In this document: positions 1 through 45,288 of the stretch, piece after piece | Layout: every line of letters starts with the position of its first letter | Numbering within the stretch: the stretch's first letter is position 1 | Source of the DNA: Escherichia phage vB_EcoS-phiEc3 | Sequence record: NC_073323.1 | DNA: 45,288 nucleotides | Reading direction: 5' to 3' (one strand) | Made by a program: the position numbers and the translations under genes | The notes under the pieces: model-generated | Told to the model about the DNA's origin: nothing | The model's input: only the letters and a program-made list of their open reading frames with translations | Database searches by the model: none

Positions 1-1251
1 ACGGAGCCGCAAGGCGCGTTTCTCGGTATGCATTGCAAGTTTCCGGCATTCGTAGCTGGCTTCGGTACGGGTAAATCCGAAGTTATGTGCAACTCTGCAC
101 TACTCGACAGCATGGAAGGTGGTAGCGATTCTATCATCGCCATGTATGAGCCGACCTATGACCTGGTGCGCCTCATCCTTGCACCGCGTATGGAAGAAAA
201 GCTCACCGACTGGGGTATCCGGTACAAATACAACAAGTCTGACAACATAATCTATACGTCTTCCGGACAATTTGGGGATTTTGTTCTGCGTACACTTGAT
301 AATCCAGCAAGAATCGTTGGCTACGAATCGTTTCGTGCGAAAATCGACGAGTTGGACACCCTTAACATGGAGCACGCCGAGCACGCGTGGAACAAAGTCA
401 TCGCCCGTAACCGCCAGTTGCCGCGGACATATAAACCTATTACACCGAAACCTGCTAATACCGTTTCCGTGTTCACTACCCCGGAAGGATTCCGTTTCGT
501 ACATGACCGCTGGGTAGTCAAAAAGAATCCAGGCTACGAGATGATTCAGGCGTCCACCCTGTCTAACCCGTTCCTGCCAGAAGATTATGTGCAGTCGTTA
601 CGCGACACATACCCAGGTCAGTTGATTGACGCCTACATCGACGGCAAGTTCGTAAACCTCACGTCCGGAACGGTATACTATGCTTACGACCGCAGGAAAA
701 ACAGCAGTCGCGAAACAATCAATCCCGGCGAGACTCTGTATATTGGGCAGGACTTTAACGTAGGTCACATGGCGAGCACGGTTTACGTGCAACGCGGTAA
801 GGTCTGGCACGCTGTTGCCGAGTTGGTTGATATGTTCGATACGCCTGACGTAGTGCGGGCCATAACTGAGCGATGGAAAAGTAAGGGCCACTATATCGTT
901 ATGTACCCGGACGCCAGCGGCAAAAACCGTAAAAGCAACAACGCCAGTACCTCAGACATCGCTCAGTTACAGCAGGCCGGTTTCGAAGTACGCGCCAAAT
1001 CAACAAACCCGCCGGTTAAAGACCGCGTATCAGCAATGAACAAGGCGCTTGAATCTGGTATGGTCATGATTAATGAGCAGGCATGCCCGGTTACGGCGCG
1101 ATGCCTTGAGCAACAGGCTTACGACAAGAACGGCGAACCGGATAAATCGGGTGGTGTGGACCACCAGAACGACGGGACCACATATCCTATCGCGTATGAA
1201 ATGCCGATTCGCAAACCAGTTATTAATGTCCCGGTGACTTTCGCACTTTAA
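1..1251 (+). CDS. Terminase large subunit, 5'-partial at window edge (frame open from base 1)
   Basis: Walker A-like AGFGTGKSEV near N-terminus, C-terminal nuclease-like region; lies between small terminase and portal; no stop upstream of first ATG at 28. Confidence 0.8.
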   Translation, partial: TEPQGAFLGMHCKFPAFVAGFGTGKSEVMCNSALLDSMEGGSDSIIAMYEPTYDLVRLILAPRMEEKLTDWGIRYKYNKSDNIIYTSSGQFGDFVLRTLDNPARIVGYESFRAKIDELDTLNMEHAEHAWNKVIARNRQLPRTYKPITPKPANTVSVFTTPEGFRFVHDRWVVKKNPGYEMIQASTLSNPFLPEDYVQSLRDTYPGQLIDAYIDGKFVNLTSGTVYYAYDRRKNSSRETINPGETLYIGQDFNVGHMASTVYVQRGKVWHAVAELVDMFDTPDVVRAITERWKSKGHYIVMYPDASGKNRKSNNASTSDIAQLQQAGFEVRAKSTNPPVKDRVSAMNKALESGMVMINEQACPVTARCLEQQAYDKNGEPDKSGGVDHQNDGTTYPIAYEMPIRKPVINVPVTFAL

Positions 1252-1263
1252 GAGGATTATTCA

Positions 1264-2745
1264 ATGTTAACTATGAACGGTCAGAATCAGGGTGTTAAGA
1301 CAAAACACCGGGAATGGCTGCACCACTTCGATAAATGGCAGAAGGTGCGCCACGCGCTGGAAGGCGACCTTATCCGCTATCTGCGCAACGTTGGGAAGAA
1401 TGAGCCGGACCCGACCTACGCGGCACAGCGCCAGGAAGAATACGAGAACGGCGCTATCTGTTACAACTTCACCAAGAGAACGCTGGCGGGGATGGTCGGC
1501 AGTGTCATGCGCAAAGACCCCGAGCAGATTATACCGCCTGAACTGGAGTACCTGTTACGTAACGCGGACGGTTCTGGTGTCGGGCTGTGGCAGCACGCAC
1601 AGGATACGCTAATGGAGATTAACTCGATAGGACGTGGTGGGTTGCTGGTTGACGCCCCGGAGACTGCTGCCGCAACGGCAGCTGAACAGAACGCCGGGTT
1701 ATTAAACCCGGTCATCGCATTCTACACCGCAGAGAACATCATCAACTGGCGACTGACCCGCGTCGGTTCTGTTAACCGTGTGACAATGGTCGTGTTGCGT
1801 GAAGTGTGGGAATACTCAGAACCTGGAGCAGAGTTCGAAACTAAGTTCGGTGAACAGTACCGCGTCCTTGACCTGATTGATGGCCGCTACCGCCAGCGCA
1901 TTTACCGTTTCGACGCCGAGGGCGGCGCTCAGGGCGAAGTAATCGAAATCTTCCCGGAACTCGGCGAACAGTTACGCGGCAAAATCCCGTTCACGTTCAT
2001 TGGTGCAAGCAACAACGATGCAACCATTGACGATGCACCTTTGCTGCCGTTGGCTGAGCTTAATATTGGGCATTTCCGCAACAGTGCAGACAATGAGGAG
2101 TCCAGCTTCGTCGTAGGCCAGCCTACTCTGTTCATCGCCCCCGGTGAGAACATGAGCATGGAACAATGGAAAGAAGCCAACCCGCACGGAGTGCGTATGG
2201 GGTCACGTTCTGGCCATAACATCGGTTACGGCGGCAATGCGTTTCTGGTCCAGGCCGGTGAGAACAACCTAGCCAAGCAGAACATGCTGGATAAAGAGAA
2301 TCAGGCCATCCAGATTGGTGCGCAGCTTATCACCCCTACCCAGCAAATCACCGCTGAATCAGCCCGCCTGCAACGTGGTGCCGACACGTCCGTTATGGCG
2401 ACAATTGCACGTAACGTAAGCATGGCATATACCGATGCGCTAAAGTGGGTTGCGGGTATGCTTGGGCTTAGTGAAGATACTGAGATTGAGTTCAAGCTGA
2501 ATATGGAATTCTTCCTGCAACCTATGACAGCTCAGGACCGCGCTCAGTGGATGGCGGATATTAACGCTGGCCTGCTACCCGCCACCGCTTACTATGCTGC
2601 GTTGCGCAAGGCAGGTGTGACTGACTGGACAGATGAGGACATTCAGAACGCTATTGAAGACGCACCTCTGCCGTTGGGTTCTGTTGCTCAGGTAGCGGGA
2701 GAGATTCCGCAGTCGGCGCAGCAACAGGACACCACTCAGCAGTAA
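1264..2745 (+). CDS. Portal protein
   Basis: 493 aa ORF directly after terminase, RBS AGAGGA upstream, acidic C-terminus, canonical position. Confidence 0.75.
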   Translation: MLTMNGQNQGVKTKHREWLHHFDKWQKVRHALEGDLIRYLRNVGKNEPDPTYAAQRQEEYENGAICYNFTKRTLAGMVGSVMRKDPEQIIPPELEYLLRNADGSGVGLWQHAQDTLMEINSIGRGGLLVDAPETAAATAAEQNAGLLNPVIAFYTAENIINWRLTRVGSVNRVTMVVLREVWEYSEPGAEFETKFGEQYRVLDLIDGRYRQRIYRFDAEGGAQGEVIEIFPELGEQLRGKIPFTFIGASNNDATIDDAPLLPLAELNIGHFRNSADNEESSFVVGQPTLFIAPGENMSMEQWKEANPHGVRMGSRSGHNIGYGGNAFLVQAGENNLAKQNMLDKENQAIQIGAQLITPTQQITAESARLQRGADTSVMATIARNVSMAYTDALKWVAGMLGLSEDTEIEFKLNMEFFLQPMTAQDRAQWMADINAGLLPATAYYAALRKAGVTDWTDEDIQNAIEDAPLPLGSVAQVAGEIPQSAQQQDTTQQ

Positions 2746-2755
2746 GTTCACCTAT

Positions 2756-2777
2756 AGCCCCGAAAGGGGCTTTCTTA
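2756..2777 (+). terminator. Intrinsic terminator-like hairpin (AGCCCC-GAAA-GGGGCT plus T-rich tail)
   Basis: GC stem with GNRA loop followed by TTCTTAT after portal stop. Confidence 0.45.
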
Positions 2778-2781
2778 TAGT

Positions 2782-3858
2782 ATGCTATTAACTTTAGCGC
2801 CACAGGGTTTATCTATGAGCTTACTTACATCCCTAATCAGCCATCAGATATGGCTGCAACGCACCGCATCCGGTGAGGTGAAAGACCTCACGCCGTTCAT
2901 TCAGGAGATAAGGGATGAAATCAAACGGCAGGTGCTGTTATTCGGTGACGACGGTCGCAGCACTGCGCGACTGAATAAACTGTTACGCGACCTGGAAGAA
3001 GCACTAACCGGTATTACGGGTGACTGGCAAACAAAGCTAACAGACGACCTTAAGGAACTGGCGGCGTACGAGGCTGAGTGGAACGTAAAGACACTGACCG
3101 CCAACGTAGACGCGGAATTTGTTACGCCTACCGCTGAGCAGGTATGGGCCGCTGCCGAGTTTCAACCATTATCATTGAGCGACAAGCCCGTTGATTTCAC
3201 CAAGCTGATGTCTGGATGGGGCGAAACGGAAGTAGCACGTCTTGTAACTGGAGTTAAGATGGGCTTTGTGCAAGGTCAAACCACACGGCAGATTGTTAAG
3301 AATGTTGTTGGCGCTGGTGGACTAGCCGACATCTCAGAACGTAACGCGGCTACGGTAATCCGCACCGCGCTGTCCCACGTATCCAACGAGGCCCGTAACG
3401 AGACGTACCGCCAGAACGACAACATCATCGAGAAGTACGAGTGGGTGTCAACGCTTGACAGCCGCACCAGTACGATTTGCAGGGTCAGAGACGGGATGAC
3501 GTGGGAAATTGGTAAGGGGCCGATGCCCCCAGCCCATCCGAACTGCCGGTCGTGCACGGCTCCGGTAATCAGTTCCGAGTTCGACTTCCTCGATAAAGGC
3601 GCAAAACGCGCGGCTAAAGGCGCGGAAGGTGGCACTCAGGTAAGCGCAGACACCACTTACTACGAGTTCCTTAAACAACAACCGGCGTGGTTTCAGGACC
3701 AGGCGCTCGGCCCGGTGCGAGGTAAGATTTTCCGTAACAGCGGTATATCGCCGGAAGAGTTTCGCGTAATATCTGTAGATGGTTTCGGGAATCCGCTCAC
3801 GCTTAAGCAGATGGCGGAACTCGATAAACGTGTTGCTGATTATCTGAAAGGGGATTAA
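2782..3858 (+). CDS. Head morphogenesis protein (minor head protein, SPP1 gp7/Mu F-like)
   Basis: 358 aa ORF following portal; start may be internal ATG at 2815. Confidence 0.6.
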   Translation: MLLTLAPQGLSMSLLTSLISHQIWLQRTASGEVKDLTPFIQEIRDEIKRQVLLFGDDGRSTARLNKLLRDLEEALTGITGDWQTKLTDDLKELAAYEAEWNVKTLTANVDAEFVTPTAEQVWAAAEFQPLSLSDKPVDFTKLMSGWGETEVARLVTGVKMGFVQGQTTRQIVKNVVGAGGLADISERNAATVIRTALSHVSNEARNETYRQNDNIIEKYEWVSTLDSRTSTICRVRDGMTWEIGKGPMPPAHPNCRSCTAPVISSEFDFLDKGAKRAAKGAEGGTQVSADTTYYEFLKQQPAWFQDQALGPVRGKIFRNSGISPEEFRVISVDGFGNPLTLKQMAELDKRVADYLKGD

Positions 3859-4319
3859 TGATGGGCTTTTTCAAAGTAACTGATGTGCCGTCGCGTCGCG
3901 TAGTTCAGTACGCCCGCGTATCTGGCTCTGGTGAGAACGTGGTGTTTATTGAAGACGAAAGTGTACTGGGTACCCCTGTAGACGACATGCCGTTTGCGGA
4001 TAAAACCGGCATTGCGCTGCCTGCGGCCGGTATGCTCTATGAGATTCCGTATCTGGCGGACGCAGGCGATGTGTATTTCTCTGTGCAACCAAAAGACGCT
4101 GAACTGGCCGACGGCAGCGCGACTATCACTGTCGAAGTTAAAGCAGGTGAAGCGCCGTATGCACTGACCTGGTACAAAGACGGTAAGGAAGTTGTCAACG
4201 CCCCGGAAGAGGCACTTTCCTTGACGGTTAACGCAGTGGGTGAATACTTCGTTAAAGTTACCGATGCTGATGGTGTAGAGGCTGTCAGTAAAGCTGCGAA
4301 GGTCACTAAGCCCGAATGA
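3858..4319 (+). CDS. Ig-like domain protein (possible capsid decoration)
   Basis: ATGATG start after AGGGGA RBS; C-terminal beta-rich segment with APYxLxWYKDG motif typical of Ig-like folds. Confidence 0.6.
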   Translation: MMGFFKVTDVPSRRVVQYARVSGSGENVVFIEDESVLGTPVDDMPFADKTGIALPAAGMLYEIPYLADAGDVYFSVQPKDAELADGSATITVEVKAGEAPYALTWYKDGKEVVNAPEEALSLTVNAVGEYFVKVTDADGVEAVSKAAKVTKPE

Positions 4320-4323
4320 TAAA

Positions 4324-4349
4324 AGGCCCCATTAAGGGGCCTTAGTTTT
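4324..4349. terminator. Bidirectional intrinsic terminator (GGCCCC-ATTAA-GGGGCC flanked by A and T runs)
   Basis: Perfect GC stem, AAAA upstream and TTAGTTTT downstream, between convergent genes. Confidence 0.6.
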
Positions 4350-4552
4350 CAACGGAATCTTGTGTTTAAATCCTGCTCGTGGACGACCCTCAGAACAGTG
4401 TCATAATCCCCGTATCTTCCAGGTTCAAATACATCTAATGCCTTGTAAGCAGACATTGCGTCAGGGAAAACCTGCAGAACCTTTTTAACACGGCACAAGT
4501 CACCGTCGAACTCTTCATCGAACTCTTGAACTACTTCGCAAATTGCATACAT
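4349..4552 (-). CDS. Hypothetical protein, 67 aa, opposite-strand insert in head module
   Basis: ATG start, own minus-strand promoter at 4580-4608, ends at bidirectional terminator. Confidence 0.55.
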   Translation of the reverse strand: MYAICEVVQEFDEEFDGDLCRVKKVLQVFPDAMSAYKALDVFEPGRYGDYDTVLRVVHEQDLNTRFR

Positions 4553-4579
4553 TTTTCACCTCCTGCTTAAGTTAACTGA

Positions 4580-4608
4580 ATAGTACCCTATTATATTGGG
4601 GTGTGCAA
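4580..4608 (-). promoter_or_regulatory. Sigma70-like promoter TTGCAC-17-TACTAT (conserved element copy)
   Basis: -35 at 4603-4608, -10 at 4580-4585 on minus strand; 33-bp core repeated near-identically at 13949-13977 and 37708-37736. Confidence 0.5.
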
Positions 4609-4674
4609 ACTATTTATTTACTTATTCCAGTTATTCCGCTCAATTGTAAATGTTGGAATAAACTATTCGAATAG

Positions 4675-4703
4675 TTGACTTTTCACTAAAAATATGATAA
4701 GCT
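4675..4703 (+). promoter_or_regulatory. Sigma70-like promoter TTGACT-17-TGnTAAGCT (extended -10)
   Basis: Conserved with 37399-37427; 17-nt spacer, TG at -15/-14. Confidence 0.5.
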
Positions 4704-4707
4704 CCAC

Positions 4708-4817
4708 CTGAGCTTGTGAAGTATGAACAAGCGACCGCGGCGCTGGCAGGTAACGGAGCGGGACGTAAGTCCTGAGTGTAGTTACGCTGACGCGTTCGGA
4801 AGGGCCATACTCTATTG
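4708..4817 (+). ncRNA. Candidate structured leader RNA, copy 1
   Basis: Paralogous to 37431-37541; three helices supported by compensatory changes; no conserved ORF. Confidence 0.5.
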
Positions 4818-4883
4818 CTTGTGTAAAAAGTAACAGGTTTACTTAGATTACGCCGTTTCTATGTTTAAATGATAAGGACTAGC

Positions 4884-4910
4884 GCCCTGCTTTAAGGCAG
4901 GGCTTTACTT
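4884..4910 (+). terminator. Terminator/attenuator-like hairpin GCCCTGC-loop-GCAGGGC plus TTTACTT
   Basis: 7-bp GC stem then T-rich tail, between leader RNA and spanin gene RBS. Confidence 0.45.
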
Positions 4911-4927
4911 ATCGAGAAAGGGGAAAC

Positions 4928-5314
4928 ATGAATCTTAAAGCAACCGTCGTAGCAGGAGCATGTTTCATCATCCTGGCTTACACACACGGCATTTATCAGT
5001 ACCGCAGCGGCTGGCACGAAGGCCGCGCTAATCTCGTTTCGCAGCAACAGCAGAAAGCACAGGCCGAGTTAGCGAAGAAAACACAACGGCAGCAGCAAGA
5101 TGAATCAAAGGCCGCCGCCGCTGACAACGAAGGCAAGACGAAATCAGAGGTGATCACCCGTGAAGTCGTTAAGTACATTAAAACTCCTGGTCGCAGCGTG
5201 TGCACTTTCGACCCTGAGCGCGTGCAGCTCAAGTCCCGCGCCGTCGCAAACGCCAATTCCATCCCCGGATACGACGATGATGCAGCCGCCGTGCAAGCTG
5301 GCACCGCCGAGTAG
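4928..5314 (+). CDS. Rz-like i-spanin
   Basis: N-terminal TM helix, Gln/Ala/Lys-rich coiled coil, RBS GAGAAAGGGG; contains embedded out-of-frame lipoprotein gene. Confidence 0.6.
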   Translation: MNLKATVVAGACFIILAYTHGIYQYRSGWHEGRANLVSQQQQKAQAELAKKTQRQQQDESKAAAADNEGKTKSEVITREVVKYIKTPGRSVCTFDPERVQLKSRAVANANSIPGYDDDAAAVQAGTAE

Positions 5315-5423
5315 CGACGCTGACGAGGATTTAGCTATCGACGTTCAGAACGCTGAATGCGTACGGCAGCTGCGGCTGAAAGTGTTCATGTTGCAGGATT
5401 ACGTGAGGAATATTCTGGAATAG
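5160..5423 (+). CDS. Rz1-like o-spanin (lipoprotein), overlapping Rz in another frame
   Basis: GTG start after AGAGGTGA; signal peptide with lipobox LSAC, Pro-rich mature region. Confidence 0.5.
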   Translation: MKSLSTLKLLVAACALSTLSACSSSPAPSQTPIPSPDTTMMQPPCKLAPPSSDADEDLAIDVQNAECVRQLRLKVFMLQDYVRNILE

Positions 5424-5505
5424 TTGCCTTGCATGTTGGAATAATTTATTCTTGACATGTAAATCCGGGTGGCCCGGGTTCCAACGTCCAGGGGACATAC
5501 TGACT

Positions 5506-6210
5506 ATGAATCGTTTTTTACGTTATCCGTTCCAGGAAGAAGCTGGGGCAGAAGATAAAGCTGGTGGCGGTGACGCGCCGAAAATGTTCACCGCTGAAGA
5601 AGTTCAGGCGCTGATTGAGAAAGAAGTTGCCGGGCTTAAGGCTAATCAGGAAGCATTGTTGGCGGAGAAGAAAGAAGCCGCTCGCAAAGCAAAAGAGGCC
5701 GAAGAAGAACGGCAGCGCGCGCACCAGGAGGCGTTAAAAGCCGCTGGTAAGATGGATGAGTTCGAAAAGACGATTCGTAGCCAGTATGACCCGGTGTTAG
5801 CCGAGAAAGACGGTCGCATCTCCAGAATGGCAGAGCGTATCCTCGGCAGCGAACGTAAAGCGGTGCTAGGCTCTTTCGCGGGTGACTTTATTACCCCAGA
5901 AGCAGTGGACATTCTTGCGCCGTTCGTTAAGACTGAGTTCGAAGGCGATGATGTGGTTACTAAGTTTGTTGGCGCAGACGGCAACGTAATCACGACTGAC
6001 CCGGAACAGTTCCGCAAATACTTGCGAGAACACAAAGCGTTTTCACATTTGATTAAAGCAAATGCAGCTTCCGGCGGCGGGGCTTCCGGTAGCAAAGGCG
6101 GCGGGGCCGCACCAGCGTTTAAAGACATGAGTGAAGCGGAGCGTATCGCTCTGTACGAATCGAACCCTGCCGAATTTGAACGGCAACTTAAAGCCCTGAG
6201 GAAAAAATAA
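5506..6210 (+). CDS. Scaffolding protein
   Basis: Coiled-coil Ala/Glu/Lys-rich protein immediately upstream of major capsid gene; ATG at 5506 after AGGGGA (track ORF starts 5452). Confidence 0.6.
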   Translation: MNRFLRYPFQEEAGAEDKAGGGDAPKMFTAEEVQALIEKEVAGLKANQEALLAEKKEAARKAKEAEEERQRAHQEALKAAGKMDEFEKTIRSQYDPVLAEKDGRISRMAERILGSERKAVLGSFAGDFITPEAVDILAPFVKTEFEGDDVVTKFVGADGNVITTDPEQFRKYLREHKAFSHLIKANAASGGGASGSKGGGAAPAFKDMSEAERIALYESNPAEFERQLKALRKK

Positions 6211-7259
6211 TGGCAATTACTACTATCGGCGACATCGTAACTGGTAAAGAATCGGTAATCCTGTCCTACATGACAGAGGACCCGGTAGAGAAAACCGCGT
6301 TCTTCCAGTCCGGTATCCTTACCTCGACTCCGTATGCCGCCGCTATCGCAAACGGCCCGTCCAACAAAGCGGTCCTGCCGTACTGGAAAGCTATTGATAC
6401 CTCTATCGAGCCGAACTACTCGAACGACGTATATCAGGACGTCGCCACCCCGCGTAACGTGCAAACCGGTGAGATGGATGTTCGCGTAGCTTACCTGAAC
6501 GAAGGTTTTGGTCAGGCTGACCTGACGGTAGAACTGACCAGCCAGAATCCGCTGCAATCCGTGGCTTCCCGTCTGGATAACTTCTGGCAGCGTCAGGCAC
6601 AACGCCGTCTTATTGCTACCGCGCTCGGTCTGTACAATGATAACGTAGCGGCTACCGATGCGTACCACGAGCAGAACGACATGGTTATTGACGTGTCCGC
6701 TACTCTGGGCTTCGACTCCGGCGCGTTCATCGATGCTACCCAGACTATGGGCGATGCGCTGATGGGTAACGGTGGTGAAGTGCTTGGCGCTATCGCGATG
6801 CACAGCTTCGTTTATGCGCAGGCGCGTAAGCAGCAGCTTATCGACTTCATTCGCGACGCTGACAACAACACCATGTTCGCCACCTACCAGGGCTATCGTG
6901 TGATTGTTGACGACAGCATGACCGTAGTCGGAACTGGCAACAGCCGTAAGTTCATCTCCATCATCTTCGGCAACGGTGCTATCGGTTACGGCGAAGGTTC
7001 TCCGTCAAACCCGCTGGAATACGAGCGCGAAGCGTCTCGCGGTAACGGTGGTGGTGTCGAAACCCTGTGGACCCGTAAGACCTGGTTGCTGCATCCGTTT
7101 GGTTACAGTTTCACCAGCACTGTAATCACCGGCAACGGCACCGAGACTATCGCCCGCTCTGCTTCCTGGCAGGACCTGGCGAACGCTTCCAACTGGAACC
7201 GTGTGGTTGACCGTAAGCATGTACCGATTGCCTTCCTGGTAACTGGTGTCGGGGCTTAA
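6210..7259 (+). CDS. Major capsid protein
   Basis: 349 aa, follows scaffold with overlapping stop/start, followed by strong terminator. Confidence 0.7.
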   Translation: MAITTIGDIVTGKESVILSYMTEDPVEKTAFFQSGILTSTPYAAAIANGPSNKAVLPYWKAIDTSIEPNYSNDVYQDVATPRNVQTGEMDVRVAYLNEGFGQADLTVELTSQNPLQSVASRLDNFWQRQAQRRLIATALGLYNDNVAATDAYHEQNDMVIDVSATLGFDSGAFIDATQTMGDALMGNGGEVLGAIAMHSFVYAQARKQQLIDFIRDADNNTMFATYQGYRVIVDDSMTVVGTGNSRKFISIIFGNGAIGYGEGSPSNPLEYEREASRGNGGGVETLWTRKTWLLHPFGYSFTSTVITGNGTETIARSASWQDLANASNWNRVVDRKHVPIAFLVTGVGA

Positions 7260-7274
7260 GGTTAAGATATAATC

Positions 7275-7298
7275 GAGAGGGACTTCGGTCCCTCTTTT
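7275..7298 (+). terminator. Intrinsic terminator (GAGGGAC-TTCG-GTCCCTC then TTTT)
   Basis: Perfect stem with UUCG loop and T run after capsid gene. Confidence 0.65.
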
Positions 7299-7318
7299 CA
7301 TTTACTAAGAGGTAAATT

Positions 7319-7618
7319 ATGGCTAAGACCGGAAAAGGCTTGCCTCGCAGCCTTCAGAATGTCGACTTCGGCGACTTTGACATCCCAGTAACGCCGGCTA
7401 CTACCAGCGTAGTTGGTGGGGTTAAAAAGTCAGCTACTGTAGCCGCCCCCGCGGCCATTACCGCTGCCGCCGGGTCGCAGTCCGCTGCGGCCCCGACTAA
7501 GACCGAGTTCGATGCCCTTGTAGCCGAGTACAACAAACTTCGAACTGATGTAACCGCGCTGCGCACTACCGTAGCAAATCTGTTGACTGCGCTTAAAAAT
7601 GCAGGAACTGTAAGCTAA
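7319..7618 (+). CDS. Hypothetical head-associated protein, 99 aa
   Basis: RBS AAGAGG, Ala-rich with C-terminal amphipathic helix. Confidence 0.5.
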   Translation: MAKTGKGLPRSLQNVDFGDFDIPVTPATTSVVGGVKKSATVAAPAAITAAAGSQSAAAPTKTEFDALVAEYNKLRTDVTALRTTVANLLTALKNAGTVS

Positions 7619-7630
7619 AGGAGCTTAAAA

Positions 7631-7981
7631 ATGGTTGATGTAATCAAACGTCGTATTACTGGTGTTTCTGATGATTCTCCTGCCGATGGTCAGGTTGAAA
7701 TCGATATGGCGAATATCTCGCCCGCATCTTTTTCTACCGCACTTGCCGCTACCACTACCAAGTCTACGGGGCAGACGATGACTCTTACCGTAGCCGTAAC
7801 TGGCGGTCTGGCCCCGTACACATACCAGTGGTACAAAGATAACAACGCTATCCCAGGCGCTACCGCCGCCACCTACGAGAAAACTTCGCTCGCTACTACC
7901 GATTCCGGTACGTATAAAGTGGTTGTTCACGATGTGTATGGTAATATTATCTCCAGCAGCACTGTAGCAACTGTGTCTTAA
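7631..7981 (+). CDS. Ig-like domain protein
   Basis: RBS AAAGGAG; motif LAPYTYQWYKD shared with 3858-4319 product. Confidence 0.55.
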   Translation: MVDVIKRRITGVSDDSPADGQVEIDMANISPASFSTALAATTTKSTGQTMTLTVAVTGGLAPYTYQWYKDNNAIPGATAATYEKTSLATTDSGTYKVVVHDVYGNIISSSTVATVS

Positions 7982-8017
7982 TACAACGGCCCTTCGGGGC
8001 CGTAATAAGGAAAGGTC

Positions 8018-8197
8018 ATGGCAGATAATTATGTAATCCGCGAAAAGTACACCCACGTTGATGTTGTTGACGGTCAGGTGATGCCTGTTCGCGGTGCGGT
8101 AGAAGCGGAAGAACTGGTTGCAACACAACCGGACAACGAAGAAGCGCACAACAACGGTGGTGGTACTAAGCGACGTCGCCGTAAGTCAGAGGAATAA
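8018..8197 (+). CDS. Hypothetical small protein, 59 aa
   Basis: RBS AAGGAAAGG 7 nt before ATG; basic C-terminus; below ORF-track size cutoff. Confidence 0.4.
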   Translation: MADNYVIREKYTHVDVVDGQVMPVRGAVEAEELVATQPDNEEAHNNGGGTKRRRRKSEE

Positions 8198-8200
8198 TTT

Positions 8201-8713
8201 ATGCCGCTAATCGTGGAAGATGGGTCGATAGTACCTAACGCTGACAGTTACGTTAGTCTGGCTGACGCCCGCGCGTTAGCGGCTAATTATGGCCTGGAGC
8301 TACCGGAAGACGATACTGCCACCGAAGTAGCCTTGCGCAACGGCGCTACTTATGTCGGGCTTGCAGAACCGCAGATGTGCGGCCGCCGTGTGTCCGCCGA
8401 GCAGTCCCTGGCGTACCCACGTACGGGAACAACACTAAACGGCTTCACCGTAGCTGATAATGTTATCCCACCGCAGTTAATCCGGGCGCAGGTAATCGCC
8501 GCTGTTACGTATGGAGCGGGCACTGATGTTCGGGCTAACTCCGATGGACGTTCCGTGCAGACCGAGCGTGTAGAGGGTGCGGTAACAGTTACCTACTTCA
8601 ACAACGGCAACAGCGGGGCCACAACCGCGATTACCGCCGCTGACGACGCCTTACGCCCGTTACTGTGTGGTGGTCTTAACAACGGCTTCTCATTTAATGT
8701 GTACCGGGGTTAA
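8201..8713 (+). CDS. Putative head-tail connector/adaptor protein
   Basis: Position and N-terminal pattern MPLIVEDGS...ADARALAANYGLELPEDD resemble gp6-like connectors. Confidence 0.5.
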   Translation: MPLIVEDGSIVPNADSYVSLADARALAANYGLELPEDDTATEVALRNGATYVGLAEPQMCGRRVSAEQSLAYPRTGTTLNGFTVADNVIPPQLIRAQVIAAVTYGAGTDVRANSDGRSVQTERVEGAVTVTYFNNGNSGATTAITAADDALRPLLCGGLNNGFSFNVYRG

Positions 8714-8715
8714 AA

Positions 8716-9330
8716 ATGGCGAAGACTAAATCAGAGATGTTTACTCTTATCGGCGCAAACCTCCCCGATAACACTACCGGGCTTATTACCCCAGCAGCGT
8801 TGCGCGAGGTAATGACACAGATGGCTGACTCACCTATTTACGCCACTCCAGGTGTTAAAGAGGTTGAAGTTCTCCGTGCCGCGTCTACGGTAACCCAAGC
8901 GCCTACCGCGGTAGATACGGCATTGCAGTTAACTTTCGGTGCAGCTCAGGGTAGTGCATCCGACCCGGTAATGATTAATGCTGCGGGGCTGGTTACATTC
9001 AACACCGCCGGTAACTACGCCGTTCGCATCAAGTTACAGGCAGGCCGCACAGGTGCCAGCGGAACGTCAATCCTGCTATCACGTATTTTAGTAAACGGCG
9101 CTCAGTACGGCTCACCAGCCGCCACGAAACTGGTAAGCGCGGACACCACAATCCCGATTGAATCTCGCGTTGTTATTAACCCAACAGCAGGCCAGACTTT
9201 TGCCGTTCAGATTATGCGGGATAGCGCCGGAAGCAACTTCGGCGGCGTATACCCGCAAGCGGCTACCGTAACCGCATGGGGTACAGCACCATCCGCGCTA
9301 CTGGTTATCTCGAGACTGGAGGCCGCCTGA
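8716..9330 (+). CDS. Structural module protein, function unassigned
   Basis: 204 aa ORF in tight gene array. Confidence 0.55.
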   Translation: MAKTKSEMFTLIGANLPDNTTGLITPAALREVMTQMADSPIYATPGVKEVEVLRAASTVTQAPTAVDTALQLTFGAAQGSASDPVMINAAGLVTFNTAGNYAVRIKLQAGRTGASGTSILLSRILVNGAQYGSPAATKLVSADTTIPIESRVVINPTAGQTFAVQIMRDSAGSNFGGVYPQAATVTAWGTAPSALLVISRLEAA

Positions 9331-9689
9331 TGAGCACAGCTTTCAGTAAACGTATGCAAGGCGTAGGTACACGCCTGTTAACCAAATTCGGTAGCACGGT
9401 ATCTCTGATTCGCGCTGGCTCGAAAGTGTGGGATGAAGTTCTCGGTGAGTACGTCTGGTCTGCGGATGAAGTGTTGCCGTTGAAGGCCGTTCCGGTTCCT
9501 GTTAATGCGGGTCTGGTGAACGGTACGACGATTCAGGCTGGTGACATGATTGTTAAAGCCGATTACAGCGTCGTTCCTAAGATGGAAGACAAAGTGCAAT
9601 TCGGCGGCGAGCAATGGTCCGTCGTAGCCATTGAGAAGAAGGTGGTTAACGATGATGTTGTGTCCTACTTTATTCAGGTGAGAAAATGA
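9330..9689 (+). CDS. Head-tail joining / head closure protein (putative)
   Basis: ATG overlapping upstream stop (TGATG), RBS GGAGG; track ORF begins further upstream at 9276. Confidence 0.55.
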   Translation: MSTAFSKRMQGVGTRLLTKFGSTVSLIRAGSKVWDEVLGEYVWSADEVLPLKAVPVPVNAGLVNGTTIQAGDMIVKADYSVVPKMEDKVQFGGEQWSVVAIEKKVVNDDVVSYFIQVRK

Positions 9690-10081
9690 GTTTCGCGCTG
9701 GACGTCTCTAAGTTCGTGGAAAAGGCGAAGAAGAACCCTGAGAAGGTGATGCGTCAGGTGTCTATCAAGCTGTTTTCCGCTATTATAAAGGCGAGTCCGG
9801 TAGATACTGGTCGGTTTCGCATGAACTGGATGGCATCTGGCGGTACTCCTGCTTCCGGGATTACGGATGCTACGGATAAATCAGGAAACACAGCAACCGG
9901 AAACGCTACAAGTTTCGTGCTGAAAGCCACCGACTGGCATGAGTTCACGCTGACAAATAACCTGCCGTATGCACAACGGCTGGAGTATGGCTGGTCGCAA
10001 CAGGCCCCGCAAGGATTCGTCAGGACTAACGTGTCCCGCTTCCAGCAACTCATTAACGAAGAAGCTAGCAAGGTGAGATGA
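9686..10081 (+). CDS. Tail completion / neck protein (putative)
   Basis: 131 aa ORF, overlapping coupled starts. Confidence 0.55.
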   Translation: MSFALDVSKFVEKAKKNPEKVMRQVSIKLFSAIIKASPVDTGRFRMNWMASGGTPASGITDATDKSGNTATGNATSFVLKATDWHEFTLTNNLPYAQRLEYGWSQQAPQGFVRTNVSRFQQLINEEASKVR

Positions 10082-10494
10082 TGGGCTACTTTGAGGACTT
10101 AACAAAAGCGTTTGATGTGCCGCTGGTAGCCTTCGGAACCACCAACGGCATCAAGGTAGCGCTTGAAAACATCGACGCGCCGACGTCAACAGATACGCCG
10201 TATCTGGCAAGTTACATGTTGCTGGCGGATACCGAGCAGGCTGACTTATTCTTCACGGAACAACGCGCCGGTGTCTATCAGATAGACATTAACTACGCAT
10301 CGGTGAAAGGTAGCGCGCCAATCAATAAAATGGCAGACTTACTTAACACGGCGTTTAAAGCAGGTAAGTCATTTTCACGTAACGACATCTGCGCCGAGGT
10401 TCAATCGGTAAGCCTGGGGCCGCTGATTGTAGAAAACGGATGGGCCAAAAGACCATTGTCAATTAACTTTATTGCATTCACCAAGAGGCTGTGA
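10078..10494 (+). CDS. Tail terminator-like protein (putative)
   Basis: 138 aa ORF immediately before major tail gene. Confidence 0.5.
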   Translation: MMGYFEDLTKAFDVPLVAFGTTNGIKVALENIDAPTSTDTPYLASYMLLADTEQADLFFTEQRAGVYQIDINYASVKGSAPINKMADLLNTAFKAGKSFSRNDICAEVQSVSLGPLIVENGWAKRPLSINFIAFTKRL

Positions 10495-10496
10495 AT

Positions 10497-11663
10497 ATGG
10501 CTACAACTCCTTTTAAGGGCGCGAATACCGCGCAATTCTATGTGGCGGAAGTGACCCCGGGCGTAACACCGGCTAACCCGGTATGGTCGCCGTTGCGCAA
10601 CACGGGCGGCGTTCCTGCCATTACCCGCGACACGCTGACCTCCAACGAACTTGACGGCAGCCGAGAAACCACATCCATCCGCACCGGTAACAAGCAGGTT
10701 AGCGGAGAATACGCTATTGAGCTTAGCTCTAAAAGTCAGGACGACTGGTTAGCCGGGGCTTTAGGCTCTACGTGGCAATCCGGCGTTTCCCTGTCAGGAC
10801 TATCGATTACCGTCGCACCCGCGGGCAAGACGTTCACACGCGCTACCGGCAGTTTTATCACTGACGGAGTTGGGGTAGGCGACCTGATTGCGTTTACCGA
10901 TTTAACAGGCGATAACGCAAAACCATTTATTGTTACTGCAGTAACGGCTACGGTTGTTACTGGTGCGGGCATCCAACACACCCTGACCACCGAGACAAAA
11001 ACTAGTAAGGCTAAAACTGGCGACACGTTGGAAACCGGTAACACGTGTAAGACGTTCTCTATCCTTACCTGGTACAAAGGCCAGTGCGGCGGTACTGACG
11101 CGTACACGTTAACCAAAGGCGTGGAAGTTTCTGGTTTTACCATCGAACAGGCTGTTAACGCGATGGTAACTGGCAGCTTCCCATTCATCGGTCGCAGTCA
11201 GGAGATTCTCACTACGCCGCCGACCGGTTCCAACTTCTCATCTGTTACTTTTGGTGATGAGCCGTTCTCTTCGGTTGACGTTTCCGTGTTCGATGGCTCT
11301 ACGCCGTTGCGTTGTGATAGCCTTACCATCACCAACGACAACAGCGCGTCCGCGCAGTTCGAACTCGGCAACTCTAACGTTGCGTTTGTGGAACGTAGCC
11401 GCGCAGCTAACACCTTCTCCATCTCCGGTAAGCTGTATGACATGGCTATGATTCAGAAGTTTATCAACGAGCAGCAGGTAGAGATTAACTCTATTCTGGC
11501 AGGGGTAAACGGGGCTATGTCTTTCAGTCTGAAACGAGCCGAACTTACGGCGGTTACACCAGAGATTGGCGGCCCGGAGTCAATCACCCAGAGCATAGAA
11601 GGACAGTCCACAGGCAACCAGTACCAGTCGTCTATTGTAATTCAACGTATCACCTACGCATAA
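10497..11663 (+). CDS. Major tail protein (gpV-like N-terminal domain with C-terminal extension)
   Basis: N-terminus FKGANTAQFYVAEV...PANP resembles lambda V; RBS AGAGG; strong terminator follows. Confidence 0.55.
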   Translation: MATTPFKGANTAQFYVAEVTPGVTPANPVWSPLRNTGGVPAITRDTLTSNELDGSRETTSIRTGNKQVSGEYAIELSSKSQDDWLAGALGSTWQSGVSLSGLSITVAPAGKTFTRATGSFITDGVGVGDLIAFTDLTGDNAKPFIVTAVTATVVTGAGIQHTLTTETKTSKAKTGDTLETGNTCKTFSILTWYKGQCGGTDAYTLTKGVEVSGFTIEQAVNAMVTGSFPFIGRSQEILTTPPTGSNFSSVTFGDEPFSSVDVSVFDGSTPLRCDSLTITNDNSASAQFELGNSNVAFVERSRAANTFSISGKLYDMAMIQKFINEQQVEINSILAGVNGAMSFSLKRAELTAVTPEIGGPESITQSIEGQSTGNQYQSSIVIQRITYA

Positions 11664-11666
11664 AAC

Positions 11667-11692
11667 TAAGGCCCCGAAAGGGGCCTTTTTCT
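11667..11692 (+). terminator. Intrinsic terminator (GGCCCC-GAAA-GGGGCC then TTTTT)
   Basis: Perfect 6-bp GC stem with GNRA loop and T run. Confidence 0.7.
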
Positions 11693-11828
11693 CATCTAGG
11701 CTTCTCTTTATGCCACAACCAAGTATCAAAATTAGGGTCATACACTAGCCAACCCCCGTCAATCTCAAAATCGTTACCTGTTAAGGCTTTAAAGAAGTTA
11801 ATAATGAGTTTCATAAAATACCTCGTAG

Positions 11829-12059
11829 TTATTCGTCGATATTGCTTCTATACTCCCGTAACTTCTCCAGACTTTCAATTGCTTCCGCTAAGTCGGTTCC
11901 TGTGTCCTTGTGCCCACGAAGACCCATACACAGCAGCTTCTTCAATGCGTGCTGTAGCGCCGGGTCGCGGATATCGAAGGCGCGGAGCACATCGTAAACG
12001 TCTACAGTCATAGTGCTGCCGTGGGTGTTTGCCATTGTGCGGTTGTATTTATTGGTCAT
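11829..12059 (-). CDS. Hypothetical protein, 76 aa
   Basis: Last gene of minus-strand cassette. Confidence 0.5.
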   Translation of the reverse strand: MTNKYNRTMANTHGSTMTVDVYDVLRAFDIRDPALQHALKKLLCMGLRGHKDTGTDLAEAIESLEKLREYRSNIDE

Positions 12060-12060
12060 C

Positions 12061-12549
12061 TTACTTGTCCTTTCCGTGTGATTTTAAGTGCGTTGAGTCA
12101 CCGCCGCACGCATAACCCGTAACCGCGTGCGTCGTGATTCCTAAGCTGCGGAAATGCTTAATCACCACCGGCGAGTCGTCGAATGCGCACAAGATTCTTT
12201 CCAGTCCGAAAGCACGCAACACCTCTTCTTTAATTACGATGTCTTTTCTGTTGTCGTGTTTGCTGCGCATGATTAGCGTGTCAAACCTAACGTTATTCTC
12301 TCGTAACCATTCGCGAGTCTCCTCCTCAGCGTCATCACTTCGCCCGGTAAGGATAATTATAGTAAGTCCGGAATGCCACAGTACGCTACACAAATGGATA
12401 TTGTCGTATATCGGAGCGTCATCTTTGCAGGCCATGTTAAATGGCTTCCACGCCCACGTTTCTCCGTAGTTATCTTTTGGTAACAGGTGTAAGCGATGGG
12501 TACCGTCGGCCAATGTCCCGTCTAAATCGAAAATTACAATATCTTTCAT
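12061..12549 (-). CDS. HAD-family phosphatase, T4 Pnk 3'-phosphatase-domain-like
   Basis: N-terminal DxDGT motif (VIFDLDGTLA) and C-terminal RKDIVIKEEV...AFDDSPVVI pattern as in polynucleotide 3'-phosphatases. Confidence 0.65.
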   Translation of the reverse strand: MKDIVIFDLDGTLADGTHRLHLLPKDNYGETWAWKPFNMACKDDAPIYDNIHLCSVLWHSGLTIIILTGRSDDAEEETREWLRENNVRFDTLIMRSKHDNRKDIVIKEEVLRAFGLERILCAFDDSPVVIKHFRSLGITTHAVTGYACGGDSTHLKSHGKDK

Positions 12550-13676
12550 CCCAGCATCTCCGGTGAAATAGTTAAACGTGCGACCTCGCCATATTCGGCG
12601 CTATAAGTAATTACATTTGCACTGCGGCCCGACATCCATCCGCCGCGAGAGGCGTAGGCGTCTTTAGCCGCTAAGGTGCGGTGTTGCTCAACAATCATGT
12701 TACGGCTTTCTACAATCTTCTGGTGGTGCAGATGGCCTACGTGGGCGTAGCTGTAAACACTCTCGCCGAACGCTTTACGGAACTTGGCAATCATAACCGG
12801 TTCGATAGCGTCGAATCGTGCTTTATGCCCGTGATGGAAGAACAGCGTCGTTTTGCCGTGTTGCACCATCTTGTAAACATCCGGCGACGTATCGACGAAT
12901 ACACGAGGCTCGTTGTCGTACAGTGTGCTGAACATCTCCGCCAGCCAAATCATCCCGGATTCGTCGTGGTTCCCCTGAACTATAAGCAAGCGAACAGTTT
13001 TATGCTTAACCAGAGCCATATCAACAACACGGCGGACCATGCGAATCATGTAGCGGACAAGTTTCTGGTAACGCGTGTCGGCGTCAAGGACATGACCACT
13101 CGCCGGTGTAACGGCGTCAAGACTATCGAAGTGAGCTAAGTCGCCAAGAAGATTAATAACCCCCGTACCTGCATCCGGTGCTTTCTGAAACGCAGCATCA
13201 AACCAACGAGAGAATAAGTCCTCCGCGATTTTCATATCCCAGTCGTCGCCGCTCTCGTCAGCCCAGGCTAACATACCGAGATGGAAATCAGATACCGTGT
13301 AAAGATTGAGTAGTTTATCGTCACGTTTGGCTCGTGCCGGTTTAACAGGCGCAACGGGCGTAATCTCTGACTTCATGCCCTCTATTACGGCTTTCATCAA
13401 TTCAACCTGACGTTCGGCATCAGCGTCGGTCTTAACCCATTGCAACTTAGTGTTGCCGAACTCGTCCACCAGGGACGACGTTCCTTTAATCTTGTAACCG
13501 TCTGGTACAAGGTGACTAACGTCGCGCCCGTGGCCTACGCCTTTCTTAGCCAGCTTCGCTTTACGGATTCGGATAACGCGGTCTGAGATTCCGTATTTAC
13601 GGGCGATATCGATATTCTTCATCCCGGCGTTCAATTCTTCCTGTAATTGCTCGTCGGTTATTTTCTTCTGGGCCAT
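12546..13676 (-). CDS. Calcineurin-like metallophosphoesterase with N-terminal HTH-like region
   Basis: Motifs SDFH, GDLAHFD, GNHD, GHLHH in canonical order; ATG at 13676 after GAGGAAG (track ORF extends to 13781). Confidence 0.65.
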   Translation of the reverse strand: MAQKKITDEQLQEELNAGMKNIDIARKYGISDRVIRIRKAKLAKKGVGHGRDVSHLVPDGYKIKGTSSLVDEFGNTKLQWVKTDADAERQVELMKAVIEGMKSEITPVAPVKPARAKRDDKLLNLYTVSDFHLGMLAWADESGDDWDMKIAEDLFSRWFDAAFQKAPDAGTGVINLLGDLAHFDSLDAVTPASGHVLDADTRYQKLVRYMIRMVRRVVDMALVKHKTVRLLIVQGNHDESGMIWLAEMFSTLYDNEPRVFVDTSPDVYKMVQHGKTTLFFHHGHKARFDAIEPVMIAKFRKAFGESVYSYAHVGHLHHQKIVESRNMIVEQHRTLAAKDAYASRGGWMSGRSANVITYSAEYGEVARLTISPEMLG

Positions 13677-13714
13677 GCTTACTTCCTCGTGTTTAGGATT
13701 TGTCTTATAGTAGC

Positions 13715-13906
13715 CTACTTCTCTTTCACGTTCGAGTTGCAAGCCCAGATTAAAATGAATACCCACGGCAACAGAATCCACCCGAGAAATAAGTTAGCCA
13801 TGAATATCGCCAGCTTTGCTTTATGGTTACGCATATGTGCCACCAAAAACGGGATAAAATAAACGGCTACAAAAATAATTAAGAAGAACATAGTGATACC
13901 GGTCAT
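13715..13906 (-). CDS. Small membrane protein
   Basis: Two predicted TM helices; start at internal ATG 13906 with AGGAG RBS (track start 13933 lacks RBS). Confidence 0.5.
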   Translation of the reverse strand: MTGITMFFLIIFVAVYFIPFLVAHMRNHKAKLAIFMANLFLGWILLPWVFILIWACNSNVKEK

Positions 13907-13948
13907 AACATAACTCCTGATTTGAGATAACATCGTTGGTGTAAGTGA

Positions 13949-13977
13949 ATAGTACGCTATTATATTGGGGAGTGCAA
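13949..13977 (-). promoter_or_regulatory. Sigma70-like promoter TTGCAC-17-TACTAT (conserved element copy)
   Basis: Same 33-bp core as 4580-4608; drives minus-strand cassette; plus-orientation -10 TATATT overlaps. Confidence 0.5.
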
Positions 13978-14084
13978 GTAGTGTGCTAGAATAATTTTGC
14001 GCCTAGTGTCGCACACGAAAAGCGGGTGGTTCCCGTCTGGCGCATTTCCTTTAACCAGTAACCTCTTAACCAAAGGATTAAAGA

Positions 14085-14501
14085 ATGAAACTTTCTGATT
14101 TTTATTACGAAGCGGAAGCCGAAAAGGGCGCACGTATGCCGATACCGCTAAAAGACGGTACTGATTCCGGGGAATGGCTTAATGTTGTTTCTCCTGAGGC
14201 GGACGTTGCCGTTAAGGCTATGCGCGCGTTCACCCTTGCATACCGGGCAGTATTAGGGAAATTAAAACCGCTTCGTGATAAGTGCGAAGAGATGAAAGAT
14301 TTCTCTGAATACAACCTGAAGATGGAAGACGCGGCGACGGACCTTAACCGTCAGTTAGCGATTGAATTGGTTAACGGGTGGAGCCTTGACGACGAATTCA
14401 ATAAAGAGAATCTGAACACACTCCTGACGCAATATAAACGACTCGCGGAACTTGTTGTTGTGTTTCATAACGAACAACTGCACCAGCTACAGGAAAAGTA
14501 G
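14085..14501 (+). CDS. Tail assembly chaperone (gpG-like)
   Basis: Acidic 138 aa protein directly upstream of tape measure region. Confidence 0.55.
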   Translation: MKLSDFYYEAEAEKGARMPIPLKDGTDSGEWLNVVSPEADVAVKAMRAFTLAYRAVLGKLKPLRDKCEEMKDFSEYNLKMEDAATDLNRQLAIELVNGWSLDDEFNKENLNTLLTQYKRLAELVVVFHNEQLHQLQEK

Positions 14502-14506
14502 ACGCG

Positions 14507-14866
14507 TTGCTCCAGTTCGCCCGTTGGAACTTCATAACCCGCCACAAACGGCGGGAATTTGACAGTATCGCCGATGGGCATAAAGCCGCGCTAATTGCTA
14601 TGGGGGTTATGCAAGACGCGCCGGATGCAACGCAGGCCGCTGGGCCGGAATGCCCCCCTGAGCTACTAACCACATTTGAGAAGTACAGGGAAATTAAATT
14701 CACCCGCCGAGTGGACGACGACGGCATCAAGATGTACCCGCGCGAGCAATTACGATGGTCAGATTTAGTGGCGTACAGCACCGTTTCAGGCCAGAATATA
14801 GGGATGTTCGAATCCGACATCATCATGAGCTTAGACGCTATTTTCGAGGGTAGAAACGATGGCTGA
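14507..14866 (+). CDS. Tail assembly protein (gpT-like; possible frameshift extension of upstream ORF)
   Basis: ORF in -1 frame relative to 14085-14501, open from 14471; TTG start only. Confidence 0.35.
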   Translation: MLQFARWNFITRHKRREFDSIADGHKAALIAMGVMQDAPDATQAAGPECPPELLTTFEKYREIKFTRRVDDDGIKMYPREQLRWSDLVAYSTVSGQNIGMFESDIIMSLDAIFEGRNDG

Positions 14867-17198
14867 TGTAGCTAGTTTAGTAGTAAAAGTAACAGAGCAA
14901 GGCGCGAAAGCCACATCAGACCGTCTTGACAACCTTTCAAAGTCCGCAAAAGTAGCGGGGGCCGCCGTAGCAGGCCTTGCTTCTATCGTAGCGGCTACCG
15001 CGTATAAAGCTGCCCAAGAACTGGTTGACTCACAGCGGCAACTGGACAAGATGTCCGCCAGTTTGAAGACCTTAACAGGAAGTACCCAAGGTGCTAAACA
15101 GGCGCTAAGTATCCTGCAAGATTTTGCCCGCGATACCCCATACGGACTGGAGCAGGCGGTGGAAGGCTTCCGTAAGCTGGTGGCCCTTGGCCTTACCCCA
15201 TCCGAGGAGGCGTTGCGGTCCTACGGCAATACCGCATCGGCTATGGGCAAGGACCTTAATCAGATGATTGAGGCGGTAGCCGACGCCAGTACGTTTGAGT
15301 TCGAACGCCTAAAAGAATTCGGCATCAAAGCCAAGCAGAACAAAAACGACGTAGAGTTTACATTCCAGGGGACAACAACCGTAGTTAAGAAAAGCGCTGC
15401 CGATATTGAGCAGTATTTACTTAATATTGGTAACGTAAATTTTGCCGGTGCCATGGCGGACCAGGCCAACACCCTTAATGGCGCTATCGCGAGCGCCAGT
15501 GACTCATGGTCGCAGCTAAAAATGACGCTTGCCACCAGTCTTGATGTTGGCGCACTTGCGGAACCTATCAGGTATATCGATGACTTGATCCAGGAATTAA
15601 ACGCGTCTGTTGCTTCCGGTGAATTAGCCGCTGAAATGCAGATGTGGGGCGACATAGCGTCGGAAGTAGGAAGCGCTATCGAGATGTCATTCGACGCTGC
15701 GTTTGGCTTTGTTGGTGATGCCATCAACGGGCTTAATGAACTGTGGGATTTCAGCAGCAAGAGTATTACCGATAGCGGAGAACAAACGGCCACCACCATC
15801 GCTGAATCCGCCGCCGATGCTCTTGACTTCATCGCGGAAGAGTTCACCGCGATGGAGAGATTCTTTGAAGATATGGTTAAAGGTGCTCAGGACGCTGGCC
15901 GTCTTGTACGCGCCGCTTTTACCCCCGGGGAATCAGTAGACGTAGCTAAAAATATCAACTTCCAGCTTGGCATGGCTTTGGATACCCAGCGCGATGTCGC
16001 CGACGTTACGCGTAAAAGTTTCCGCGAACAGGTAGAAGCTCAACAGGATATTGTAGCGTTAAAACGCGCGGCGTATGACATCGATAAGGAGTCCGCAAAA
16101 GCTGAGGGGTTAAACAAATTTAAGGTAACCGGAACCGGCGGCGGTTCTGACGATGACGGGTCAGCCGCAAAAGCCGCTAAGAAAGCAGCGGACGCGTTCG
16201 AGCGCCAGAAAAAGGCGGCGGAAGACTTCTACTATCAGTCAATCCATCTTAATGATGACGTATTTCAGAAAATAGAAGCTAACCAGGAAGAGCAACTGTC
16301 TAAGTTGCAGGATTTTTATAGCAATAAGCTTCTTAGCGACCAACAGTACGAAAACGCCAAGACGCAGATTATGCTCTCTGCCGAACAGGCCCGCCAGGAA
16401 GAACTGGACAAGAAAAGGAAAGAAGCCCAGGAGAAGCAGCAGAAAGGTGATGATTTCATGGCTCAGATTATGGGCCAGAACGCCACCGAGCTTGAGCTTC
16501 TGGATATTCAGGAACAGCAGAAACTGGCGGTAGCCGATAAGTACCGGGAACAAGGTCTGATTAGCGAGAAGCAGTATCAGGCCGCGCTTAACGCCATCAA
16601 CGAGCAGTACGCAACCAAGCGTGCCGACGCAACGGCAACAGCTTTCGGTAACATGGCTTCAAACATCGGGTCTGCGTTGGGCGAGGCTTCTGGTGCGTAC
16701 AAGGCATTCGCTATCGTACAGGCCACTATAGCCACGTACACCGCAGCTATCGAGGCGTACAAGTCAACGGCTGCTATCCCTGTTGTTGGCCCGTTCCTGG
16801 CCCCTGTAGCCGCTGCCGCTGCCGTCGGGGCAGGTATGGCGCAGATTTCCGCTATCAGGTCAGCACGTGAACAGGGTGGACAGTTATCCGCCGGGCAGGC
16901 TTCCACCATCGCTGAACGCGGTAAACCCGAAGTTATCATGCCCGCTGGCGCATCGCGTGTGCGCACCGCGCAGCAGATGAAAGAAATTATGGGGCAAAAC
17001 GGGTCTTCTTCCGGCCCATCTAATGTTACCATTGTAAATAATACATCGAGTCAGATTGGCAACGTATCCACCGAGCAGGATGATGAAGGCCGTCTGCGTA
17101 TCATCATAGAAGAGCAAGTTGCTGCATCTTTGCAGAACAGCAACAGTAAGATTAGCAAGGCCCGCAAGGCCACAAGAAACGCGCCGGGGTTTAAATAA
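14859..17198 (+). CDS. Tail tape measure protein
   Basis: 779 aa, long alpha-helical/coiled-coil, Ala/Gln/Glu-rich, position after chaperones. Confidence 0.8.
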   Translation: MADVASLVVKVTEQGAKATSDRLDNLSKSAKVAGAAVAGLASIVAATAYKAAQELVDSQRQLDKMSASLKTLTGSTQGAKQALSILQDFARDTPYGLEQAVEGFRKLVALGLTPSEEALRSYGNTASAMGKDLNQMIEAVADASTFEFERLKEFGIKAKQNKNDVEFTFQGTTTVVKKSAADIEQYLLNIGNVNFAGAMADQANTLNGAIASASDSWSQLKMTLATSLDVGALAEPIRYIDDLIQELNASVASGELAAEMQMWGDIASEVGSAIEMSFDAAFGFVGDAINGLNELWDFSSKSITDSGEQTATTIAESAADALDFIAEEFTAMERFFEDMVKGAQDAGRLVRAAFTPGESVDVAKNINFQLGMALDTQRDVADVTRKSFREQVEAQQDIVALKRAAYDIDKESAKAEGLNKFKVTGTGGGSDDDGSAAKAAKKAADAFERQKKAAEDFYYQSIHLNDDVFQKIEANQEEQLSKLQDFYSNKLLSDQQYENAKTQIMLSAEQARQEELDKKRKEAQEKQQKGDDFMAQIMGQNATELELLDIQEQQKLAVADKYREQGLISEKQYQAALNAINEQYATKRADATATAFGNMASNIGSALGEASGAYKAFAIVQATIATYTAAIEAYKSTAAIPVVGPFLAPVAAAAAVGAGMAQISAIRSAREQGGQLSAGQASTIAERGKPEVIMPAGASRVRTAQQMKEIMGQNGSSSGPSNVTIVNNTSSQIGNVSTEQDDEGRLRIIIEEQVAASLQNSNSKISKARKATRNAPGFK

Positions 17199-18616
17199 TG
17201 AGCGACTTATACTTTCCACGTAGCCTTAAGCCGGTGGTATCAAAAGGCTACTCAATGACCAGACGTAACAACGTCTGGAGTGTAGATTTAGCCGGTGGCG
17301 GGGTGCGTCAGGGCCGTGACACGTATTACGACGTGTTCCCTGTTAGCGTAACCCTGATTACATCCGCAATGGGGCGGCAGGCGTTTCTGTCGTTCCTCGA
17401 GAAAGTCGATGGTGGCGCGTCAAGTTTCTGGATGGCGCACGACTTCGGCATGGGTATTGAGGATTATCAGGTAACCATCACGTCCACTATAGCGGAGTCC
17501 ACCGAAGACGGGATTAACTGGACAATTACCTTCACGGCAACCGCCGAGAAATCGCCGTTCCAGGACCTTGAGAACCAGTGTCTGATTAACAATCTGCCAG
17601 ATTTGTATGGCTGTTATGGTGATTGCCTGGGCAGTTTCCTGAAAATATACGCGAACTATGAAACGACGTTCCCGCGTATCTGGAGTGACGAAGGCCCCGC
17701 CGGTTATCCGCCGATTAACCTTCTGGCGTCCGCGCTGGATAGCCGCATTGTTTATGAGGGGCCACAGGTTTACTACATCAACCGAAATGGCAATCTTGTG
17801 CGGTCAGCCGCCAATGAATGGCCTCTTACGTTTATCGATGGGGTTGCGGTTGGGCGTGTGCCGCCAGAAGGCGGTTCTATTAACTACCAGATAGGTGGAT
17901 TAGGTATTGGGTGGGTAAGTAGTTTCAACCGTATACCCCTAACATCAACAGAGGACAGTGTATACCAAGGCAACCTGGCGGGCGCAGTCACCCCAACAAC
18001 AGAAAATAACAGCCATTTCTTGTATGCCAAATCGCTAGGGGATTCAGTAATAGATGTTGGGGAAACATATACTGCTACGGTAATTCTTAAGGCGAATGGT
18101 GTCCAGTTTATTCAGGTTTATTGGAACGCAGGTAGCACAGGGATTTCATCGCACTACTCTAACTTCGACCTTATTAATAAAGCTGTATCAGGCACGGCGA
18201 CATCGGCTTTCATAACTGAAATATCCGATGGGTGGGTTCTATGCTCAACTACCACAATCGCGACGGGGGACGGTTCTTCGCTATCCTCCATATCGGTGGC
18301 AAGCATACCGTCTATGGCGTCTACCAGACTCCCGTCTTACGCATCGGATGGAGAATCTTCTTTTTCAGTTGCGTCCGCTCAGGTTGAAAAAAACCCATTC
18401 GCCACGTCACCAATAGTAACTGACGCATCACCATCCGCACGCCAAACGGCGTCAGCAAAGGTAGTAATGAGCGGAGCCGCAAGTATTGACATCACCTATT
18501 CCGACGGCACTGTGGTAAACGTTCCGTCTGTAGATGATTACGCGACTATCCCTCAGGCCGATTCTGCGTGGGGTAGTAAATATATCACTCGTATTGATTT
18601 TAATGTGGACGGTTAA
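17198..18616 (+). CDS. Minor tail protein (gpM-like N-terminal domain, long C-terminal extension)
   Basis: N-terminal pattern GYS...YSVTL...FLSFLE resembles lambda M; ATG overlaps tape measure stop. Confidence 0.55.
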   Translation: MSDLYFPRSLKPVVSKGYSMTRRNNVWSVDLAGGGVRQGRDTYYDVFPVSVTLITSAMGRQAFLSFLEKVDGGASSFWMAHDFGMGIEDYQVTITSTIAESTEDGINWTITFTATAEKSPFQDLENQCLINNLPDLYGCYGDCLGSFLKIYANYETTFPRIWSDEGPAGYPPINLLASALDSRIVYEGPQVYYINRNGNLVRSAANEWPLTFIDGVAVGRVPPEGGSINYQIGGLGIGWVSSFNRIPLTSTEDSVYQGNLAGAVTPTTENNSHFLYAKSLGDSVIDVGETYTATVILKANGVQFIQVYWNAGSTGISSHYSNFDLINKAVSGTATSAFITEISDGWVLCSTTTIATGDGSSLSSISVASIPSMASTRLPSYASDGESSFSVASAQVEKNPFATSPIVTDASPSARQTASAKVVMSGAASIDITYSDGTVVNVPSVDDYATIPQADSAWGSKYITRIDFNVDG

Positions 18617-18619
18617 CTT

Positions 18620-19135
18620 ATGAGTCAGGAATCAGTAGAAGCAGCCTACCGCCGTAAGCTGGCCTCAAACCCCGACGGCGAGATTGACTACACGACGCTG
18701 GAGATAGTGCATCCGCTTCTTTCGAAGCGGTATTTACTTGTGCGCGGGCTACAGGAACTTACGGCAACACTGGAGACAGGCGAAACTATCACATTCGAAC
18801 CTACCCCGATGGAGGCGTCGGGGGCGGCTAACAACAGTGATATGGACCAGACGACAACATTCACTCTGCCGGATATTCTCAATCAACTGGATGATGAGAT
18901 GGATAAAATCCCGATGAGTAATACCGAGTTACCGAAGTTCATATTCCGCCGTTACGTCAGCACTGACCTGTCTTACCCGGCTGACGGCCCTGTCGTGTAC
19001 GAGTTACAGGCCATTAATCAGGAGAAGGGCGAGTTCTCCGCAGATGTCGGTACACCTATGCTGAACCAACGAAGCACTGGTATACTGATGACACCTAAAG
19101 AGATACCGTTATTACGCGGCCTGTTGACCACATGA
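18620..19135 (+). CDS. Minor tail protein (gpL-like)
   Basis: Position and size within lambda-like tip cluster. Confidence 0.5.
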   Translation: MSQESVEAAYRRKLASNPDGEIDYTTLEIVHPLLSKRYLLVRGLQELTATLETGETITFEPTPMEASGAANNSDMDQTTTFTLPDILNQLDDEMDKIPMSNTELPKFIFRRYVSTDLSYPADGPVVYELQAINQEKGEFSADVGTPMLNQRSTGILMTPKEIPLLRGLLTT

Positions 19136-19497
19136 ATATTAACGACTACACGGGAATACCTTACGACTTTCGCAAACGTAATTGCTGGCATCACGTGCGC
19201 ATTGTCCGCGCGGATGCCGGGTTAGAAACCCCAGCGTTCGACGTTGCAAGCCCAACGGCGATTAACGAAGCGTTTGACGAAGGGCATCGCAACACGAAGG
19301 GGCTTACAAAAATTGATAAGCCTGAAAACTTCTGTGCGGTGCTTATGGGGTATCGCCGCGGCGGTCGTATCGTGTGGCACGCAGGAGTTTACTTCGACGG
19401 GATGGTGAGCCATTGCGAGCTTGCTTCCCGTCAGGTACGGCTTGACAGGCTGGCGGATCTCAGAGACACGTACACGGAGATTGAATTTTGGCGATAA
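19132..19497 (+). CDS. Tail assembly protein with NlpC/P60-like Cys-His motifs (gpK-like)
   Basis: NCWHHV and WHAGVY motifs, position between L-like and tip protein. Confidence 0.55.
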   Translation: MNINDYTGIPYDFRKRNCWHHVRIVRADAGLETPAFDVASPTAINEAFDEGHRNTKGLTKIDKPENFCAVLMGYRRGGRIVWHAGVYFDGMVSHCELASRQVRLDRLADLRDTYTEIEFWR

Positions 19498-22055
19498 TCC
19501 TGCACTACACGCGAAACGCTGATGGCGCTTTCAACCGTACAAAACACGTCGGGATGCCGATGGAGTTTGTCGTTAACCGTATCCCGGACGGCGTTCCGGT
19601 ACGCGTCTATCTTGGCGAGATTGGTGATGATACTGATGTTACAGACGACTTCGACGCGCTCAAAGACGAGGACGCCGTGTACCACATTATTGAGGGCGCT
19701 GGCGGCGGCATTGGCGACGCCATCGGGAGTGTATTCAGTTTCATCCTTAAGCCAATCGCCAAATTGTTCGGGCTAAACACAGCGGCTAACGCTAATTATT
19801 CCGCTACCAACAATCAGGCTACGTCGCCTAACAACAGTCTCACCGACCGCTCAAACAAGCCACGACCTTATGAGCGTTCCTATGATATCTGCGGGACAGT
19901 GCAGACCATCCCCAATGACCTGATGCAGACATATAAGGTGTTTAATGCCGCGGGGGCGCTTATTGAATACGCGTACTACGACGCCGGTCGTGGGTATCTA
20001 CATATTGAGGAAGACGGTGTAACGGAGGCGGATACCCGAATCAGCGAGATAACTGGCTCGTCGGTGACGGTGTATCCCCCTTATACTTCGCCAAATAATA
20101 CCAGCACCCCACAATTGCATATCGGCGACCCTATAGACCAGAAATTGTACGTTACATTTAAAAACGCCGATGTCGATGGCGCTGTTCTTCCCGCACCTAA
20201 TGACATCGCTATAGACGTGCAGGACTACACTGTCCAGCGGCAGGGAACAACAGGTGTTGTAATAGGCGATGACGCTGGTTTCGATGAGTTTTTGGCGGTC
20301 GGGGACCTGGCATACTTCGATAACGTATATGCAGATACAACCCCAGGGTCTTTGGGTAATGAGGTTAACCTGGACGGGAGGTACACGGTTCTTTCTGTTA
20401 GTGAAACGACCCTTATTGTGGACGTCAGTACAAATCAATCAATATGGAACCAGCTAGGGACGTCTGTGTGGTTTATAGGTGAAGAGGGCAACCATCTTAT
20501 AGGCCCGGCGGATACTTACGCGGCTTCCCTCTCTGAATGGGCGTACATTACCCGCGGAACCGTCGACCGTGTTGTAGCCAATGTGGCTGCCAGCAACGGC
20601 ATGTACAAATACAACGGCGACTATAACCGCGCTTCAGTGACAGTCGAACTGCAATACCAGATGGTAGATGAATTGAAACAGCCTGTAGGTGACATATTTA
20701 CCGTACGAGGAACCGTAACAGGCCGGAACACGGATTACACAGGGATTACTCTTTACGGAAGTTTACCAACTGCTTCCAGATTCCGCGCCCGTATGCGTCG
20801 TGTTTCGGACACCGATAAAGATTTTGAAGGTACTGTTAGCGACGAGGTTACTTTCACTAATCTGTATGGGCAGTCGCTGGACACAACCCCCCACTACGGC
20901 AACCGTACTACCGTACACTGCGCCCGTAAACAAACCCCACGTGCAGCCGAGGTGTCCGAACCGGAACTGCGCATGATTGCAACCGAGATGTGCTACAAAT
21001 ACTTAGGTAACGGCGTATTCGATACGGTAATGACACCGAACACTCAGGCCGTGCAGTCGCTAATCAGGCTGGCGCGTGACCCTGTGGTGGGTAATCTGGA
21101 ACTGACAACGGCAAATATGGACAAGTTACTTGCCGTGCAGGAAGAAATTGAGTCGTATTTTGGCAGTGAATTAGCCGGGCAGTTCTGCTACACGTTCGAC
21201 GACTACGACACCACGATGCAGGACATCGTTCAGACCATCGCGGAAGCCGTTTTCTGTACTGCGTACCGTAAAGGTGCGGATATTATGCTGCGATTTGATC
21301 GTCCGGTTGCGGGGCCCGAAATGGTGTTCACCCACCGCAGCAAAACTACTGGTACAGAGAAATGGACGCGCACGTTCAACGATTCGACAACCTATGATAG
21401 CCTGTCGTTCTCATACATCGACCCGGATACTAACGTACAGGAAACGATTTATATCCCGGAAGAACTCGGAGCAAACACCGAGGAATATGAATCGAAGGGC
21501 GTACGTAACTATCAGCAGGCATATTGGCTGGCGTGGCGTCGCTACCAGCGCAACGCGTTAAGTAAAGTTGTCGTAGAGTTCGAAGCTACCGAAGAGGGTG
21601 CACTCGCTACACCGGGTGGTGTAATCAGCGTGGTTAAAGGTTCACGTATCGCGCCTCAGGATGGTTATGTTGTTGCCGTTAATGGGCTTACGCTGACACT
21701 GTCGCAACCTGTTACGTTTACCCCCGGCGATGACCACTCCATCATCCTCAAGAAGCGCGATGGCTCCGTGCAGAGTATTTCTGTTATCAAAGGAAGCCAC
21801 GACCGCGAGGTGATTATGCTCTCCGCGCCGGAGGAGGCAATCTACACGGGGAATAGCGCACTAAAAACTGAGTTTTCATTCGGCAACGAAGCAAGGCATA
21901 ATGCTCAGAAGATAGTTGTTTCTTCAATCGACCCCGGCGACGACCGCACGGTCAAGATTACTGGTTACAACTATGACGACGGATTCTATAAATACGACGG
22001 CGTCGCGCAACACGGCAGCAGCTTCTCCGACGGATTCAGCAATGGTTTTAATTAA
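19488..22055 (+). CDS. Tail tip / host specificity protein (gpI-J-like)
   Basis: 855 aa; N-terminus resembles gpI (GGGIGDAIGSVFSFILKPIAK); TTG start overlapping upstream gene. Confidence 0.6.
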   Translation: MAIILHYTRNADGAFNRTKHVGMPMEFVVNRIPDGVPVRVYLGEIGDDTDVTDDFDALKDEDAVYHIIEGAGGGIGDAIGSVFSFILKPIAKLFGLNTAANANYSATNNQATSPNNSLTDRSNKPRPYERSYDICGTVQTIPNDLMQTYKVFNAAGALIEYAYYDAGRGYLHIEEDGVTEADTRISEITGSSVTVYPPYTSPNNTSTPQLHIGDPIDQKLYVTFKNADVDGAVLPAPNDIAIDVQDYTVQRQGTTGVVIGDDAGFDEFLAVGDLAYFDNVYADTTPGSLGNEVNLDGRYTVLSVSETTLIVDVSTNQSIWNQLGTSVWFIGEEGNHLIGPADTYAASLSEWAYITRGTVDRVVANVAASNGMYKYNGDYNRASVTVELQYQMVDELKQPVGDIFTVRGTVTGRNTDYTGITLYGSLPTASRFRARMRRVSDTDKDFEGTVSDEVTFTNLYGQSLDTTPHYGNRTTVHCARKQTPRAAEVSEPELRMIATEMCYKYLGNGVFDTVMTPNTQAVQSLIRLARDPVVGNLELTTANMDKLLAVQEEIESYFGSELAGQFCYTFDDYDTTMQDIVQTIAEAVFCTAYRKGADIMLRFDRPVAGPEMVFTHRSKTTGTEKWTRTFNDSTTYDSLSFSYIDPDTNVQETIYIPEELGANTEEYESKGVRNYQQAYWLAWRRYQRNALSKVVVEFEATEEGALATPGGVISVVKGSRIAPQDGYVVAVNGLTLTLSQPVTFTPGDDHSIILKKRDGSVQSISVIKGSHDREVIMLSAPEEAIYTGNSALKTEFSFGNEARHNAQKIVVSSIDPGDDRTVKITGYNYDDGFYKYDGVAQHGSSFSDGFSNGFN

Positions 22056-22067
22056 AGAGGACTCTAT

Positions 22068-24053
22068 ATGTCAAGCGGATGCGGTGACGTTTTAAGCCTG
22101 GCGGATTTACAGACCGCCAAGAAACATCAGATTTTCGAGGCCGAGGTTATCACTGGCAAATCCGGCGGTGTAGCTACGGGTGCAGACATTGATTACGCAA
22201 CAAATCAGGTTACCGGGCAGACGCAGAAGACGCTTCCTGCCGTGTTGCGCGACGCGGGTTTTTCTCCGGTGTCATGGGATTTCTCCACAGGCGGCACGTT
22301 AACCGTTAACGACCGGGACAAGGTGGTGTATGACCCTGTTAGCGAAACATGGTACTCGTACGCAGGTACGTTACCAGTTGTTGTCCCTGCATCGTTTAAT
22401 CCAGTCGGTAACGCTAACTGGAAGCCGCAGACAGACCCAAATTTGCGTAATGATTTGGCGTCAAGTACCGCCGGTTTGGGGGCTTCACTGGTGTCTTTTT
22501 CCAACGGTAACACCGTTGAAACATTATCTGACGCGGAAGGTGCCAAGAACATAGGCAGTGGCGAAAGGAGTTTGCTTGCACGTAACAATGATATTAAGCA
22601 TTCTGGCGACTTTTCTACCCTTCAAGCCGCGGTAGATGCGTCGTTAACTAAAAACGACTTAATTGTTTCTCCGGGTGAGTATACAGAAGCAATCACTCTG
22701 GGTAGTAAGCAGATAAAAGGTGTAGGTGGTGCTGCAATATTAAAACCATCGGCAAACTATGCAAATACTGTACAGGTTAATTTATCCACCCCGCACTGGC
22801 AGTTTCGACACAGCGGTGGTTTTGCCGTAGATGGTACAGGTACAACTGGGGCCGTAGGTATTAGTTTTGACCCGTCAGACCAATATTCCGGACGTCATAA
22901 TTTTAGTGATTTATACATCCACAACATCAACAAGGCCATTCAGAAGCCTTCCGGGAACATCGGCAATACGTGGAGAAGTATTGGGGTATCTACGTGTGAT
23001 TGGGGGTATTACGCGATTAGTGGCTCAGAGATGCATTGCGGGGCCGATACCCTCTACAATATCCACTTCGACGGCATCTCCACCTATGCCGTCTACCTAA
23101 ACGGTACTGTCGATAACGGTGGGATAGGCGGATGGTGGCTTAAAGACTCCATTATTGAGGCTTCCGGAGGCGGCGGGATATACTTAAAAAGCAAATCGGG
23201 TGACTGTCCTACATCTCCATGCGGGGTATCCAATGTATGGATGGAAGCTATTGCAACATCATCGGCTGTTCAGGTAGATGGCGTGGCGCAAAAACCGCGA
23301 GTTCTCAAGTTGGTAGACACCGCGATATTCTTTGCTGAGTATTCTTATCTCAACAACATCGAGCTATCCAACTCCAACTTAGTAACTTATGGTTGCCGTT
23401 TTGACAACGCTGATGGTAATCAGGATATTGTAGTGGATGCACAAAGCACCATTGTAGCCCACGATGTGTATTTAAACGGCAGTTCTGGAAAGGACGTTAT
23501 TGTAGAGTCTGTCGCGTCGCAATCCGCAACGGTAGCCACTACAAACTTGTCTCTACGAGGAAATTTAACAAGGGGACGAGTGTTTAATACGCCGACGGGG
23601 AATAAGTTAAAAGCTATCACATTTGACTCAGGTAGCCATAATTTTTCTGGTAGCGGTACCGTTAACGGTTCGACTGTATCTGACGGACTTCACGCCGCTA
23701 CATGTACCGAATTTTCATTCCCTGGGTCCGGTTTATATGAAATGGTAGCGTCAAGAACGACACTTACATCCGGTAGATGGTACGTGTGGGGCGTCAACTC
23801 TCGCCTCCAATCAGGAACAGCAGATGTGAGTATAACGTTAGGTATTACTATGGGTAGCGTTTATACTAAGTCTGGTGAGTGGATTAGCACATTTGGGGTG
23901 GGTAAAGCTTCCGCTAACGGTACTGTAGGTCTGTACGTCTCTACTGGGGGAGGTTCAGGTGCTGTTATCAGATTTAGTGACTTCTTCATCGCTGAGTTTA
24001 CGACGCAGGCTCAGGCTTTAGCTTTCGCTAACTCCCGAATGTCGTTGGCTTAA
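22068..24053 (+). CDS. Tailspike / tail fibre with predicted beta-helical receptor-binding or depolymerase domain
   Basis: 661 aa, last structural gene, Gly/Ser/Thr/Asn-rich repeats, followed by terminator. Confidence 0.55.
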   Translation: MSSGCGDVLSLADLQTAKKHQIFEAEVITGKSGGVATGADIDYATNQVTGQTQKTLPAVLRDAGFSPVSWDFSTGGTLTVNDRDKVVYDPVSETWYSYAGTLPVVVPASFNPVGNANWKPQTDPNLRNDLASSTAGLGASLVSFSNGNTVETLSDAEGAKNIGSGERSLLARNNDIKHSGDFSTLQAAVDASLTKNDLIVSPGEYTEAITLGSKQIKGVGGAAILKPSANYANTVQVNLSTPHWQFRHSGGFAVDGTGTTGAVGISFDPSDQYSGRHNFSDLYIHNINKAIQKPSGNIGNTWRSIGVSTCDWGYYAISGSEMHCGADTLYNIHFDGISTYAVYLNGTVDNGGIGGWWLKDSIIEASGGGGIYLKSKSGDCPTSPCGVSNVWMEAIATSSAVQVDGVAQKPRVLKLVDTAIFFAEYSYLNNIELSNSNLVTYGCRFDNADGNQDIVVDAQSTIVAHDVYLNGSSGKDVIVESVASQSATVATTNLSLRGNLTRGRVFNTPTGNKLKAITFDSGSHNFSGSGTVNGSTVSDGLHAATCTEFSFPGSGLYEMVASRTTLTSGRWYVWGVNSRLQSGTADVSITLGITMGSVYTKSGEWISTFGVGKASANGTVGLYVSTGGGSGAVIRFSDFFIAEFTTQAQALAFANSRMSLA

Positions 24054-24056
24054 AAC

Positions 24057-24082
24057 TAAGGCCCCAAACGGGGCCTTTTCTC
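24057..24082. terminator. Bidirectional intrinsic terminator (GGCCCC-AAAC-GGGGCC then TTTT)
   Basis: Between convergent structural and replication modules. Confidence 0.7.
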
Positions 24083-24219
24083 TACTCTTCTGATAACTTC
24101 TCCAGTACAAACGCCAGTTGCGCATTAGCGGCGTCTCTTTGCTGACGTAGCCGCAGAACCTCTTCTTCGAGTTCCTTGATACGTTTTTGCAATGCCGGAA
24201 TTGGGGCTATGATGTTCAT
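24082..24219 (-). CDS. Small coiled-coil protein, 45 aa
   Basis: ATG overlapping upstream TGA (ATGA), RBS GAGGAAA; heptad-like KELEEEVLRLRQQ; below track cutoff. Confidence 0.35.
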   Translation of the reverse strand: MNIIAPIPALQKRIKELEEEVLRLRQQRDAANAQLAFVLEKLSEE

Positions 24220-24731
24220 CTGGTAAATTTCCTCGCAAGATACGTTATTTCTTCTTCACAAAGTTCATCAAGGTCGTTAGATACAAATCCTCTGGTGAAT
24301 GTTTTGCTGAACTTTAATCCAGCTTTATCACTGTCACCGGCGCACACCCATTCATACGGCAAAAGTGACATTTGCTGCCGTAAGTCAGCTGGTATGTTCG
24401 ACCCCAATGCGCTAACTGCATTAAACCCGCAATTCATCAAAGCAACAGCTTTAAATATGCTTTCGGTAACAAATACCACCCCGCTACTTGGCAAATACTC
24501 AAGTCCCCATAAACACGGCCTTGTTGTTCGGGTAAAGTACCGCGCGTCTTTAGGGTTTTTACAGTTCTTTTCAGCATGCGGCTTGTAATGCTGGTATCCT
24601 CGTAGCCTGCCGTCAAAACCCCACAAGTAGAATGTAGCAACGCCAGGGGCTAAGACTACCTGGAGACGGTCTGCGTCAAAACCTCGTGACAGCAGATGCG
24701 CCTTAAGTAGAAACTCTTCGAAATCCATCAT
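24216..24731 (-). CDS. TOPRIM-domain protein (primase/nuclease-like)
   Basis: Conserved Glu in VFVTESIFKA and DxD in AGDSDKAG. Confidence 0.5.
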   Translation of the reverse strand: MMDFEEFLLKAHLLSRGFDADRLQVVLAPGVATFYLWGFDGRLRGYQHYKPHAEKNCKNPKDARYFTRTTRPCLWGLEYLPSSGVVFVTESIFKAVALMNCGFNAVSALGSNIPADLRQQMSLLPYEWVCAGDSDKAGLKFSKTFTRGFVSNDLDELCEEEITYLARKFTR

Positions 24732-26152
24732 TTCTTACTCCTACGTTTCATATAATTAAGTAGTTCATCCTGTACAGACCTTTTCTCGTCTGTACGCGCC
24801 GCAACAACCTCGTCCAGAGTGTCTTTAGCAACGATGTGATAAAGGAACACCGGGCGCTCGTGACCCGCCTGTTTCTGGCGGACTGGGCCTATGCGCTCAA
24901 CAACCTGCAAATAGTGCTCAAGGTTCCAGCCTTGCGAGATGAACGCCAGATGATGACCCCCGTCCTGTAAATTCAAACCATGCCCGGCTGACGCAGGATG
25001 CACGCATAAAATCTCGATTTCCCCACGGTTCCACGCTTCCATCTGCTTGTTCCCCCTAGCGCCTTTGGCGAACGCCTGTGCCTGTGGGAATCGCTTAAGG
25101 ATACGCTCCAGTTCGTGTTTAAACTGATAGGCTACCAGCAACGGCGCACCCTGCAACTCCTCAACAATCGACTCGAGCGCATCCAGTTTCGTGTCGTGCA
25201 CTTTCTCCCAGTCTTTGGTCGCTTCGCCGTCTGGCCCGGATACATATACAGCACCAGATGCAATCTGCAAGCACTTTGAGGTCTTCGCCGCAGCGTTAGC
25301 CGCTTCAACTTCCCCGCTCTCCAGTTCTGCGAATAACTTCTCCTCCATATCTATGTACGCCTGACGCGCTTTCTTCGGCAGGTCTATTTCAACCGGCACG
25401 ATAACAGGCGCTTCACAACCGAACCACTCGGCAGGGTCTATGGTCAGGCTGATGTCTTTCATCTTCTGATGAATCTCATTATCCGCACCCGGTCGTGCAT
25501 GATACTCGCGGGCCATAGCCGATTTACCTTTCTGTACCGAGTTAAACCAGCGGTCGGTGAATGCTGTGTACGAAGAGCCGAGGCGCTCGCCAGCGTCGAT
25601 AAACCAGTTCTGACCCCACAAGTCTTTGAGGCCGTTTGGTGACGGTGTGCCTGTCAGGTTGATGAAACGCTTAACCTTTCCGAACGCAACCTTGCTGAGC
25701 GCCTTTGCCCGCTTGCTACCACCCGAACGGCTGCGGAACGATTTAAGCTTCGTGCTTTCATCGGCAACGATAACCGTAAAAGGCCAGTCGTCTTTGCCGT
25801 AGTAGTCAATTAGCCACTCGATAACTTCGTAGTTAGTGCACACCACGTTAGCATCTGACTCCAGCGCTGCGATGCGGCGCTTCTCCGAACCAGTTGCATC
25901 TACGACACGCAGACAAGGGAATTGCCATTTCTCTTGTTCAGCAGGCCACGTACCGGACGCAACACGTAACGGGGCAAGGATTAACACGCGGTCCTCTTCC
26001 GTAAGCTGCCCGTTGCGGAACAGGCGGTTGAGCACCCACATAGTGGAGGAGGTTTTACCTCCCCCCATTCCGCACCAGATATTACAGCGCGGGTGTTGCA
26101 GCATGAACGAGGTCATGAGCTTCTGGTACTCGCGTCTTTGAAACTTACTCAT
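24728..26152 (-). CDS. SF2 helicase (DEAD/DEAH-like)
   Basis: Walker A GMGGGKTSS, motif II DESTK, 474 aa. Confidence 0.7.
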   Translation of the reverse strand: MSKFQRREYQKLMTSFMLQHPRCNIWCGMGGGKTSSTMWVLNRLFRNGQLTEEDRVLILAPLRVASGTWPAEQEKWQFPCLRVVDATGSEKRRIAALESDANVVCTNYEVIEWLIDYYGKDDWPFTVIVADESTKLKSFRSRSGGSKRAKALSKVAFGKVKRFINLTGTPSPNGLKDLWGQNWFIDAGERLGSSYTAFTDRWFNSVQKGKSAMAREYHARPGADNEIHQKMKDISLTIDPAEWFGCEAPVIVPVEIDLPKKARQAYIDMEEKLFAELESGEVEAANAAAKTSKCLQIASGAVYVSGPDGEATKDWEKVHDTKLDALESIVEELQGAPLLVAYQFKHELERILKRFPQAQAFAKGARGNKQMEAWNRGEIEILCVHPASAGHGLNLQDGGHHLAFISQGWNLEHYLQVVERIGPVRQKQAGHERPVFLYHIVAKDTLDEVVAARTDEKRSVQDELLNYMKRRSKK

Positions 26153-27089
26153 TTACCGCCCCCATGAATGCCTTTATAAATTCAGCGGCTACTTGCGGGA
26201 CGATGGCATTGCCGTAACCGCGCAATCGTCCCACTCTGGCGGGTATCCCATTAGCCAGCGGGAATGCGCCGGGTTCAACTGGCCGGAATTTTCCATCCCG
26301 GCAGCCGAGCCAGTCAGCATCTGACCAGAAGCCGTGATGCGAATTGGTTGCGTTATCGCCGCTGCTTGTGCCACGTCTTGAGGTCCACCCTTCCTCTGAA
26401 TCTCCGATAGTGCCCCCTCTAGTGTTCTCACGTTCTTTTCCCCGTCCGCACTGCGAGGAGTAGGCCAATTCGTCAGTTTTAGCCCCTGTTCCGTTGAGTA
26501 GTCCAGCCTGTCGAATGTTCTGTCCTTCCCGTCCTTGCGGATAACAGTCTCTCCGCTCCCTTTGTAATCGTTCGCGGTCGGTGTCGGCCAATTCGTGCGC
26601 ACCAAAGAAGAGTCGTTCTCTTTTGTGCGGAGCGCCGACGCTACAAGCTGGGAGTACGGCAAACCCGACGGCGTAGTCTTCTCCTTCCAGGTGAGTTTGT
26701 AAATCGCACATCCACGATTTTGCAATTGCTGGCGCAACCTGCTCCCCAAAGAGGACTGGAGGGTGGCACTCGCTGATGAGGTCAAGGAATACGGGCGCGA
26801 GGTGTCTCGGGTCGAACTGTCCGAGTTGCTTTCCTGCCGTGCTAAACGGTTGGCAAGGCGGGCTTCCCGTCCAGAGAGGCGTATCTTCCGGAACTCCCGC
26901 AAGTCTGAGCGCGAGAGGCCAGCCGCCGATACCAGCGAAAAAATGACACTGGGTGAATCCGTCGAGGTCTTCTGGCTTAACTTCAGTAATGCTTCTTTCA
27001 TCTACAACTCCAAAAGGTATGTGACCCTGTTTTATTAATTCACGCAGCCACGCGGCTGCGCCTTTATCCCATTCGTTGTAATAGTTCAT
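26145..27089 (-). CDS. DNA (cytosine-5)-methyltransferase with apparent frame discontinuity
   Basis: Motifs I FAGIGG, IV PCQPFS, VIII PHKRERLFF and X YGNAIVPQV in this frame; motif IX and TRD-like repeats lie in overlapping frame 26189-27001. Confidence 0.6.
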   Translation of the reverse strand: MNYYNEWDKGAAAWLRELIKQGHIPFGVVDERSITEVKPEDLDGFTQCHFFAGIGGWPLALRLAGVPEDTPLWTGSPPCQPFSTAGKQLGQFDPRHLAPVFLDLISECHPPVLFGEQVAPAIAKSWMCDLQTHLEGEDYAVGFAVLPACSVGAPHKRERLFFGAHELADTDRERLQRERRDCYPQGREGQNIRQAGLLNGTGAKTDELAYSSQCGRGKERENTRGGTIGDSEEGWTSRRGTSSGDNATNSHHGFWSDADWLGCRDGKFRPVEPGAFPLANGIPARVGRLRGYGNAIVPQVAAEFIKAFMGAVNE

Positions 27090-27277
27090 TTTGCCACCAG
27101 AACTAACTCTTTACGCCCGAACGCCGTAACGTTACCGGTTACATCTTCGATAACCAGTTTACCGTTCGACTCGACGTACACCGTATCAACGGCAACAGGC
27201 CGACGGGTCTTAACGTTGAAAATCATGTCGCCAGGTACGATGTCACGTGCTGGTTTGCGGTCATATTCGTGTTTCAT
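27086..27277 (-). CDS. Hypothetical protein, 63 aa
   Basis: ATG with AAGGAA RBS, downstream of promoter at 27311-27339. Confidence 0.5.
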   Translation of the reverse strand: MKHEYDRKPARDIVPGDMIFNVKTRRPVAVDTVYVESNGKLVIEDVTGNVTAFGRKELVLVAK

Positions 27278-27307
27278 TTCTCAATTCCTTATATTGTTGG
27301 TGTAGGA

Positions 27308-27595
27308 CTAACTATAATAGTTCGCTATTAGGGCGTCAACCTGTTTAAACGAACCAACGACAAAAACATTAGCACCACGCTTACGCATCCGCTCGTGCTC
27401 CCGTAACTGGTGTGGATCCGGCTTCGTGCTTTCGTCTTTCTTTATCTCGACGAACCAGATGACGCCGCCGGGGAGAATTACCAGCAGGTCAGGGGCGCCG
27501 GAACGTCCTTCGTAGGAAAGTTTACGAACGAGGCCACCAATGGCCTCGAATCGGTCTTTTGCGTATTTCTGTATTTTGCCCTCAGGCGTACTCAT
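27308..27595 (-). CDS. VRR-NUC domain nuclease
   Basis: Motif VIWFVEIKKDESTKPDPHQ (PD-(D/E)XK-like); ATG at 27595 after GAGGGG (track starts at GTG 27631). Confidence 0.6.
   Translation of the reverse strand: MSTPEGKIQKYAKDRFEAIGGLVRKLSYEGRSGAPDLLVILPGGVIWFVEIKKDESTKPDPHQLREHERMRKRGANVFVVGSFKQVDALIANYYS
27311..27339 (-). promoter_or_regulatory. Sigma70-like promoter TTGACG-17-TATAGT with AATAG-N4-CTATT dyad in spacer
   Basis: Same architecture as 31071-31099 and 33982-34010. Confidence 0.5.
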
Positions 27596-27797
27596 CCACA
27601 CACCCCTCACGTTTCGTATGCGCAATACCACAGCGCGGACAGATCCGGCTGTCTTCTTCGTAGAACCAGTAAATTTTCATTCCAGCACCCACAGATAAAT
27701 TGTTACTAACATACCTAATACGGCAACCATCATGCCGTATTGACCCTCGTGACAGTAGACACCGGCGGCGAATCCCGCCAGTACCGCAATAATCAGT

Positions 27798-30062
27798 TTA
27801 CTTGGCATATCGCTTCATCTCCGCACCTTCAGCTACAAGAGGGAACCCCTCCGCCCATTCCGGCAATTCGCACATCAACCGCTCAAGCTCTGCTACATTG
27901 TATTCCGGTGAATCTGGTGTCTCGCAGATAATCTCATCGTGTACGTGAAGTACAATCGGGTAGCCGTTTGCTTCTACGTTCAGCAGGGCATTAGCCAGCA
28001 AATCACGGCACAATGCCTGAGTGCAGTTTTCCACCAGTTTACCGGAGTAGGTGTACTGGAAGCCCCACTGCCTGGTTAACTGATTTTCACCCTGATACTT
28101 GATGCGCACGTTAGTAGAAACTTTTCCGTCTTCGTCTGTCTCTTTTGACACGCTCAACCCGACGCCCGGGTATGACATAACGCGACCTGACGGCAACGTC
28201 ATGCGCAACCACCAACCAGCGACTTTGTTGCCGTTGTTGTCTGTTTCTACGTTGCGAGAAAACTTAACCCCGCGAGGGCCAGCGGTGAACTCTTTACCTG
28301 GATTGCGGATAGCTGCCATAGCGGCGTCTTCAATATCCCGCCAGAACGCTACTGTTTCCGGGTGGGACTCCCGCCACATACGCTTGATAGCGTCGCAGGT
28401 ACGCCACACTTTCTTATCAAGAATATATGATGGTCGGTCATCTTTTTCACCGGGCCGCGGAGGTCGCTTTGCTTCCTGAATACGCGCCCATTCATAGCCG
28501 CGTGCAGTAGCGGCCCATATATGGTCCGGGAAAGTACCGTCCATTGTTTTAGCCATATCAACCAGGTTTAAGCCGAGGTTCTTAGCAAACTGAACGAAAG
28601 CACCGACACCACCAGCATAGCCAAGTCCCAATTCACATGCTTTACCTATCTGGCGTAGGTCACTACGGCTTTCGAGAATGTAATCAGGGTCCATGCCGAA
28701 CATCTTACCCGCGGTTACACAGTAAATATCCAATCCCGCACGGAAGGTATCGAGAGCGGTTTCTTCTCCCGCCAGCCATGCCAACCCGCGACCTTCAACG
28801 TTAGAGTAATCAGCTACGACAAACTTACGCCCGGCTTCCGGTATGATGCAGCTACGCACCGTCGATGCCGTTAGCTTGGCTACATCGAAACGGCGATGCG
28901 CGCGGCCTTTAAACAACAGGTCGATTCCGTAGGACAATGGGTGTGTTACTCTCCACCAATCCTTCTCTGACATCCAGTCATAACGTACTTTCTTCTTTTT
29001 ATTCTTCGGGTCGTCGTGATAGTACCCACGCGCGAGGTTCTGCGGCTGGAAGCCTTTACCTGCAAACCGTAACGTACGCTTAGCTCCACCATATTGTATG
29101 CAACCGCGACGGCGGTCGTCAGAAGAGCGGCCTAACAGCAGCGGGTTATATTTCGTGGACGCTGTTGACGCGGCCCCGAGGCGCATTTCGATAATCGTGC
29201 GGGCGTCGTCAGGTAAATCATCATCGGCCAGCAGGTCATTCAGCGTCGACTTCTGTGCGTTGTGTACGCGGTGTGCGGGGGCCAGTTCACGTAGAATAGG
29301 CAGAAAGTCCTTACCGGTAAGCGAGCCGCCGTATTTACGTTGAGCTTCTTCCTGTAACTGTGCCTTGTGCTTCTCTACGGCTTCAATCGCGGCTTCCGCC
29401 AGTGCGACGTCAACCTTAAATCCGCGGTCGTTGATTAACTGGTCAAGTTCCAGTACACGGTCTTCGAACTCGGAGTTACCCCAACGCGGCAGCTTATGGA
29501 AGACTTCACGCATCGCAGTGATGTCGCTCACGGCGTACCTGATGAACATCGCCCACTCGTCAGGGTGAGTTTCTGCGGTGTAGCGGCGGATTTTGTAGTT
29601 CTTCGGCGTCGGTTTAGAGAAACGCTTAATCAGAGCCTTGCCGCGTTTATCTTTCGCGTTGTCTGCAGACACGCCCAGCACTTCGCACAGCGCATCAAGA
29701 GAACCCGGCAGCGCGTGACGGAACGCCCAAATCATAGTATCAATGGTGTTACTTACCGGAATATCAAAGCCCCAGCAGTGTTTCATGATTAGGCGATCGA
29801 AAAGTCCACCGTTGTGCCACACAATCTTGATGCGGCTGTTGGGCTTAACAAGGCGGCGCAGTGCGCGGTGCAAATCCCCCGGCATGTCGCTGCCGTCGGT
29901 GCAATCCCATACCTGCACAGGCTCTTCGTCAAAAGCATAGGTACAGATAAGCACTTCGGTTGACGGGTGTTCAGCGTAAGCGTAGGAACCTACTTTCTTC
30001 AAATCGATGTCGCTGTAGGTTTCAAAGTCTAAGTAAAGCAATGTGTTCATAGTCTGTACCAC
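27798..30062 (-). CDS. DNA polymerase, family A, with 3'-5' exonuclease domain
   Basis: Exo motif YLDFETYSD, Pol A motif A DYSNVEGRGLAWL, motif B RQIGKACELGLGYAGG, motif C VHDE; start may be ATG at 30050. Confidence 0.85.
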   Translation of the reverse strand: MVQTMNTLLYLDFETYSDIDLKKVGSYAYAEHPSTEVLICTYAFDEEPVQVWDCTDGSDMPGDLHRALRRLVKPNSRIKIVWHNGGLFDRLIMKHCWGFDIPVSNTIDTMIWAFRHALPGSLDALCEVLGVSADNAKDKRGKALIKRFSKPTPKNYKIRRYTAETHPDEWAMFIRYAVSDITAMREVFHKLPRWGNSEFEDRVLELDQLINDRGFKVDVALAEAAIEAVEKHKAQLQEEAQRKYGGSLTGKDFLPILRELAPAHRVHNAQKSTLNDLLADDDLPDDARTIIEMRLGAASTASTKYNPLLLGRSSDDRRRGCIQYGGAKRTLRFAGKGFQPQNLARGYYHDDPKNKKKKVRYDWMSEKDWWRVTHPLSYGIDLLFKGRAHRRFDVAKLTASTVRSCIIPEAGRKFVVADYSNVEGRGLAWLAGEETALDTFRAGLDIYCVTAGKMFGMDPDYILESRSDLRQIGKACELGLGYAGGVGAFVQFAKNLGLNLVDMAKTMDGTFPDHIWAATARGYEWARIQEAKRPPRPGEKDDRPSYILDKKVWRTCDAIKRMWRESHPETVAFWRDIEDAAMAAIRNPGKEFTAGPRGVKFSRNVETDNNGNKVAGWWLRMTLPSGRVMSYPGVGLSVSKETDEDGKVSTNVRIKYQGENQLTRQWGFQYTYSGKLVENCTQALCRDLLANALLNVEANGYPIVLHVHDEIICETPDSPEYNVAELERLMCELPEWAEGFPLVAEGAEMKRYAK

Positions 30063-30325
30063 GTCTGATAGTCTGCTTCTGTGAGATGGTCGTCGCGATC
30101 TTGTTTCTTGTTTTTACCGCGTTCTATGATTTCTGCCCAAGTCCGGTCTGGGTCTGTGTCTTCTATTAAATGTTTATGCTCCTCGCATGCATAGTGTTTA
30201 TACCAGTCTCGTACACCGTAAGCTGGAGGGTATTTAGTCATCCAAATTGCTCTAACTTTTTTACCTTCTGCCTTACAAAATTTGCAGTATGTGATGCGTC
30301 TGTATCTCTTAAGTTCCGCTGCCAT
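30047..30325 (-). CDS. Hypothetical Cys/His-rich small protein
   Basis: CxxC...CxxH pattern; overlaps polymerase start. Confidence 0.5.
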   Translation of the reverse strand: MAAELKRYRRITYCKFCKAEGKKVRAIWMTKYPPAYGVRDWYKHYACEEHKHLIEDTDPDRTWAEIIERGKNKKQDRDDHLTEADYQTWYRL

Positions 30326-30342
30326 TATTTTCGACCCTTAGT

Positions 30343-30365
30343 AAAAAGGCCCAATGAAGGGCCTT
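30343..30365 (-). terminator. Intrinsic terminator (AGGCCC-loop-GGGCCT, T run on minus strand)
   Basis: Hairpin with AAAAA on plus strand downstream of SSB-like gene. Confidence 0.55.
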
Positions 30366-30384
30366 AGTTAAACAGATTCAGATA

Positions 30385-31017
30385 TTAACCACGGCGACGA
30401 CGTTCGCGGCGCGGTGCTTCATCTTCTTCGTCGTCTTCCAGGTCGTCGGTGCTCGCTACTACACTGGAGCCGCCGAAGCGTTTACCTTCGCCCATATACT
30501 TGATGCCGAGGATGGTAGCGCACAGGTTTTTCCAATCTTTGTGCCACCATAATTCTACAGATACGTTTGCGATACATCCGCTATATACCTGCTCGCCTTC
30601 TATTTCTTTCCCGTCGATGTTGAAATCAGGTTCGGTTTGTTTTTCACCTTTAGCCGATGTCATAATCACCGGTTGGCGGTTGTTTGTAGCGCGGAAATAC
30701 AGACCTTCTTCAAAATCCTCAATCGGATTATCTCGCATTGCCAGGTCACGGACGCAGCATTTGTCTGCGTGGTGGTCTACACCGTAGTTGGCCTTCATCC
30801 ATTTCTCGGCAGCAGCGGCCCCGATTGCATCTGTTACAACTTCCAACGCGGTGTCGTAAAGCGCATCAATTTGAGGATGGTCAGGCTGCATAAGAACAGT
30901 AACCTGATACTTACCCTTAATCAGTTTACCGGTTTTCTTGTCCTCAGAGTCGGCGGCACGTTCAAATACGTTAACCCAAGCAGTGTTTACTTTACGCAGA
31001 TTCAGTTTAATACCCAT
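30385..31017 (-). CDS. Single-stranded DNA-binding protein (T7 gp2.5-like, acidic tail)
   Basis: Acidic C-terminus DDLEDDEEDE and overall gp2.5-like layout; own promoter and terminator. Confidence 0.5.
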   Translation of the reverse strand: MGIKLNLRKVNTAWVNVFERAADSEDKKTGKLIKGKYQVTVLMQPDHPQIDALYDTALEVVTDAIGAAAAEKWMKANYGVDHHADKCCVRDLAMRDNPIEDFEEGLYFRATNNRQPVIMTSAKGEKQTEPDFNIDGKEIEGEQVYSGCIANVSVELWWHKDWKNLCATILGIKYMGEGKRFGGSSVVASTDDLEDDEEDEAPRRERRRRG

Positions 31018-31070
31018 CGTGATTTCTCGCTTTTAAGTTTACTCCGGGAGCTGCCCGGCCAGTGATTAGA

Positions 31071-31099
31071 ACTATAATAGCTAACTATTCATGTGTCAA
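31071..31099 (-). promoter_or_regulatory. Sigma70-like promoter TTGACA-17-TATAGT with AATAG-N4-CTATT dyad
   Basis: Perfect -35, 17-nt spacer. Confidence 0.55.
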
Positions 31100-31318
31100 A
31101 TAAAATTTTGCAATAGGGATTATGTTCTCGAAATTAAGCATATTGGCCGGTTCGAACTCATCCTCTACAGGGTAGTATCGCATCATGGTACCGTTCAAGA
31201 ACGTGAACGATTCCGAGTGTAGATACCCATCCCAGCGCCATACCATCAAAAAATCTTTATCAGTCGGCATTTCATTTACTTGAATCATTCTAAATCCTCC
31301 TCTGTAACTTGATTCCAC
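31085..31318 (-). CDS. Hypothetical protein, 77 aa
   Basis: ORF coupled to upstream nuclease gene. Confidence 0.45.
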   Translation of the reverse strand: MESSYRGGFRMIQVNEMPTDKDFLMVWRWDGYLHSESFTFLNGTMMRYYPVEDEFEPANMLNFENIIPIAKFYLTHE

Positions 31319-32526
31319 TCAGGACGTTTGTCATCTGCCGTTGCGACGCATGGCGCACCGGGCTTACGGGTAATGAAGTCTTTCAGTTCTTCTTCCGGTA
31401 CAATTTTAACCGCTTCGGTCGGTGTCATAAGAACTACCTTTTGCAGCATAGTACCGTACTTCTCGAATACTGCATCGGTATCTTTCCACGCACGATTACC
31501 CGGGCGTCCTTCAACCAGTTTATACCCCGGCACTTTCTTACCGGAATGTAACGCAGCAGCCATAGCTTTCTCAACCTTGTCGATGTGCTGGCGCAACAAC
31601 GGCAACTTCTCATACTCAGCTACGAGTTGCTCTGGCGTAAGCTCAAGTGCAAAGTCGTCCTCCAGTTCTTCAGCCAGTACAGAGTTAACGGTTTTTGTAC
31701 GCGCGGCGCATTGTTCAGAGAACCGGCACCACTGGCAACCATCTACCGACGGCTTAAAGTCTGACGCTTTCAGGTCCTTCTTGCCGCGGAAATAAGCATC
31801 AAGCGCTAACAGCGCGCGTTTCTGTGCGAACTTAGCGAACAGTTCCAGTCCTTCAACCGAGATGTCCCACTCTGTCGCACCCCCAGCGTAAGGCTGGAAG
31901 ATGACCAGACGAACGGTTGTTATGCTATAACGTCTCTTGAGTCGACGATAAACACCGAGAGCGTAAAGCATAAGCTGCTTGTTTTCTTTCGCTTCGACGC
32001 GATGCCGCCCGGTTTTCAGGTCGCCGATAATGAGCATGTGCTCGTCGGTGTTTGCCAGTTCCTGGACAGCAACGAGGTCAGCGGTTCCGAACGTCTCAAC
32101 GCCTTCATACCCCGGATGCAATACCTCAGTAAGATTAACACGCATTTCCAGCTTGGCGTAAGTCGCTACGTCTATAATCGCTTTGCAGTAGTCGGTGTAC
32201 TTGCGCACCTGCTCAATCATGTCCGCCGTAATCAGTACCGCGCCTTTCATCGGGCTGATTAGTGCCTTAATCTGGCCTTTGCCTTCATCCAGCACGTAAG
32301 CACCGACTTCACGCTCTAACGGCAGCGCAGTTCCGCGAATATAAGCGTTGAGATGGACCTCAGCTATGGTGTGCATTGCCGTGCCTAATACAGCGGCTTT
32401 ACCTGACGTGTTAGGGATATCTTTTTCACAGGCCAGTGATGCCGCGCAACTTAGCCACTTTTTAGCCCCTGACGGCGACAGTAAGGCATGTACATCGTTA
32501 TTGCCGCCGCGTTCTTTAAGAATCAT
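31285..32526 (-). CDS. PD-(D/E)XK exonuclease, Cas4/RecB-like with Fe-S cysteine set
   Basis: N-terminal Cys plus C-terminal CQWCRFSEQC (C-x2-C-x5-C); IGDLKTG nuclease motif. Confidence 0.65.
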   Translation of the reverse strand: MILKERGGNNDVHALLSPSGAKKWLSCAASLACEKDIPNTSGKAAVLGTAMHTIAEVHLNAYIRGTALPLEREVGAYVLDEGKGQIKALISPMKGAVLITADMIEQVRKYTDYCKAIIDVATYAKLEMRVNLTEVLHPGYEGVETFGTADLVAVQELANTDEHMLIIGDLKTGRHRVEAKENKQLMLYALGVYRRLKRRYSITTVRLVIFQPYAGGATEWDISVEGLELFAKFAQKRALLALDAYFRGKKDLKASDFKPSVDGCQWCRFSEQCAARTKTVNSVLAEELEDDFALELTPEQLVAEYEKLPLLRQHIDKVEKAMAAALHSGKKVPGYKLVEGRPGNRAWKDTDAVFEKYGTMLQKVVLMTPTEAVKIVPEEELKDFITRKPGAPCVATADDKRPEWNQVTEEDLE

Positions 32527-32885
32527 CGTAAACTCTCCAAATACAAGTTTAATGCCTGTAACTGTTCTTCTGTAGGAATGAAAGAATCATCGCGATGTAA
32601 GTCGCTTAACTGTTGCAACATTCCTGCGAACTGACGTCTTGCGTCAACAGCGTCCATGTGATGCTTTTCACTTTTATATATTAATGTTTTCGGGTAATCC
32701 TCAAGCCTGCCAGACGATTTATTCACGCGGAGCGCACGAGCTTCATGCACAATGTGAATGTACTTTTTGCCGTTTTGTAACACAGTAGCTACGCCGCTGC
32801 TCTTTCTGCGGTCGCCGACTGTGTAAACCTTGTCGCCACTACGCAGATTAAGCCACCATTTATCGGTCATACCCTGTTCTCCCAC
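32523..32885 (-). CDS. Hypothetical protein, 120 aa
   Basis: ORF in coupled array. Confidence 0.5.
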   Translation of the reverse strand: MGEQGMTDKWWLNLRSGDKVYTVGDRRKSSGVATVLQNGKKYIHIVHEARALRVNKSSGRLEDYPKTLIYKSEKHHMDAVDARRQFAGMLQQLSDLHRDDSFIPTEEQLQALNLYLESLR

Positions 32886-33139
32886 TGGTCAATTAAATGT
32901 CGTGTCTTATGGTCGCAGTGCATGGTCCACCCATACATCGACTCGAAGACATAAAAGTCAGGCTTGGCGAAAGTTGTGCGCTTAATCTGTGACACGTGAC
33001 GGCCTATATCTTTAGGCCGTGGTACTTTTCCTAAGTACGCCATCTCTTCCATCTGGTGCGCACCGGACGGAGCACGCAATAGCCATAGCGCCTCTGTGTT
33101 ATCCCGCCTGTCGACGGCTCGGTAGAGTTGGTAAATCAT
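32867..33139 (-). CDS. Hypothetical protein, 90 aa
   Basis: ORF in coupled array. Confidence 0.45.
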   Translation of the reverse strand: MIYQLYRAVDRRDNTEALWLLRAPSGAHQMEEMAYLGKVPRPKDIGRHVSQIKRTTFAKPDFYVFESMYGWTMHCDHKTRHLIDQWENRV

Positions 33140-33156
33140 AATTCCGACCCTCAGTT

Positions 33157-33176
33157 AAAGCGGCCCGAAGGCCGCG
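33157..33176 (-). terminator. Terminator-like hairpin (GCGGCC-CGAA-GGCCGC)
   Basis: GC stem; short T run on minus strand. Confidence 0.35.
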
Positions 33177-33182
33177 AGATAG

Positions 33183-33701
33183 TTATTCTTCTTCGAAATA
33201 CTTGTTCTTGATTGCTGTCAGGCGTTCCAGGTACTCAACCAGGTCTTCGTCTTTAATCGCGGCAATCTTCATCTTCTTACCTGTGAACTCTTCCAGCAGT
33301 TCATCAGAATCATCGCACGCGGCATCGCTAGGACCTTCATTAATTGCATCGTCGATGGCCTGAATCTGGTCACGCAGAGACTTGTAATCGACTTCTTCTT
33401 TCTCTTCTTCCGGTTCGGGCGCAGGTTCCTCTACTTTAGCTTTACGCGGCTTGCGTTTTGGCTTCTCTTCCTCCGCCGGTTTAGTGTCAACTACGTCTTC
33501 ACCCTCGACCGGGATTTCTTTTGTTTCTTCTTTTACAACAGTAGGCGTGATTGTTGCAGTTTCTGCGACACCACTGTCGACGTCTTTACCATATGGCGCC
33601 GTGATAGCCTTCGGCAGTTCAGTACGGCGTGCACTGTTCGCAGCAATCAGTTCATGCGCAACTACGAAACGTTCCAGTAATACTAAGAATTTCTCTAACA
33701 T
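33183..33701 (-). CDS. Hypothetical acidic protein with Lys/Pro-rich linker
   Basis: 172 aa, KPKRKPRKAK segment and acidic C-terminus. Confidence 0.5.
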   Translation of the reverse strand: MLEKFLVLLERFVVAHELIAANSARRTELPKAITAPYGKDVDSGVAETATITPTVVKEETKEIPVEGEDVVDTKPAEEEKPKRKPRKAKVEEPAPEPEEEKEEVDYKSLRDQIQAIDDAINEGPSDAACDDSDELLEEFTGKKMKIAAIKDEDLVEYLERLTAIKNKYFEEE

Positions 33702-33725
33702 TATTTATTCTCCTGTTTATTTGGG

Positions 33726-33953
33726 TTACTCGCCGTCGCCTTCTGTAAGGCTATCGTCTATTAATTCAAATTTACCGTTTGGGTGTTGAATAGCTTCTTG
33801 CCCGCAATGGTCGCAGACAACAAGTTTATCGAACCCATCAAACTCGTCCCCGACTACGCAAGAAAGTACAAATTTATGTTTTGTGCACACTTCCTGCGAT
33901 TCTCCGAAAATTACCCGGAAACATTTAGTTATAGCTCCAGTGATTATGTTCAT
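33726..33953 (-). CDS. Hypothetical Cys-rich small protein
   Basis: C...C...CDHC pattern; first gene downstream of promoter at 33982-34010. Confidence 0.5.
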   Translation of the reverse strand: MNIITGAITKCFRVIFGESQEVCTKHKFVLSCVVGDEFDGFDKLVVCDHCGQEAIQHPNGKFELIDDSLTEGDGE

Positions 33954-33981
33954 ATCTTCACCTCTCGTTTGGTATGGGCTA

Positions 33982-34010
33982 ACTATAATAGCGAACTATT
34001 CACTTGTCAA
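33982..34010 (-). promoter_or_regulatory. Sigma70-like promoter TTGACA-17-TATAGT with AATAG-N4-CTATT dyad
   Basis: Perfect -35, 17-nt spacer; divergent from HTH gene. Confidence 0.55.
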
Positions 34011-34014
34011 TGGG

Positions 34015-34043
34015 CTTTTCTAAAATAATTAATATGGTACTAT
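34015..34043 (+). promoter_or_regulatory. Candidate promoter for HTH gene (TACTAT -10, weak -35)
   Basis: -10 TACTATTCA matches conserved element; AAGGAG RBS at 34061. Confidence 0.3.
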
Positions 34044-34074
34044 TCACACATCAACTGACTAAGGAGTAATTGAC

Positions 34075-34290
34075 ATGCAACCATCCGAACTAGGCATCCG
34101 TGTAGAGCAACGCCGTAAAGAACTCGGCATCTCCCAGCGCCGTCTGGCTGTCCTGGCCGGTGTCTCCCAGGGCGCAATTAACCAGCTGGCTCTCGGTGTA
34201 ACTCAGGACGTCCGCCCGGCAACGTTGTTTAAACTGGCGGAAGTGCTGGAAGTAGACGCTAAGTGGCTGGCGTTCGGTGAAGGGGCTTGA
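34075..34290 (+). CDS. XRE-family helix-turn-helix transcriptional regulator
   Basis: HTH pattern LGISQRRLAVLAGVSQGAINQL; own RBS and terminator; opposite strand to neighbours. Confidence 0.7.
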   Translation: MQPSELGIRVEQRRKELGISQRRLAVLAGVSQGAINQLALGVTQDVRPATLFKLAEVLEVDAKWLAFGEGA

Positions 34291-34306
34291 CGCCCCTTTC
34301 TTTTTA
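34281..34306 (+). terminator. Intrinsic terminator (AGGGGC-TTGAC-GCCCCT then T run)
   Basis: Overlaps HTH stop codon; TTTCTTTTTAT tail. Confidence 0.6.
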
Positions 34307-34501
34307 TTGCACCTTTATCGGGTATCTTTTGCGAAACTTACCTAACCCGCAGTACACGCTGTAAGCCTCTGTGTAACTGAACACAACATGATACCCGCGC
34401 CCATAAGGAACTACGTTAAGAACTTCTACTACTTCGCCTCTGTGGTTGGTGTATTTATTACCTTTCAGTTCGTCGCTTACTTCTTTAAATTTACCGCTCA
34501 T
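34304..34501 (-). CDS. Hypothetical protein, 65 aa
   Basis: ORF coupled downstream of primase-helicase. Confidence 0.45.
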   Translation of the reverse strand: MSGKFKEVSDELKGNKYTNHRGEVVEVLNVVPYGRGYHVVFSYTEAYSVYCGLGKFRKRYPIKVQ

Positions 34502-36777
34502 TCCAAATCCTCCTCTGTCACTGTCAACATTTCATTCGGTTCGTATATTGTCTTTGGAATCTTGTTATCAGTTATTCTGGTGTTCAGCCTGTAACGACCT
34601 GGGATTATCTGATTGTTTTCGTCAGTACCCGGAACAAGATACCCAGCCTCAACCATTTTCTTAATCTTCCCGCGTTCTATGGCTTCTTTGGAGTTAAACG
34701 CCTTTGCGTTGGGGTCAGACTGCGCGAGCTTATTCGCTGCGGATACCGTGATGCCCTCGTTGCCGTTGTAGGTCCCCTCCGCCAGTTCAAACGCCGCGAG
34801 TATCGTGGCCTCGGAACTGTTGACGGCGTTCTCTATGGTTTTACGTACATTTTGTTTACCTTCGTTAGTTAACCCTTCTTCCCTCTCTTTCTCCTCGTCG
34901 GTCTTGAATGGCTCGAAGCCCCACGGCATCAATACAAGCGCCTTGTGCGGCTCAGGCAGGTCGAGGTTTACTATTGTGCCGTATTCCTCTGTGCTACCGA
35001 GGAACTCAACCGCGCGGTACTCTTTCGGCGGCGGTGCTTCACGGAACTGTACAGACTCCAGTACCATGCCAACCGTCTTCTGTTGAGGACCGTGCTTAAA
35101 TTTAGAGTGGTATACGTTTATCTGACGGTCGGTAGCGCGTTCGATTGTCAGTTCCACGTCGACACCCGCATACAATGCTCCACTGCCGCGGGCTTTCTTT
35201 CCGCCCTTCGGAGTATGGTGAACGACACCGACAGCGGCTTTAGTTGCATCGCGCACTTCTTTCAGGATGGCGATAACTTTACCCATACCGATTGCCGTTG
35301 ATGAACTGTTCTCGTCGAACTTATCAATCGTCAGGGCCAGCGTCTGGTTAAGGGTGTCGAAGGCAACCATGCCAATAGGTTCATCCCCTGCGGTTTCGCG
35401 CATCCTGCGGATTAGAGCTGGAATTTTTTTATCACCATGCGTAGCGAGTATTTCGCCCATATCGATGACATGTACATAATCTTTACCTTCCTCGCCATAT
35501 TTAGCCGCGAGTGCATCAATACGTGTTCGTGTAGCTGCACCACCCTCGCCGTCAATATAGAAATGGTGGCAACGTTGGGTGTCAGCCCCCGCAAACCGGT
35601 ACCCGGCGGCGCTCAGGTACATCATCCCCAGCGTATAGAATGATTTGTACGTGCCGGATTCCCCGACAATATCCCAGATACAATCCGACGGCATGTACCC
35701 CTCAACGACGAAATCAGCCTTTACCGGTTCTGGTAACTCGTCCTCTTCTTCAAGGTCTTCCAGGTCGTCGAGGCTGCATGAGACAGATTCACGCGCCCCC
35801 CAACCGATGGCCTCTGCGACTTCACTGAACGGCAGCCCGGTCGCATCGCACGCGTACTTCCACACCTCTTTCGGTGACAGGCCTTCTGTCGCCGTAATGT
35901 CTGTGTCGTGAATCATGGTTACGTTTGGCGCTTCATACCCCTCGCGCGGGAAGCACAGCAGGAAGTCGTCCGGGCGCGGTGTCGGGTCGCTGTAGTTTTC
36001 GGCATGTTCCGGTGTGGCTGGCATCTTAAGGCCGCGCGGCGTCATGACGCCGCCGTACTCAAACGCCAGTGCTTCAAACGCGTCTGTAAACGCGGTGCGC
36101 AGTTCTTCCGGTATCTGGTAATCCGATGCGCTGCTAACGTCAACGGCTGGGATGCCTTCCAGTAACTCGTTCGGGTCGATCAGGTCGTTGCGGCGCGACC
36201 AGATAACGGTAGCGCCGACCGGCGGCAGGTACATCGGCTGCGACAGAGTGAACCCGCTGCGGTCAGCGCCCATGCCTTCGAAGAAGTGCTCCAGCAAGCC
36301 ATGACGAACACGGATGATGTCGCCGCCTTCAACCGGGCGGCTCAGCGGCATGACGACGCGAAAGCGCGGTGACTCATCGGTATGTGATGCCGTGGTGTAG
36401 AGACACATCGCCCGGCGGCTGCGATTAACCAGGCGCACCGCTTCCTGGTACTCTTCCGGTGTTGCACTGTCGAAGTCCAGATACGCCAGCGACGATTTGC
36501 TCACAGACGCGTCACAGCGATAGAAGAAGCCTTTACGCGCTTGCTTAAAGTCACCGGTTTCCGGGTCTTTTACAGTGCTGTGCGCAGAGTCGCACGCGGC
36601 AGTAATATAGCCTGGCGCTGTCTTCGGGTTGATCCCGTCACGAACAGCATCGAGCGGCTGGATTAACTCTTTCAGGTCATCCAGTGTTGCCGTGTGTGTG
36701 GTTCTGACGTTTATATCCTTTTTCTCTGCCCGCGCGTTGCGACGTGACCACGAGTAGGATAAAATTACATCGGACAT
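34498..36777 (-). CDS. Primase-helicase (prim-pol-like N-terminus, RecA-like NTPase C-terminal half)
   Basis: YLDFDS and TASHT motifs N-terminally, P-loop-like GESGTYKS, 759 aa. Confidence 0.6.
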   Translation of the reverse strand: MSDVILSYSWSRRNARAEKKDINVRTTHTATLDDLKELIQPLDAVRDGINPKTAPGYITAACDSAHSTVKDPETGDFKQARKGFFYRCDASVSKSSLAYLDFDSATPEEYQEAVRLVNRSRRAMCLYTTASHTDESPRFRVVMPLSRPVEGGDIIRVRHGLLEHFFEGMGADRSGFTLSQPMYLPPVGATVIWSRRNDLIDPNELLEGIPAVDVSSASDYQIPEELRTAFTDAFEALAFEYGGVMTPRGLKMPATPEHAENYSDPTPRPDDFLLCFPREGYEAPNVTMIHDTDITATEGLSPKEVWKYACDATGLPFSEVAEAIGWGARESVSCSLDDLEDLEEEDELPEPVKADFVVEGYMPSDCIWDIVGESGTYKSFYTLGMMYLSAAGYRFAGADTQRCHHFYIDGEGGAATRTRIDALAAKYGEEGKDYVHVIDMGEILATHGDKKIPALIRRMRETAGDEPIGMVAFDTLNQTLALTIDKFDENSSSTAIGMGKVIAILKEVRDATKAAVGVVHHTPKGGKKARGSGALYAGVDVELTIERATDRQINVYHSKFKHGPQQKTVGMVLESVQFREAPPPKEYRAVEFLGSTEEYGTIVNLDLPEPHKALVLMPWGFEPFKTDEEKEREEGLTNEGKQNVRKTIENAVNSSEATILAAFELAEGTYNGNEGITVSAANKLAQSDPNAKAFNSKEAIERGKIKKMVEAGYLVPGTDENNQIIPGRYRLNTRITDNKIPKTIYEPNEMLTVTEEDLE

Positions 36778-36835
36778 GTTGTATTTCCTTCAGCAAATAA
36801 TTTGGCCTCGGCGTTCACCGCGTCGGGGCTTTCTT

Positions 36836-37126
36836 TTATCTTTTAGCCAGACATTCCATCAAATGTGCGTACTTACGATAATAATCTGCGACAATCTCAT
36901 CACCGAAATACTGATAAACGTAGGATAGGTGGTCGGAGACATCGATGGAAGCCGACATTGTGCTGAGTCTTCTTAGACTAATCGACTGCAATTCTTCTGT
37001 AACGCAAAACGGCAAATATGAGTCCAGTTTACAGGAAACGTTAAAACACAACGCATACTCACCTTGCACTAAATAGACCATATAAGCACTGTCATTTTCT
37101 TTATCGTGGAAAATTACACCTTTCAT
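36836..37126 (-). CDS. Hypothetical protein, 96 aa
   Basis: ORF in leftward early operon. Confidence 0.45.
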   Translation of the reverse strand: MKGVIFHDKENDSAYMVYLVQGEYALCFNVSCKLDSYLPFCVTEELQSISLRRLSTMSASIDVSDHLSYVYQYFGDEIVADYYRKYAHLMECLAKR

Positions 37127-37293
37127 TTCACGTTCTCCTTAATCCACGCTTCAACTTTATTACGGTCAAATGTTCCTGGTAAACGGCGCCCCATTACTTT
37201 AACGCTGCAATCAGGAAACTTTCCACTCTTAATCCAGTTATTGATTGTCTGGCGGGTGACGCCGATTAATTCTGCAACTTCATTGATAGTCAT
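37123..37293 (-). CDS. AlpA/excisionase-like HTH DNA-binding protein
   Basis: Motif MTINEVAELIGVTRQTINNWIKSGKFP; ATG at 37293 after AGGAG (track extends to 37383 via TTG). Confidence 0.6.
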   Translation of the reverse strand: MTINEVAELIGVTRQTINNWIKSGKFPDCSVKVMGRRLPGTFDRNKVEAWIKENVK

Positions 37294-37322
37294 CTCGCGC
37301 TCTCCTGTGTAATATGTATCGA

Positions 37323-37351
37323 AGTATAAGGCGGTAACTTTGTAAAAGCAA
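37323..37351 (-). promoter_or_regulatory. Sigma70-like promoter TTGCTT-17-TATACT (leftward early)
   Basis: 17-nt spacer; 8-bp inverted repeat TAACTTTG/CAAAGTTA at 37335-37342 and 37365-37372. Confidence 0.45.
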
Positions 37352-37398
37352 CCAAAACACCACGCAAAGTTACTAAAATACAAAAGATGCTACTGGTA

Positions 37399-37427
37399 TT
37401 GACTTTTACTTGAAAATATGCTAAGCT
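37399..37427 (+). promoter_or_regulatory. Sigma70-like promoter TTGACT-17-TGnTAAGCT (rightward early)
   Basis: Conserved with 4675-4703. Confidence 0.5.
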
Positions 37428-37430
37428 TCA

Positions 37431-37541
37431 CTGAGCTTGTGAGATATCGCAAGCGACCGCGGAGCGGCAGGGAACGCAACGCGTGCCATTAGGCACTTGA
37501 GTGTAGTTCCGCTGACGCTTTCGGAAGGGTCAAAGTCTATT
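37431..37541 (+). ncRNA. Candidate structured leader RNA, copy 2
   Basis: Paralogous to 4708-4817 with compensatory substitutions in two helices. Confidence 0.5.
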
Positions 37542-37609
37542 GTTAATCCCGCCTAAATATCCAAGTCACTGATAATTAAAAGTTTCTATAGTTGCCGTGA
37601 GCAAGGTAG

Positions 37610-37666
37610 AGAGTACTTCACTCCGCTGGGGTGGGCTAAAGCCCACCCGCTGCGTTGCGTACTCTT
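37610..37666 (+). terminator. Extended stem-loop, terminator/attenuator-like
   Basis: Inner GGGTGGGC-TAAA-GCCCACCC closed by AGAGTAC/GTACTCT, then TTTAAAG. Confidence 0.35.
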
Positions 37667-37707
37667 TAAAGAAACAAAAGAATCACAACGGCAACGTAAC
37701 TATTCTC

Positions 37708-37736
37708 TTGCACACCCCAACATAATAGGATACTAT
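37708..37736 (+). promoter_or_regulatory. Sigma70-like promoter TTGCAC-17-TACTAT (conserved element copy)
   Basis: Same core as 4580-4608 and 13949-13977; AGGAG RBS follows. Confidence 0.5.
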
Positions 37737-37770
37737 TCACTTATCGGAACGAGACAGAGGAGTGATGGTT

Positions 37771-37956
37771 ATGTTTAAGAAGGGTCAGTTGGTTAAAACA
37801 AAACGCGGCGGACAGTACGTAATAGTTACCCAGAATGAGGATGAATATAGTACCGCTGTAGACGTATGGGGTCTTGTACGAAAGAAACATGGTTACGCTT
37901 TCAGAGATAATTTAACACTCATCGGCAACAATTTTAAATTCAAAGGGGTGAAGTGA
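37771..37956 (+). CDS. Hypothetical early protein, 61 aa
   Basis: ATG 9 nt after AGGAG; track ORF begins at GTG 37762. Confidence 0.5.
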   Translation: MFKKGQLVKTKRGGQYVIVTQNEDEYSTAVDVWGLVRKKHGYAFRDNLTLIGNNFKFKGVK

Positions 37957-38189
37957 TGCAAATCATAATTACAGATAACACCGTTATATACGAAGAAGAT
38001 GGTGATACTCCCGAGAAAATAGGCGTAAATGTGGGTGATGTTTTCAATGTACTGGATTCCTGTGAGGATGGCTGGTGGATTAAGACAGGAAGATACACAA
38101 TCCTGGTAACTAAGGCAGAAGCGAAGGTATACACAACGGCATCTAATCATGATGCTCGTGCCGACGACTCTGAGGGAGGTTGCCGTTAA
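37953..38189 (+). CDS. Hypothetical early protein, 78 aa
   Basis: ATGA-coupled start. Confidence 0.5.
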   Translation: MMQIIITDNTVIYEEDGDTPEKIGVNVGDVFNVLDSCEDGWWIKTGRYTILVTKAEAKVYTTASNHDARADDSEGGCR

Positions 38190-38344
38190 TGAAAATTCGA
38201 ATAACTGACCGCAGGCTTATAGATTTCGGTATCTCGGTAGGTGATGTTTTTCTGGCGTTCAGCAGCAACCATTATGGTTTTATGATTGAGTACAAAGGGT
38301 CATTATTGTTCGTGTATCGGGATGAATGCGAGGTTCTGGTATGA
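38189..38344 (+). CDS. Hypothetical early protein, 51 aa
   Basis: RBS GAGGGAGG, TAATG coupling; below track cutoff. Confidence 0.4.
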   Translation: MKIRITDRRLIDFGISVGDVFLAFSSNHYGFMIEYKGSLLFVYRDECEVLV

Positions 38345-38502
38345 GAGAAGCATTCGAACGGTGGGCCATCGTCGAGGGTCTGCCGGTTAATAAGGGTTCG
38401 AAGAAAGAGTACCTGAACGTTAAGACGCGTCTCGCGTGGCGGGCGTGGAAAGCTGGTGCGAATGTAATGGCTGGCGCATTTGAGAAGAGAGGCGATTTAT
38501 GA
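38341..38502 (+). CDS. Hypothetical early protein, 53 aa
   Basis: ATGA coupling at both ends; below track cutoff. Confidence 0.4.
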   Translation: MREAFERWAIVEGLPVNKGSKKEYLNVKTRLAWRAWKAGANVMAGAFEKRGDL

Positions 38503-38684
38503 GCAAGTGGATTAAGTGTAGTGAGCGGATGCCGGAGCCTTATGAATACGTTCTTGTAACTGATTGTTTTGTTGGCTGTGAGGTTATGCGTGTTAATTCA
38601 GATGGCTACTGGGGGCCTGCAAAGAGTTTATATCACGGTGATATAACGCACTGGATGCCGTTACCTGAGCCGCCGGAGGTGTGA
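38499..38684 (+). CDS. DUF551-like phage protein
   Basis: C-terminal HWMPLPEPP motif characteristic of DUF551. Confidence 0.55.
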   Translation: MSKWIKCSERMPEPYEYVLVTDCFVGCEVMRVNSDGYWGPAKSLYHGDITHWMPLPEPPEV

Positions 38685-38718
38685 TGTTCAATAGTTTAAG
38701 ATTTTACTGAGTGACTTA

Positions 38719-38746
38719 CGCTGCTACACAGCAGCGTATCATTTTT
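38719..38746 (+). terminator. Intrinsic terminator (CGCTGCT-ACAC-AGCAGCG then T-rich)
   Basis: 7-bp stem followed by TATCATTTTTCT. Confidence 0.6.
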
Positions 38747-38808
38747 CTCATTTTTGTTCTATTTCACCAAACGCAACAATCGAAGCGACTATTGCAGGAG
38801 ACGCAACA

Positions 38809-38985
38809 ATGAAAACGTTCACAGAGAAACTTATGGGGTTCGTTGCAAAGCGAGACGCTGCGGCTCGTAGTTACCGTAAATGTGCCAACTGCGGCAGCGA
38901 GCAGGTACAGTTAATCTCGTACCTGGGCGACTCGGTTACACATAAGTGCAGAAAGTGCCGCCACGTACATTCGCAACACCAATAA
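38809..38985 (+). CDS. Zinc-ribbon small protein, 58 aa
   Basis: CANCGS...CRKCRH (two CxxC pairs), RBS AGGAG 8 nt upstream. Confidence 0.45.
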   Translation: MKTFTEKLMGFVAKRDAAARSYRKCANCGSEQVQLISYLGDSVTHKCRKCRHVHSQHQ

Positions 38986-38992
38986 AATTTAC

Positions 38993-39021
38993 TTGCACAC
39001 TAAGATAGAATAGGCTACTAT
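38993..39021 (+). promoter_or_regulatory. Sigma70-like promoter TTGCAC-17-TACTAT
   Basis: Contains GAATAGG-N-CTACTATTC dyad. Confidence 0.5.
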
Positions 39022-39052
39022 TCATTTACACAAACTAGAGGAGAGACAGAGG

Positions 39053-39181
39053 ATGAAAGATTATAGCGAAGTGACTTTAGGCGAGTTGCAGGACGAGTAT
39101 GAAGATATGCTCTACCCGTTCATCTGCGACGGAGATTACAACGGCGTCTATAACGGAGTGAGTGAAGAATATGAATACTAA
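39053..39181 (+). CDS. Hypothetical acidic peptide, 42 aa
   Basis: RBS GAGGAGAGACAGAGG then ATG; below track cutoff. Confidence 0.35.
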   Translation: MKDYSEVTLGELQDEYEDMLYPFICDGDYNGVYNGVSEEYEY

Positions 39182-39359
39182 AAACGAGCATTTGATTAAA
39201 GTTACCCCGGTATGGTCGGCGTGGGTTATCGCCCCCGACGGAAAGCACGTACCGAAATTTGTGTTCACTGATGAGAAAGTTGCGCGTGAGTGGCTTCGTG
39301 CAGGCAAGAAAGGTGAACGCGGCGTCATGAAGGTTGGGTTAGTAGGAGACGTAGTATGA
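39171..39359 (+). CDS. Hypothetical early protein
   Basis: Track ORF from GTG 39162; ATG at 39171. Confidence 0.45.
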   Translation: MNTKNEHLIKVTPVWSAWVIAPDGKHVPKFVFTDEKVAREWLRAGKKGERGVMKVGLVGDVV

Positions 39360-39796
39360 GTAACAAAAACGAAGTATTCGAGTACCTGATTGACCAGCTA
39401 CGGCAGCAGGTAAATAACAACCGGTGCGAAGACCTGGCGCATGAGGTGCAGTCACTTAAGAATCAGTTACGCGATGCGTCGGCGCAGATTAAGGAGTTGC
39501 AGAGTGAGTTACAGCATCAGATTGACCTGGCGGCGGGTGTGTATAGATGGTCTACCGCACATTTCGACGAGAAAGGTAAAGTCTTCAAGGTCGAGCGTGG
39601 GATTAAGACTGAGCAATCTGGTTGCCGTAAAGAAGATACTCATAGCCAAGGAACCGGAGTATCCGGGCGAGTTCGGGAAGGCGGTGTTAGGGTGACAGGA
39701 TGTCAGTCGGAGTGCAGTCATTTATGGCATTACACCGACGACCACTTAGTACATTGCGTTTTGTGTGGGTTAAAAAGGAGCGACGAAGCGCTATGA
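39356..39796 (+). CDS. Hypothetical protein, N-terminal coiled coil, C-terminal Cys/His cluster
   Basis: ATGA coupling to next gene supports full length; alternative frame 39441-39695 rejected. Confidence 0.5.
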   Translation: MSNKNEVFEYLIDQLRQQVNNNRCEDLAHEVQSLKNQLRDASAQIKELQSELQHQIDLAAGVYRWSTAHFDEKGKVFKVERGIKTEQSGCRKEDTHSQGTGVSGRVREGGVRVTGCQSECSHLWHYTDDHLVHCVLCGLKRSDEAL

Positions 39797-39996
39797 CCAG
39801 CATCTTATTTATCTGGGTATTGTCGGCGGGCCAGATGCAACTGGCGGCAACAGAAACGTTTTACTCAATGGAGGCGTGCCAGTCAGCGGCACGCGCCGCA
39901 GAGAACGCGCACTTCCTGTTTCAGGGGGACAAGCCCATCGATTCAGAGGTACGCGCTATCTGCTCACCTAAGCGACTTGGTAAACAGGAGAAATAA
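39793..39996 (+). CDS. Small secreted/membrane protein, 67 aa
   Basis: AAGGAG RBS; hydrophobic N-terminus TSILFIWVLSAG. Confidence 0.5.
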   Translation: MTSILFIWVLSAGQMQLAATETFYSMEACQSAARAAENAHFLFQGDKPIDSEVRAICSPKRLGKQEK

Positions 39997-39997
39997 C

Positions 39998-40192
39998 ATG
40001 GTACAGAGATACGAGTTAGAGTTGTTTCATCAGAAAGGTGGCTCGGTAAACCCGTGCGATGATGGTGGATACATAGAGTACGAAGATTACGCGAAACTCG
40101 AAGCCGAGTTACAGAAATACAAGGACCAGTTTCCTGATTACGTTGAGTGCGCGAACTGTGGGTCAGTTACACATGTGGAAGGGGTGGAGTGA
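39998..40192 (+). CDS. Hypothetical early protein, 64 aa
   Basis: RBS CAGGAG then ATG at 39998. Confidence 0.45.
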   Translation: MVQRYELELFHQKGGSVNPCDDGGYIEYEDYAKLEAELQKYKDQFPDYVECANCGSVTHVEGVE

Positions 40193-40485
40193 TGTCTCTG
40201 GCAACTGACATCCTGAAACGAAGCGGCCTTGCGCCGCTGTCACCGAGAGCGAACACCCGAATATACAAGCGCCGCCGTAACGCGCTGTACCCCGAGATAC
40301 AAGAACGGCGTAAAGCTATCCGCGCCTGTGGATTCCAGAACGGGAAGGCCGTTAATCTAGGTGAGTTCAAAACACAGGAACGTGCTGCAATCGCTAATCG
40401 GCTATTTAATTACTGGAAATCTCTTGGTTATGATGATATTCCGACGAAACCGCAGAGACGACAATACATCTGGAGACATAAATGA
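40192..40485 (+). CDS. Hypothetical basic protein, 97 aa
   Basis: ATG overlapping upstream stop. Confidence 0.45.
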   Translation: MSLATDILKRSGLAPLSPRANTRIYKRRRNALYPEIQERRKAIRACGFQNGKAVNLGEFKTQERAAIANRLFNYWKSLGYDDIPTKPQRRQYIWRHK

Positions 40486-40922
40486 CTACTATCGCGTTCG
40501 ACGGAAAGACAATGGCCTGCGACACCCGTGTTGTGTGCGGGAGTAACTGTTACAACACAGACACAAAGATATACGAGAACGATTTTGCTGTTATCGGGGT
40601 GGCTGGTGATGCGGGGGTGGGGACTATGCTTATCGATTGCCCTGATATTCTTCAGGCAAAGCACTATGACTTCGATTTCGAAGCCCTTGTGTTCGTGAAA
40701 GACACAGAAAAGGTGTATAAAGTCGCTTTTTATAAATCGTGGGATTGCGCCCTTAGTTCGGTTATTCCGGTTGCGGATGGCTTTGCAGCTGTTGGTTCCG
40801 GCGCACCTTATGCACTGGCGGCTATGGAATGCGGATATTCGGCACATGGTGGCGTAGCCGTTGCGTCGAAGTTCGACACCAACACCGGCGGCAAGATTAT
40901 TACCAAACAACTATTAGGATAA
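40482..40922 (+). CDS. HslV-like Ntn-hydrolase (proteasome beta-type peptidase)
   Basis: N-terminal MTTIAF (Thr nucleophile at position 2), [17 protein letters not shown] and [12 protein letters not shown] alignable to HslV. Confidence 0.6.
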   Translation: [146 protein letters not shown]

Positions 40923-40981
40923 TTCCTAAGCGTGGTATCCTCCAGTTACTGCATACTTAATACGCACCTGGAGGATTCATC

Positions 40982-41290
40982 TTGGATAAATTTACTGAAA
41001 CAGTGACAGGCTGGCTTCTCGCTGCCGCACTCGCCGGAGGGGTCATCGGACTACGACAACATAAGTCCGTTATTTCTGGACCCATCGACGGCTTATTCTT
41101 TATTGTAACCGGCTTCGCTTGCGCCGTATTCGGTGCGCCTCTCGCTGCCCAATGGTTCGGCATTACCGGGGAGCGTGAAATCGCTGGTCTGGGTTTCATC
41201 ATCGCTATTCTCTGGATGCCTATCTATTCCCGCCTCTCCGGTATCGTCGCCGGGGAATACATCTCACGTCGAGGAGGCCCGGATGAATGA
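40982..41290 (+). CDS. Holin (three predicted TM helices)
   Basis: TTG start 7 nt after GGAGGA; precedes endolysin. Confidence 0.55.
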   Translation: MDKFTETVTGWLLAAALAGGVIGLRQHKSVISGPIDGLFFIVTGFACAVFGAPLAAQWFGITGEREIAGLGFIIAILWMPIYSRLSGIVAGEYISRRGGPDE

Positions 41291-41555
41291 GTTATTCTGG
41301 TTCGGCGGTATGCTGGCAATCGGGGGTACATCGCTGTTTAATGTGTACCATCCCAGCGTTGATGACGGGCTGTTCGGCCGGGTGCTCTATATCCTGACTG
41401 CTATCGTCTGCGCCGCCGGATGTATCCACCTGTTACAGGGCAGCGTGTCACCAACGCTGCCTGAGACATTAATCACATTAGTTGCGCTGCGCCAGATTCG
41501 TCAGGCGTGGCTGTCATACGGAGGACATAAGCGTGTCTCGAAATATTTCAGATAA
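41283..41555 (+). CDS. Holin-like / antiholin membrane protein (two TM helices)
   Basis: ATG after GGAGG; between holin and endolysin. Confidence 0.5.
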   Translation: MNELFWFGGMLAIGGTSLFNVYHPSVDDGLFGRVLYILTAIVCAAGCIHLLQGSVSPTLPETLITLVALRQIRQAWLSYGGHKRVSKYFR

Positions 41556-42021
41556 TGGACTGCATTTCACCGCCGCGTTCGAGGGGTTCCGTGGTACTGC
41601 ATATCGTGCTACGCCAAATGAGAAGTACCTGACTATTGGGTACGGTCATTATGGGCCAGACGTAACGCCAGGCAAGACCATCACCCCCGGACAAGGCCTC
41701 CTGTTACTGAACCGTGATATGGCTAAGGCTGTAGCTGCTGTTGACGCAGCAGCACACCATTCATTGACACAGGCACAGTTCGACGCTGTTTGCGACCTGG
41801 TCTACAACGCAGGTGCTGGTGTGATTGCTGCTACTACCGGCACGGGTAAGGCACTGCGTTCTGGTGATATTGCAACGCTGCGGGCTAAGCTGGCGCTGTT
41901 CATCAACCAGAACGGCAAACCGATACTTGGACTGCGTCGTCGTACCGCCGGTCGTCTGGCGCTGTTCGACGGTAAACCGTGGCAGGAGGCTGAGGCTATC
42001 GGGCGCGCGGTGAAAGGTTGA
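41533..42021 (+). CDS. Endolysin, lysozyme-like (GH24-type)
   Basis: Motif GLHFTAAFEGFRGTAYRATPNEKYLTIGYGHYG; GTG start 8 nt after GGAGG. Confidence 0.7.
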   Translation: MSRNISDNGLHFTAAFEGFRGTAYRATPNEKYLTIGYGHYGPDVTPGKTITPGQGLLLLNRDMAKAVAAVDAAAHHSLTQAQFDAVCDLVYNAGAGVIAATTGTGKALRSGDIATLRAKLALFINQNGKPILGLRRRTAGRLALFDGKPWQEAEAIGRAVKG

Positions 42022-42086
42022 CACATAAGACTAATCCGACGATACTTAAATCACCTCCTGCTCCATCCCTCTGCTCTCCAGTTTTA

Positions 42087-42117
42087 TCCCGGCCCTGACC
42101 CAGCCGGGATTTTTTTT
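42087..42117 (+). terminator. Strong intrinsic terminator (TCCCGGC-loop-GCCGGGA then TTTTTTT)
   Basis: 7-bp GC stem and 7-T run after lysis cassette. Confidence 0.75.
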
Positions 42118-42202
42118 ATCTATTTTCTGTGATGACGAGTTGACTATTATCCTCGACCCTATTATATTTACTTCATCGACAACGAGAACGGAGTAGAGAG
42201 AA

Positions 42203-42403
42203 ATGGGCAACGTATCGACGATAGAAATAACCGAAGAACTCGAAGTTAAATGTATCGCATCAGCTATAATAGGGAATGGTTCGGTGGAAAAACTACAGAT
42301 GAGGGCTGCTGCGGGCTACATACGCAGGGCTAATAGCGCGCAGACTGATGTTTTACGTAAACGTTACCTCGTGAAAGCGTTAGAAATACTGGAGAATAAC
42401 TAA
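42203..42403 (+). CDS. Hypothetical protein, 66 aa
   Basis: ORF with ATG start. Confidence 0.45.
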   Translation: MGNVSTIEITEELEVKCIASAIIGNGSVEKLQMRAAAGYIRRANSAQTDVLRKRYLVKALEILENN

Positions 42404-42552
42404 TGAAAATCACAGATATCGAAGCATTCAAAGACGCGCAACTGATGGCGCGCATCGCAGTTAGTAACCTGAGCAACAGCATTCCAGCGGACGCGTTCTG
42501 GTTCGCTGCGATGCAGACACTTAAAGCAGCTTATGCAGGAGAGAAGAAATGA
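42403..42552 (+). CDS. Hypothetical protein, 49 aa
   Basis: TAATG coupling, RBS GGAGAA; below track cutoff. Confidence 0.35.
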   Translation: MKITDIEAFKDAQLMARIAVSNLSNSIPADAFWFAAMQTLKAAYAGEKK

Positions 42553-42746
42553 AAGTTAAAGCCGCTAAAATTCTCTGGTTAGCCGCCCTTGACTATGTGA
42601 CAGAGGGTAAAGTGTACGATGTGTACAACCCGACAGCTACTGGTTTCGGTTATATAGACTCCGACGACGACTGCTGTATTTTCATAGACTTTGGTAACGA
42701 TGAAGGTGATGGCTTCCACGGCGTTAAATGGGAGATTGTAGAATGA
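42549..42746 (+). CDS. Hypothetical protein, 65 aa
   Basis: ATGA-coupled. Confidence 0.45.
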   Translation: MKVKAAKILWLAALDYVTEGKVYDVYNPTATGFGYIDSDDDCCIFIDFGNDEGDGFHGVKWEIVE

Positions 42747-42901
42747 GCGAACAAGGTCAAGTAAGCCAACCACTACGGGTAGGCCGTAAAGTCAGCCACA
42801 CCCCGTTCCCGACACGCGAGGAACTGATGAAACGTAACAGTTTCCCTGGGCCGGACAAGAACAAGTATCTCAATCGCATGTGGGGAGAGCGTAAAGAATG
42901 A
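42743..42901 (+). CDS. Hypothetical protein, 52 aa
   Basis: ATGA coupling both ends; below track cutoff. Confidence 0.35.
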   Translation: MSEQGQVSQPLRVGRKVSHTPFPTREELMKRNSFPGPDKNKYLNRMWGERKE

Positions 42902-43101
42902 TTGTTAGCTATGAAATGCCATCACAGGGCCAATTTGTTGCGGTGTGGTTTGTACGGGATGCCCCATATTCGGCAACTCTTAGATGGGAATACGGGCAAC
43001 TTAAAGCCTATAACCACTCCGATGACTCCTGGGATTGCGAATGCGACCATGGGTATAGCGCCCAGGTGCTGGAATCATTAGAAGCAACTTTTTACAGGTG
43101 A
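42898..43101 (+). CDS. Hypothetical protein, 67 aa
   Basis: ATGA-coupled. Confidence 0.45.
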   Translation: MIVSYEMPSQGQFVAVWFVRDAPYSATLRWEYGQLKAYNHSDDSWDCECDHGYSAQVLESLEATFYR

Positions 43102-43107
43102 TAAGAA

Positions 43108-43281
43108 ATGACTAACAACGAATACGAGAAAGCATGCGTCGAACACGCGACAGGTGAGTCCGAAATCGCATGGATTGACGCCCACATCGAGCACCACTTA
43201 CGGCGGGTCGATAAACTGATGGAACGTCGCCGTGAGTTGATTAACCGCTTCAACCTGAACAAAGGTGACAGCAATGCCTAA
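43108..43281 (+). CDS. Hypothetical protein, 57 aa
   Basis: RBS AGGTGA; below track cutoff. Confidence 0.35.
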   Translation: MTNNEYEKACVEHATGESEIAWIDAHIEHHLRRVDKLMERRRELINRFNLNKGDSNA

Positions 43282-43552
43282 AATAACAATCGCATCACTC
43301 GAGCGTCGTATTCTGGTGCTTGAGTCGGAGAGACAGACGTTAGGTGGGCAACTGTCAATTAACGGTGAGTTTCAACTGGAGGCGTTTAAGCAGTTACTCA
43401 CACTCACGGCGGACATAGAAAATATGCTCAGCTTGCTGGAGTCAGGAGAGTGGTCAGAGCATTGCACTAAATCAGAGTTAGGCCAACGGCTTGAGTCGGA
43501 GATTACTAACATGCTTAGTGGTCTTGGGTGGTCGCAAGATGAAAGCGCCTGA
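43274..43552 (+). CDS. Hypothetical coiled-coil protein
   Basis: ATG at 43274 within track ORF 43265-43552. Confidence 0.45.
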   Translation: MPKITIASLERRILVLESERQTLGGQLSINGEFQLEAFKQLLTLTADIENMLSLLESGEWSEHCTKSELGQRLESEITNMLSGLGWSQDESA

Positions 43553-43721
43553 GCCAGTAGTTATCGATGGTGTCCTGTGGAAACCTTACTCGGTTAACCA
43601 CCTCGACGCTGACGGGAAGAAGTTCAGCTTCTACATTTTTGCAATCAGCCGAGAGCACGCCGCCTGTGTGGTCGATGATATACGAGAAACGGCGTGGCTC
43701 GGTGATGAGATAGTGGGGTGA
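43539..43721 (+). CDS. Hypothetical protein, 60 aa
   Basis: ATG at 43539 within track ORF 43491-43721. Confidence 0.4.
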   Translation: MKAPEPVVIDGVLWKPYSVNHLDADGKKFSFYIFAISREHAACVVDDIRETAWLGDEIVG

Positions 43722-43808
43722 GGGTATGAGTCTTGAGGCGGTTATTGGTCTTGTAGTGGCAAGCTATTTTATCGGCGTATTGGTTGGTTTTGTGTGGGGT
43801 CGAGAATA

Positions 43809-44090
43809 ATGGCGCGTACTGTTGCATCGAGATTCACTGATATTGAATCTGCGATAGAAGAGGCCGTCTATCGTAAATATGCAAACGCCAGTGAAACACA
43901 GAATTACGGTGTTATCTCGGTCAATGGCATGTTCGAAACACGCAGGGTGCGCGCTTGTCGACCGCAAGAGTTTATATGGTCTACAGAGGGGTTGGTTCCT
44001 CGGTGCCTCGTTCTTACTAACGGCAGCCATACGGTGTTCGTAGACCTGGATAAGAAAGACATAACGGTTACTAAGGGAGAGATTAATTGA
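43809..44090 (+). CDS. Hypothetical protein, 93 aa
   Basis: ATG at 43809 within track ORF 43794-44090. Confidence 0.45.
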   Translation: MARTVASRFTDIESAIEEAVYRKYANASETQNYGVISVNGMFETRRVRACRPQEFIWSTEGLVPRCLVLTNGSHTVFVDLDKKDITVTKGEIN

Positions 44091-44323
44091 TTACCAGCAT
44101 TCCGAACCTGATTGAAGAATTTGGCACGATGGCGGAGACATGCCGTCAAACCGGCATCAATGAGATGACGATTGCCAAGTACAGCAAAGACGTTGATTGC
44201 GAACGCCATGTAATTTATAACAACCGTCTGATGACGCACGTTAAGACAAGCCCGGTGTTATTCACGCGCCGTGGTATCACTAAAACAGAGCAACGCATTG
44301 CGCGAGAGGAGAGCGGGGAATGA
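44087..44323 (+). CDS. Hypothetical protein, 78 aa
   Basis: TTG start after GGGAGA. Confidence 0.4.
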   Translation: MITSIPNLIEEFGTMAETCRQTGINEMTIAKYSKDVDCERHVIYNNRLMTHVKTSPVLFTRRGITKTEQRIAREESGE

Positions 44324-44592
44324 TTGAATATGATAACTACCACATAAACCGGTGTGAGGCACTTGAATTTTTGTCCAGAAACTTCCGCGATTTCCCAGAA
44401 CACATGCCTAATGTACGCGAAGTTGCGGAGGGTATTTCCGAGAACATATTCAAAGGCTGGCGATTCGTCGTTATTGATTCTGGTGAGTTGGTTTTCGCTG
44501 ATTGCCTTTCACCATGTATTCGTAAAATAGACCTTGAGGAATTTAATGCAACTTTTAGTCTTTCCGAATGCCTGGGTTATAGCGGTAGCTAA
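44320..44592 (+). CDS. Hypothetical protein, 90 aa
   Basis: ATGA-coupled. Confidence 0.45.
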   Translation: MIEYDNYHINRCEALEFLSRNFRDFPEHMPNVREVAEGISENIFKGWRFVVIDSGELVFADCLSPCIRKIDLEEFNATFSLSECLGYSGS

Positions 44593-44651
44593 CGACCATT
44601 ACGGCGGCGACGGTAAACGAGCGCCACGCCACGGCCTATATAACTGATACA

Positions 44652-44676
44652 AGCCCTCTACGGAGGGCTTTTCTGT
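44652..44676 (+). terminator. Intrinsic terminator (GCCCTC-TACG-GAGGGC then TTTTCTGT)
   Basis: GC stem plus T run upstream of small terminase. Confidence 0.55.
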
Positions 44677-44768
44677 ACATCCCGCCCAATCCCCTTATAT
44701 AATCCCTTTAGACGCGTAGGGCGCGTCTGGTGCGCTCTGATGGTCAGACGCATATGCAAGGGGATTCT

Positions 44769-45278
44769 ATGAAGCTGAAACTTAAGCAGCCATCGCCAGA
44801 GGTGGTACAAGCTGCACATGAAGAAGCTGTTAGCGCAAACCGTCGCCGTAAACGACCGCGCGGTAAACAGAGCCTTTATCAATCATCCCGTAATTCCGCT
44901 GCGCTGTGGGACCCGGACTATTGCGACGAATTGATTCGTTTCTTTGACCGCACGTCGTGGGAGCTTGTGCCCACGTCCAAAGGTGACGAACGCCCGCTGA
45001 TTCAGGATAAACCGCCATCACTGGCCCGCTTCGCCTTACACATCGGCGTCACTATCCCTATTATTAAGCTTTGGCTGCGTGAGATTCCCGCATTTGCAGA
45101 AGCCTGGGAGACAGCACAGGCGCTGGAAGAGGCATACTTCACTGAAACGGGGGCCGCGGGCATCTCTGCTACGTTTGCTGCCGCGAAACTGGGCCTGAAT
45201 AAAACAGTTGTCGCCGAAGAAGTACGCGACGAGCCAATCAGCGAAGTAACAATTAAGGTGGTGTCCGGTGAACGTTAA
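44769..45278 (+). CDS. Terminase small subunit
   Basis: Basic N-terminal region (RRRKRPRGK), position directly upstream of large terminase frame; ATG after AAGGGGA (track ORF from 44730). Confidence 0.6.
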   Translation: MKLKLKQPSPEVVQAAHEEAVSANRRRKRPRGKQSLYQSSRNSAALWDPDYCDELIRFFDRTSWELVPTSKGDERPLIQDKPPSLARFALHIGVTIPIIKLWLREIPAFAEAWETAQALEEAYFTETGAAGISATFAAAKLGLNKTVVAEEVRDEPISEVTIKVVSGER

Positions 45279-45288
45279 TATCACGGCA

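Follow-up and report, generated by a model that had tools for sequence, protein, structure and literature searches.

To our knowledge, the RNAs that make RNA polymerase resistant to terminators are few, comprising put, EAR and the RNA part of conAn, and we know of put essentially only from HK022-like prophages. Two-tier RNase III hairpins with an internal loop are found in the early mRNAs of T7, where they lie between the strong early promoter/leader and the first gene. The put RNAs act in cis without protein factors, through the beta' zinc-binding domain of RNA polymerase. They have two stems, begin at position +3 of the transcript from pL and are present in two copies per genome; terminators, whether intrinsic or Rho-dependent, are suppressed by them over distances of at least 10 kb (PMC9378689). 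In the PR'-tR'/Q module of lambda and the PalpB-tB/AlpA module of Pseudomonas aeruginosa, a constitutive-looking sigma-70 promoter is followed by a short leader, a promoter-proximal terminator-like hairpin and a long late/lysis operon, with a -10-like repeat located near +1 (PMC9371919). The divergent control region considered here, at positions 37294-37770 of Escherichia phage vB_EcoS-phiEc3 (NC_073323.1), carries a structured leader RNA that has features in common with the T7, put and late-promoter systems but belongs to neither the put nor the nut family. The term window denotes the whole 45,288-nucleotide stretch of DNA that was analysed.

The phage belongs to Kagunavirus (Guernseyvirinae) and is virulent, a lifestyle read from the subfamily taxonomy of its relatives. 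All of the sequence features listed in an initial annotation of the region were found where it had placed them (Table 1), the one correction being to the inverted repeat, which is present with arms of 9 bp and not 8 bp. The region was described there as the largest intergenic one, and the equivalent gap in the annotated homologue Golestan (37501-37973) is also the largest in that genome. It divides a leftward operon, which opens with an HTH_17 (AlpA/excisionase-type) gene, from a rightward unit, as had been proposed, and is a genuine two-way control region assembled from separable modules. Each of its three promoters scores below 9/12 on the hexamers alone and none is listed by a generic sigma-70 scan, so that support for them comes from conservation and not from consensus score. 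A search for tRNA and tmRNA genes returned none. The sole Kagunavirus transcriptome found is at gene level, without start-site mapping (PMC12645636).

Table 1. Features of the divergent control region and of the first leader copy, in window coordinates
Feature	Position	Strand	Basis
HTH_17/excisionase-AlpA-type winged-helix protein, 56 aa, first gene of the leftward (replication) operon	37123..37293	-	Pfam
Leftward promoter, TTGCTT-17-TATACT	37323..37351	-	Read in sequence; hexamers conserved in relatives
Inverted repeat, 9 bp, GTAACTTTG / CAAAGTTAC, 22-nt spacer	37334..37373	.	Arms 37334-37342 and 37365-37373
Conserved A-rich block, left part of the cassette; holds the right arm of the inverted repeat	37352..37398	+	Comparison
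Rightward sigma-70 extended -10 promoter, TTGACT-17-TGcTAAGCT	37399..37427	+	Read in sequence
Leader RNA copy 2, structured core	37433..37528	+	Covariance model R1, 69.1 bits, E = 2e-14
Conserved 3' tail of the leader, GUCAAAGUCUAUUG, continuing from GGAAGG	37529..37542	+	Comparison
Two-tier hairpin, outer stem GAGAGUAC/GUACUCUU, inner stem GGGUGGGC/GCCCACCC, no U-tract	37607..37668	+	Fold
Class I phage promoter, TTGCAC-17-TACTAT (37708-37736), with palindrome AATAGGATACTATT (37724-37737)	37708..37743	+	
First gene of the rightward unit, 61 aa; first rightward ATG at 37771	37771..37956	+	phrog_12538, E = 2.9e-28
Copy-1 promoter, TTGACT-17-TGaTAAGCT (4675-4703), and adjoining perfect palindrome AACTATTCGAATAGTT (4661-4676)	4661..4703	+	
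Leader RNA copy 1, core 4710-4803 plus tail	4710..4822	+	R1, 116.9 bits
Two-tier hairpin, terminator-like inner stem GCCCUGC/GCAGGGC plus UUUACUUAUC	4871..4913	+	Scan and fold

Comparison with relatives shows positions from about 37352 to 37542 to be a portable cassette, composed of an extended -10 promoter, a two-hairpin RNA of about 96 nt that begins at the predicted transcript start and a conserved tail of about 15 nt. Its A-rich left part is near-identical in every phage that has copy 2 and is absent from K1G and SETP13. The promoter (TTGACT at 37399-37404, a 17-nt spacer and TGc TAAGCT at 37419-37427) is of the sigma-70 extended -10 type, the TG and TAnnnT being invariant in more than 45 copies, including those of the Jersey type (TTGACT-17-TGtTACGCT). 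A promoter of this kind stands before every leader copy found and the distance from TTGACT-17-TGnTA(A/C)GCT to the leader is constant in all of them. The tail, GGAAGGGCC..(C/A)UAUUG, is likewise kept in every type, the Jersey type and the SLMP1 deletion variant among them. The rightward promoter and leader are thereby upheld as genuine; the initial annotation had named conservation limited to the promoter hexamers as the outcome that would count against it, and in the relatives compared conservation reaches far past them. K1G and SETP13 have no copy 2 and carry unrelated sequence at the position of the cassette, and on this comparative evidence copy 2 is an accessory cassette.

The leader opens with a hairpin at its 5' end, P1 (37435-37454 in copy 2), which a GA linker joins to a long irregular hairpin, P2-P5 (37457-37524), whose internal loop is conserved while its apical stem varies. 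The predicted fold of copy 2 has an energy of -45.9 kcal/mol, P1 starts near +3 of the predicted transcript in all leader types, and all 24 distinct leaders, each folded alone, adopt this common architecture. In model-based alignments, which were fitted to the structure so that both sets of counts lean toward it, 97.1% of cells are paired, compared with 32-39% in slid controls, and eight pairs are compensatory; once the Jersey type is added, 95.9% of cells are paired (about 35% when slid), 17 of the 29 pairs show compensatory change, and the covariation score is 0.421 versus 0.138, a level reached by none of 500 shuffles. Compensatory pairs are already visible in an unfitted MAFFT/RNAalifold run. 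The comparison assigns the predicted fold to the plus (RNA) strand, where G-U pairs are conserved and compensatory changes are extensive. Sequence is invariant in the base of P2, where there are tandem G-U pairs and a bulged C, in the internal loop (GRAGC/AGYGUA) and in the tail (GGAAGGGCC..UAUUG); the apical loop differs freely from type to type (GUAA, AUUA, GUUA, GUCA, UGUAG and others). In SLMP1, which was deposited as a complete genome, the leader has no P3-P5, and its upper half is therefore apparently dispensable. The leader and the downstream hairpin fold as independent modules, with no competing pairing, in predicted full 5'-UTR folds from four contexts.

A number of more specific readings of the leader were considered and set aside. 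The P1 loop (AGUAUG) can form a pseudoknot with the tail (CAUACU) in some type-A phages only; this pairing is broken in K1G and SETP13, absent in type B and not a core feature. No GA-tandem geometry fits a K-turn, which was dropped on inspection. An ops reading agrees at only 5/12 ops positions of GAGUGUAG, a stretch that changes in type E, and a leader peptide is not supported by the UUG that follows the tail, which is unconserved (UCG in K1G and UUA in L AB-2017).

The covariance model finds exactly two leader copies in the window, in agreement with the other copy seen in the sequence at about 4710-4822. What the initial annotation overlooked is that this other copy, at 4710, is the ancestral and subfamily-wide one. 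Copy 1 heads the late spanin/scaffold/major-head/neck/tail-tube operon. The 16-bp palindrome AACTATTCGAATAGTT that adjoins its -35 hexamer has no counterpart at copy 2 and is degenerate in phages of the Jersey type. The order of copy 1, a covarying GC hairpin with UUUACUUAUC and the first late gene is constant. In the window this hairpin (-20.8 kcal/mol, z = -3.8) lies directly before the first late gene at 4928, its part at 4884-4903 plus TTTACTTATC is called by the intrinsic-terminator scan, and both its inner and its outer stem covary between type A and the Jersey type. No further promoter is predicted between copy 1 and the first late gene and, consequently, transcription of the late head, neck and tail-tube genes must traverse that hairpin. 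Further terminator-like sites are located within operons at 7275, 11668, 2756 and 38717.

The late-operon leader, counting its two forms together, was found in about 446 GenBank Guernseyvirinae records, with type A in about 178-185 phage records and the Jersey type in about 268; a search with the AlpA region matched about 444 records. By these matches the leader is present in essentially all Guernseyvirinae. Between the window and SETP13, an E. coli and a Salmonella phage, respectively, the type-A core has 98.9% identity and the 5'-UTR module as a whole 95.5%, compared with 69-87% for the flanking genes and 59.7% for third codon positions of the spanin gene, values that show very strong purifying selection on the leader. 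The same leader is used at an 'early' and a 'late' site, and type C is found at either, which argues for a function independent of timing and of the genes served. No copy was found among 5,426 E. coli genomes. Apart from one MAG contig, L178, of probable phage origin, a scan of genome contigs gave chance hits only, and a scan of viral contigs anchored on P2 and the tail gave no additional loci.

Copy 2 is likewise followed by a GC hairpin. The stem at 37610-37666, previously described as terminator-like, does not bear out that description: the complete hairpin (-34.5 kcal/mol, z = -3.5) has 3 T in the 10 nt past its inner stem, is omitted by the terminator scan and is also present in K1G, which has no leader there. 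In Golestan-type phages it is swapped for an unrelated hairpin, GGUGCC-UUCG-GGCACC, so that a GC hairpin follows copy 2 in both lineages though the hairpin sequences are unrelated. The third promoter was correctly located and is conserved in K1G, SETP13 and every carrier of copy 2, evidence that marks it as the rightward unit's ancestral promoter. Its membership of a palindrome-bearing promoter family of seven sites had been overlooked. The palindrome AATAG-N4-CTATT occurs at seven sites, compared with 0.04 expected, one of them in this promoter, where its register is common to 4579(-), 13948(-) and 39009(+). Many of the early proteins are small and without known function.

On the leftward side, the -10 and -35 hexamers hold their position in Golestan, RP180, L AB-2017, K1G and SETP13, as expected of the promoter originally proposed, and the comparison establishes it as the predicted promoter of the HTH_17 gene and the replication operon. 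The product of this gene matches Pfam PF12728 (E = 3.2e-10, 40.6 bits versus a cutoff of 27). Its best PDB match, a weak one, is the phage excisionase 4j2n, with no PDB match to the P. aeruginosa AlpA antiterminator and none significant to Q chains. Identity with that antiterminator is ruled out by the absent homology and the length of 56 aa; the two proteins bear the name AlpA by coincidence only. Of the inverted repeat, which had been suggested as an operator, the left arm is absent in Golestan, RP180 and L AB-2017, relatives that are 76-80% identical. Shuffling the region yields a perfect inverted repeat of 9 bp, with at most 40 nt between the arms, in 5.5% of cases, making this repeat only marginally unusual, and there are 10 genome-wide. 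The repeat is probably not a conserved operator.

In layout the leader resembles HK022 put. Both are cis-encoded phage RNAs with two neighbouring stem-loops 1-2 nt apart (a GA in the leader) that begin no more than about 3 nt from the 5' end (as in putL); in both, two copies per genome (here at 4710 and 37433) head two operons, upstream of terminators and long operons, and differ in sequence yet keep the fold. However, no sequence or structure homology is detectable between them. The leader is about 96 nt plus the tail (about 110 nt), compared with about 70 nt for put, and its two stems differ greatly in size, P1 spanning 20 nt and the long hairpin 68 nt. The put host is a lambdoid temperate phage whereas that of the leader is virulent. 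When run on HK022 with filters off, model R1 gave no hit at putL or putR and a best hit elsewhere of E = 0.24, which for so narrow a model excludes close homology only. Rfam 15 matched no family to the leader, and a permissive search of 37200-37900 gave E values of about 1 or worse; HK022 put itself goes undetected by Rfam, which has no put family, so that this null says nothing about put. The sole hit in the window was the int-alpA motif (RF02996) at 13996-14060, which also lies directly after an extended -10-type promoter and heads a long late operon, of tail genes, but has another fold and sequence, and the leader does not match it.

These comparisons lead us to propose, tentatively and at slightly less than an even balance of probability, that the leader is a cis-acting antitermination or processivity RNA working like put, in which the read-through function is inferred by analogy. 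The leader would act in cis on the very transcription complex that synthesises it, unaided or via a host or phage factor, to bring about processive antitermination or anti-pausing of the HK022 put kind, and the modified complex would then pass the downstream hairpin or terminator as well as further terminator-like sites inside the long operons. The contact surface would be formed by the sequence-invariant parts, namely the P2 base, internal loop and tail, with P1, P3 and P5 serving as structural spacers. In the lineage of the window phage, a diverged copy with its promoter would have been inserted upstream of the ancestral rightward promoter, and from copy 2 the rightward small genes, the lysis genes and the terminase would receive a second supply of transcripts, resistant to termination. 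As the hairpin after copy 2 has no U-tract, there is possibly nothing to antiterminate at that spot. Two further observations speak against antitermination. The 'terminator' after copy 1 forms the inside of a two-tier hairpin whose outer stem also covaries, an arrangement that suits a processing or stability hairpin equally well, and K1G and SETP13 manage without copy 2. A stronger form of the proposal, in which the leader represents a second class of self-sufficient RNA, put-like in action but structurally unrelated to put, that binds host RNA polymerase and reprograms it, serving the late spanin/head/neck/tail-tube operon subfamily-wide and duplicated with its promoter in some lineages as a mobile 'terminator-proof promoter', is rather doubtful.

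An alternative, which we consider unlikely, is that the leader is an mRNA stability or processing module, with P1 shielding the 5' end from decay and the long hairpin and the two-tier hairpins beyond it acting as RNase III-type sites that would determine the 5' end and the lifetime of the mRNA downstream. The placement of P1 at about +3 in all types suits this role, as do the two-tier downstream hairpins of about 16-20 bp with an internal loop, whose outer stem covaries (GAUAAG/CUUAUC versus UAUACG/CGUAUA), and the missing U-tract of the copy-2 hairpin. However, a module of this kind needs shape and not sequence, and the RNase III sites of T7 are kept in shape without conservation of extended sequence; it would be left unexplained why P2, the internal loop and the single-stranded tail hardly vary across genera, and why the leader is always linked to its own promoter.

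Less probable again is a protein-loaded late-promoter system of the lambda Q/AlpA kind. A phage protein would attach to the promoter DNA, capture RNA polymerase paused at a -10-like element near +1 and take it through the terminator downstream; the leader would serve mainly to separate promoter from terminator, or would be bound by an N-like RNA-binding factor. The order of promoter, leader, terminator and late operon is shared with those modules, the 16-bp palindrome adjoins the -35 of copy 1, and the numerous small early proteins without known function offer candidates for such a factor. A near-repeat of the -10 (TAAGCT..TGAGCT; TACGCT..TACGCT) also lies at about -1 to +5, the position of the PalpB pause element (PMC9371919), but in most types it takes the form TGAGCT, without the essential A at position 2. 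The palindrome, moreover, is not kept at copy 2 or intact in the Jersey type. No Q or N family was detected: antiterminators of the AlpA and Q kind join a DNA-binding domain to a ring segment in the RNA exit channel, while the 56-aa protein consists of an HTH_17 domain only, with no AlpA homologue found, and PHROGs shows no Q among the rightward genes. In contrast to the Q and AlpA modules, it is here the leader RNA itself that is conserved and covaries, and a factor loaded on DNA leaves the RNA-strand covariation in 17 pairs unexplained.

A riboswitch-like attenuator that responds to a metabolite or ion by adjusting termination at the following hairpin, or a released small RNA of about 200-240 nt that acts in trans on host targets, is slightly more improbable still. 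The invariant internal loop and junction nucleotides are aptamer-like, the leader is always followed by a hairpin and its promoter is strong and apparently constitutive. Yet no conserved alternative pairing between leader and hairpin, of the exclusive sensor-terminator kind, appears in the predicted folds, the spacer and hairpin are wholly different between contexts, no Rfam riboswitch or small RNA family was matched, and SLMP1 survives without the internal loop. As transcription from copy 1 must run on into the late genes, a purely terminated small RNA is not the whole story. Finally, a lambdoid pL/pR-type immunity region, with the repeat as operator of the HTH proteins (HTH_17 and the XRE protein of 34075-34290) and the leader as a nut-like site, is suggested by an HTH gene flanking the divergent promoters, by the repeat arm inside the leftward promoter spacer, by the position of the RNA shortly 3' of divergent early promoters and by a GNRA-like hairpin loop in some leader copies, but this reading, the analogy drawn by the initial annotation, is very improbable and largely refuted by the comparative data: the phage is virulent with no CI-type gene found, as that annotation had itself observed, the sole inverted repeat is marginally non-random with an unconserved left arm, K1G and SETP13 have no cassette, no boxA (GCUCUUUAACA-like) with two or fewer mismatches occurs in 37294-37770 or 4675-4930 (nine boxA-like sites window-wide versus 11.6 expected), the tail motif (C/A)UAUUG has no CUCUU core (Jersey: GUUAUAUUG), the apical stem and loop are free to vary unlike lambda boxB, and no arginine-rich N-like or Q-like protein was recognised.

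The Guernseyvirinae are widely isolated for biocontrol and therapy of Salmonella and E. coli. Across roughly 450 sequenced members of this subfamily, the leader is the most conserved non-coding stretch examined here, located exactly where expression of the late genes has to be licensed, and it provides a subfamily-specific marker sequence. The seven-site AATAG-N4-CTATT network and the palindrome at the copy-1 promoter yield two testable hypotheses of temporal control. Should the leader prove to be an antiterminator, it would offer a new compact model for the control of RNA polymerase by RNA, and phage and synthetic-biology engineers would gain a portable 'promoter plus read-through' part. A role in mRNA stability or processing would still make it the likely control point of late expression in the subfamily.

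The promoter and leader pair that occurs twice in the window belongs to a new family of structured leader RNAs, which is under strong constraint and linked to an extended -10 promoter of its own. Single-sequence folds of the distinct leaders give one common architecture in 24 of 24 cases: a 5'-terminal hairpin (P1) beginning at ~+3, a GA linker, a long hairpin and a single-stranded tail, GGAAGGGCC..(C/A)UAUUG. The base of the long hairpin (P2) is composed of CCG/CGG, a bulged C, tandem G-U pairs, a covarying N-N' pair and GC, and above it lie P3/P4, an internal loop (5'-GRAGC / 5'-AGYGUA) and a variable apical hairpin, P5. P1, P3 and P5 covary freely, sequence conservation being found in P2, the internal loop and the tail. 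Since the G-U pairs are conserved, the fold is available only on the plus strand, i.e. in the rightward transcript.

Compensatory pairs were seen with RNAalifold on a plain MAFFT alignment. In a first model-based alignment 97.1% of cells were paired, versus 32-39% in slid controls, with eight pairs changed on both sides, and addition of the strongly diverged Jersey type gave 95.9% versus ~35%, 17 of 29 pairs compensatory and a covariation score of 0.421 versus 0.138 (a score of 0.421 being reached by 0 of 500 shuffles), both alignments having been fitted to the structure, which biases these counts in its favour. The model-based covariation counts are in line with the unfitted alignment and with the folds of single sequences, which are independent of them. 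Between the window and Salmonella phage SETP13, identity is 98.9% in the leader core and 95.5% over the entire promoter-to-ATG module, as against 69-87% in the genes beside the leader and 59.7% at third codon positions of the spanin.

Positions in the window of the features discussed; genes and operons follow the annotated relatives SETP13, K1G and Golestan
Feature	Coordinates	Strand	Remarks
Terminase, portal, head-morphogenesis genes	1-4319	+	
16-bp perfect palindrome AACTATTCGAATAGTT	4661-4676		centre ~-41.5
-10 near-repeat, copy 1	4698-4715		
Leader copy 1	4710-4803	+	116.9 bits
Operon: Rz-like spanin first, then scaffold, major head, neck, tail-tube genes	4928-11663	+	
int-alpA motif (RF02996) and promoter-like site before it	13966-14060	+	36.6 bits; gathering score 35.8
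Tail operon	14085-24053		
Replication block	24082-37293	-	
XRE-type HTH gene	34075-34290		
56-aa HTH_17 protein gene	37123-37293		flanks control region
Leftward promoter TTGCTT-17-TATACT	37323-37351	-	
Inverted repeat, 9 bp	37334-37342 / 37365-37373		
Rightward promoter TTGACT-17-TGcTAAGCT	37399-37427	+	
-10 near-repeat, copy 2	37422-37438		
Leader copy 2	37433-37528	+	69.1 bits
Stem-loop	37607-37668		-34.5 kcal/mol, z = -3.5
Promoter TTGCAC-17-TACTAT	37708-37736		class I site 37708-37743
Rightward unit: small genes, lysis genes, small terminase	37771 onward	+	
Class I sites, TTGCAC-N11-palindrome, TACTAT within palindrome	4579, 13948, 37724, 39009	-, -, +, +	
Class II sites, TTGACA-N4-palindrome-ATAGT	27316, 31076, 33987	-, -, -	near-consensus sigma-70, palindrome in spacer; last site 33981-34010
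GGCCCC-GAAA-GGGGCC terminators	2744-2775, 4320-4347, 11658-11689, 24048-24079		near-identical
Terminator-like sites within downstream operons	2756, 7275, 11668, 38717		hairpin 7275-7296 directly 3' of major head gene

The window (45,288 bp) is from a Kagunavirus of the Guernseyvirinae; it shares 99.9% identity with Escherichia phage vB_Eco_K-01 over the stretch queried, and ~444 phage records, chiefly Salmonella Jerseyviruses and E. coli Kagunaviruses, match the control region. A covariance model detects exactly two leader copies in the window. Pattern scans of IMG/VR, together with BLAST searches of GenBank phages, yielded 24-25 distinct leader sequences, which represent at least eight sequence types and all lie at a constant distance downstream of TTGACTTTT..TGnTAAGCT. 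Throughout the Guernseyvirinae the late spanin/head/neck/tail-tube operon is headed by the leader: copy 1 precedes it in ~178 records and the Jersey type occupies the same site in all other Jerseyviruses, phage Jersey and SETP3 among them (~268 records), the two accounting for essentially all of the subfamily. No copy was present among 5,426 complete E. coli genomes, nor in one genome per bacterial species save for one probably mis-binned contig. The type-E leader on this 6.2-kb contig (JAEWLW010000073.1, from a 'Bacillota bacterium' MAG) is bona fide and its surroundings are those of a Kagunavirus early region; the contig is most likely of phage origin.

In the lineage of the window, duplication has brought the leader, as a cassette, into the early control region as well. 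Copy 2 is limited to a subset of Kagunaviruses and is an accessory cassette, its slot in K1G and SETP13 being filled by unrelated sequence between shared flanks. The K1G replacement of promoter and leader (~36640-36900) is a ~190-nt cassette that contains a GC hairpin of its own, GCCCCGC-CAUAAA-GCGGGGC, and has the same GTCTATT junction at its end. The two copies differ in sequence type (A+B, A+E, C+B, A+C) in all four genomes or contigs showing both, namely the window, IMGVR_UViG_3300045988_039442, IMGVR_UViG_3300045988_014597 and the sequence L124. Together with the occurrence of type C at either site, this suggests that the sites exchange leaders that then diverge, perhaps avoiding recombination between these direct repeats, which lie 32 kb from each other.

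A near-repeat of the -10 hexamer lies 3-5 nt downstream of it, at ~-1 to +5 (also at ~430-450 of another sequence, L184). Types A, B, C and E have TAAGCT..TGAGCT here, and the Jersey type has TACGCT..TACGCT. Q- and AlpA-type promoters carry their sigma-dependent pause elements at this position; of the two versions, only that of the Jersey type retains the essential A at position 2.

On reading the sequence, every element that the initial annotation had placed in the control region was found at the position given, including both outward promoters, copy 2 (start ~37433) and the further promoter before the rightward unit. None of these three promoters appears in the output of a generic promoter scan, hence hexamer scores alone cannot carry the case for them. 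The positions of the leftward -10 and -35 hexamers are kept in Golestan, RP180, L AB-2017, SETP13 and K1G. The inverted repeat, described as 8 bp, extends to 9 bp and is not regarded as a conserved operator, because its left arm is replaced by unrelated sequence in relatives of 76-80% identity, its right arm sits in a block belonging to the rightward cassette, and a perfect 9-bp repeat of such kind arises in 5.5% of region shuffles and ten times in the genome. The stem-loop proposed to be terminator-like is indeed stable, but was not called as a terminator by a generic scan.

The motif AATAG-N4-CTATT occurs at seven sites in the window versus 0.04 expected, all promoter-associated and in two registers. 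The class I site of the control region is kept in K1G, SETP13 and every other relative examined, which identifies it as the ancestral promoter of the rightward unit. The seven palindromes probably form a genome-wide operator network, for which the XRE-type HTH protein may be the binder, as its gene is divergent from the class II site at 33981-34010. The everted half-site also makes up the palindrome AACTATTCGAATAGTT, which abuts the -35 of the copy-1 promoter; type-A phages keep this palindrome, copy 2 lacks it and the Jersey type has it in degenerate form.

A two-tier hairpin always follows copy 1 at a fixed distance. Its inner GC stem with UUUACUUAUC scores as terminator-like, and covariation between type A and the Jersey type is seen in the outer as well as the inner stem. 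The first late gene begins 15-25 nt beyond, with no predicted promoter between. After copy 2 there is one of two unrelated hairpins, followed by the class I promoter: the window type (GGGUGGGC..) is without a U-tract, and the Golestan type has a (CTCA)n repeat, then GGUGCC-UUCG-GGCACC and a T-rich tail. This microsatellite (3-6 units; L124 37760-37790, also L125, L126, L138, L165 and the MAG contig) resembles a Rho-utilisation site in being rich in C and poor in G, and differs in length between isolates. Further terminator-like sites lie within the downstream operons, and the GGCCCC-GAAA-GGGGCC family marks operon ends, with one member inside the portal/head-morphogenesis unit.

No description of the element was found in the literature searched, and the single Kagunavirus transcriptome found is gene-level only. 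Rfam 15 gave no match to the leader, a search uninformative on the HK022 put RNAs as it misses these even in HK022. Both putL and putR were located there, and the leader covariance model matches neither; the leader resembles put in layout but lies outside that family. No boxA is present in the leader regions. The HTH_17 protein, considered as a counterpart of the P. aeruginosa antiterminator AlpA, is unrelated to the solved AlpA structure (PMC9371919, PMC7969949).

The leader would act in cis on transcription elongation, given that all late head/neck/tail-tube transcription must cross the conserved hairpin immediately after it, that one module serves operons differing in timing and downstream sequence, that it moves together with its promoter and that the parts of it which do not vary suggest contact with some conserved host machine. 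Antitermination or processivity, put-like in layout, is the role we favour, though at somewhat less than even probability; a factor-independent mechanism, one portion of this, is on its own rather unlikely. The remaining probability is shared by a role in mRNA stability or processing, by a protein-loaded Q-type mechanism, no Q- or N-like protein being recognised among the rightward genes, and by an attenuator or small RNA; in full 5'-UTR folds leader and hairpin are predicted to be independent modules with no competing pairing. The case for copy 2 should not be over-read, in view of three observations: the missing U-tract after it, its absence from K1G and SETP13, and the deletion in SLMP1. 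In this Salmonella phage (NC_073208, deposited as a complete phage genome; L183, ~446-500) a natural 44-nt deletion takes out P3-P5 of the leader, sparing P1, the P2 base and the tail.

An int-alpA RNA motif heads the 10-kb tail operon, directly after an extended -10-type promoter-like site (TTGGGG-16-TGcTAGAAT). With the leader ahead of the spanin operon, at least two long rightward operons of this phage thus start with a promoter and a structured leader.

Follow-up and report, generated by a model that had tools for sequence, protein, structure and literature searches.

Dense groups of small, often overlapping genes with host-type promoters are found in phages T4 (the immediate-early nrdC.x genes), T7 (class I), and SPO1 (host takeover). 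Most of these genes are non-essential and of unknown function, and for these phages experiments have demonstrated both early expression and shut-off of the host. The array described here lies at positions 37771-40485 of the window, a 45,288-nucleotide stretch (NC_073323.1) that is the complete genome of the virulent Escherichia coli phage vB_EcoS-phiEc3, genus Kagunavirus. It likewise consists of dense, small, overlapping genes, known here from sequence alone, and it differs from a classic early module in that its second transcription unit appears to enter the lysis genes.

Genomes of the genera Kagunavirus and Jerseyvirus (vB_Eco_K-01, PQ435593; K1G, GU196277; fFiEco02, MT711523; UTI-CM001, OM810255) carry an equivalent block with its gene order kept, likewise flanked by the helicase-primase/HTH genes on one side and the lysis cassette on the other. 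The region is 96.8% identical at the nucleotide level to that of K-01, which carries an additional gene of 59 aa upstream of o12, the last gene of the array, and 374 Guernseyvirinae records match it. Slot contents vary: most relatives are without o6, and K1G and fFiEco03 are without the peptidase gene, with the holin gene directly after the o12 homologue. Because relatives already annotate ORFs of the o1-o12 type as hypothetical proteins and nothing supports an anti-defence activity, the array is an ordinary feature. We consider it likely that the region is a rightward accessory gene block of two transcription units, with palindrome-bearing promoters and both conserved and swappable genes.

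Coding capacity and gene layout

The plus strand, on which all genes, promoters, hairpins, and terminators of the array lie, holds 13 ORFs that start with ATG and have 40 codons or more, together covering 93% of the region, compared to three ORFs and 27% coverage on the minus strand. First-order Markov simulations of the region (n=1,000) gave a mean of 3.7 ORFs and 22% coverage, and in none of the 1,000 did the coverage or the count of coupled junctions come up to that of the real sequence; the tiling and coupling far exceed chance. The thirteenth ORF (39441-39695) was rejected, as it lies out of frame inside o9 and is without support. The supported genes number 12 (o1 to o12), not the roughly 14 of the initial annotation, which was right that small, translationally coupled genes are packed here and placed the four ORFs of fewer than 60 residues exactly. 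All 12 have an ATG start with a GGAG/GAGG-type SD motif 5 to 12 nt upstream. The spacings before o2 to o12 are -1, -1, -4, -4, +124, +67, -11, -4, -4, +1, and -1, and that between o12 and the peptidase gene is -4; 9 of the 11 inter-ORF junctions, and the o12/peptidase junction, are overlapping or 1 nt apart. These spacings bear out the ATGA and TAATG stop-start overlaps first noticed, and TGATG occurs too. The array is not the single coupled block first described, as a terminator and a further promoter break it up, nor does it end at 40485, since the coupling runs on into an HslV-like peptidase gene (40482-40922).

For 11 of the 12 ORFs, pN/pS (pooled from non-independent pairs against the window sequence) is 0.09 to 0.51 in frame, compared to ~0.8 to 3.4 out of frame. 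These ratios indicate purifying selection on the 11 ORFs; the twelfth, o6, is conserved as a protein in T4-like phages. The conservation check proposed for the ORFs, short ones included, thus came out in their favor, with homologues found, and the genes are real. Two frames annotated in some relatives' records were rejected as noncoding: 38711-38812 (33 codons; a CDS in PQ435593), which has a pN/pS of 0.91 and spans the first terminator, and 37597-37725 (42 codons; annotated in PQ435593), with a pN/pS of 1.2.

The first unit begins with o1 (37771-37956), a basic protein of 61 aa (phrog_12538, E 2.9e-28; pN/pS 0.22) whose family alignment has conserved ends, MFKKGQLV (N-terminal) and LIGNNFKFKG (C-terminal), and a highly variable middle. 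The acidic o2 (37956-38189; 77 aa; pN/pS 0.38) appears to be a small SH3-like beta-barrel; the SH3 matches are weak (E 0.012 in Pfam, below the cut-off, and ~1e-3 in the PDB), and the GenBank note for its homologue in fFiEco02 cites an HHpred FeoA/SH3 match at 96%. Its paralogue (BLASTP E 4e-6, 31% identity) is the adjacent o3 (38189-38344; 51 aa; phrog_30395, E 1.3e-39). The basic o4 (38341-38502; 53 aa; phrog_15836, E 3.2e-31) is a Kagunavirus core gene with a pN/pS of 0.31 over 19 distinct homologues. The product of o5 (38499-38684; 61 aa; pN/pS 0.38) matches DUF551 (PF04448, E 1.3e-15, 58.4 bits against a cut-off of 22); that call had been correct, but the domain is the whole protein and not a C terminus, with residues 3-60 corresponding to positions 1-68 of the 68-position profile. 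DUF551 is a portable domain, also present in proteins of the lambda exo-xis and nin regions, namely the V2 variant of Ea22 and YfdS (PMC10834534); unlike in those proteins, it stands alone in o5.

Promoters, palindromes, and terminators

A promoter-like sequence, P0 (37399-37427), was read from the sequence as TTGACT and TAAGCT separated by 17 nt, with a TG at -15/-14 (extended -10); it is absent from the output of a consensus promoter scan. It is followed by a noncoding, structured stretch, a putative leader or small RNA (37428-37700; folding z-score, -3.4), with a long hairpin at 37458-37527 and a GC hairpin, GGGGTGGGCTAAAGCCCACCC, at ~37627-37647. Among relatives there are at least three unrelated sequence versions of this stretch, each with a GC hairpin in the same place. 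A comparison of versions A and B reveals compensatory changes in 7 of the 41 predicted pairs, and P0 is conserved in relatives of both versions. A search of Rfam with 37428-37700 gave no match. The initial annotation had placed the array downstream of a promoter and leader, and a long noncoding stretch does separate an upstream promoter from o1; the gene nevertheless has a conserved promoter of its own, P1.

P1 (37707-37739) is a promoter/operator motif, CTTGCACACCCCAACATAATAGGATACTATTCA, ~35 nt upstream of the o1 ATG, with a -35 element TTGCAC (37708-37713), a 17-nt spacer, and a -10 element TACTAT (37731-37736) that is overlapped by the palindrome AATAG-N4-CTATT. P2 (38992-39024) is a second copy (-35, 38993-38998; -10, 39016-39021), and its 5' UTR and SD resemble those of P1; the P1/P2 repeat families D2 and D3 show 72 to 77% identity over 53 and 22 nt. 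The 33-nt motif has four copies, compared to 0 expected, and all Kagunavirus loci examined carry it at both the P1 and the P2 position. Divergence is lower in the intergenic blocks (pS ~0.05) than at the synonymous sites of the flanking genes (0.18 to 0.45). The consensus promoter scan lists neither P1 nor P2, and each agrees with the sigma-70 consensus at only 7 of 12 positions. Both resemble host promoters of the sigma-70 type. All promoter, operator, and terminator assignments are predictions, and we infer promoter and operator function.

The 18-nt palindrome core, ATAATAGGNTACTATTCA, has seven genome copies (0.1 expected), at P1, P2, and five further sites, and two copies flank the promoter of an XRE-type gene (34075-34290). 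The reverse complement of the palindrome consensus equals seven "phage promoters" reported in Kagunavirus fBC-Eco01 (PMC9825357). The palindrome over the -10 element is most likely bound by a phage helix-turn-helix protein, which would switch the promoter set together; candidate phage DNA-binding proteins are the XRE-type protein, an HTH_17 protein (37123-37383), and o12.

The predicted intrinsic terminator T1 (38717-38756; terminator scan) has a stem-loop at 38717-38738 with a perfect 9-bp stem, TACGCTGCT/AGCAGCGTA, and a 4-nt loop, with a U-rich tract after it (dG -17.7 kcal/mol, z -5.3). It is invariant among aligned relatives, and the 124 nt around it are 75 to 100% identical across Kagunavirus and Jerseyvirus loci, and at least 91% in most Kagunavirus. 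T2 (42086-42118), CCCGGC...GCCGGG and then eight U residues (dG -13.8 kcal/mol, z -3.6), lies directly after the endolysin gene and is probably where the P2 transcription unit ends. No terminator was detected in the stretch from o12 to the endolysin gene.

In the proposed organization, the host-type P1 would drive the coupled genes o1-o5, stopping at the strong T1, and P2, a near-copy of P1 in promoter, 5' UTR, and ribosome-binding site, would drive o7-o12 and then the peptidase, two holins, and the endolysin, to T2. Transcription starts are predicted near 37743 and 39028.

Core genes of the second unit and the lysis cassette

The Guernseyvirinae core genes o10 (39793-39996; 67 aa) and o12 (40192-40485; 97 aa, pI 11) occupy a fixed place just upstream of the peptidase and holin genes in all loci examined. 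The o10 protein (phrog_3766, E 2.5e-36; pN/pS 0.16) has a hydrophobic N terminus (residues 3-19) and invariant cysteines at 29 and 57, both features being kept in distant homologues. It had been called signal-peptide-like, and the hydrophobic N terminus agrees with this; the protein is probably envelope-associated, a localization without support from the structure model. The AF2 model, which is unreliable, has no significant fold match, and the one confident model of five buries the hydrophobic N terminus as beta strands.

In the o12 protein, an invariant N-terminal motif, MSLATDILK, precedes a basic linker and a beta-hairpin and helix of AP2-like type. In its model, the hairpin and helix best match AP2 domains, with the first strand replaced by a helix. 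Of 41 family members, 8 match PF00847 (best E 1e-6), and the family carries the AP2 pattern, GV...W.A......LG.F.T.E.A..A; o12 of this phage falls below every Pfam threshold. AP2/ERF domains are known from transcription factors of plants and apicomplexans, from phage proteins, and from proteins associated with homing endonucleases. Unlike AP2, the o12 family adds the invariant N-terminal motif and a C-terminal IPxKPxxRxY motif. The protein looks like an AP2-type DNA-binding protein, and it is probably a sequence-specific DNA-binding regulator. The host shut-off or anti-defence role first suggested for these genes does not suit o12, the best conserved of them, which resembles a DNA-binding regulator instead.

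The HslV-like Ntn peptidase gene (phrog_1040, E 2e-34; a weak match to Pfam Proteasome), whose start overlaps the o12 stop (ATGA), is followed by a hairpin at 40934-40981 (dG -22.3 kcal/mol, z -3.3), in which UCCUCC (40940-40945) pairs with the SD of the holin gene, GGAGGA (40970-40975). The hairpin is nearly invariant in eight phages, whatever the gene upstream, which leaves no variation for a covariation test. A promoter could lie concealed in the conserved 59-nt spacer that precedes the holin gene.

Since no terminator is detected before the endolysin gene, o7-o12 appear to be co-transcribed with the lysis cassette. This bears on the "early" label of the initial annotation, which is unsupported: the promoters are host sigma-70-like, but the second half of the array apparently shares its transcript with lysis genes. 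The sole Kagunavirus RNA-seq paper reports four early genes, of which only a leftward HTH gene is named, and places the endolysin in the middle class (PMC12645636).

A possible reading, though one we hold to be the less probable, is that o7-o12 belong to a lysis or late-control module, not to early host takeover, with o12 regulating lysis or late transcription and o10 acting in the envelope to tune lysis timing or block superinfection. Such a module would explain the fixed position of o10 and o12 upstream of the peptidase and holins (473 and 490 records, respectively, across the Guernseyvirinae), the lack of a detected terminator up to the endolysin, with T2 directly after it, the DNA-binding-like character of o12, and the hydrophobic N terminus and two invariant cysteines of o10. 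It also fits the middle-class peak of the related phage's endolysin, and the hairpin sequestering the holin SD suggests transcription before lysis is wanted. However, o10 and o12 are without homology to a known antiholin, spanin, superinfection-exclusion protein, or late activator, an Rz-like candidate sits elsewhere (4928-5314), and the near identity of P2 to P1 argues for shared regulation of both units.

Exchangeable genes and their possible roles

In the two-unit organization that we prefer, o4, o10, o12, and the regulatory DNA are the conserved elements, and the slots between them hold small genes that relatives exchange. The gene-order table shows kept synteny with alternative genes per slot, and the slots turn over fast among close relatives. 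Beyond o12 and o10, the phage-record counts are 141 for o4, 101 for o11, 48 for o3, 24 for o7, and 16 for o8; o3, o6, o7, and o8 are swappable.

The zinc ribbon called earlier at 38809-38985 (o6; 58 aa) is confirmed by two CxxC pairs (26-29 and 47-50) and a match to the T-even NrdC.2-like phrog_1474 (E 1.7e-14). The gene lies between T1 and P2, and in seven relatives this site is empty, its junctions being precise, which marks o6 as an inserted cargo gene. By tblastn it is found in 973 phage records, all but ~6 of them T4-like. The match is to the C-terminal half of an ORF named nrdC.2 in phage IME08, and this zinc-ribbon half of T-even nrdC.2 is a true homologue. The gene was probably acquired from, or is common to, T4-like phages.

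In the second unit, the very acidic o7 (39053-39181; 42 aa; phrog_35344, E 7e-32) is followed by the basic o8 (39171-39359; 62 aa; pN/pS 0.25), which matches no PHROG family and whose records are all of Escherichia Kagunavirus type (66 to 100% identity); it is unannotated in K1G. The o9 protein (39356-39796; 146 aa; pN/pS 0.51) bears out the coiled coil and Cys-His character first described, with an N-terminal coiled coil (~residues 5-60), a variable, Cys/His-rich C terminus, a match to phrog_6094 over residues 1-97 (E 2e-31), and many weak coiled-coil matches. Homologues vary in length between 89 and 230 aa, and their C termini are unrelated. In this the family is like lambda Ea22, in which the N terminus and coiled coil are conserved and the C-terminal domains interchangeable (PMC10834534); o9 has no match to the Pfam Ead_Ea22 family, and a lysogeny-favoring role is inapplicable because the phage is virulent. 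The acidic o11 (39998-40192; 64 aa; phrog_29624, E 2.6e-29; pN/pS 0.32) has a C-terminal CxxC. We infer timing and all biochemical roles; the products other than o10 and o12 would be small modules (SH3-like barrels, DUF551, zinc ribbons, and a coiled coil) whose most likely mode of action is to bind macromolecules of the host or the phage.

It seems unlikely that the variable genes (o2/o3, o6-o9, and o11) are instead counter-defence factors made right after DNA entry, their turnover reflecting an arms race. The quick slot turnover, the rarity of o3, o7, and o8 (16 to 48 records), the sharing of o6 between unrelated phage families, and the small, strongly acidic or basic products would all fit, but accessory genes with other roles are equally prone to fast turnover. 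Copies of the promoter/operator motif also point into two minus-strand islands, one with an acidic 67-aa ORF and the other with two proteins, of which one is metallophosphoesterase-like and one carries a PNKP-type HAD phosphatase domain, a combination that recalls phage RNA repair against anticodon nucleases. Against this reading, as against the anti-restriction role first proposed, searches of Pfam, NCBIfam, and PHROGs gave no ORF a significant match to a known family of anti-restriction or anti-defence proteins, and o11 was rejected as Lar (E 0.087, 13.5 bits against a cut-off of 28.6). In BASEL phenotyping, moreover, Kagunavirus isolates are highly sensitive to restriction-modification systems and variably so to Old (PMC11990801).

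That some of the shortest ORFs (o3, o6, and o7) are chance frames or annotation artefacts is disfavoured and very improbable: they have only 42 to 58 codons, are unannotated in K1G and K1ind2, and have neighbors that are annotated in relatives yet noncoding (pN/pS 0.91 and 1.2), but each has an SD motif and ATG start, o3 has its paralogue and PHROG match and a pN/pS of 0.19 (15.5 synonymous versus 10.5 nonsynonymous differences), and o6 has homologues of 34 to 46% protein identity in hundreds of T4-like genomes. For o7, pN/pS is also 0.19 (36.5 versus 33.5), and divergent homologues retain a TLGEL...CDGD motif.

Genome setting and coding evidence

The 45.3-kb window is the complete genome of a Kagunavirus-type siphophage of the subfamily Guernseyvirinae. 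Region 37300-41000 shares 96.8% identity with Escherichia phage vB_Eco_K-01 (PQ435593); 374 phage records match this region, nearly all of them from Escherichia and Salmonella phages of Guernseyvirinae. Packaging and structural genes occupy 28-24053 on the plus strand and replication genes 24216-37383 on the minus strand, the last two of the latter encoding a helicase-primase (34498-36777) and an HTH_17 protein (37123-37383). The small-ORF array begins at 37771 on the plus strand, where it is followed by an HslV-like peptidase (40482-40922), two holins, an endolysin, and further small ORFs. For comparison, 23 related loci were drawn from contigs of viral metagenomes, with the peptidase as probe, and 9 loci from GenBank. 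The array is an ordinary accessory block for a phage genus that has been well sampled, close relatives already annotate its ORFs as hypothetical proteins, and it reveals no new kind of system. Kagunavirus phages are under development for therapy and as small synthetic-biology chassis, and about a third of their genes, this block included, have no known function; what the present analysis adds is a cleaned list of 12 real genes, with two CDSs annotated in relatives judged non-coding and removed, a predicted regulatory map (two promoters, a common palindrome, and two terminators), a division into core and swappable genes, and a probable DNA-binding role for one product, o12.

Thirteen ORFs with an ATG start and 40 or more codons lie on the plus strand of 37771-40485 and cover 93% of it, against a mean of 3.7 ORFs and 22% coverage in 1000 simulations, none of which attained either the coverage or the count of coupled junctions seen in the phage. 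The initial annotation counted about 14 ORFs, which is too many; we accept twelve, named in order o1 (37771-37956), o2 (37956-38189), o3 (38189-38344), o4 (38341-38502), o5 (38499-38684), o6 (38809-38985), o7 (39053-39181), o8 (39171-39359), o9 (39356-39796), o10 (39793-39996), o11 (39998-40192), and o12 (40192-40485). All twelve have an ATG start and a Shine-Dalgarno (SD)-like motif. The successive spacings from o1 to o12 are -1, -1, -4, -4, +124, +67, -11, -4, -4, +1, and -1, followed by -4 between o12 and the peptidase, so that 9 of the 11 array junctions and the o12/peptidase junction fall between -11 and +1, all with an SD motif, as in translationally coupled genes. The stop-start overlaps and the four ORFs below 60 residues described initially are thus both present at the coordinates given.

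In-frame pN/pS, from pooled Nei-Gojobori comparisons against the window sequence with identical homologues collapsed, ranges from 0.09 to 0.51 for 11 ORFs (o1, 0.22; o2, 0.38; o3, 0.19; o4, 0.31; o5, 0.38; o7, 0.19; o8, 0.25; o9, 0.51; o10, 0.16; o11, 0.32; o12, 0.09), values that are qualitative because non-independent pairs were pooled; read in either shifted frame, these alignments give about 0.8 to 3.4. For o6 there is no diverged close relative from which to calculate pN/pS, and protein-level homologues occur in 973 phage records. The ORFs are therefore conserved, and the tiling relative to simulations, the pN/pS values, and the SD motifs bear out the essentials of the earlier description of dense, coupled, real small genes, the interpretation attached to it being generic.

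Further coding candidates were rejected. An overlapping 84-codon frame inside o9 (39441-39695) lies in an ORF whose out-of-frame pN/pS is 0.93-1.22, and a longer o12 starting from GTG at 40147 was discarded because the MSLATDILK N terminus is invariant. Two stretches annotated as CDSs in PQ435593, the nearest relative in GenBank, evolve as non-coding DNA, namely, 38711-38812 (pN/pS 0.91), which spans the predicted terminator T1, and 37597-37725 (pN/pS 1.2); their counterparts in that record, CDS0025 and CDS0031, are probably annotation errors.

Predicted transcription units and a shared palindrome

The array had been pictured as a single operon, a view that we replace with two predicted units. 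T1 (38717-38756), between o5 and o6, has the form of a textbook intrinsic terminator, with a perfect 9-bp stem, a 4-nt loop, and a U-rich tail (dG -17.7, z -5.3). The spacers on either side of o6, 124 nt after o5 and 67 nt before o7, show conservation throughout the Kagunavirus loci and, in the 124-nt case, in the Jerseyvirus loci too; both are more conserved than the synonymous sites of the flanking genes (pS of about 0.05 versus 0.18-0.45). The predicted promoters P1 (37707-37739) and P2 (38992-39024) are marked by a 33-nt motif, CTTGCACAC-N11-AGGNTACTATTCA (TTGCAC, 17 nt, TACTAT), which precedes the ATG of o1 by about 35 nt and that of o7 by about 30 nt. The motif has four copies in the genome, with none expected, the likeness between P1 and P2 runs on through the 5' UTR and the SD sequence, and every Kagunavirus locus examined has both. 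In sequence the two resemble host promoters, matching only 7 of 12 consensus positions, and they were not called by the promoter scan. Downstream of o12, the terminator search found none until T2 (42086-42118; a stem and then eight U), just past the endolysin gene.

Given T1, the duplicated P1 and P2, and the lack of a terminator before T2, the most economical map is one in which P1 would drive o1-o5, with transcription stopping at T1, and P2 would drive o7-o12, the peptidase, the holins, and the endolysin, with transcription stopping at T2. Activation of P1 and P2 in the MerR manner by the MerR-like HTH_17 protein was set aside because their spacer is 17 nt rather than 19-20. Should transcription from P2 indeed reach the lysis genes, the array's second half would not qualify as a classic early module. 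In the one RNA-seq study of a Kagunavirus phage, K1B4, 4 of 57 genes were classed as early, of which only the leftward HTH gene was named, and the endolysin gene fell into the middle class (PMC12645636); the paper and its supplements do not specify early small genes (PMC12645636), and the literature on Guernseyvirinae transcription timing offered nothing further that was usable.

The 18-nt core ATAATAGGNTACTATTCA occurs seven times in the genome, compared with 0.1 expected, at 4577-4594 and 13946-13963 on the minus strand and at 31074-31091, 33985-34002, 34029-34046, 37722-37739, and 39007-39024 on the plus strand. It holds an inverted repeat, (T)GAATAG-N4-CTATTC(A), that overlaps the -10 hexamer. 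Of the seven, two are directed into minus-strand islands within the structural module, and two flank the promoter of an XRE-type HTH gene on the plus strand (34075-34290). The same consensus, on the opposite strand, was published for the Kagunavirus phage fBC-Eco01 as seven PHIRE-predicted "phage promoters" (PMC9825357), and therefore the motif itself is not new. We infer that the palindrome is a putative operator at which a dimeric phage HTH protein would jointly control the array promoters, the minus-strand islands, and the XRE-type gene.

One of these islands (12061-13933, minus strand), inside the structural module and behind one motif copy, encodes three proteins: a hydrophobic protein of 72 residues (13715-13933), a 411-residue protein with weak metallophosphoesterase matches (12546-13781), and a 162-residue protein with a PNKP-type HAD phosphatase domain (12061-12549; E 8.7e-20). 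By these domain matches the trio resembles an RNA-repair (polynucleotide kinase/phosphatase-like) module. Directly behind the motif copy at 4577-4609, on the strand opposite to the surrounding structural genes, is an acidic 67-residue ORF (4349-4552, minus strand) that matches no family and seems to be an accessory gene inserted there.

Several other non-coding features surround the two units. A tandem pair of units of about 30 nt, CTATT-N8-ACGCAACAAT, lies at 38759-38817 on the plus strand between T1 and the start of o6; the units are 76% identical to each other and invariant across relatives, and they are candidate protein-binding sites upstream of P2. Repeats of GCAACAAT occupy 38770-38805. 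Just after the endolysin stop (42018-42168, plus strand), two sigma-70-like promoters flank T2, TTGACA-17-GATACT at 42018 and TTGACT-17-TATATT at 42140, the latter following the terminator, and a second small-ORF array (42204-45288) lies downstream of them. At 37399-37700 on the plus strand, a near-consensus extended -10 promoter, TTGACT-17-TGcTAAGCT, precedes about 270 nt of strongly folding non-coding sequence that closes, immediately upstream of P1, with a GC hairpin. Among relatives this stretch comes in at least three versions of unrelated sequence, each with a GC hairpin in that position, and a long hairpin within it shows compensatory changes between two of these versions (A and B) in 7 of 41 pairs. 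The transcript may be a small early RNA or one associated with an origin. An Rfam E-value scan of 36800-41000 gave no match.

Core, swappable, and cargo genes

Gene order is conserved across relatives, with alternative genes in individual slots. In tblastn searches over 50,697 phage records, o12 was found in 490 records and o10 in 473, followed by o4 (141), o11 (101), o3 (48), o7 (24), and o8 (16). Genes o10 and o12 are core to the whole subfamily Guernseyvirinae and o4 is core to Kagunavirus, and the remainder are accessory. This split between a core (o4, o10, and o12) and swappable genes is a guide to which deletions the phage will probably tolerate and which proteins to study first.

The o6 gene is inserted cargo: in seven relatives the T1 block is joined directly to the P2 block, leaving an empty site, and the window o6 lies exactly between both conserved flanks. 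Its product belongs to the T-even NrdC.2-like zinc-ribbon family (phrog_1474, E 1.7e-14 over residues 5-55), with CxxC pairs at 26-29 and 47-50, in agreement with the zinc ribbon proposed initially. Homologues in T4-like phages, with 34-46% identity by tblastn, lie within the IME08 ORF named nrdC.2, beside the thioredoxin gene nrdC. The counterpart in PQ435593 is named "NrdC-like thioredoxin"; o6 has no thioredoxin family match in Pfam or NCBIfam, and the homologous T-even ORF is the neighbor of nrdC and not nrdC itself, and so the name is a labelling artefact.

A broader scheme, which we consider improbable as a whole, would have the conserved terminator, promoter, UTR, and RBS blocks serve as fixed docking sequences for the exchange of small cargo among Guernseyvirinae and, in the case of o6, even with T4-like phages, with at least one variable cargo being a new counter-defence or host-shut-off protein and the whole set switched by one phage repressor through TGAATAG-N4-CTATTCA, in a regulon that includes the PNKP-like RNA-repair island.

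An anti-defence role for the variable slots, for which the ORFs had been put forward as candidates, seems to us unlikely. None of o1-o12 has a significant match to named anti-defence or anti-restriction families in Pfam, NCBIfam, or PHROGs, fold comparison having covered o10 and o12, so that family searches offer no positive evidence for such a role; in addition, Kagunavirus isolates are highly sensitive to restriction-modification systems (PMC11990801).

Individual proteins and the lysis region

The o5 product is a stand-alone DUF551 domain (PF04448; E 1.3e-15, 58.4 bits versus a cut-off of 22), residues 3-60 covering profile positions 1-68 of 68; the DUF551 likeness reported initially thus stands, though it is not confined to the C terminus. 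A portable domain with no assigned function, DUF551 occurs in YfdS and in a variant of Ea22 as well (PMC10834534, PMC4776307). Proteins o2 and o3 are paralogues (E 4e-6) whose SH3-like signals are sub-threshold (SH3_1, E 0.012, 15.6 bits versus a cut-off of 22.9); many SH3 domains in the PDB match at E 1e-3 to 0.3, and a GenBank note on a homologue of o2 cites FeoA at 96% by HHpred. The ends of o1 are conserved and its middle is highly variable. In o9, the coiled coil noted earlier is conserved at the N terminus, and the C terminus differs between relatives. Searches of o9, and of o12 both alone and as a profile, against PDB sequences returned chance matches only, and searches of all ORFs against NCBIfam returned nothing meaningful. 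Assignment of o11 to Lar (PF14354) was rejected at E 0.087 and 13.5 bits versus a cut-off of 28.6, over profile positions 14-38 only; with only three Cys residues and one CxxC pair, o11 also does not form the four-Cys Lar zinc ribbon.

The o12 protein probably has a DNA-binding role. Only 8 of 41 aligned members of its family match AP2 (PF00847), with a best E of 1e-6, and o12 itself matches no Pfam family, AP2 included, at E up to 1. Its pI of 11.0 is compatible with DNA binding and is not diagnostic.

The o10 protein has an N-terminal hydrophobic segment as long as a signal peptide or membrane anchor (residues 3-19, maximum Kyte-Doolittle value of 1.59 over 15 residues) that is kept, along with two Cys residues, in homologues down to 36% identity. 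In the window protein, no basic residue precedes the hydrophobic core and there is no lipobox; some relatives carry an in-frame MRAKE-type extension. The family is narrow, with no relative below 64% identity in the word index, and full HMMER searching returned 19 representatives, some of which are repetitive false matches. The hydrophobic segment forms beta strands in the sole confident AF2 model (one of five runs), which is unreliable, and Foldseek searches of the PDB with that model gave no match below E 0.66 and none that was significant; T4 Dmd and T7 Gp2, at E 1.8-3.1 only, were discounted as fold matches.

Downstream of the array, the spacer before the first holin gene (40923-40981, plus strand) hardly varies among eight phages, regardless of whether it follows the peptidase or o12. 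It is predicted to fold (dG -22.3, z -3.3) such that the holin SD sequence GGAGGA pairs with an upstream UCCUCC, its invariance leaving no covariation to assess, and the hairpin may restrain translation of the holin. Within the structural region, a 128-residue protein (4928-5314, plus strand) has an N-terminal transmembrane segment, a Gln/Ala-rich helical region, and a weak DUF2514 match (E 0.0094), and by these features it resembles Rz; as a spanin component, it would be far removed from the holin-endolysin cassette.

Follow-up and report, generated by a model that had tools for sequence, protein, structure and literature searches.

The 146-aa product encoded directly ahead of the holin genes of Escherichia phage vB_EcoS-phiEc3 (NC_073323.1) is an Ntn hydrolase of the proteasome/HslV superfamily. 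It belongs to the phage proteasome-homolog (PPH) family and is neither an HslV orthologue nor HslV sensu stricto. The distribution of its gene indicates that it is accessory and dispensable, apparently having been lost by clean deletion in most Kagunaviruses. We consider it probable, and the best explanation of the data, that the protein is a standalone peptidase which works independently of an unfoldase, similarly to the Betaproteobacteria proteasome homolog (BPH), and has a non-essential, host-directed role. The window, i.e. the whole stretch of 45,288 nt that was analysed, is a complete Kagunavirus genome. Its relevant features are:

40192..40485, plus strand: upstream 97-aa ORF, phrog_9632, no function assigned (ORF calling and PHROG)
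40472..40475, plus strand: Shine-Dalgarno sequence GGAG, 6 nt 5' of the ATG (read off the sequence)
40482..40922, plus strand: PPH-type proteasome homolog gene, 146 aa (ORF calling)
40638..40682 (codons 53-67), plus strand: acidic linker where HslV/BPH have helix H2 and the pore loop (AF2 model)
40934..40977, plus strand: conserved RNA hairpin in the 59-nt spacer (MFE -22.5 kcal/mol, z=-2.59)
40982..41290, plus strand: holin (PHROG 2359/2508 matches for the two holins)
41283..41555, plus strand: holin (PHROG 2359/2508 matches for the two holins)
~41533..42021, plus strand: lysozyme-type endolysin (Pfam Phage_lysozyme, E=8e-27)

The reading frame opens with MTTIAF, as an earlier note on this DNA had claimed, and its ATG is the earliest start available past the upstream stop. 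The predicted protein starts with Met-Thr and has no propeptide. The ATG overlaps the TGA of the upstream 97-aa ORF (ATGA at 40482-40485), and this overlap suggests translational coupling. The upstream ORF was considered as a conserved partner gene and rejected, because it persists in genomes without the peptidase gene and because the neighbours of the homologs in Xp10, Medea1 and the Vibrio phage differ. Since it is kept where the peptidase gene is missing, we regard it as context and not as a dedicated partner.

Profile searches place the protein in peptidase families and not, as would have spoken against the earlier proposal, in a non-peptidase family. It matches PHROG 1040 "peptidase HslV family" at E=2e-34, and a profile of 102 family sequences, run against PDB sequences, matched proteasome beta subunits, HslV and BPH over the full length at E=2e-11 to 1e-10 (catalytic beta subunits of the 20S proteasome at E~4e-11). 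HMMER also reproduced the similarity to HslV that had been noticed by eye: the blocks K..G.AG and A.GSG..YA.AA can be aligned with both T. maritima HslV and proteasome beta subunits. Against Pfam PF00227, the sequence on its own is marginal at 19.4 bits (gathering cutoff 22.4 bits); a precomputed match to this model is present in two close relatives (P0031 and P0054). In the PDB, phmmer with the single sequence found HslV at a marginal E of at least 0.18, and single-sequence and shallow-profile searches gave E~0.01-1; they are superseded by the 102-sequence profile. The same applies to the top PDB match of these searches, a segment of 4-carboxymuconolactone decarboxylase, which was spurious. 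The protein had no match among the PADLOC defence models. Judged from the PHROG and family-profile matches, the resemblance to HslV and the proteasome is well beyond chance.

In line with this, the AF2 model (pLDDT 91, pTM 0.86) shows the alpha-beta-beta-alpha sandwich of Ntn hydrolases; helices H1, H3 and H4 are present and H2 is absent. According to DSSP, helices exist in the model only at residues 44-58 (H44-52/54-58), 108-116 and 121-131, and the final strand at 139-143 is followed by the chain end at 146, leaving out the C-terminal S12/H5. Foldseek against the PDB yielded 103 matches at E<=1e-3, and the best 50 of these 103 consist entirely of BPH, proteasome subunit and HslV entries. BPH (PDB 5OVS/5OVT) is the best match (TMq 0.74-0.76), followed by beta5 and HslV, all with probability 1.0; the structure prediction thus confirms the Ntn fold. 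The same fold is found in 39 viral structure representatives. Nowhere else in the protein is the confidence as low (pLDDT 73-84) and the variability as high as in the linker at codons 53-67; it has no helix beyond residue 58, and its sequence varies even between close relatives. Family-wide, it contains 22% D/E as compared to 10.7% in the rest of the protein, and its net charge is negative in 80% of the 135 representatives.

Conservation was counted over these 135 family representatives, which share at most 50% identity. The catalytic Thr/Lys pair named in the earlier note is present and near-invariant: T2, at the position of the nucleophile (Thr1) after Met, is T in 132 and S in three representatives, and K29, corresponding to proteasome Lys33, is found in all of them. 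Of the other positions, D14 (Asp17) is D in 132 and E in three, G42 (Gly47) is kept in 134, G105 and G107 (Gly128 and Gly130) are each kept in 135/135, S106 (Ser129) is S in 122 and T in eight, and D132 (Asp166) is kept in 128; T135 corresponds to Ser169. These positions were confirmed in the HMM alignment to beta5 and HslV. As far as can be read from the alignment, the active-site set of the proteasome type is complete and conserved throughout the family. Conservation is strongest on the H3/H4 surface. The equivalents of the S1 pocket are mostly hydrophobic (V40, A44 and Y31 for residues 45, 49 and 35), so that hydrophobic P1 residues may be preferred. In the phages that carry it, the gene is evidently under purifying selection, with dN/dS values of 0.03-0.21 at dS 0.5-1.5 in pairs within the Kagunavirus type; only such pairs are informative, since dS towards the Jerseyvirus allele is saturated.

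The PPH family was described in 2021, on bioinformatic grounds, and was the first truly viral family of the proteasome type. Its members have about 140 aa and no propeptide, retain H1, H3, H4 and the S1-S11 core, lack H2 and the C-terminal S12/H5, and are encoded in tailed phages or prophage regions; the published reference is WP_042125023.1 / OC.1434257 (PMC8665760), to which the strong PHROG 1040 match is the nearest equivalent here. The protein analysed here has 146 aa, starts with Met-Thr, carries Thr1/Asp17/Lys33/Gly47, lacks H2 and S12/H5 in the model and is encoded in the genome of a tailed phage, so that there is no difference at the family level. We found a homolog at E<1e-5 in 300 phage records, and at E<=1e-3 the family comprises 1,482 representative clusters (50% identity). 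The best 150 of these 1,482 clusters are mostly of ~135-165 aa, and among them 134 of the 136 homologs of 130-170 aa start with Met/Val-Thr/Ser. The novelty implied by the earlier note is not borne out: the identification itself is already known from the PPH family, from a PHROG of its own and from near-identical named proteins. The protein of phage G AB-2017 is 96.6% identical, and relatives in GenBank are labelled "peptidase HslV family", "NTN-hydrolase" or "ATP-dependent protease", one of them with an explicit HHpred note. In full-text literature searches on phage HslV-like and PPH proteins we found no functional (biochemical or genetic) work. What is added here is the accessory status in Kagunavirus, the deletion scar, the cassette exchange and the acidic linker.

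With HslV (ClpQ), the phage protein shares the superfamily, the fold, the catalytic residues, the exposure of Thr by Met removal, and a compact subunit that lacks the long C-terminal elements seen in 20S beta subunits. HslV itself is a dodecamer built as a double hexameric ring. However, it is about 30 residues shorter, shows ~20% identity in the structural alignment, and scores far below the cutoffs of the HslV equivalog models TIGR03692/NF003964 (15.0 vs 157.75 bits and 14.3 vs 137 bits). Instead of the H1 and H2 pair of HslV there is one helical element at 44-58 between strands, and the replacing segment is acidic. With H2, the basic pore cluster Arg86/Arg89/Lys90 is missing, which this helix carries in HslV, where activity depends on it and HslU remodels it (PMC5777263). 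Unlike HslV, which is encoded with HslU and activated by it, the phage gene has no adjacent hslU, and there is none in the whole genome. The absence of an HslU-like ATPase from the window, as claimed previously, was verified by scanning all ORFs with a length of 180 aa or more: ATPases are limited to TerL, an SNF2 helicase and a DnaB-type primase-helicase, and no AAA+ unfoldase was detected. The annotation of vB_Eco_K-01 (91.9% DNA identity over 39800-42100) agrees with this. Thus, from the designation "Standalone HslV-like proteasome-type Ntn hydrolase", the standalone status within the phage genome, the fold, the active site and the relationship to HslV hold, whereas HslV proper does not.

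BPH, the nearest structure, also lacks a propeptide and a partner unfoldase and has an acidic segment at the position of the pore loop. In BPH, however, this is a long, ordered pore loop in a protein of ~200 residues with H1-H4, while the phage protein has 146 aa and no H2, and acidity alone is common. Moreover, BPH is a cellular protein and forms tetradecamers. For BPH, the residues of the HslU interface were reported not to be conserved and no unfoldase partner was found; standard assays gave no peptidase activity, although epoxomicin was bound (PMC5777263). Catalytic beta subunits of the 20S proteasome (e.g. beta5) have the same active-site constellation, including the Ser129/Asp166/Ser169 equivalents, but the phage protein is about 60 residues shorter and lacks a propeptide, an alpha-ring partner, H2 and H5. 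For the prohead maturation protease families (HK97 gp4-like, ClpP/S49-like), there was no match at the level of Pfam, PHROG or fold.

The peptidase gene lies directly upstream of the lysis cassette, as stated in the earlier note, and is separated by a spacer of 59 nt from the two holin genes and the endolysin gene. The hairpin in the spacer contains the holin Shine-Dalgarno sequence GGAGG in its 3' arm and is identical in K1G and fFiEco03, both of which lack the peptidase gene; the equivalent site in Shelanagig is annotated "terminator". The hairpin belongs to the lysis cassette and not to the peptidase gene. A scan of 37.5-42.3 kb for promoter and terminator consensus sequences found sites no more frequently than in shuffled sequence, and nothing between the peptidase gene and the holin gene; because the scan performed no better than with shuffled sequence, we do not claim a transcription-unit boundary around the peptidase gene.

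The distribution in related phages shows how the gene comes and goes. Among 115 Kagunavirus-type records with shared flanks, 31 (about 30%) cover the peptidase gene, figures with which ~35 tblastn matches outside Salmonella phages and 115 portal matches agree. In the remaining ~70%, the same genes flank a clean deletion scar, and closely related gene-plus and gene-minus E. coli phages differ by a clean indel of ~425 nt. Alignment of two junctions (K1G and fFiEco03) revealed an exact gap, with ~17 nt resembling the 3' end of the gene left behind and a holin leader identical to that of the gene-carrying phage. In Jerseyvirus VT223, the Kagunavirus-type allele is present as a cassette, and another ORF lies between the peptidase gene and the holins. 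In Jerseyvirus, too, the gene precedes the lysis genes, and the synteny is kept across two genera at ~62% protein identity. The homologs of Xp10, Medea1 and Vibrio phage 1.193.O sit among small early-type genes and not near lysis genes; p7, located downstream of the homolog in Xp10 and on its strand, is one of the Xp10 early genes (PMC6624301). Only within the Guernseyvirinae is the gene found beside lysis genes, and the adjacency to the holin is lineage-specific synteny.

This bears on the link to lysis timing that was implied previously. As a modulator, the peptidase would process or degrade a holin, antiholin, endolysin or host factor and thereby tune the time of lysis. Such a role would account for the position directly ahead of the holin genes, 59 nt 5' of the first one in Kagunavirus and ahead of the lysis genes in Jerseyvirus, and for its persistence at ~62% protein identity. 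Yet most Kagunavirus records keep the holins without the peptidase gene, K1G and fFiEco03 even with an identical holin leader, VT223 has an ORF in between, the Shelanagig curators place a terminator between the two, and the distant homologs are found in unrelated contexts. The lysis link was therefore not upheld, and we consider the modulator very unlikely; owing to the synteny across two genera, a modulatory, non-essential effect on lysis is disfavoured and not disproved. A role as a capsid or scaffold maturation protease, filling in for a prohead protease, is extremely unlikely. Scaffold and major capsid protein are both encoded in the genome, no prohead protease was detected among the ORFs of the head module, and one actinophage match annotated "protease" lies near the genome start (4597-4812 of a 59-kb record). 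However, prohead proteases are located between portal and capsid genes, while the peptidase gene is outside the head module, ~10 kb away on the circular map; most Kagunaviruses share the head genes and lack the peptidase gene, and in other phages the homologs are housed in early-type regions. It is common for phages to have a separate scaffold but no protease, as in P22 and SPP1.

Alternatively, the protein could act as a phage HslV whose rings dock on host HslU or another AAA+ unfoldase and redirect ATP-dependent degradation for the benefit of the phage. The homology to HslV (PHROG 1040, family profile, Foldseek), the lack of a phage-encoded unfoldase and the wording "ATP-dependent protease" in some GenBank records are compatible with this, and so is the host side: Guernseyvirinae and the Xp10, Vibrio and Pseudomonas phages with homologs infect Proteobacteria, which typically encode HslUV, and both E. 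coli and Salmonella encode HslU. We nevertheless judge it rather unlikely, as the protein fails the equivalog models, the missing H2 takes the basic cluster with it and is replaced by an acidic segment, BPH manages without a conserved HslU interface, and the "ATP-dependent" label was transferred from HslV. Further, the protein may not be a hydrolase in vivo at all, and could be a sequence-specific peptide ligase or transpeptidase like connectase, or a non-catalytic binder or decoy of HslU/HslV. Connectase is a proteasome homolog that ligates, has lost H1/H2 and can be monomeric (PMC8665760); PPH has also lost a helix, and BPH showed no hydrolysis in vitro. However, the near-invariant catalytic residues speak against a pure decoy, the two-helix S3/S4 insertion that is the signature of connectase is missing from the PPH model, and the H3/H4 surface, which in proteasomes is the ring-ring contact site, is the part most conserved in PPH. 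Altogether, a non-hydrolytic function appears clearly improbable.

The standalone, BPH-like peptidase which we prefer could work as follows. Removal of Met ahead of Thr is the established specificity of methionine aminopeptidase. The host enzyme would remove Met1 and bare Thr as nucleophile and general base, so that the phage enzyme should be active without autoprocessing. Through the conserved H3/H4 surface the subunits probably self-assemble into a ring or a double ring, although the loss of H2 might block ring formation. HslU is probably not needed, as BPH appears to manage without it: independence from an unfoldase is proposed because the HslV basic cluster is missing and an acidic linker takes its place, which recalls the acidic pore loop of the unfoldase-less BPH. 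Cleavage would probably occur in the cytoplasm, on peptides or on unfolded or specific host proteins, in a non-essential takeover or fitness role directed at the host, and not in lysis or capsid maturation.

The identification of the protein as a PPH member has consequences for annotation. The labels "ATP-dependent protease" and "HslV" are over-specific, and the protein is better described as "PPH-family proteasome homolog (putative Thr peptidase)". In addition, sister phages with and without the gene are a natural experiment, which should make studies of fitness, host range and substrates straightforward. It is tempting, if somewhat far-fetched, to speculate that the phage encodes a self-sufficient viral "mini-proteasome", the acidic, rapidly varying H1/linker surface of which selects host proteins for early destruction. 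Lacking H2, it might have a new quaternary structure. Selection of host proteins would explain why a mobile, dispensable cassette of the host-range type is under strong purifying selection; if true, the mini-proteasome would target, for example, defence or stress-response factors.

The peptidase ORF has the position and MTTIAF start that the earlier note had claimed, and it lies directly upstream of the lysis genes:

40482-40922 (+): PPH-type peptidase gene, 146 aa, start MTTIAF, no alternative start further upstream
6 nt 5' of the ATG (+): Shine-Dalgarno GGAG of the peptidase gene, read in the sequence
40923-40981 (+): spacer of 59 nt between the peptidase gene and the holin gene
3' of the spacer (+): two holin genes, then a lysozyme-type endolysin gene (PHROG 2359, 2508; Pfam Phage_lysozyme, E=8e-27)

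The ATG overlaps the stop codon of an upstream 97-aa ORF (ATGA), as is usual in translationally coupled phage genes. The peptidase gene closes a run of about 20 small plus-strand ORFs, which starts at the divergent control region beside the replication genes. The window is a complete E. coli siphophage genome of the Kagunavirus type (Guernseyvirinae), starting at the large terminase gene. Among all its ORFs of at least 180 aa, neither an HslU-like unfoldase nor a canonical prohead protease was found. The only ATPases in this set are TerL, a helicase of the SNF2 type and a primase-helicase of the DnaB type, and therefore the earlier note was right that an HslU-like unfoldase is missing from the window. 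Two other loci were also noticed. The ORF 39356-39796 (+) encodes a 146-aa protein of a PHROG without functional annotation (phrog_6094) with a coiled-coil-like N-terminal half and weak matches, each below threshold, to scaffold, TPR and MukB-like JetC profiles. Between head-morphogenesis and scaffold genes there is a spanin pair: the first gene (4928-5314, +) encodes an Rz-like protein carrying a TM segment at its N terminus, and the second (approximately 5280-5423, +), which overlaps the first, an Rz1-like lipoprotein whose lipobox is LSAC. The lysis cassette is thus split, with some 8 kb of the circular map separating the spanin pair from the holin-endolysin genes.

Searches with the single sequence gave a marginal score for Pfam Proteasome (19.4 bits, cutoff 22.4 bits), 14-15 bits for the HslV equivalog models (cutoffs 137-158), and PDB matches with E values of at least 0.01. 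At the sequence level, the similarity to the HslV family was settled by the phage-specific library, in which PHROG 1040 (peptidase HslV family) matched residues 1-143 with E=2e-34. When 1.84 billion representative proteins were searched exhaustively, 1,482 homolog clusters were obtained at E<=1e-3. The best 150 of these are mostly about 135-165 aa long, and 134 of the 136 homologs of 130-170 aa among them start with Met/Val-Thr/Ser. A family profile of 102 representatives (30-42% identity to the query) matched archaeal and eukaryotic proteasome beta subunits, HslV and BPH, a cellular proteasome homolog of Betaproteobacteria, over nearly the full length (E=2e-11 to 1e-10), and its alignment reproduced the two HslV blocks previously aligned by eye. 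The AlphaFold2 model obtained with the family alignment is confident (mean pLDDT 91, pTM 0.86). With Foldseek, BPH was the first match in the PDB (5OVS/5OVT, TMq 0.74-0.76), followed by catalytic proteasome beta subunits and HslV, all with probability 1.00, and the same fold was detected in about 39 viral structure representatives. The predicted structure bears out the proposed proteasome-type Ntn fold.

Of the earlier description as a standalone HslV-like Ntn hydrolase, the fold and the standalone occurrence in the genome held, but the family is not HslV but PPH, the phage family of minimal proteasome/HslV-type threonine peptidases. PPH proteins have about 140 residues, no propeptide, a catalytic triad plus Gly47, no H2 and no S12/H5 elements, and occur in Caudovirales and prophages (PMC8665760); all these features were found in the 146-aa protein. 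HslV proper was ruled out by equivalog scores an order of magnitude short, about 30 residues fewer and a single helical element. While HslV and beta subunits contain H1 and H2, the model has one helical element there (residues 44-58). In HslV, Arg86, Arg89 and Lys90 at the end of H2 line the pore, are needed for activity and are remodelled on HslU binding, while in BPH, which seems to have no unfoldase partner, the pore loop is acidic and the residues of the HslU interface have been lost (PMC5777263). Instead of the H2/pore-loop region of HslV and BPH, our protein has a short acidic linker; across the family this segment contains 22% Asp/Glu vs 10.7% elsewhere and is net negative in 80% of the representatives. 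We consider the fold and the assignment to PPH highly probable. The identification is not new, since PPH was already defined and relatives are already labelled; both the family and the annotation existed before. GenBank labels of relatives include "peptidase HslV family", "HslV family peptidase", "NTN-hydrolase superfamily protein", "protease" and "ATP-dependent protease", the Shashou record cites an HHpred match to H. influenzae HslV with 100% probability, and the highest identity to a GenBank protein is 96.6%. Much longer homologs also occur in phages; that of Vibrio phage 1.193.O (4001-4801), for example, has 266 aa and, with its C-terminal extension, resembles the "RPC" relatives of PPH. 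The "HslV family" genes of the jumbo Salmonella phages JN03/SPFM19 and of rV5-like phages are more distant and match in the GSG/H3-H4 half only.

Conservation was analyzed in 135 representatives with at most 50% identity to each other.

Active-site positions (proteasome numbering, residue in the 146-aa protein, conservation in 135 representatives)
Thr1, T2: 132 T, 3 S
Asp17, D14: 132 D, 3 E
Lys33, K29: 135/135
Gly47, G42: 134/135
Gly128/Gly130, G105/G107: 135/135 each
Ser129, S106: 122 S, 8 T
Asp166, D132: 128/135
Ser169, T135: 94 T, 27 S

According to this alignment, the proteasome active-site constellation is complete. Since the full set is conserved, the catalytic Thr-Lys pair, on which the peptidase claim hinged, is not missing. 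From the known specificity of methionine aminopeptidase (MetAP) we infer that this enzyme exposes the Thr. One database variant from a 90%-identical relative starts with MMTIAF instead of MTTIAF, so that the canonical Thr at position 2 is shifted or removed; this could be a sequencing variant, a case of the second Met serving as start, or an inactive allele. Pairwise dN/dS values among Kagunavirus-type alleles are 0.03-0.21 at dS 0.5-1.5, and the gene is under purifying selection wherever it is retained. Variation among close relatives (82-97% identical) is clustered in mosaic-looking blocks:

codons 34-37, approximately 40581-40592 (+): variable block, close-relative comparison
codons 46-61, approximately 40617-40664 (+): variable block, same comparison
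codons 116-130, approximately 40827-40871 (+): variable block, same comparison

Examples of alternative sequences in these blocks are GILLVKDDSILVPK and MYLGNTATRAITVAAQ. The pattern points to recombination among alleles at two surfaces, the H1/linker and the H3-H4 loop.

The flanking upstream ORF and the holin gene are common to 115 Kagunavirus-type records, the same 115 that appear with the portal gene. The peptidase gene is covered in only 31 of them, consistent with about 35 tblastn matches outside Salmonella phages, and is lacking in the type phages K1G, K1H, K1ind1/2 and Golestan; it is an accessory gene in these phages. Alignment of gene-plus and gene-minus junctions revealed an exact gap of approximately 425 nt. 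In gene-minus phages the end of the upstream ORF is followed by AAACCGTTATTAGGATAATTCC, which resembles the last approximately 17 nt plus stop of the peptidase gene in the window (AAACAACTATTAGGATAATTCC). Most simply, this junction can be read as the scar of a deletion that removed an ancestral gene, given that the gene occupies the same place in the sister genus Jerseyvirus. Further, the Jerseyvirus VT223, a Salmonella phage, harbors a Kagunavirus-type allele (2543-2983) with 89.7% aa identity vs about 61% in other Jerseyviruses, and at the DNA level the similarity does not extend beyond the gene and about 40 nt on each side. This is evidence that the gene moves as a cassette exchanged between genera.

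These data bear on the previously suggested role in lysis timing. The 59-nt holin leader, including a hairpin and the Shine-Dalgarno sequence, is 100% identical in the window and in the gene-minus phages K1G and fFiEco03. Outside Guernseyvirinae, the neighbourhood of the homologs differs: small ORFs and HNH genes surround the Xp10 homolog (50L), which shares its strand with p7 and lies five genes upstream of it, p7 being one of the early genes that host RNAP transcribes (PMC6624301); that of Pseudomonas phage Medea1 is found among small nin-region-like ORFs ahead of the terminase; and the longer RPC-like form of Vibrio phage 1.193.O amid early-type genes. According to the comparative evidence, the lysis-adjacent position has no functional meaning. 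Given the presence in 31 of 115 records, the leader unchanged without the gene, the cassette movement and the other contexts, a connection to lysis is not supported; a lysis-timing modulator is very improbable, because the gene is deleted naturally and its context is not conserved. The leader hairpin itself (40934-40977, +; GGUAUCCUCCAG...CUGGAGGAUUC) is stable (-22.5 kcal/mol, z=-2.59), and its 3' arm holds the Shine-Dalgarno sequence of the TTG-initiated holin gene (40982). A "terminator" is annotated at this site in records of relatives; because the hairpin lacks a clear U-tract, it may gate holin translation and not terminate transcription, or do both.

HslU-dependent action of the peptidase is unlikely, since H2 and the basic cluster are missing. 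Still less probable is a connectase-like ligase, given that the signature insertion of connectase is absent, or a decoy, given that the catalytic set is invariant. A prohead protease is highly improbable, considering the gene location and the absence of the gene from sister phages sharing the head genes.

Established are a propeptide-less protein with intact active-site residues and a predicted minimal proteasome fold, the lack of a phage unfoldase, and a gene that is dispensable, yet under selection, with no conserved tie to lysis or head genes. After exposure of Thr1 by MetAP, the protein may self-assemble through its H3/H4 surface, which is conserved more strongly than any other surface of the family (A.GSG..YA.AAM..G..A..AV..A..FD..TGG) and mediates ring-ring contacts in proteasomes (PMC8665760). 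It would then act independently of HslU, as proposed for BPH, and cleave peptides, or unfolded or specific host proteins, in the cytoplasm; the mostly hydrophobic S1-pocket equivalents V40, A44 and Y31 hint that hydrophobic residues are preferred at P1. This would be a non-essential, host-directed function. Altogether, a standalone, HslU-independent, host-directed peptidase is the reading we moderately favor. Full-text literature searches found no experimental studies of any PPH, and BPH was inactive in standard assays (PMC5777263). The function of the peptidase gene is a tractable question, and phages of this clade that have or lack the gene can serve as natural controls.

Follow-up and report, generated by a model that had tools for sequence, protein, structure and literature searches.

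The 45,288-nt stretch of Escherichia phage DNA analysed here, referred to as the window, is very probably the unit-length ring of a Kagunavirus that was opened 21 nt inside the large terminase gene (terL), at the same point as the Golestan record, and that is probably packaged by the headful mechanism, with terL running from position 45,268 over the end of the window and on from base 1. An assembled ring would have been written out as a linear record, cut 21 nt into terL as in the Golestan reference record, so that terL would start at the GTG at 45,268, leave the window at its end and resume at base 1. Judging from relatives, the packaged DNA would probably be cut from concatemers by the headful mechanism, and such cutting would give terminally redundant, circularly permuted molecules, whose assemblies close into rings. 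The splitting of terL appears to be an artefact of the point at which the record was opened. The window can be used as a complete genome; its annotation should carry TerL over the junction, unless the record is re-opened upstream of the small terminase gene (terS). Kagunavirus genomes with an intact 423-aa TerL have already been deposited, and in tailed phages there is nothing out of the ordinary in a terS-terL overlap, a GTG start or an assembly that closes into a ring.

Completeness of the genome and the junction of its ends

The closest overall relatives of the window were Escherichia phages vB_Eco_K-01 (PQ435593) and VB_EcoS-Golestan (MG099933/NC_042084; Kagunavirus golestan), and the matching records are classified in Guernseyvirinae and Kagunavirus. 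In BlastN comparisons, approximately 86-95% of the window aligned with K-01, fEg-Eco06 and Golestan in long blocks of approximately 85-100% identity and in the same gene order. The collinearity of the ring was assessed by BlastN of the window against these three complete relatives. Against fEg-Eco06, window position 1 corresponded to 6080, position 38,766 to 45,491 (the end of that record), position 38,975 to 48 and position 45,288 to 6079. Against the circular record K-01, the match was on the reverse strand, with approximately 95% of the window aligned at 96-100% identity; the aligned blocks contained every module annotated in that record, namely terS, terL, portal, head, tail, tape measure, tailspike, replication and lysis. 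Against Golestan, the collinearity spanned the window from base 1 to the final base. Because of this closed-ring collinearity with complete relatives, the window represents one full unit-length copy of a known Kagunavirus (subfamily Guernseyvirinae) siphophage genome. No record identical to the window was present in the phage collection searched.

When the two ends of the window were each compared by Megablast with 50,697 phage records, approximately 160 Guernseyvirinae records were found. The last and first bases of the window mapped to adjacent positions in more than 15 records, including every listed record opened elsewhere, among them (window end/window start) SCS92 (8705/8704), fEg-Eco06 (6079/6080), 22664BS2 (4321/4322), NTEC3 (8705/8704), XY2 (39,244/39,243), XY1 (23,524/23,523), JSSK01 (3299/3300), ZCEC5 (3545/3546), phiWAO78-1 (650/651), ST20 (43,736/43,735) and Bas70, 71, 74 and 75 (each 559/560). 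SCS92 carries the 120-nt junction (60 nt from either side) unbroken and without a mismatch, fEg-Eco06 has it unbroken with a single mismatch, and on the K-01 ring the match is exact. Immediately upstream of base 1, the relatives opened elsewhere carried the last bases of the window rather than some other sequence. Judged by these alignments, the two ends join without loss or duplication. A search for exact repeats of 5-399 nt found no terminal direct repeat in the window.

The frame of terL was followed through the junction. The frame of base 1 is free of stop codons up to the ATG at 28, as the first-pass annotation had read it. The window length was confirmed as 45,288 nt (3 × 15,096), so that the GTG at 45,268-45,270 is in frame with base 1; its frame ends on the GCA at 45,286-45,288 and runs on across the boundary. 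Because the nearest in-frame stop upstream of this GTG is the TAA at 45,247-45,249, the GTG is the sole ATG, GTG or TTG codon before the ATG at 28. Codons 1-7, beginning with the GTG and reading M-N-V-N-I-T-A, occupy 45,268-45,288 of the forward strand, and codons 8-423 with the stop codon (TAA, 1249-1251) occupy 1-1251. The joined ORF contains exactly 423 codons before the stop, and Walker A lies at residues 26-33, close to the earlier estimates of about 423 aa and of residues 25-33. After joining, terL is preceded by terS (44,769-45,278) and directly followed by a portal protein gene (1264-2745, forward strand), taken from the ORF list and corresponding to the portal annotated in K-01, fEg-Eco06 and RP180. 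The local features alone are weak evidence for the join, since nine stop-free codons have a chance probability of approximately 0.65 and a length divisible by three one of 1/3; the comparative data are decisive. The proposal that the window probably holds the whole genome, linearised within the terminase gene, is borne out by the collinear ring and the adjacency of the ends in relatives. The accompanying term "circularly permuted" is borne out only at the level of the database records, which represent one ring opened at differing points.

Two regions of the window differed from individual relatives. The tailspike region (approximately 22,297-24,728) did not align with the otherwise near-identical K-01, and it showed approximately 93-96% identity to Golestan and fEg-Eco06; the difference from K-01 has the appearance of a mosaic exchange of the receptor-binding module. 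In addition, fEg-Eco06 has an insertion of approximately 0.9 kb relative to window position 3473/3474, which the window lacks. It lies at 9552-10,447 of fEg-Eco06 (L005), in a head-morphogenesis gene annotated there as "minor head protein with inserted intein".

TerL family, packaging mode and the opening base

TerL matched Pfam Terminase_6N over residues 24-233 (44.1 bits; cutoff 22) and Terminase_6C over residues 255-404 (48.3 bits; cutoff 22.6). Additionally, phrog_2 and phrog_10250, both "terminase large subunit" in PHROGs, matched the protein. TerL is predicted to be an enzyme of the Terminase_6N/6C type in two domains, an ATPase at the N-terminus and an RNase H-like nuclease at the C-terminus. 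The conserved residues were located in an alignment of 11 TerLs with 27-90% identity, which was also the basis of the family profile. The Walker A motif or P-loop (AGFGTGKS; codons at 55-78, forward strand) fits [AG]xxxxGK[ST], with G27, G31 and K32 invariant. Walker B Asp123 and the catalytic Glu124 (within IDELD; 346-351, forward strand) and T167-P168 of the coupling (C) motif were likewise invariant. In the predicted RNase H-like nuclease domain, which aligns with that of D6E TerL, the acidic residues D258, D311, D394 and D398 were invariant. Pro10 and Gln11, whose codons occupy 7-12 of the forward strand, were invariant in all 11 sequences, down to 27% identity.

Comparison of the TerL alignment with T4 gp17 by hhalign gave a probability of 88.6% and placed P10-Q11 on Y142-Q143, the P-loop on SRQLGKT, IDE on Walker B-Glu and TTP on the coupling motif ("TTTP"). 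Gln11, upstream of Walker A, is at the position of the adenine-recognition Gln ("Q motif"), approximately 15-18 residues before Walker A. In a profile search of the PDB, D6E TerL was matched over its full length (5OE8, E-value 1.8e-16) and the ATPase domain of P74-26 was also found (4ZNI, 5e-8), with weaker matches to T4 gp17 and Sf6 gp2; HK97 TerL was absent from the hits. The profile of 11 homologs was needed for this, as a single-sequence phmmer search of PDB sequences with the joined TerL returned chance hits only. The family profile showed no similarity to HK97 gp2 in hhalign (probability 0.3%) and a marginal match to P22 gp2, confined to the nuclease domain. Because the match to P22 gp2 is marginal too, TerL similarity alone cannot decide the packaging mode.

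We consider headful packaging of the virion DNA likely, mainly from results on relatives. PhageTerm analysis indicated headful packaging for the Jerseyvirus SeF1 (PMC9409062), and Jerseyvirus-type TerLs are approximately 89% identical to that of the window in tBLASTn. PhageTerm also assigned the headful/pac mode to the Guernseyvirinae-like phages Sciku and Shashou (PMC6753286 and PMC6776780), and its failure to detect termini in the Kagunavirus fBC-Eco01 fits this mode. Moreover, the opening points of relatives' records are scattered over many unrelated positions. The literature yielded no direct end determination for a Kagunavirus, the PhageTerm mode calls being those for Jerseyvirus or Guernseyvirinae-like relatives.

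An unlikely reading is that the genome is complete and terL crosses the boundary but that the virion DNA is not permuted and has fixed ends elsewhere, either cohesive or with short direct terminal repeats. The most plausible site for such ends would be the non-coding stretch ahead of terS, and ring closure in assemblies would come from the end repeats or from ligated ends. In its favour, the TerL of the close relative JSSK01 was placed with "3' cos HK97" terminases in a neighbour-joining tree (PMC11641727), whereas the 0.3% probability against HK97 gp2 and the PDB hits to D6E, P74-26, T4 gp17 and Sf6 gp2, without HK97, point the other way. That label is not supported by our profile comparisons, in which the best solved relatives are D6E, P74-26 and T4. 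The "no obvious termini" reported by PhageTerm for the Kagunavirus fBC-Eco01 (PMC9825357), a negative result, would also be compatible with fixed ends; however, the headful calls for a Jerseyvirus and for two Guernseyvirinae-like phages, together with the scattered opening points, speak for headful packaging.

The non-coding region that precedes terS, 176 nt long, also counts towards fixed ends, as it contains a hairpin, a promoter-like site and a palindrome. The terminator-like hairpin AAGCCCTC-TACG-GAGGGCTT (44,651-44,670, forward strand) was found as an inverted repeat and matches by consensus only. A promoter scan detected TGTACA-18-TATAAT (44,674-44,703, forward strand; 10/12 matches, again by consensus only) ahead of the terS-terL operon. 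Further downstream are the perfect palindrome AGACGCG-TAGGG-CGCGTCT (44,710-44,728) and a third AGACGC half-site (44,746-44,751). These candidate elements at 44,651-44,751 could be regulatory or could form a terminase recognition site.

The ends of the window itself most likely reflect a record convention rather than physical ends of the DNA. The first base of the window, 21 nt inside terL, is also that of the Golestan, SCS44, BEU33 and BEU35 records, and SCS44 and Golestan are of equal length. According to its paper, Golestan was assembled de novo from Illumina data, without any determination of the ends. The BASEL authors stated that circular contigs were linearised at the first nucleotide of the terminase gene or operon, and the BASEL Kagunavirus records begin at the equivalent of the GTG at 44,730. 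Because the opening base is shared with Golestan, whose ends were not determined, and because such linearisation is a documented practice, the ends of the window would be an inherited convention.

In headful phages, pac sites are often located in or near terS. It is accordingly conceivable, but very improbable, that the window ends are true physical ends produced by a terminase cut (pac series initiation or cos) 21 nt into terL and 10 nt past the terS stop. This general knowledge of pac sites counts for a cut near the terS stop, as does the identical first base of five sequences (the window, Golestan, SCS44, BEU33 and BEU35). Against it, most independent assemblies run straight through the opening point, neither a terminal repeat nor an overhang signature is present in the window, the ends of Golestan were not determined in its paper, and Golestan and SCS44 are equally long; genomes are commonly re-oriented to a RefSeq exemplar, and the BASEL convention is explicitly documented. 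It is similarly improbable that packaging is preferentially initiated by a cut at the shared first base, 10 nt beyond the terS stop and within the first codons of terL; such a cut would locate the Kagunavirus pac cleavage site.

The start of terL and its overlap with terS

From the comparative data, the true start of terL appears to be the GTG at 45,268, giving a protein of 423 aa. In fEg-Eco06, SCS92 and RP180, "terminase large subunit" is annotated as 1272 nt from the base equivalent to 45,268. For the start region, 32 IMG/VR loci with relatives were considered, from which 31 sequences were extracted, representing 26 distinct versions. The GTG was invariant in 26/26 of these, whereas codon 17, the equivalent of the ATG at 28 (28-30, forward strand), was CTG or CTA (Leu) in 8/26, the Jerseyvirus-type versions, and therefore cannot serve as their start. 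Among codons 2-16, 15 third positions varied, compared with 6 first and 6 second positions, and differences from the window, summed over the distinct versions, comprised 141 synonymous and 78 non-synonymous changes. Translated sequence varies in this way.

Homology extends to the N-terminus as well. In tBLASTn searches with the joined TerL, residues 1-423 were covered in hundreds of phage records, and relatives at 41-55% identity matched from residue 2-6. The alignment with phrog_38319 began at residue 6 of TerL and position 5 of the profile. Much longer N-termini in homologs, which the first-pass annotation had named as evidence against its joined gene, were not the rule: close relatives have 423 aa from the same GTG, and distant TerLs begin within approximately 3 residues of it (Jersey, 416 aa; TRS1, 427 aa; D14P, 431 aa; a Vibrio phage, 406 aa). 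Longer annotated TerLs, with 20-32 extra aa, were found only in Dhillonvirus WFI (461 aa) and a Klebsiella phage (463 aa). The adenine-recognition Gln11 is present only with the GTG start, and the 407-aa form starting at Met17 would lose it. In T4 gp17, Q143A gives an inactive subunit in packaging assays, and work on adenine recognition is cited in the same paper (PMC8589836). Considering the coding substitution pattern, the invariant P10-Q11 and the counterpart in Q143, the first 16 residues would be a functional part of the ATPase.

A start at the ATG at 28, giving 407 aa as in Golestan, with the upstream frame and GTG being fortuitous, has the annotation of Golestan (28..1251), the SHAK7858 and KMB35 records beginning at window positions 28 and 24 (at or just before this ATG) and the commoner start codon on its side, but it is effectively refuted and scarcely credible, since the GTG is invariant and Jerseyvirus-type relatives have CTG/CTA in place of this ATG, codons 2-16 carry coding-type substitutions, distant TerLs all retain P10 and Q11, which align with the essential Q143 of T4 gp17, no Shine-Dalgarno sequence lies upstream of it, and records with an unbroken terL annotate the GTG. 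The same ATG was also considered as a second, internal start, comparable with the internal starts annotated in T4 gene 17, and was rejected, since a Shine-Dalgarno sequence is lacking and the codon varies among relatives. The predicted N-terminal peptides are MNVNITATEPQGAFLG and (M)NVNITATEPQGAFLGMHCK for the GTG start and MHCKFPAF... for Met17. We found no experimental evidence in the literature of GTG use or of terS-terL translational coupling in a Kagunavirus.

The GTG is preceded by a Shine-Dalgarno-like AAGGTGG at 45,255-45,261 of the forward strand, within the terS coding sequence, with a spacer of 6 nt (45,262-45,267); the first-pass annotation had placed this motif at 45,254-45,260 and counted 8 nt. 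AAGGTGG was identical in all Kagunavirus- and Jerseyvirus-type relatives examined, with GGAGG in its position in more distant ones. The GTG had further been described as overlapping the small terminase stop. This is correct for the two ORFs, which overlap by 11 nt (45,268-45,278), and incorrect for the codon, as the GTG ends 5 nt before the TAA at 45,276-45,278. Because the ribosome-binding site of terL is inside terS and the ORFs overlap by these 11 nt, terS and terL are probably translationally coupled.

The terS gene encodes 169 aa from the ATG at 44,769 to the TAA at 45,276-45,278 (forward strand). It was assigned to phrog_3064 "terminase" (E-value 9.6e-76; residues 1-166 against profile positions 1-168 of 175), and relatives annotate the homolog as the small terminase. 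Two other in-frame starts are available on the same strand, GTG at 44,730 (182 aa) and ATG at 44,754 (174 aa), and public records differ in their choice: 44,730 in BASEL and RP180, 44,754 in Golestan and K-01, and 44,769 in fEg-Eco06 and SCS92. The ATG at 44,754 is not conserved, whereas 44,730 and 44,769 are both conserved into Jerseyvirus, and 44,769 has a better Shine-Dalgarno sequence (AAGGGG) than 44,730.

The opening of records in or beside terL has affected the annotation of several relatives. Because the Golestan record (MG099933, 28..1251) was opened inside terL, its TerL was annotated with 407 aa from the internal Met17. That protein lacks the conserved Gln of the adenine-recognition motif, and an equal truncation is invited wherever a record is opened at this base. 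OR594183 (SHAK7858) and OR525704 (KMB35) were apparently rotated to the false start, and the coordinates suggest that 27 and 23 nt, respectively, were left at the ends of these records. As both were rotated to or near the false start, the truncation looks to be propagating. The circular K-01 record was opened 10 nt from the opening point of the window. Its TerL (43,985..45,244, minus strand) is a "hypothetical protein" with a CDS of 419 aa, whose first codon by coordinate mapping would be the ATC at window position 45,280 (codon 5), which looks like the result of a ring opened beside the terS stop. Meanwhile, OM632668 (BEU35) starts at the first base of the window and yet has the homolog of the terS/terL junction at 40,742-41,330 of its 44,569 nt. 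Approximately 3.2 kb (41,331-44,569) follow the expected end of that record, which may be a duplication or mis-assembly.

Comparison with known phages

At the level of the genome, K-01 and Golestan agree with the window in genus, gene order and size, and the K-01 record is circular. Golestan shares the opening base with the window and matches it at 100% identity over the first 1300 nt; however, several early-gene blocks differ in BlastN.

At the level of the operon, the start of terL and its Shine-Dalgarno sequence lie within the 3' end of terS in Jersey, TRS1, D14P, a Vibrio phage and T4 (genes 16/17), as they do here. The overlapping terS-terL arrangement is common in tailed phages, and nothing about it is unusual in the window. 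At the level of the protein, T4 gp17, D6E TerL (PDB 5OE8) and P74-26 TerL (PDB 4ZNI) combine an ATPase with an RNase H-like nuclease in two domains, like the TerL of the window. The Q motif is at residue 143 in T4 gp17 and at residue 11 in the window TerL, which has a much shorter N-terminus.
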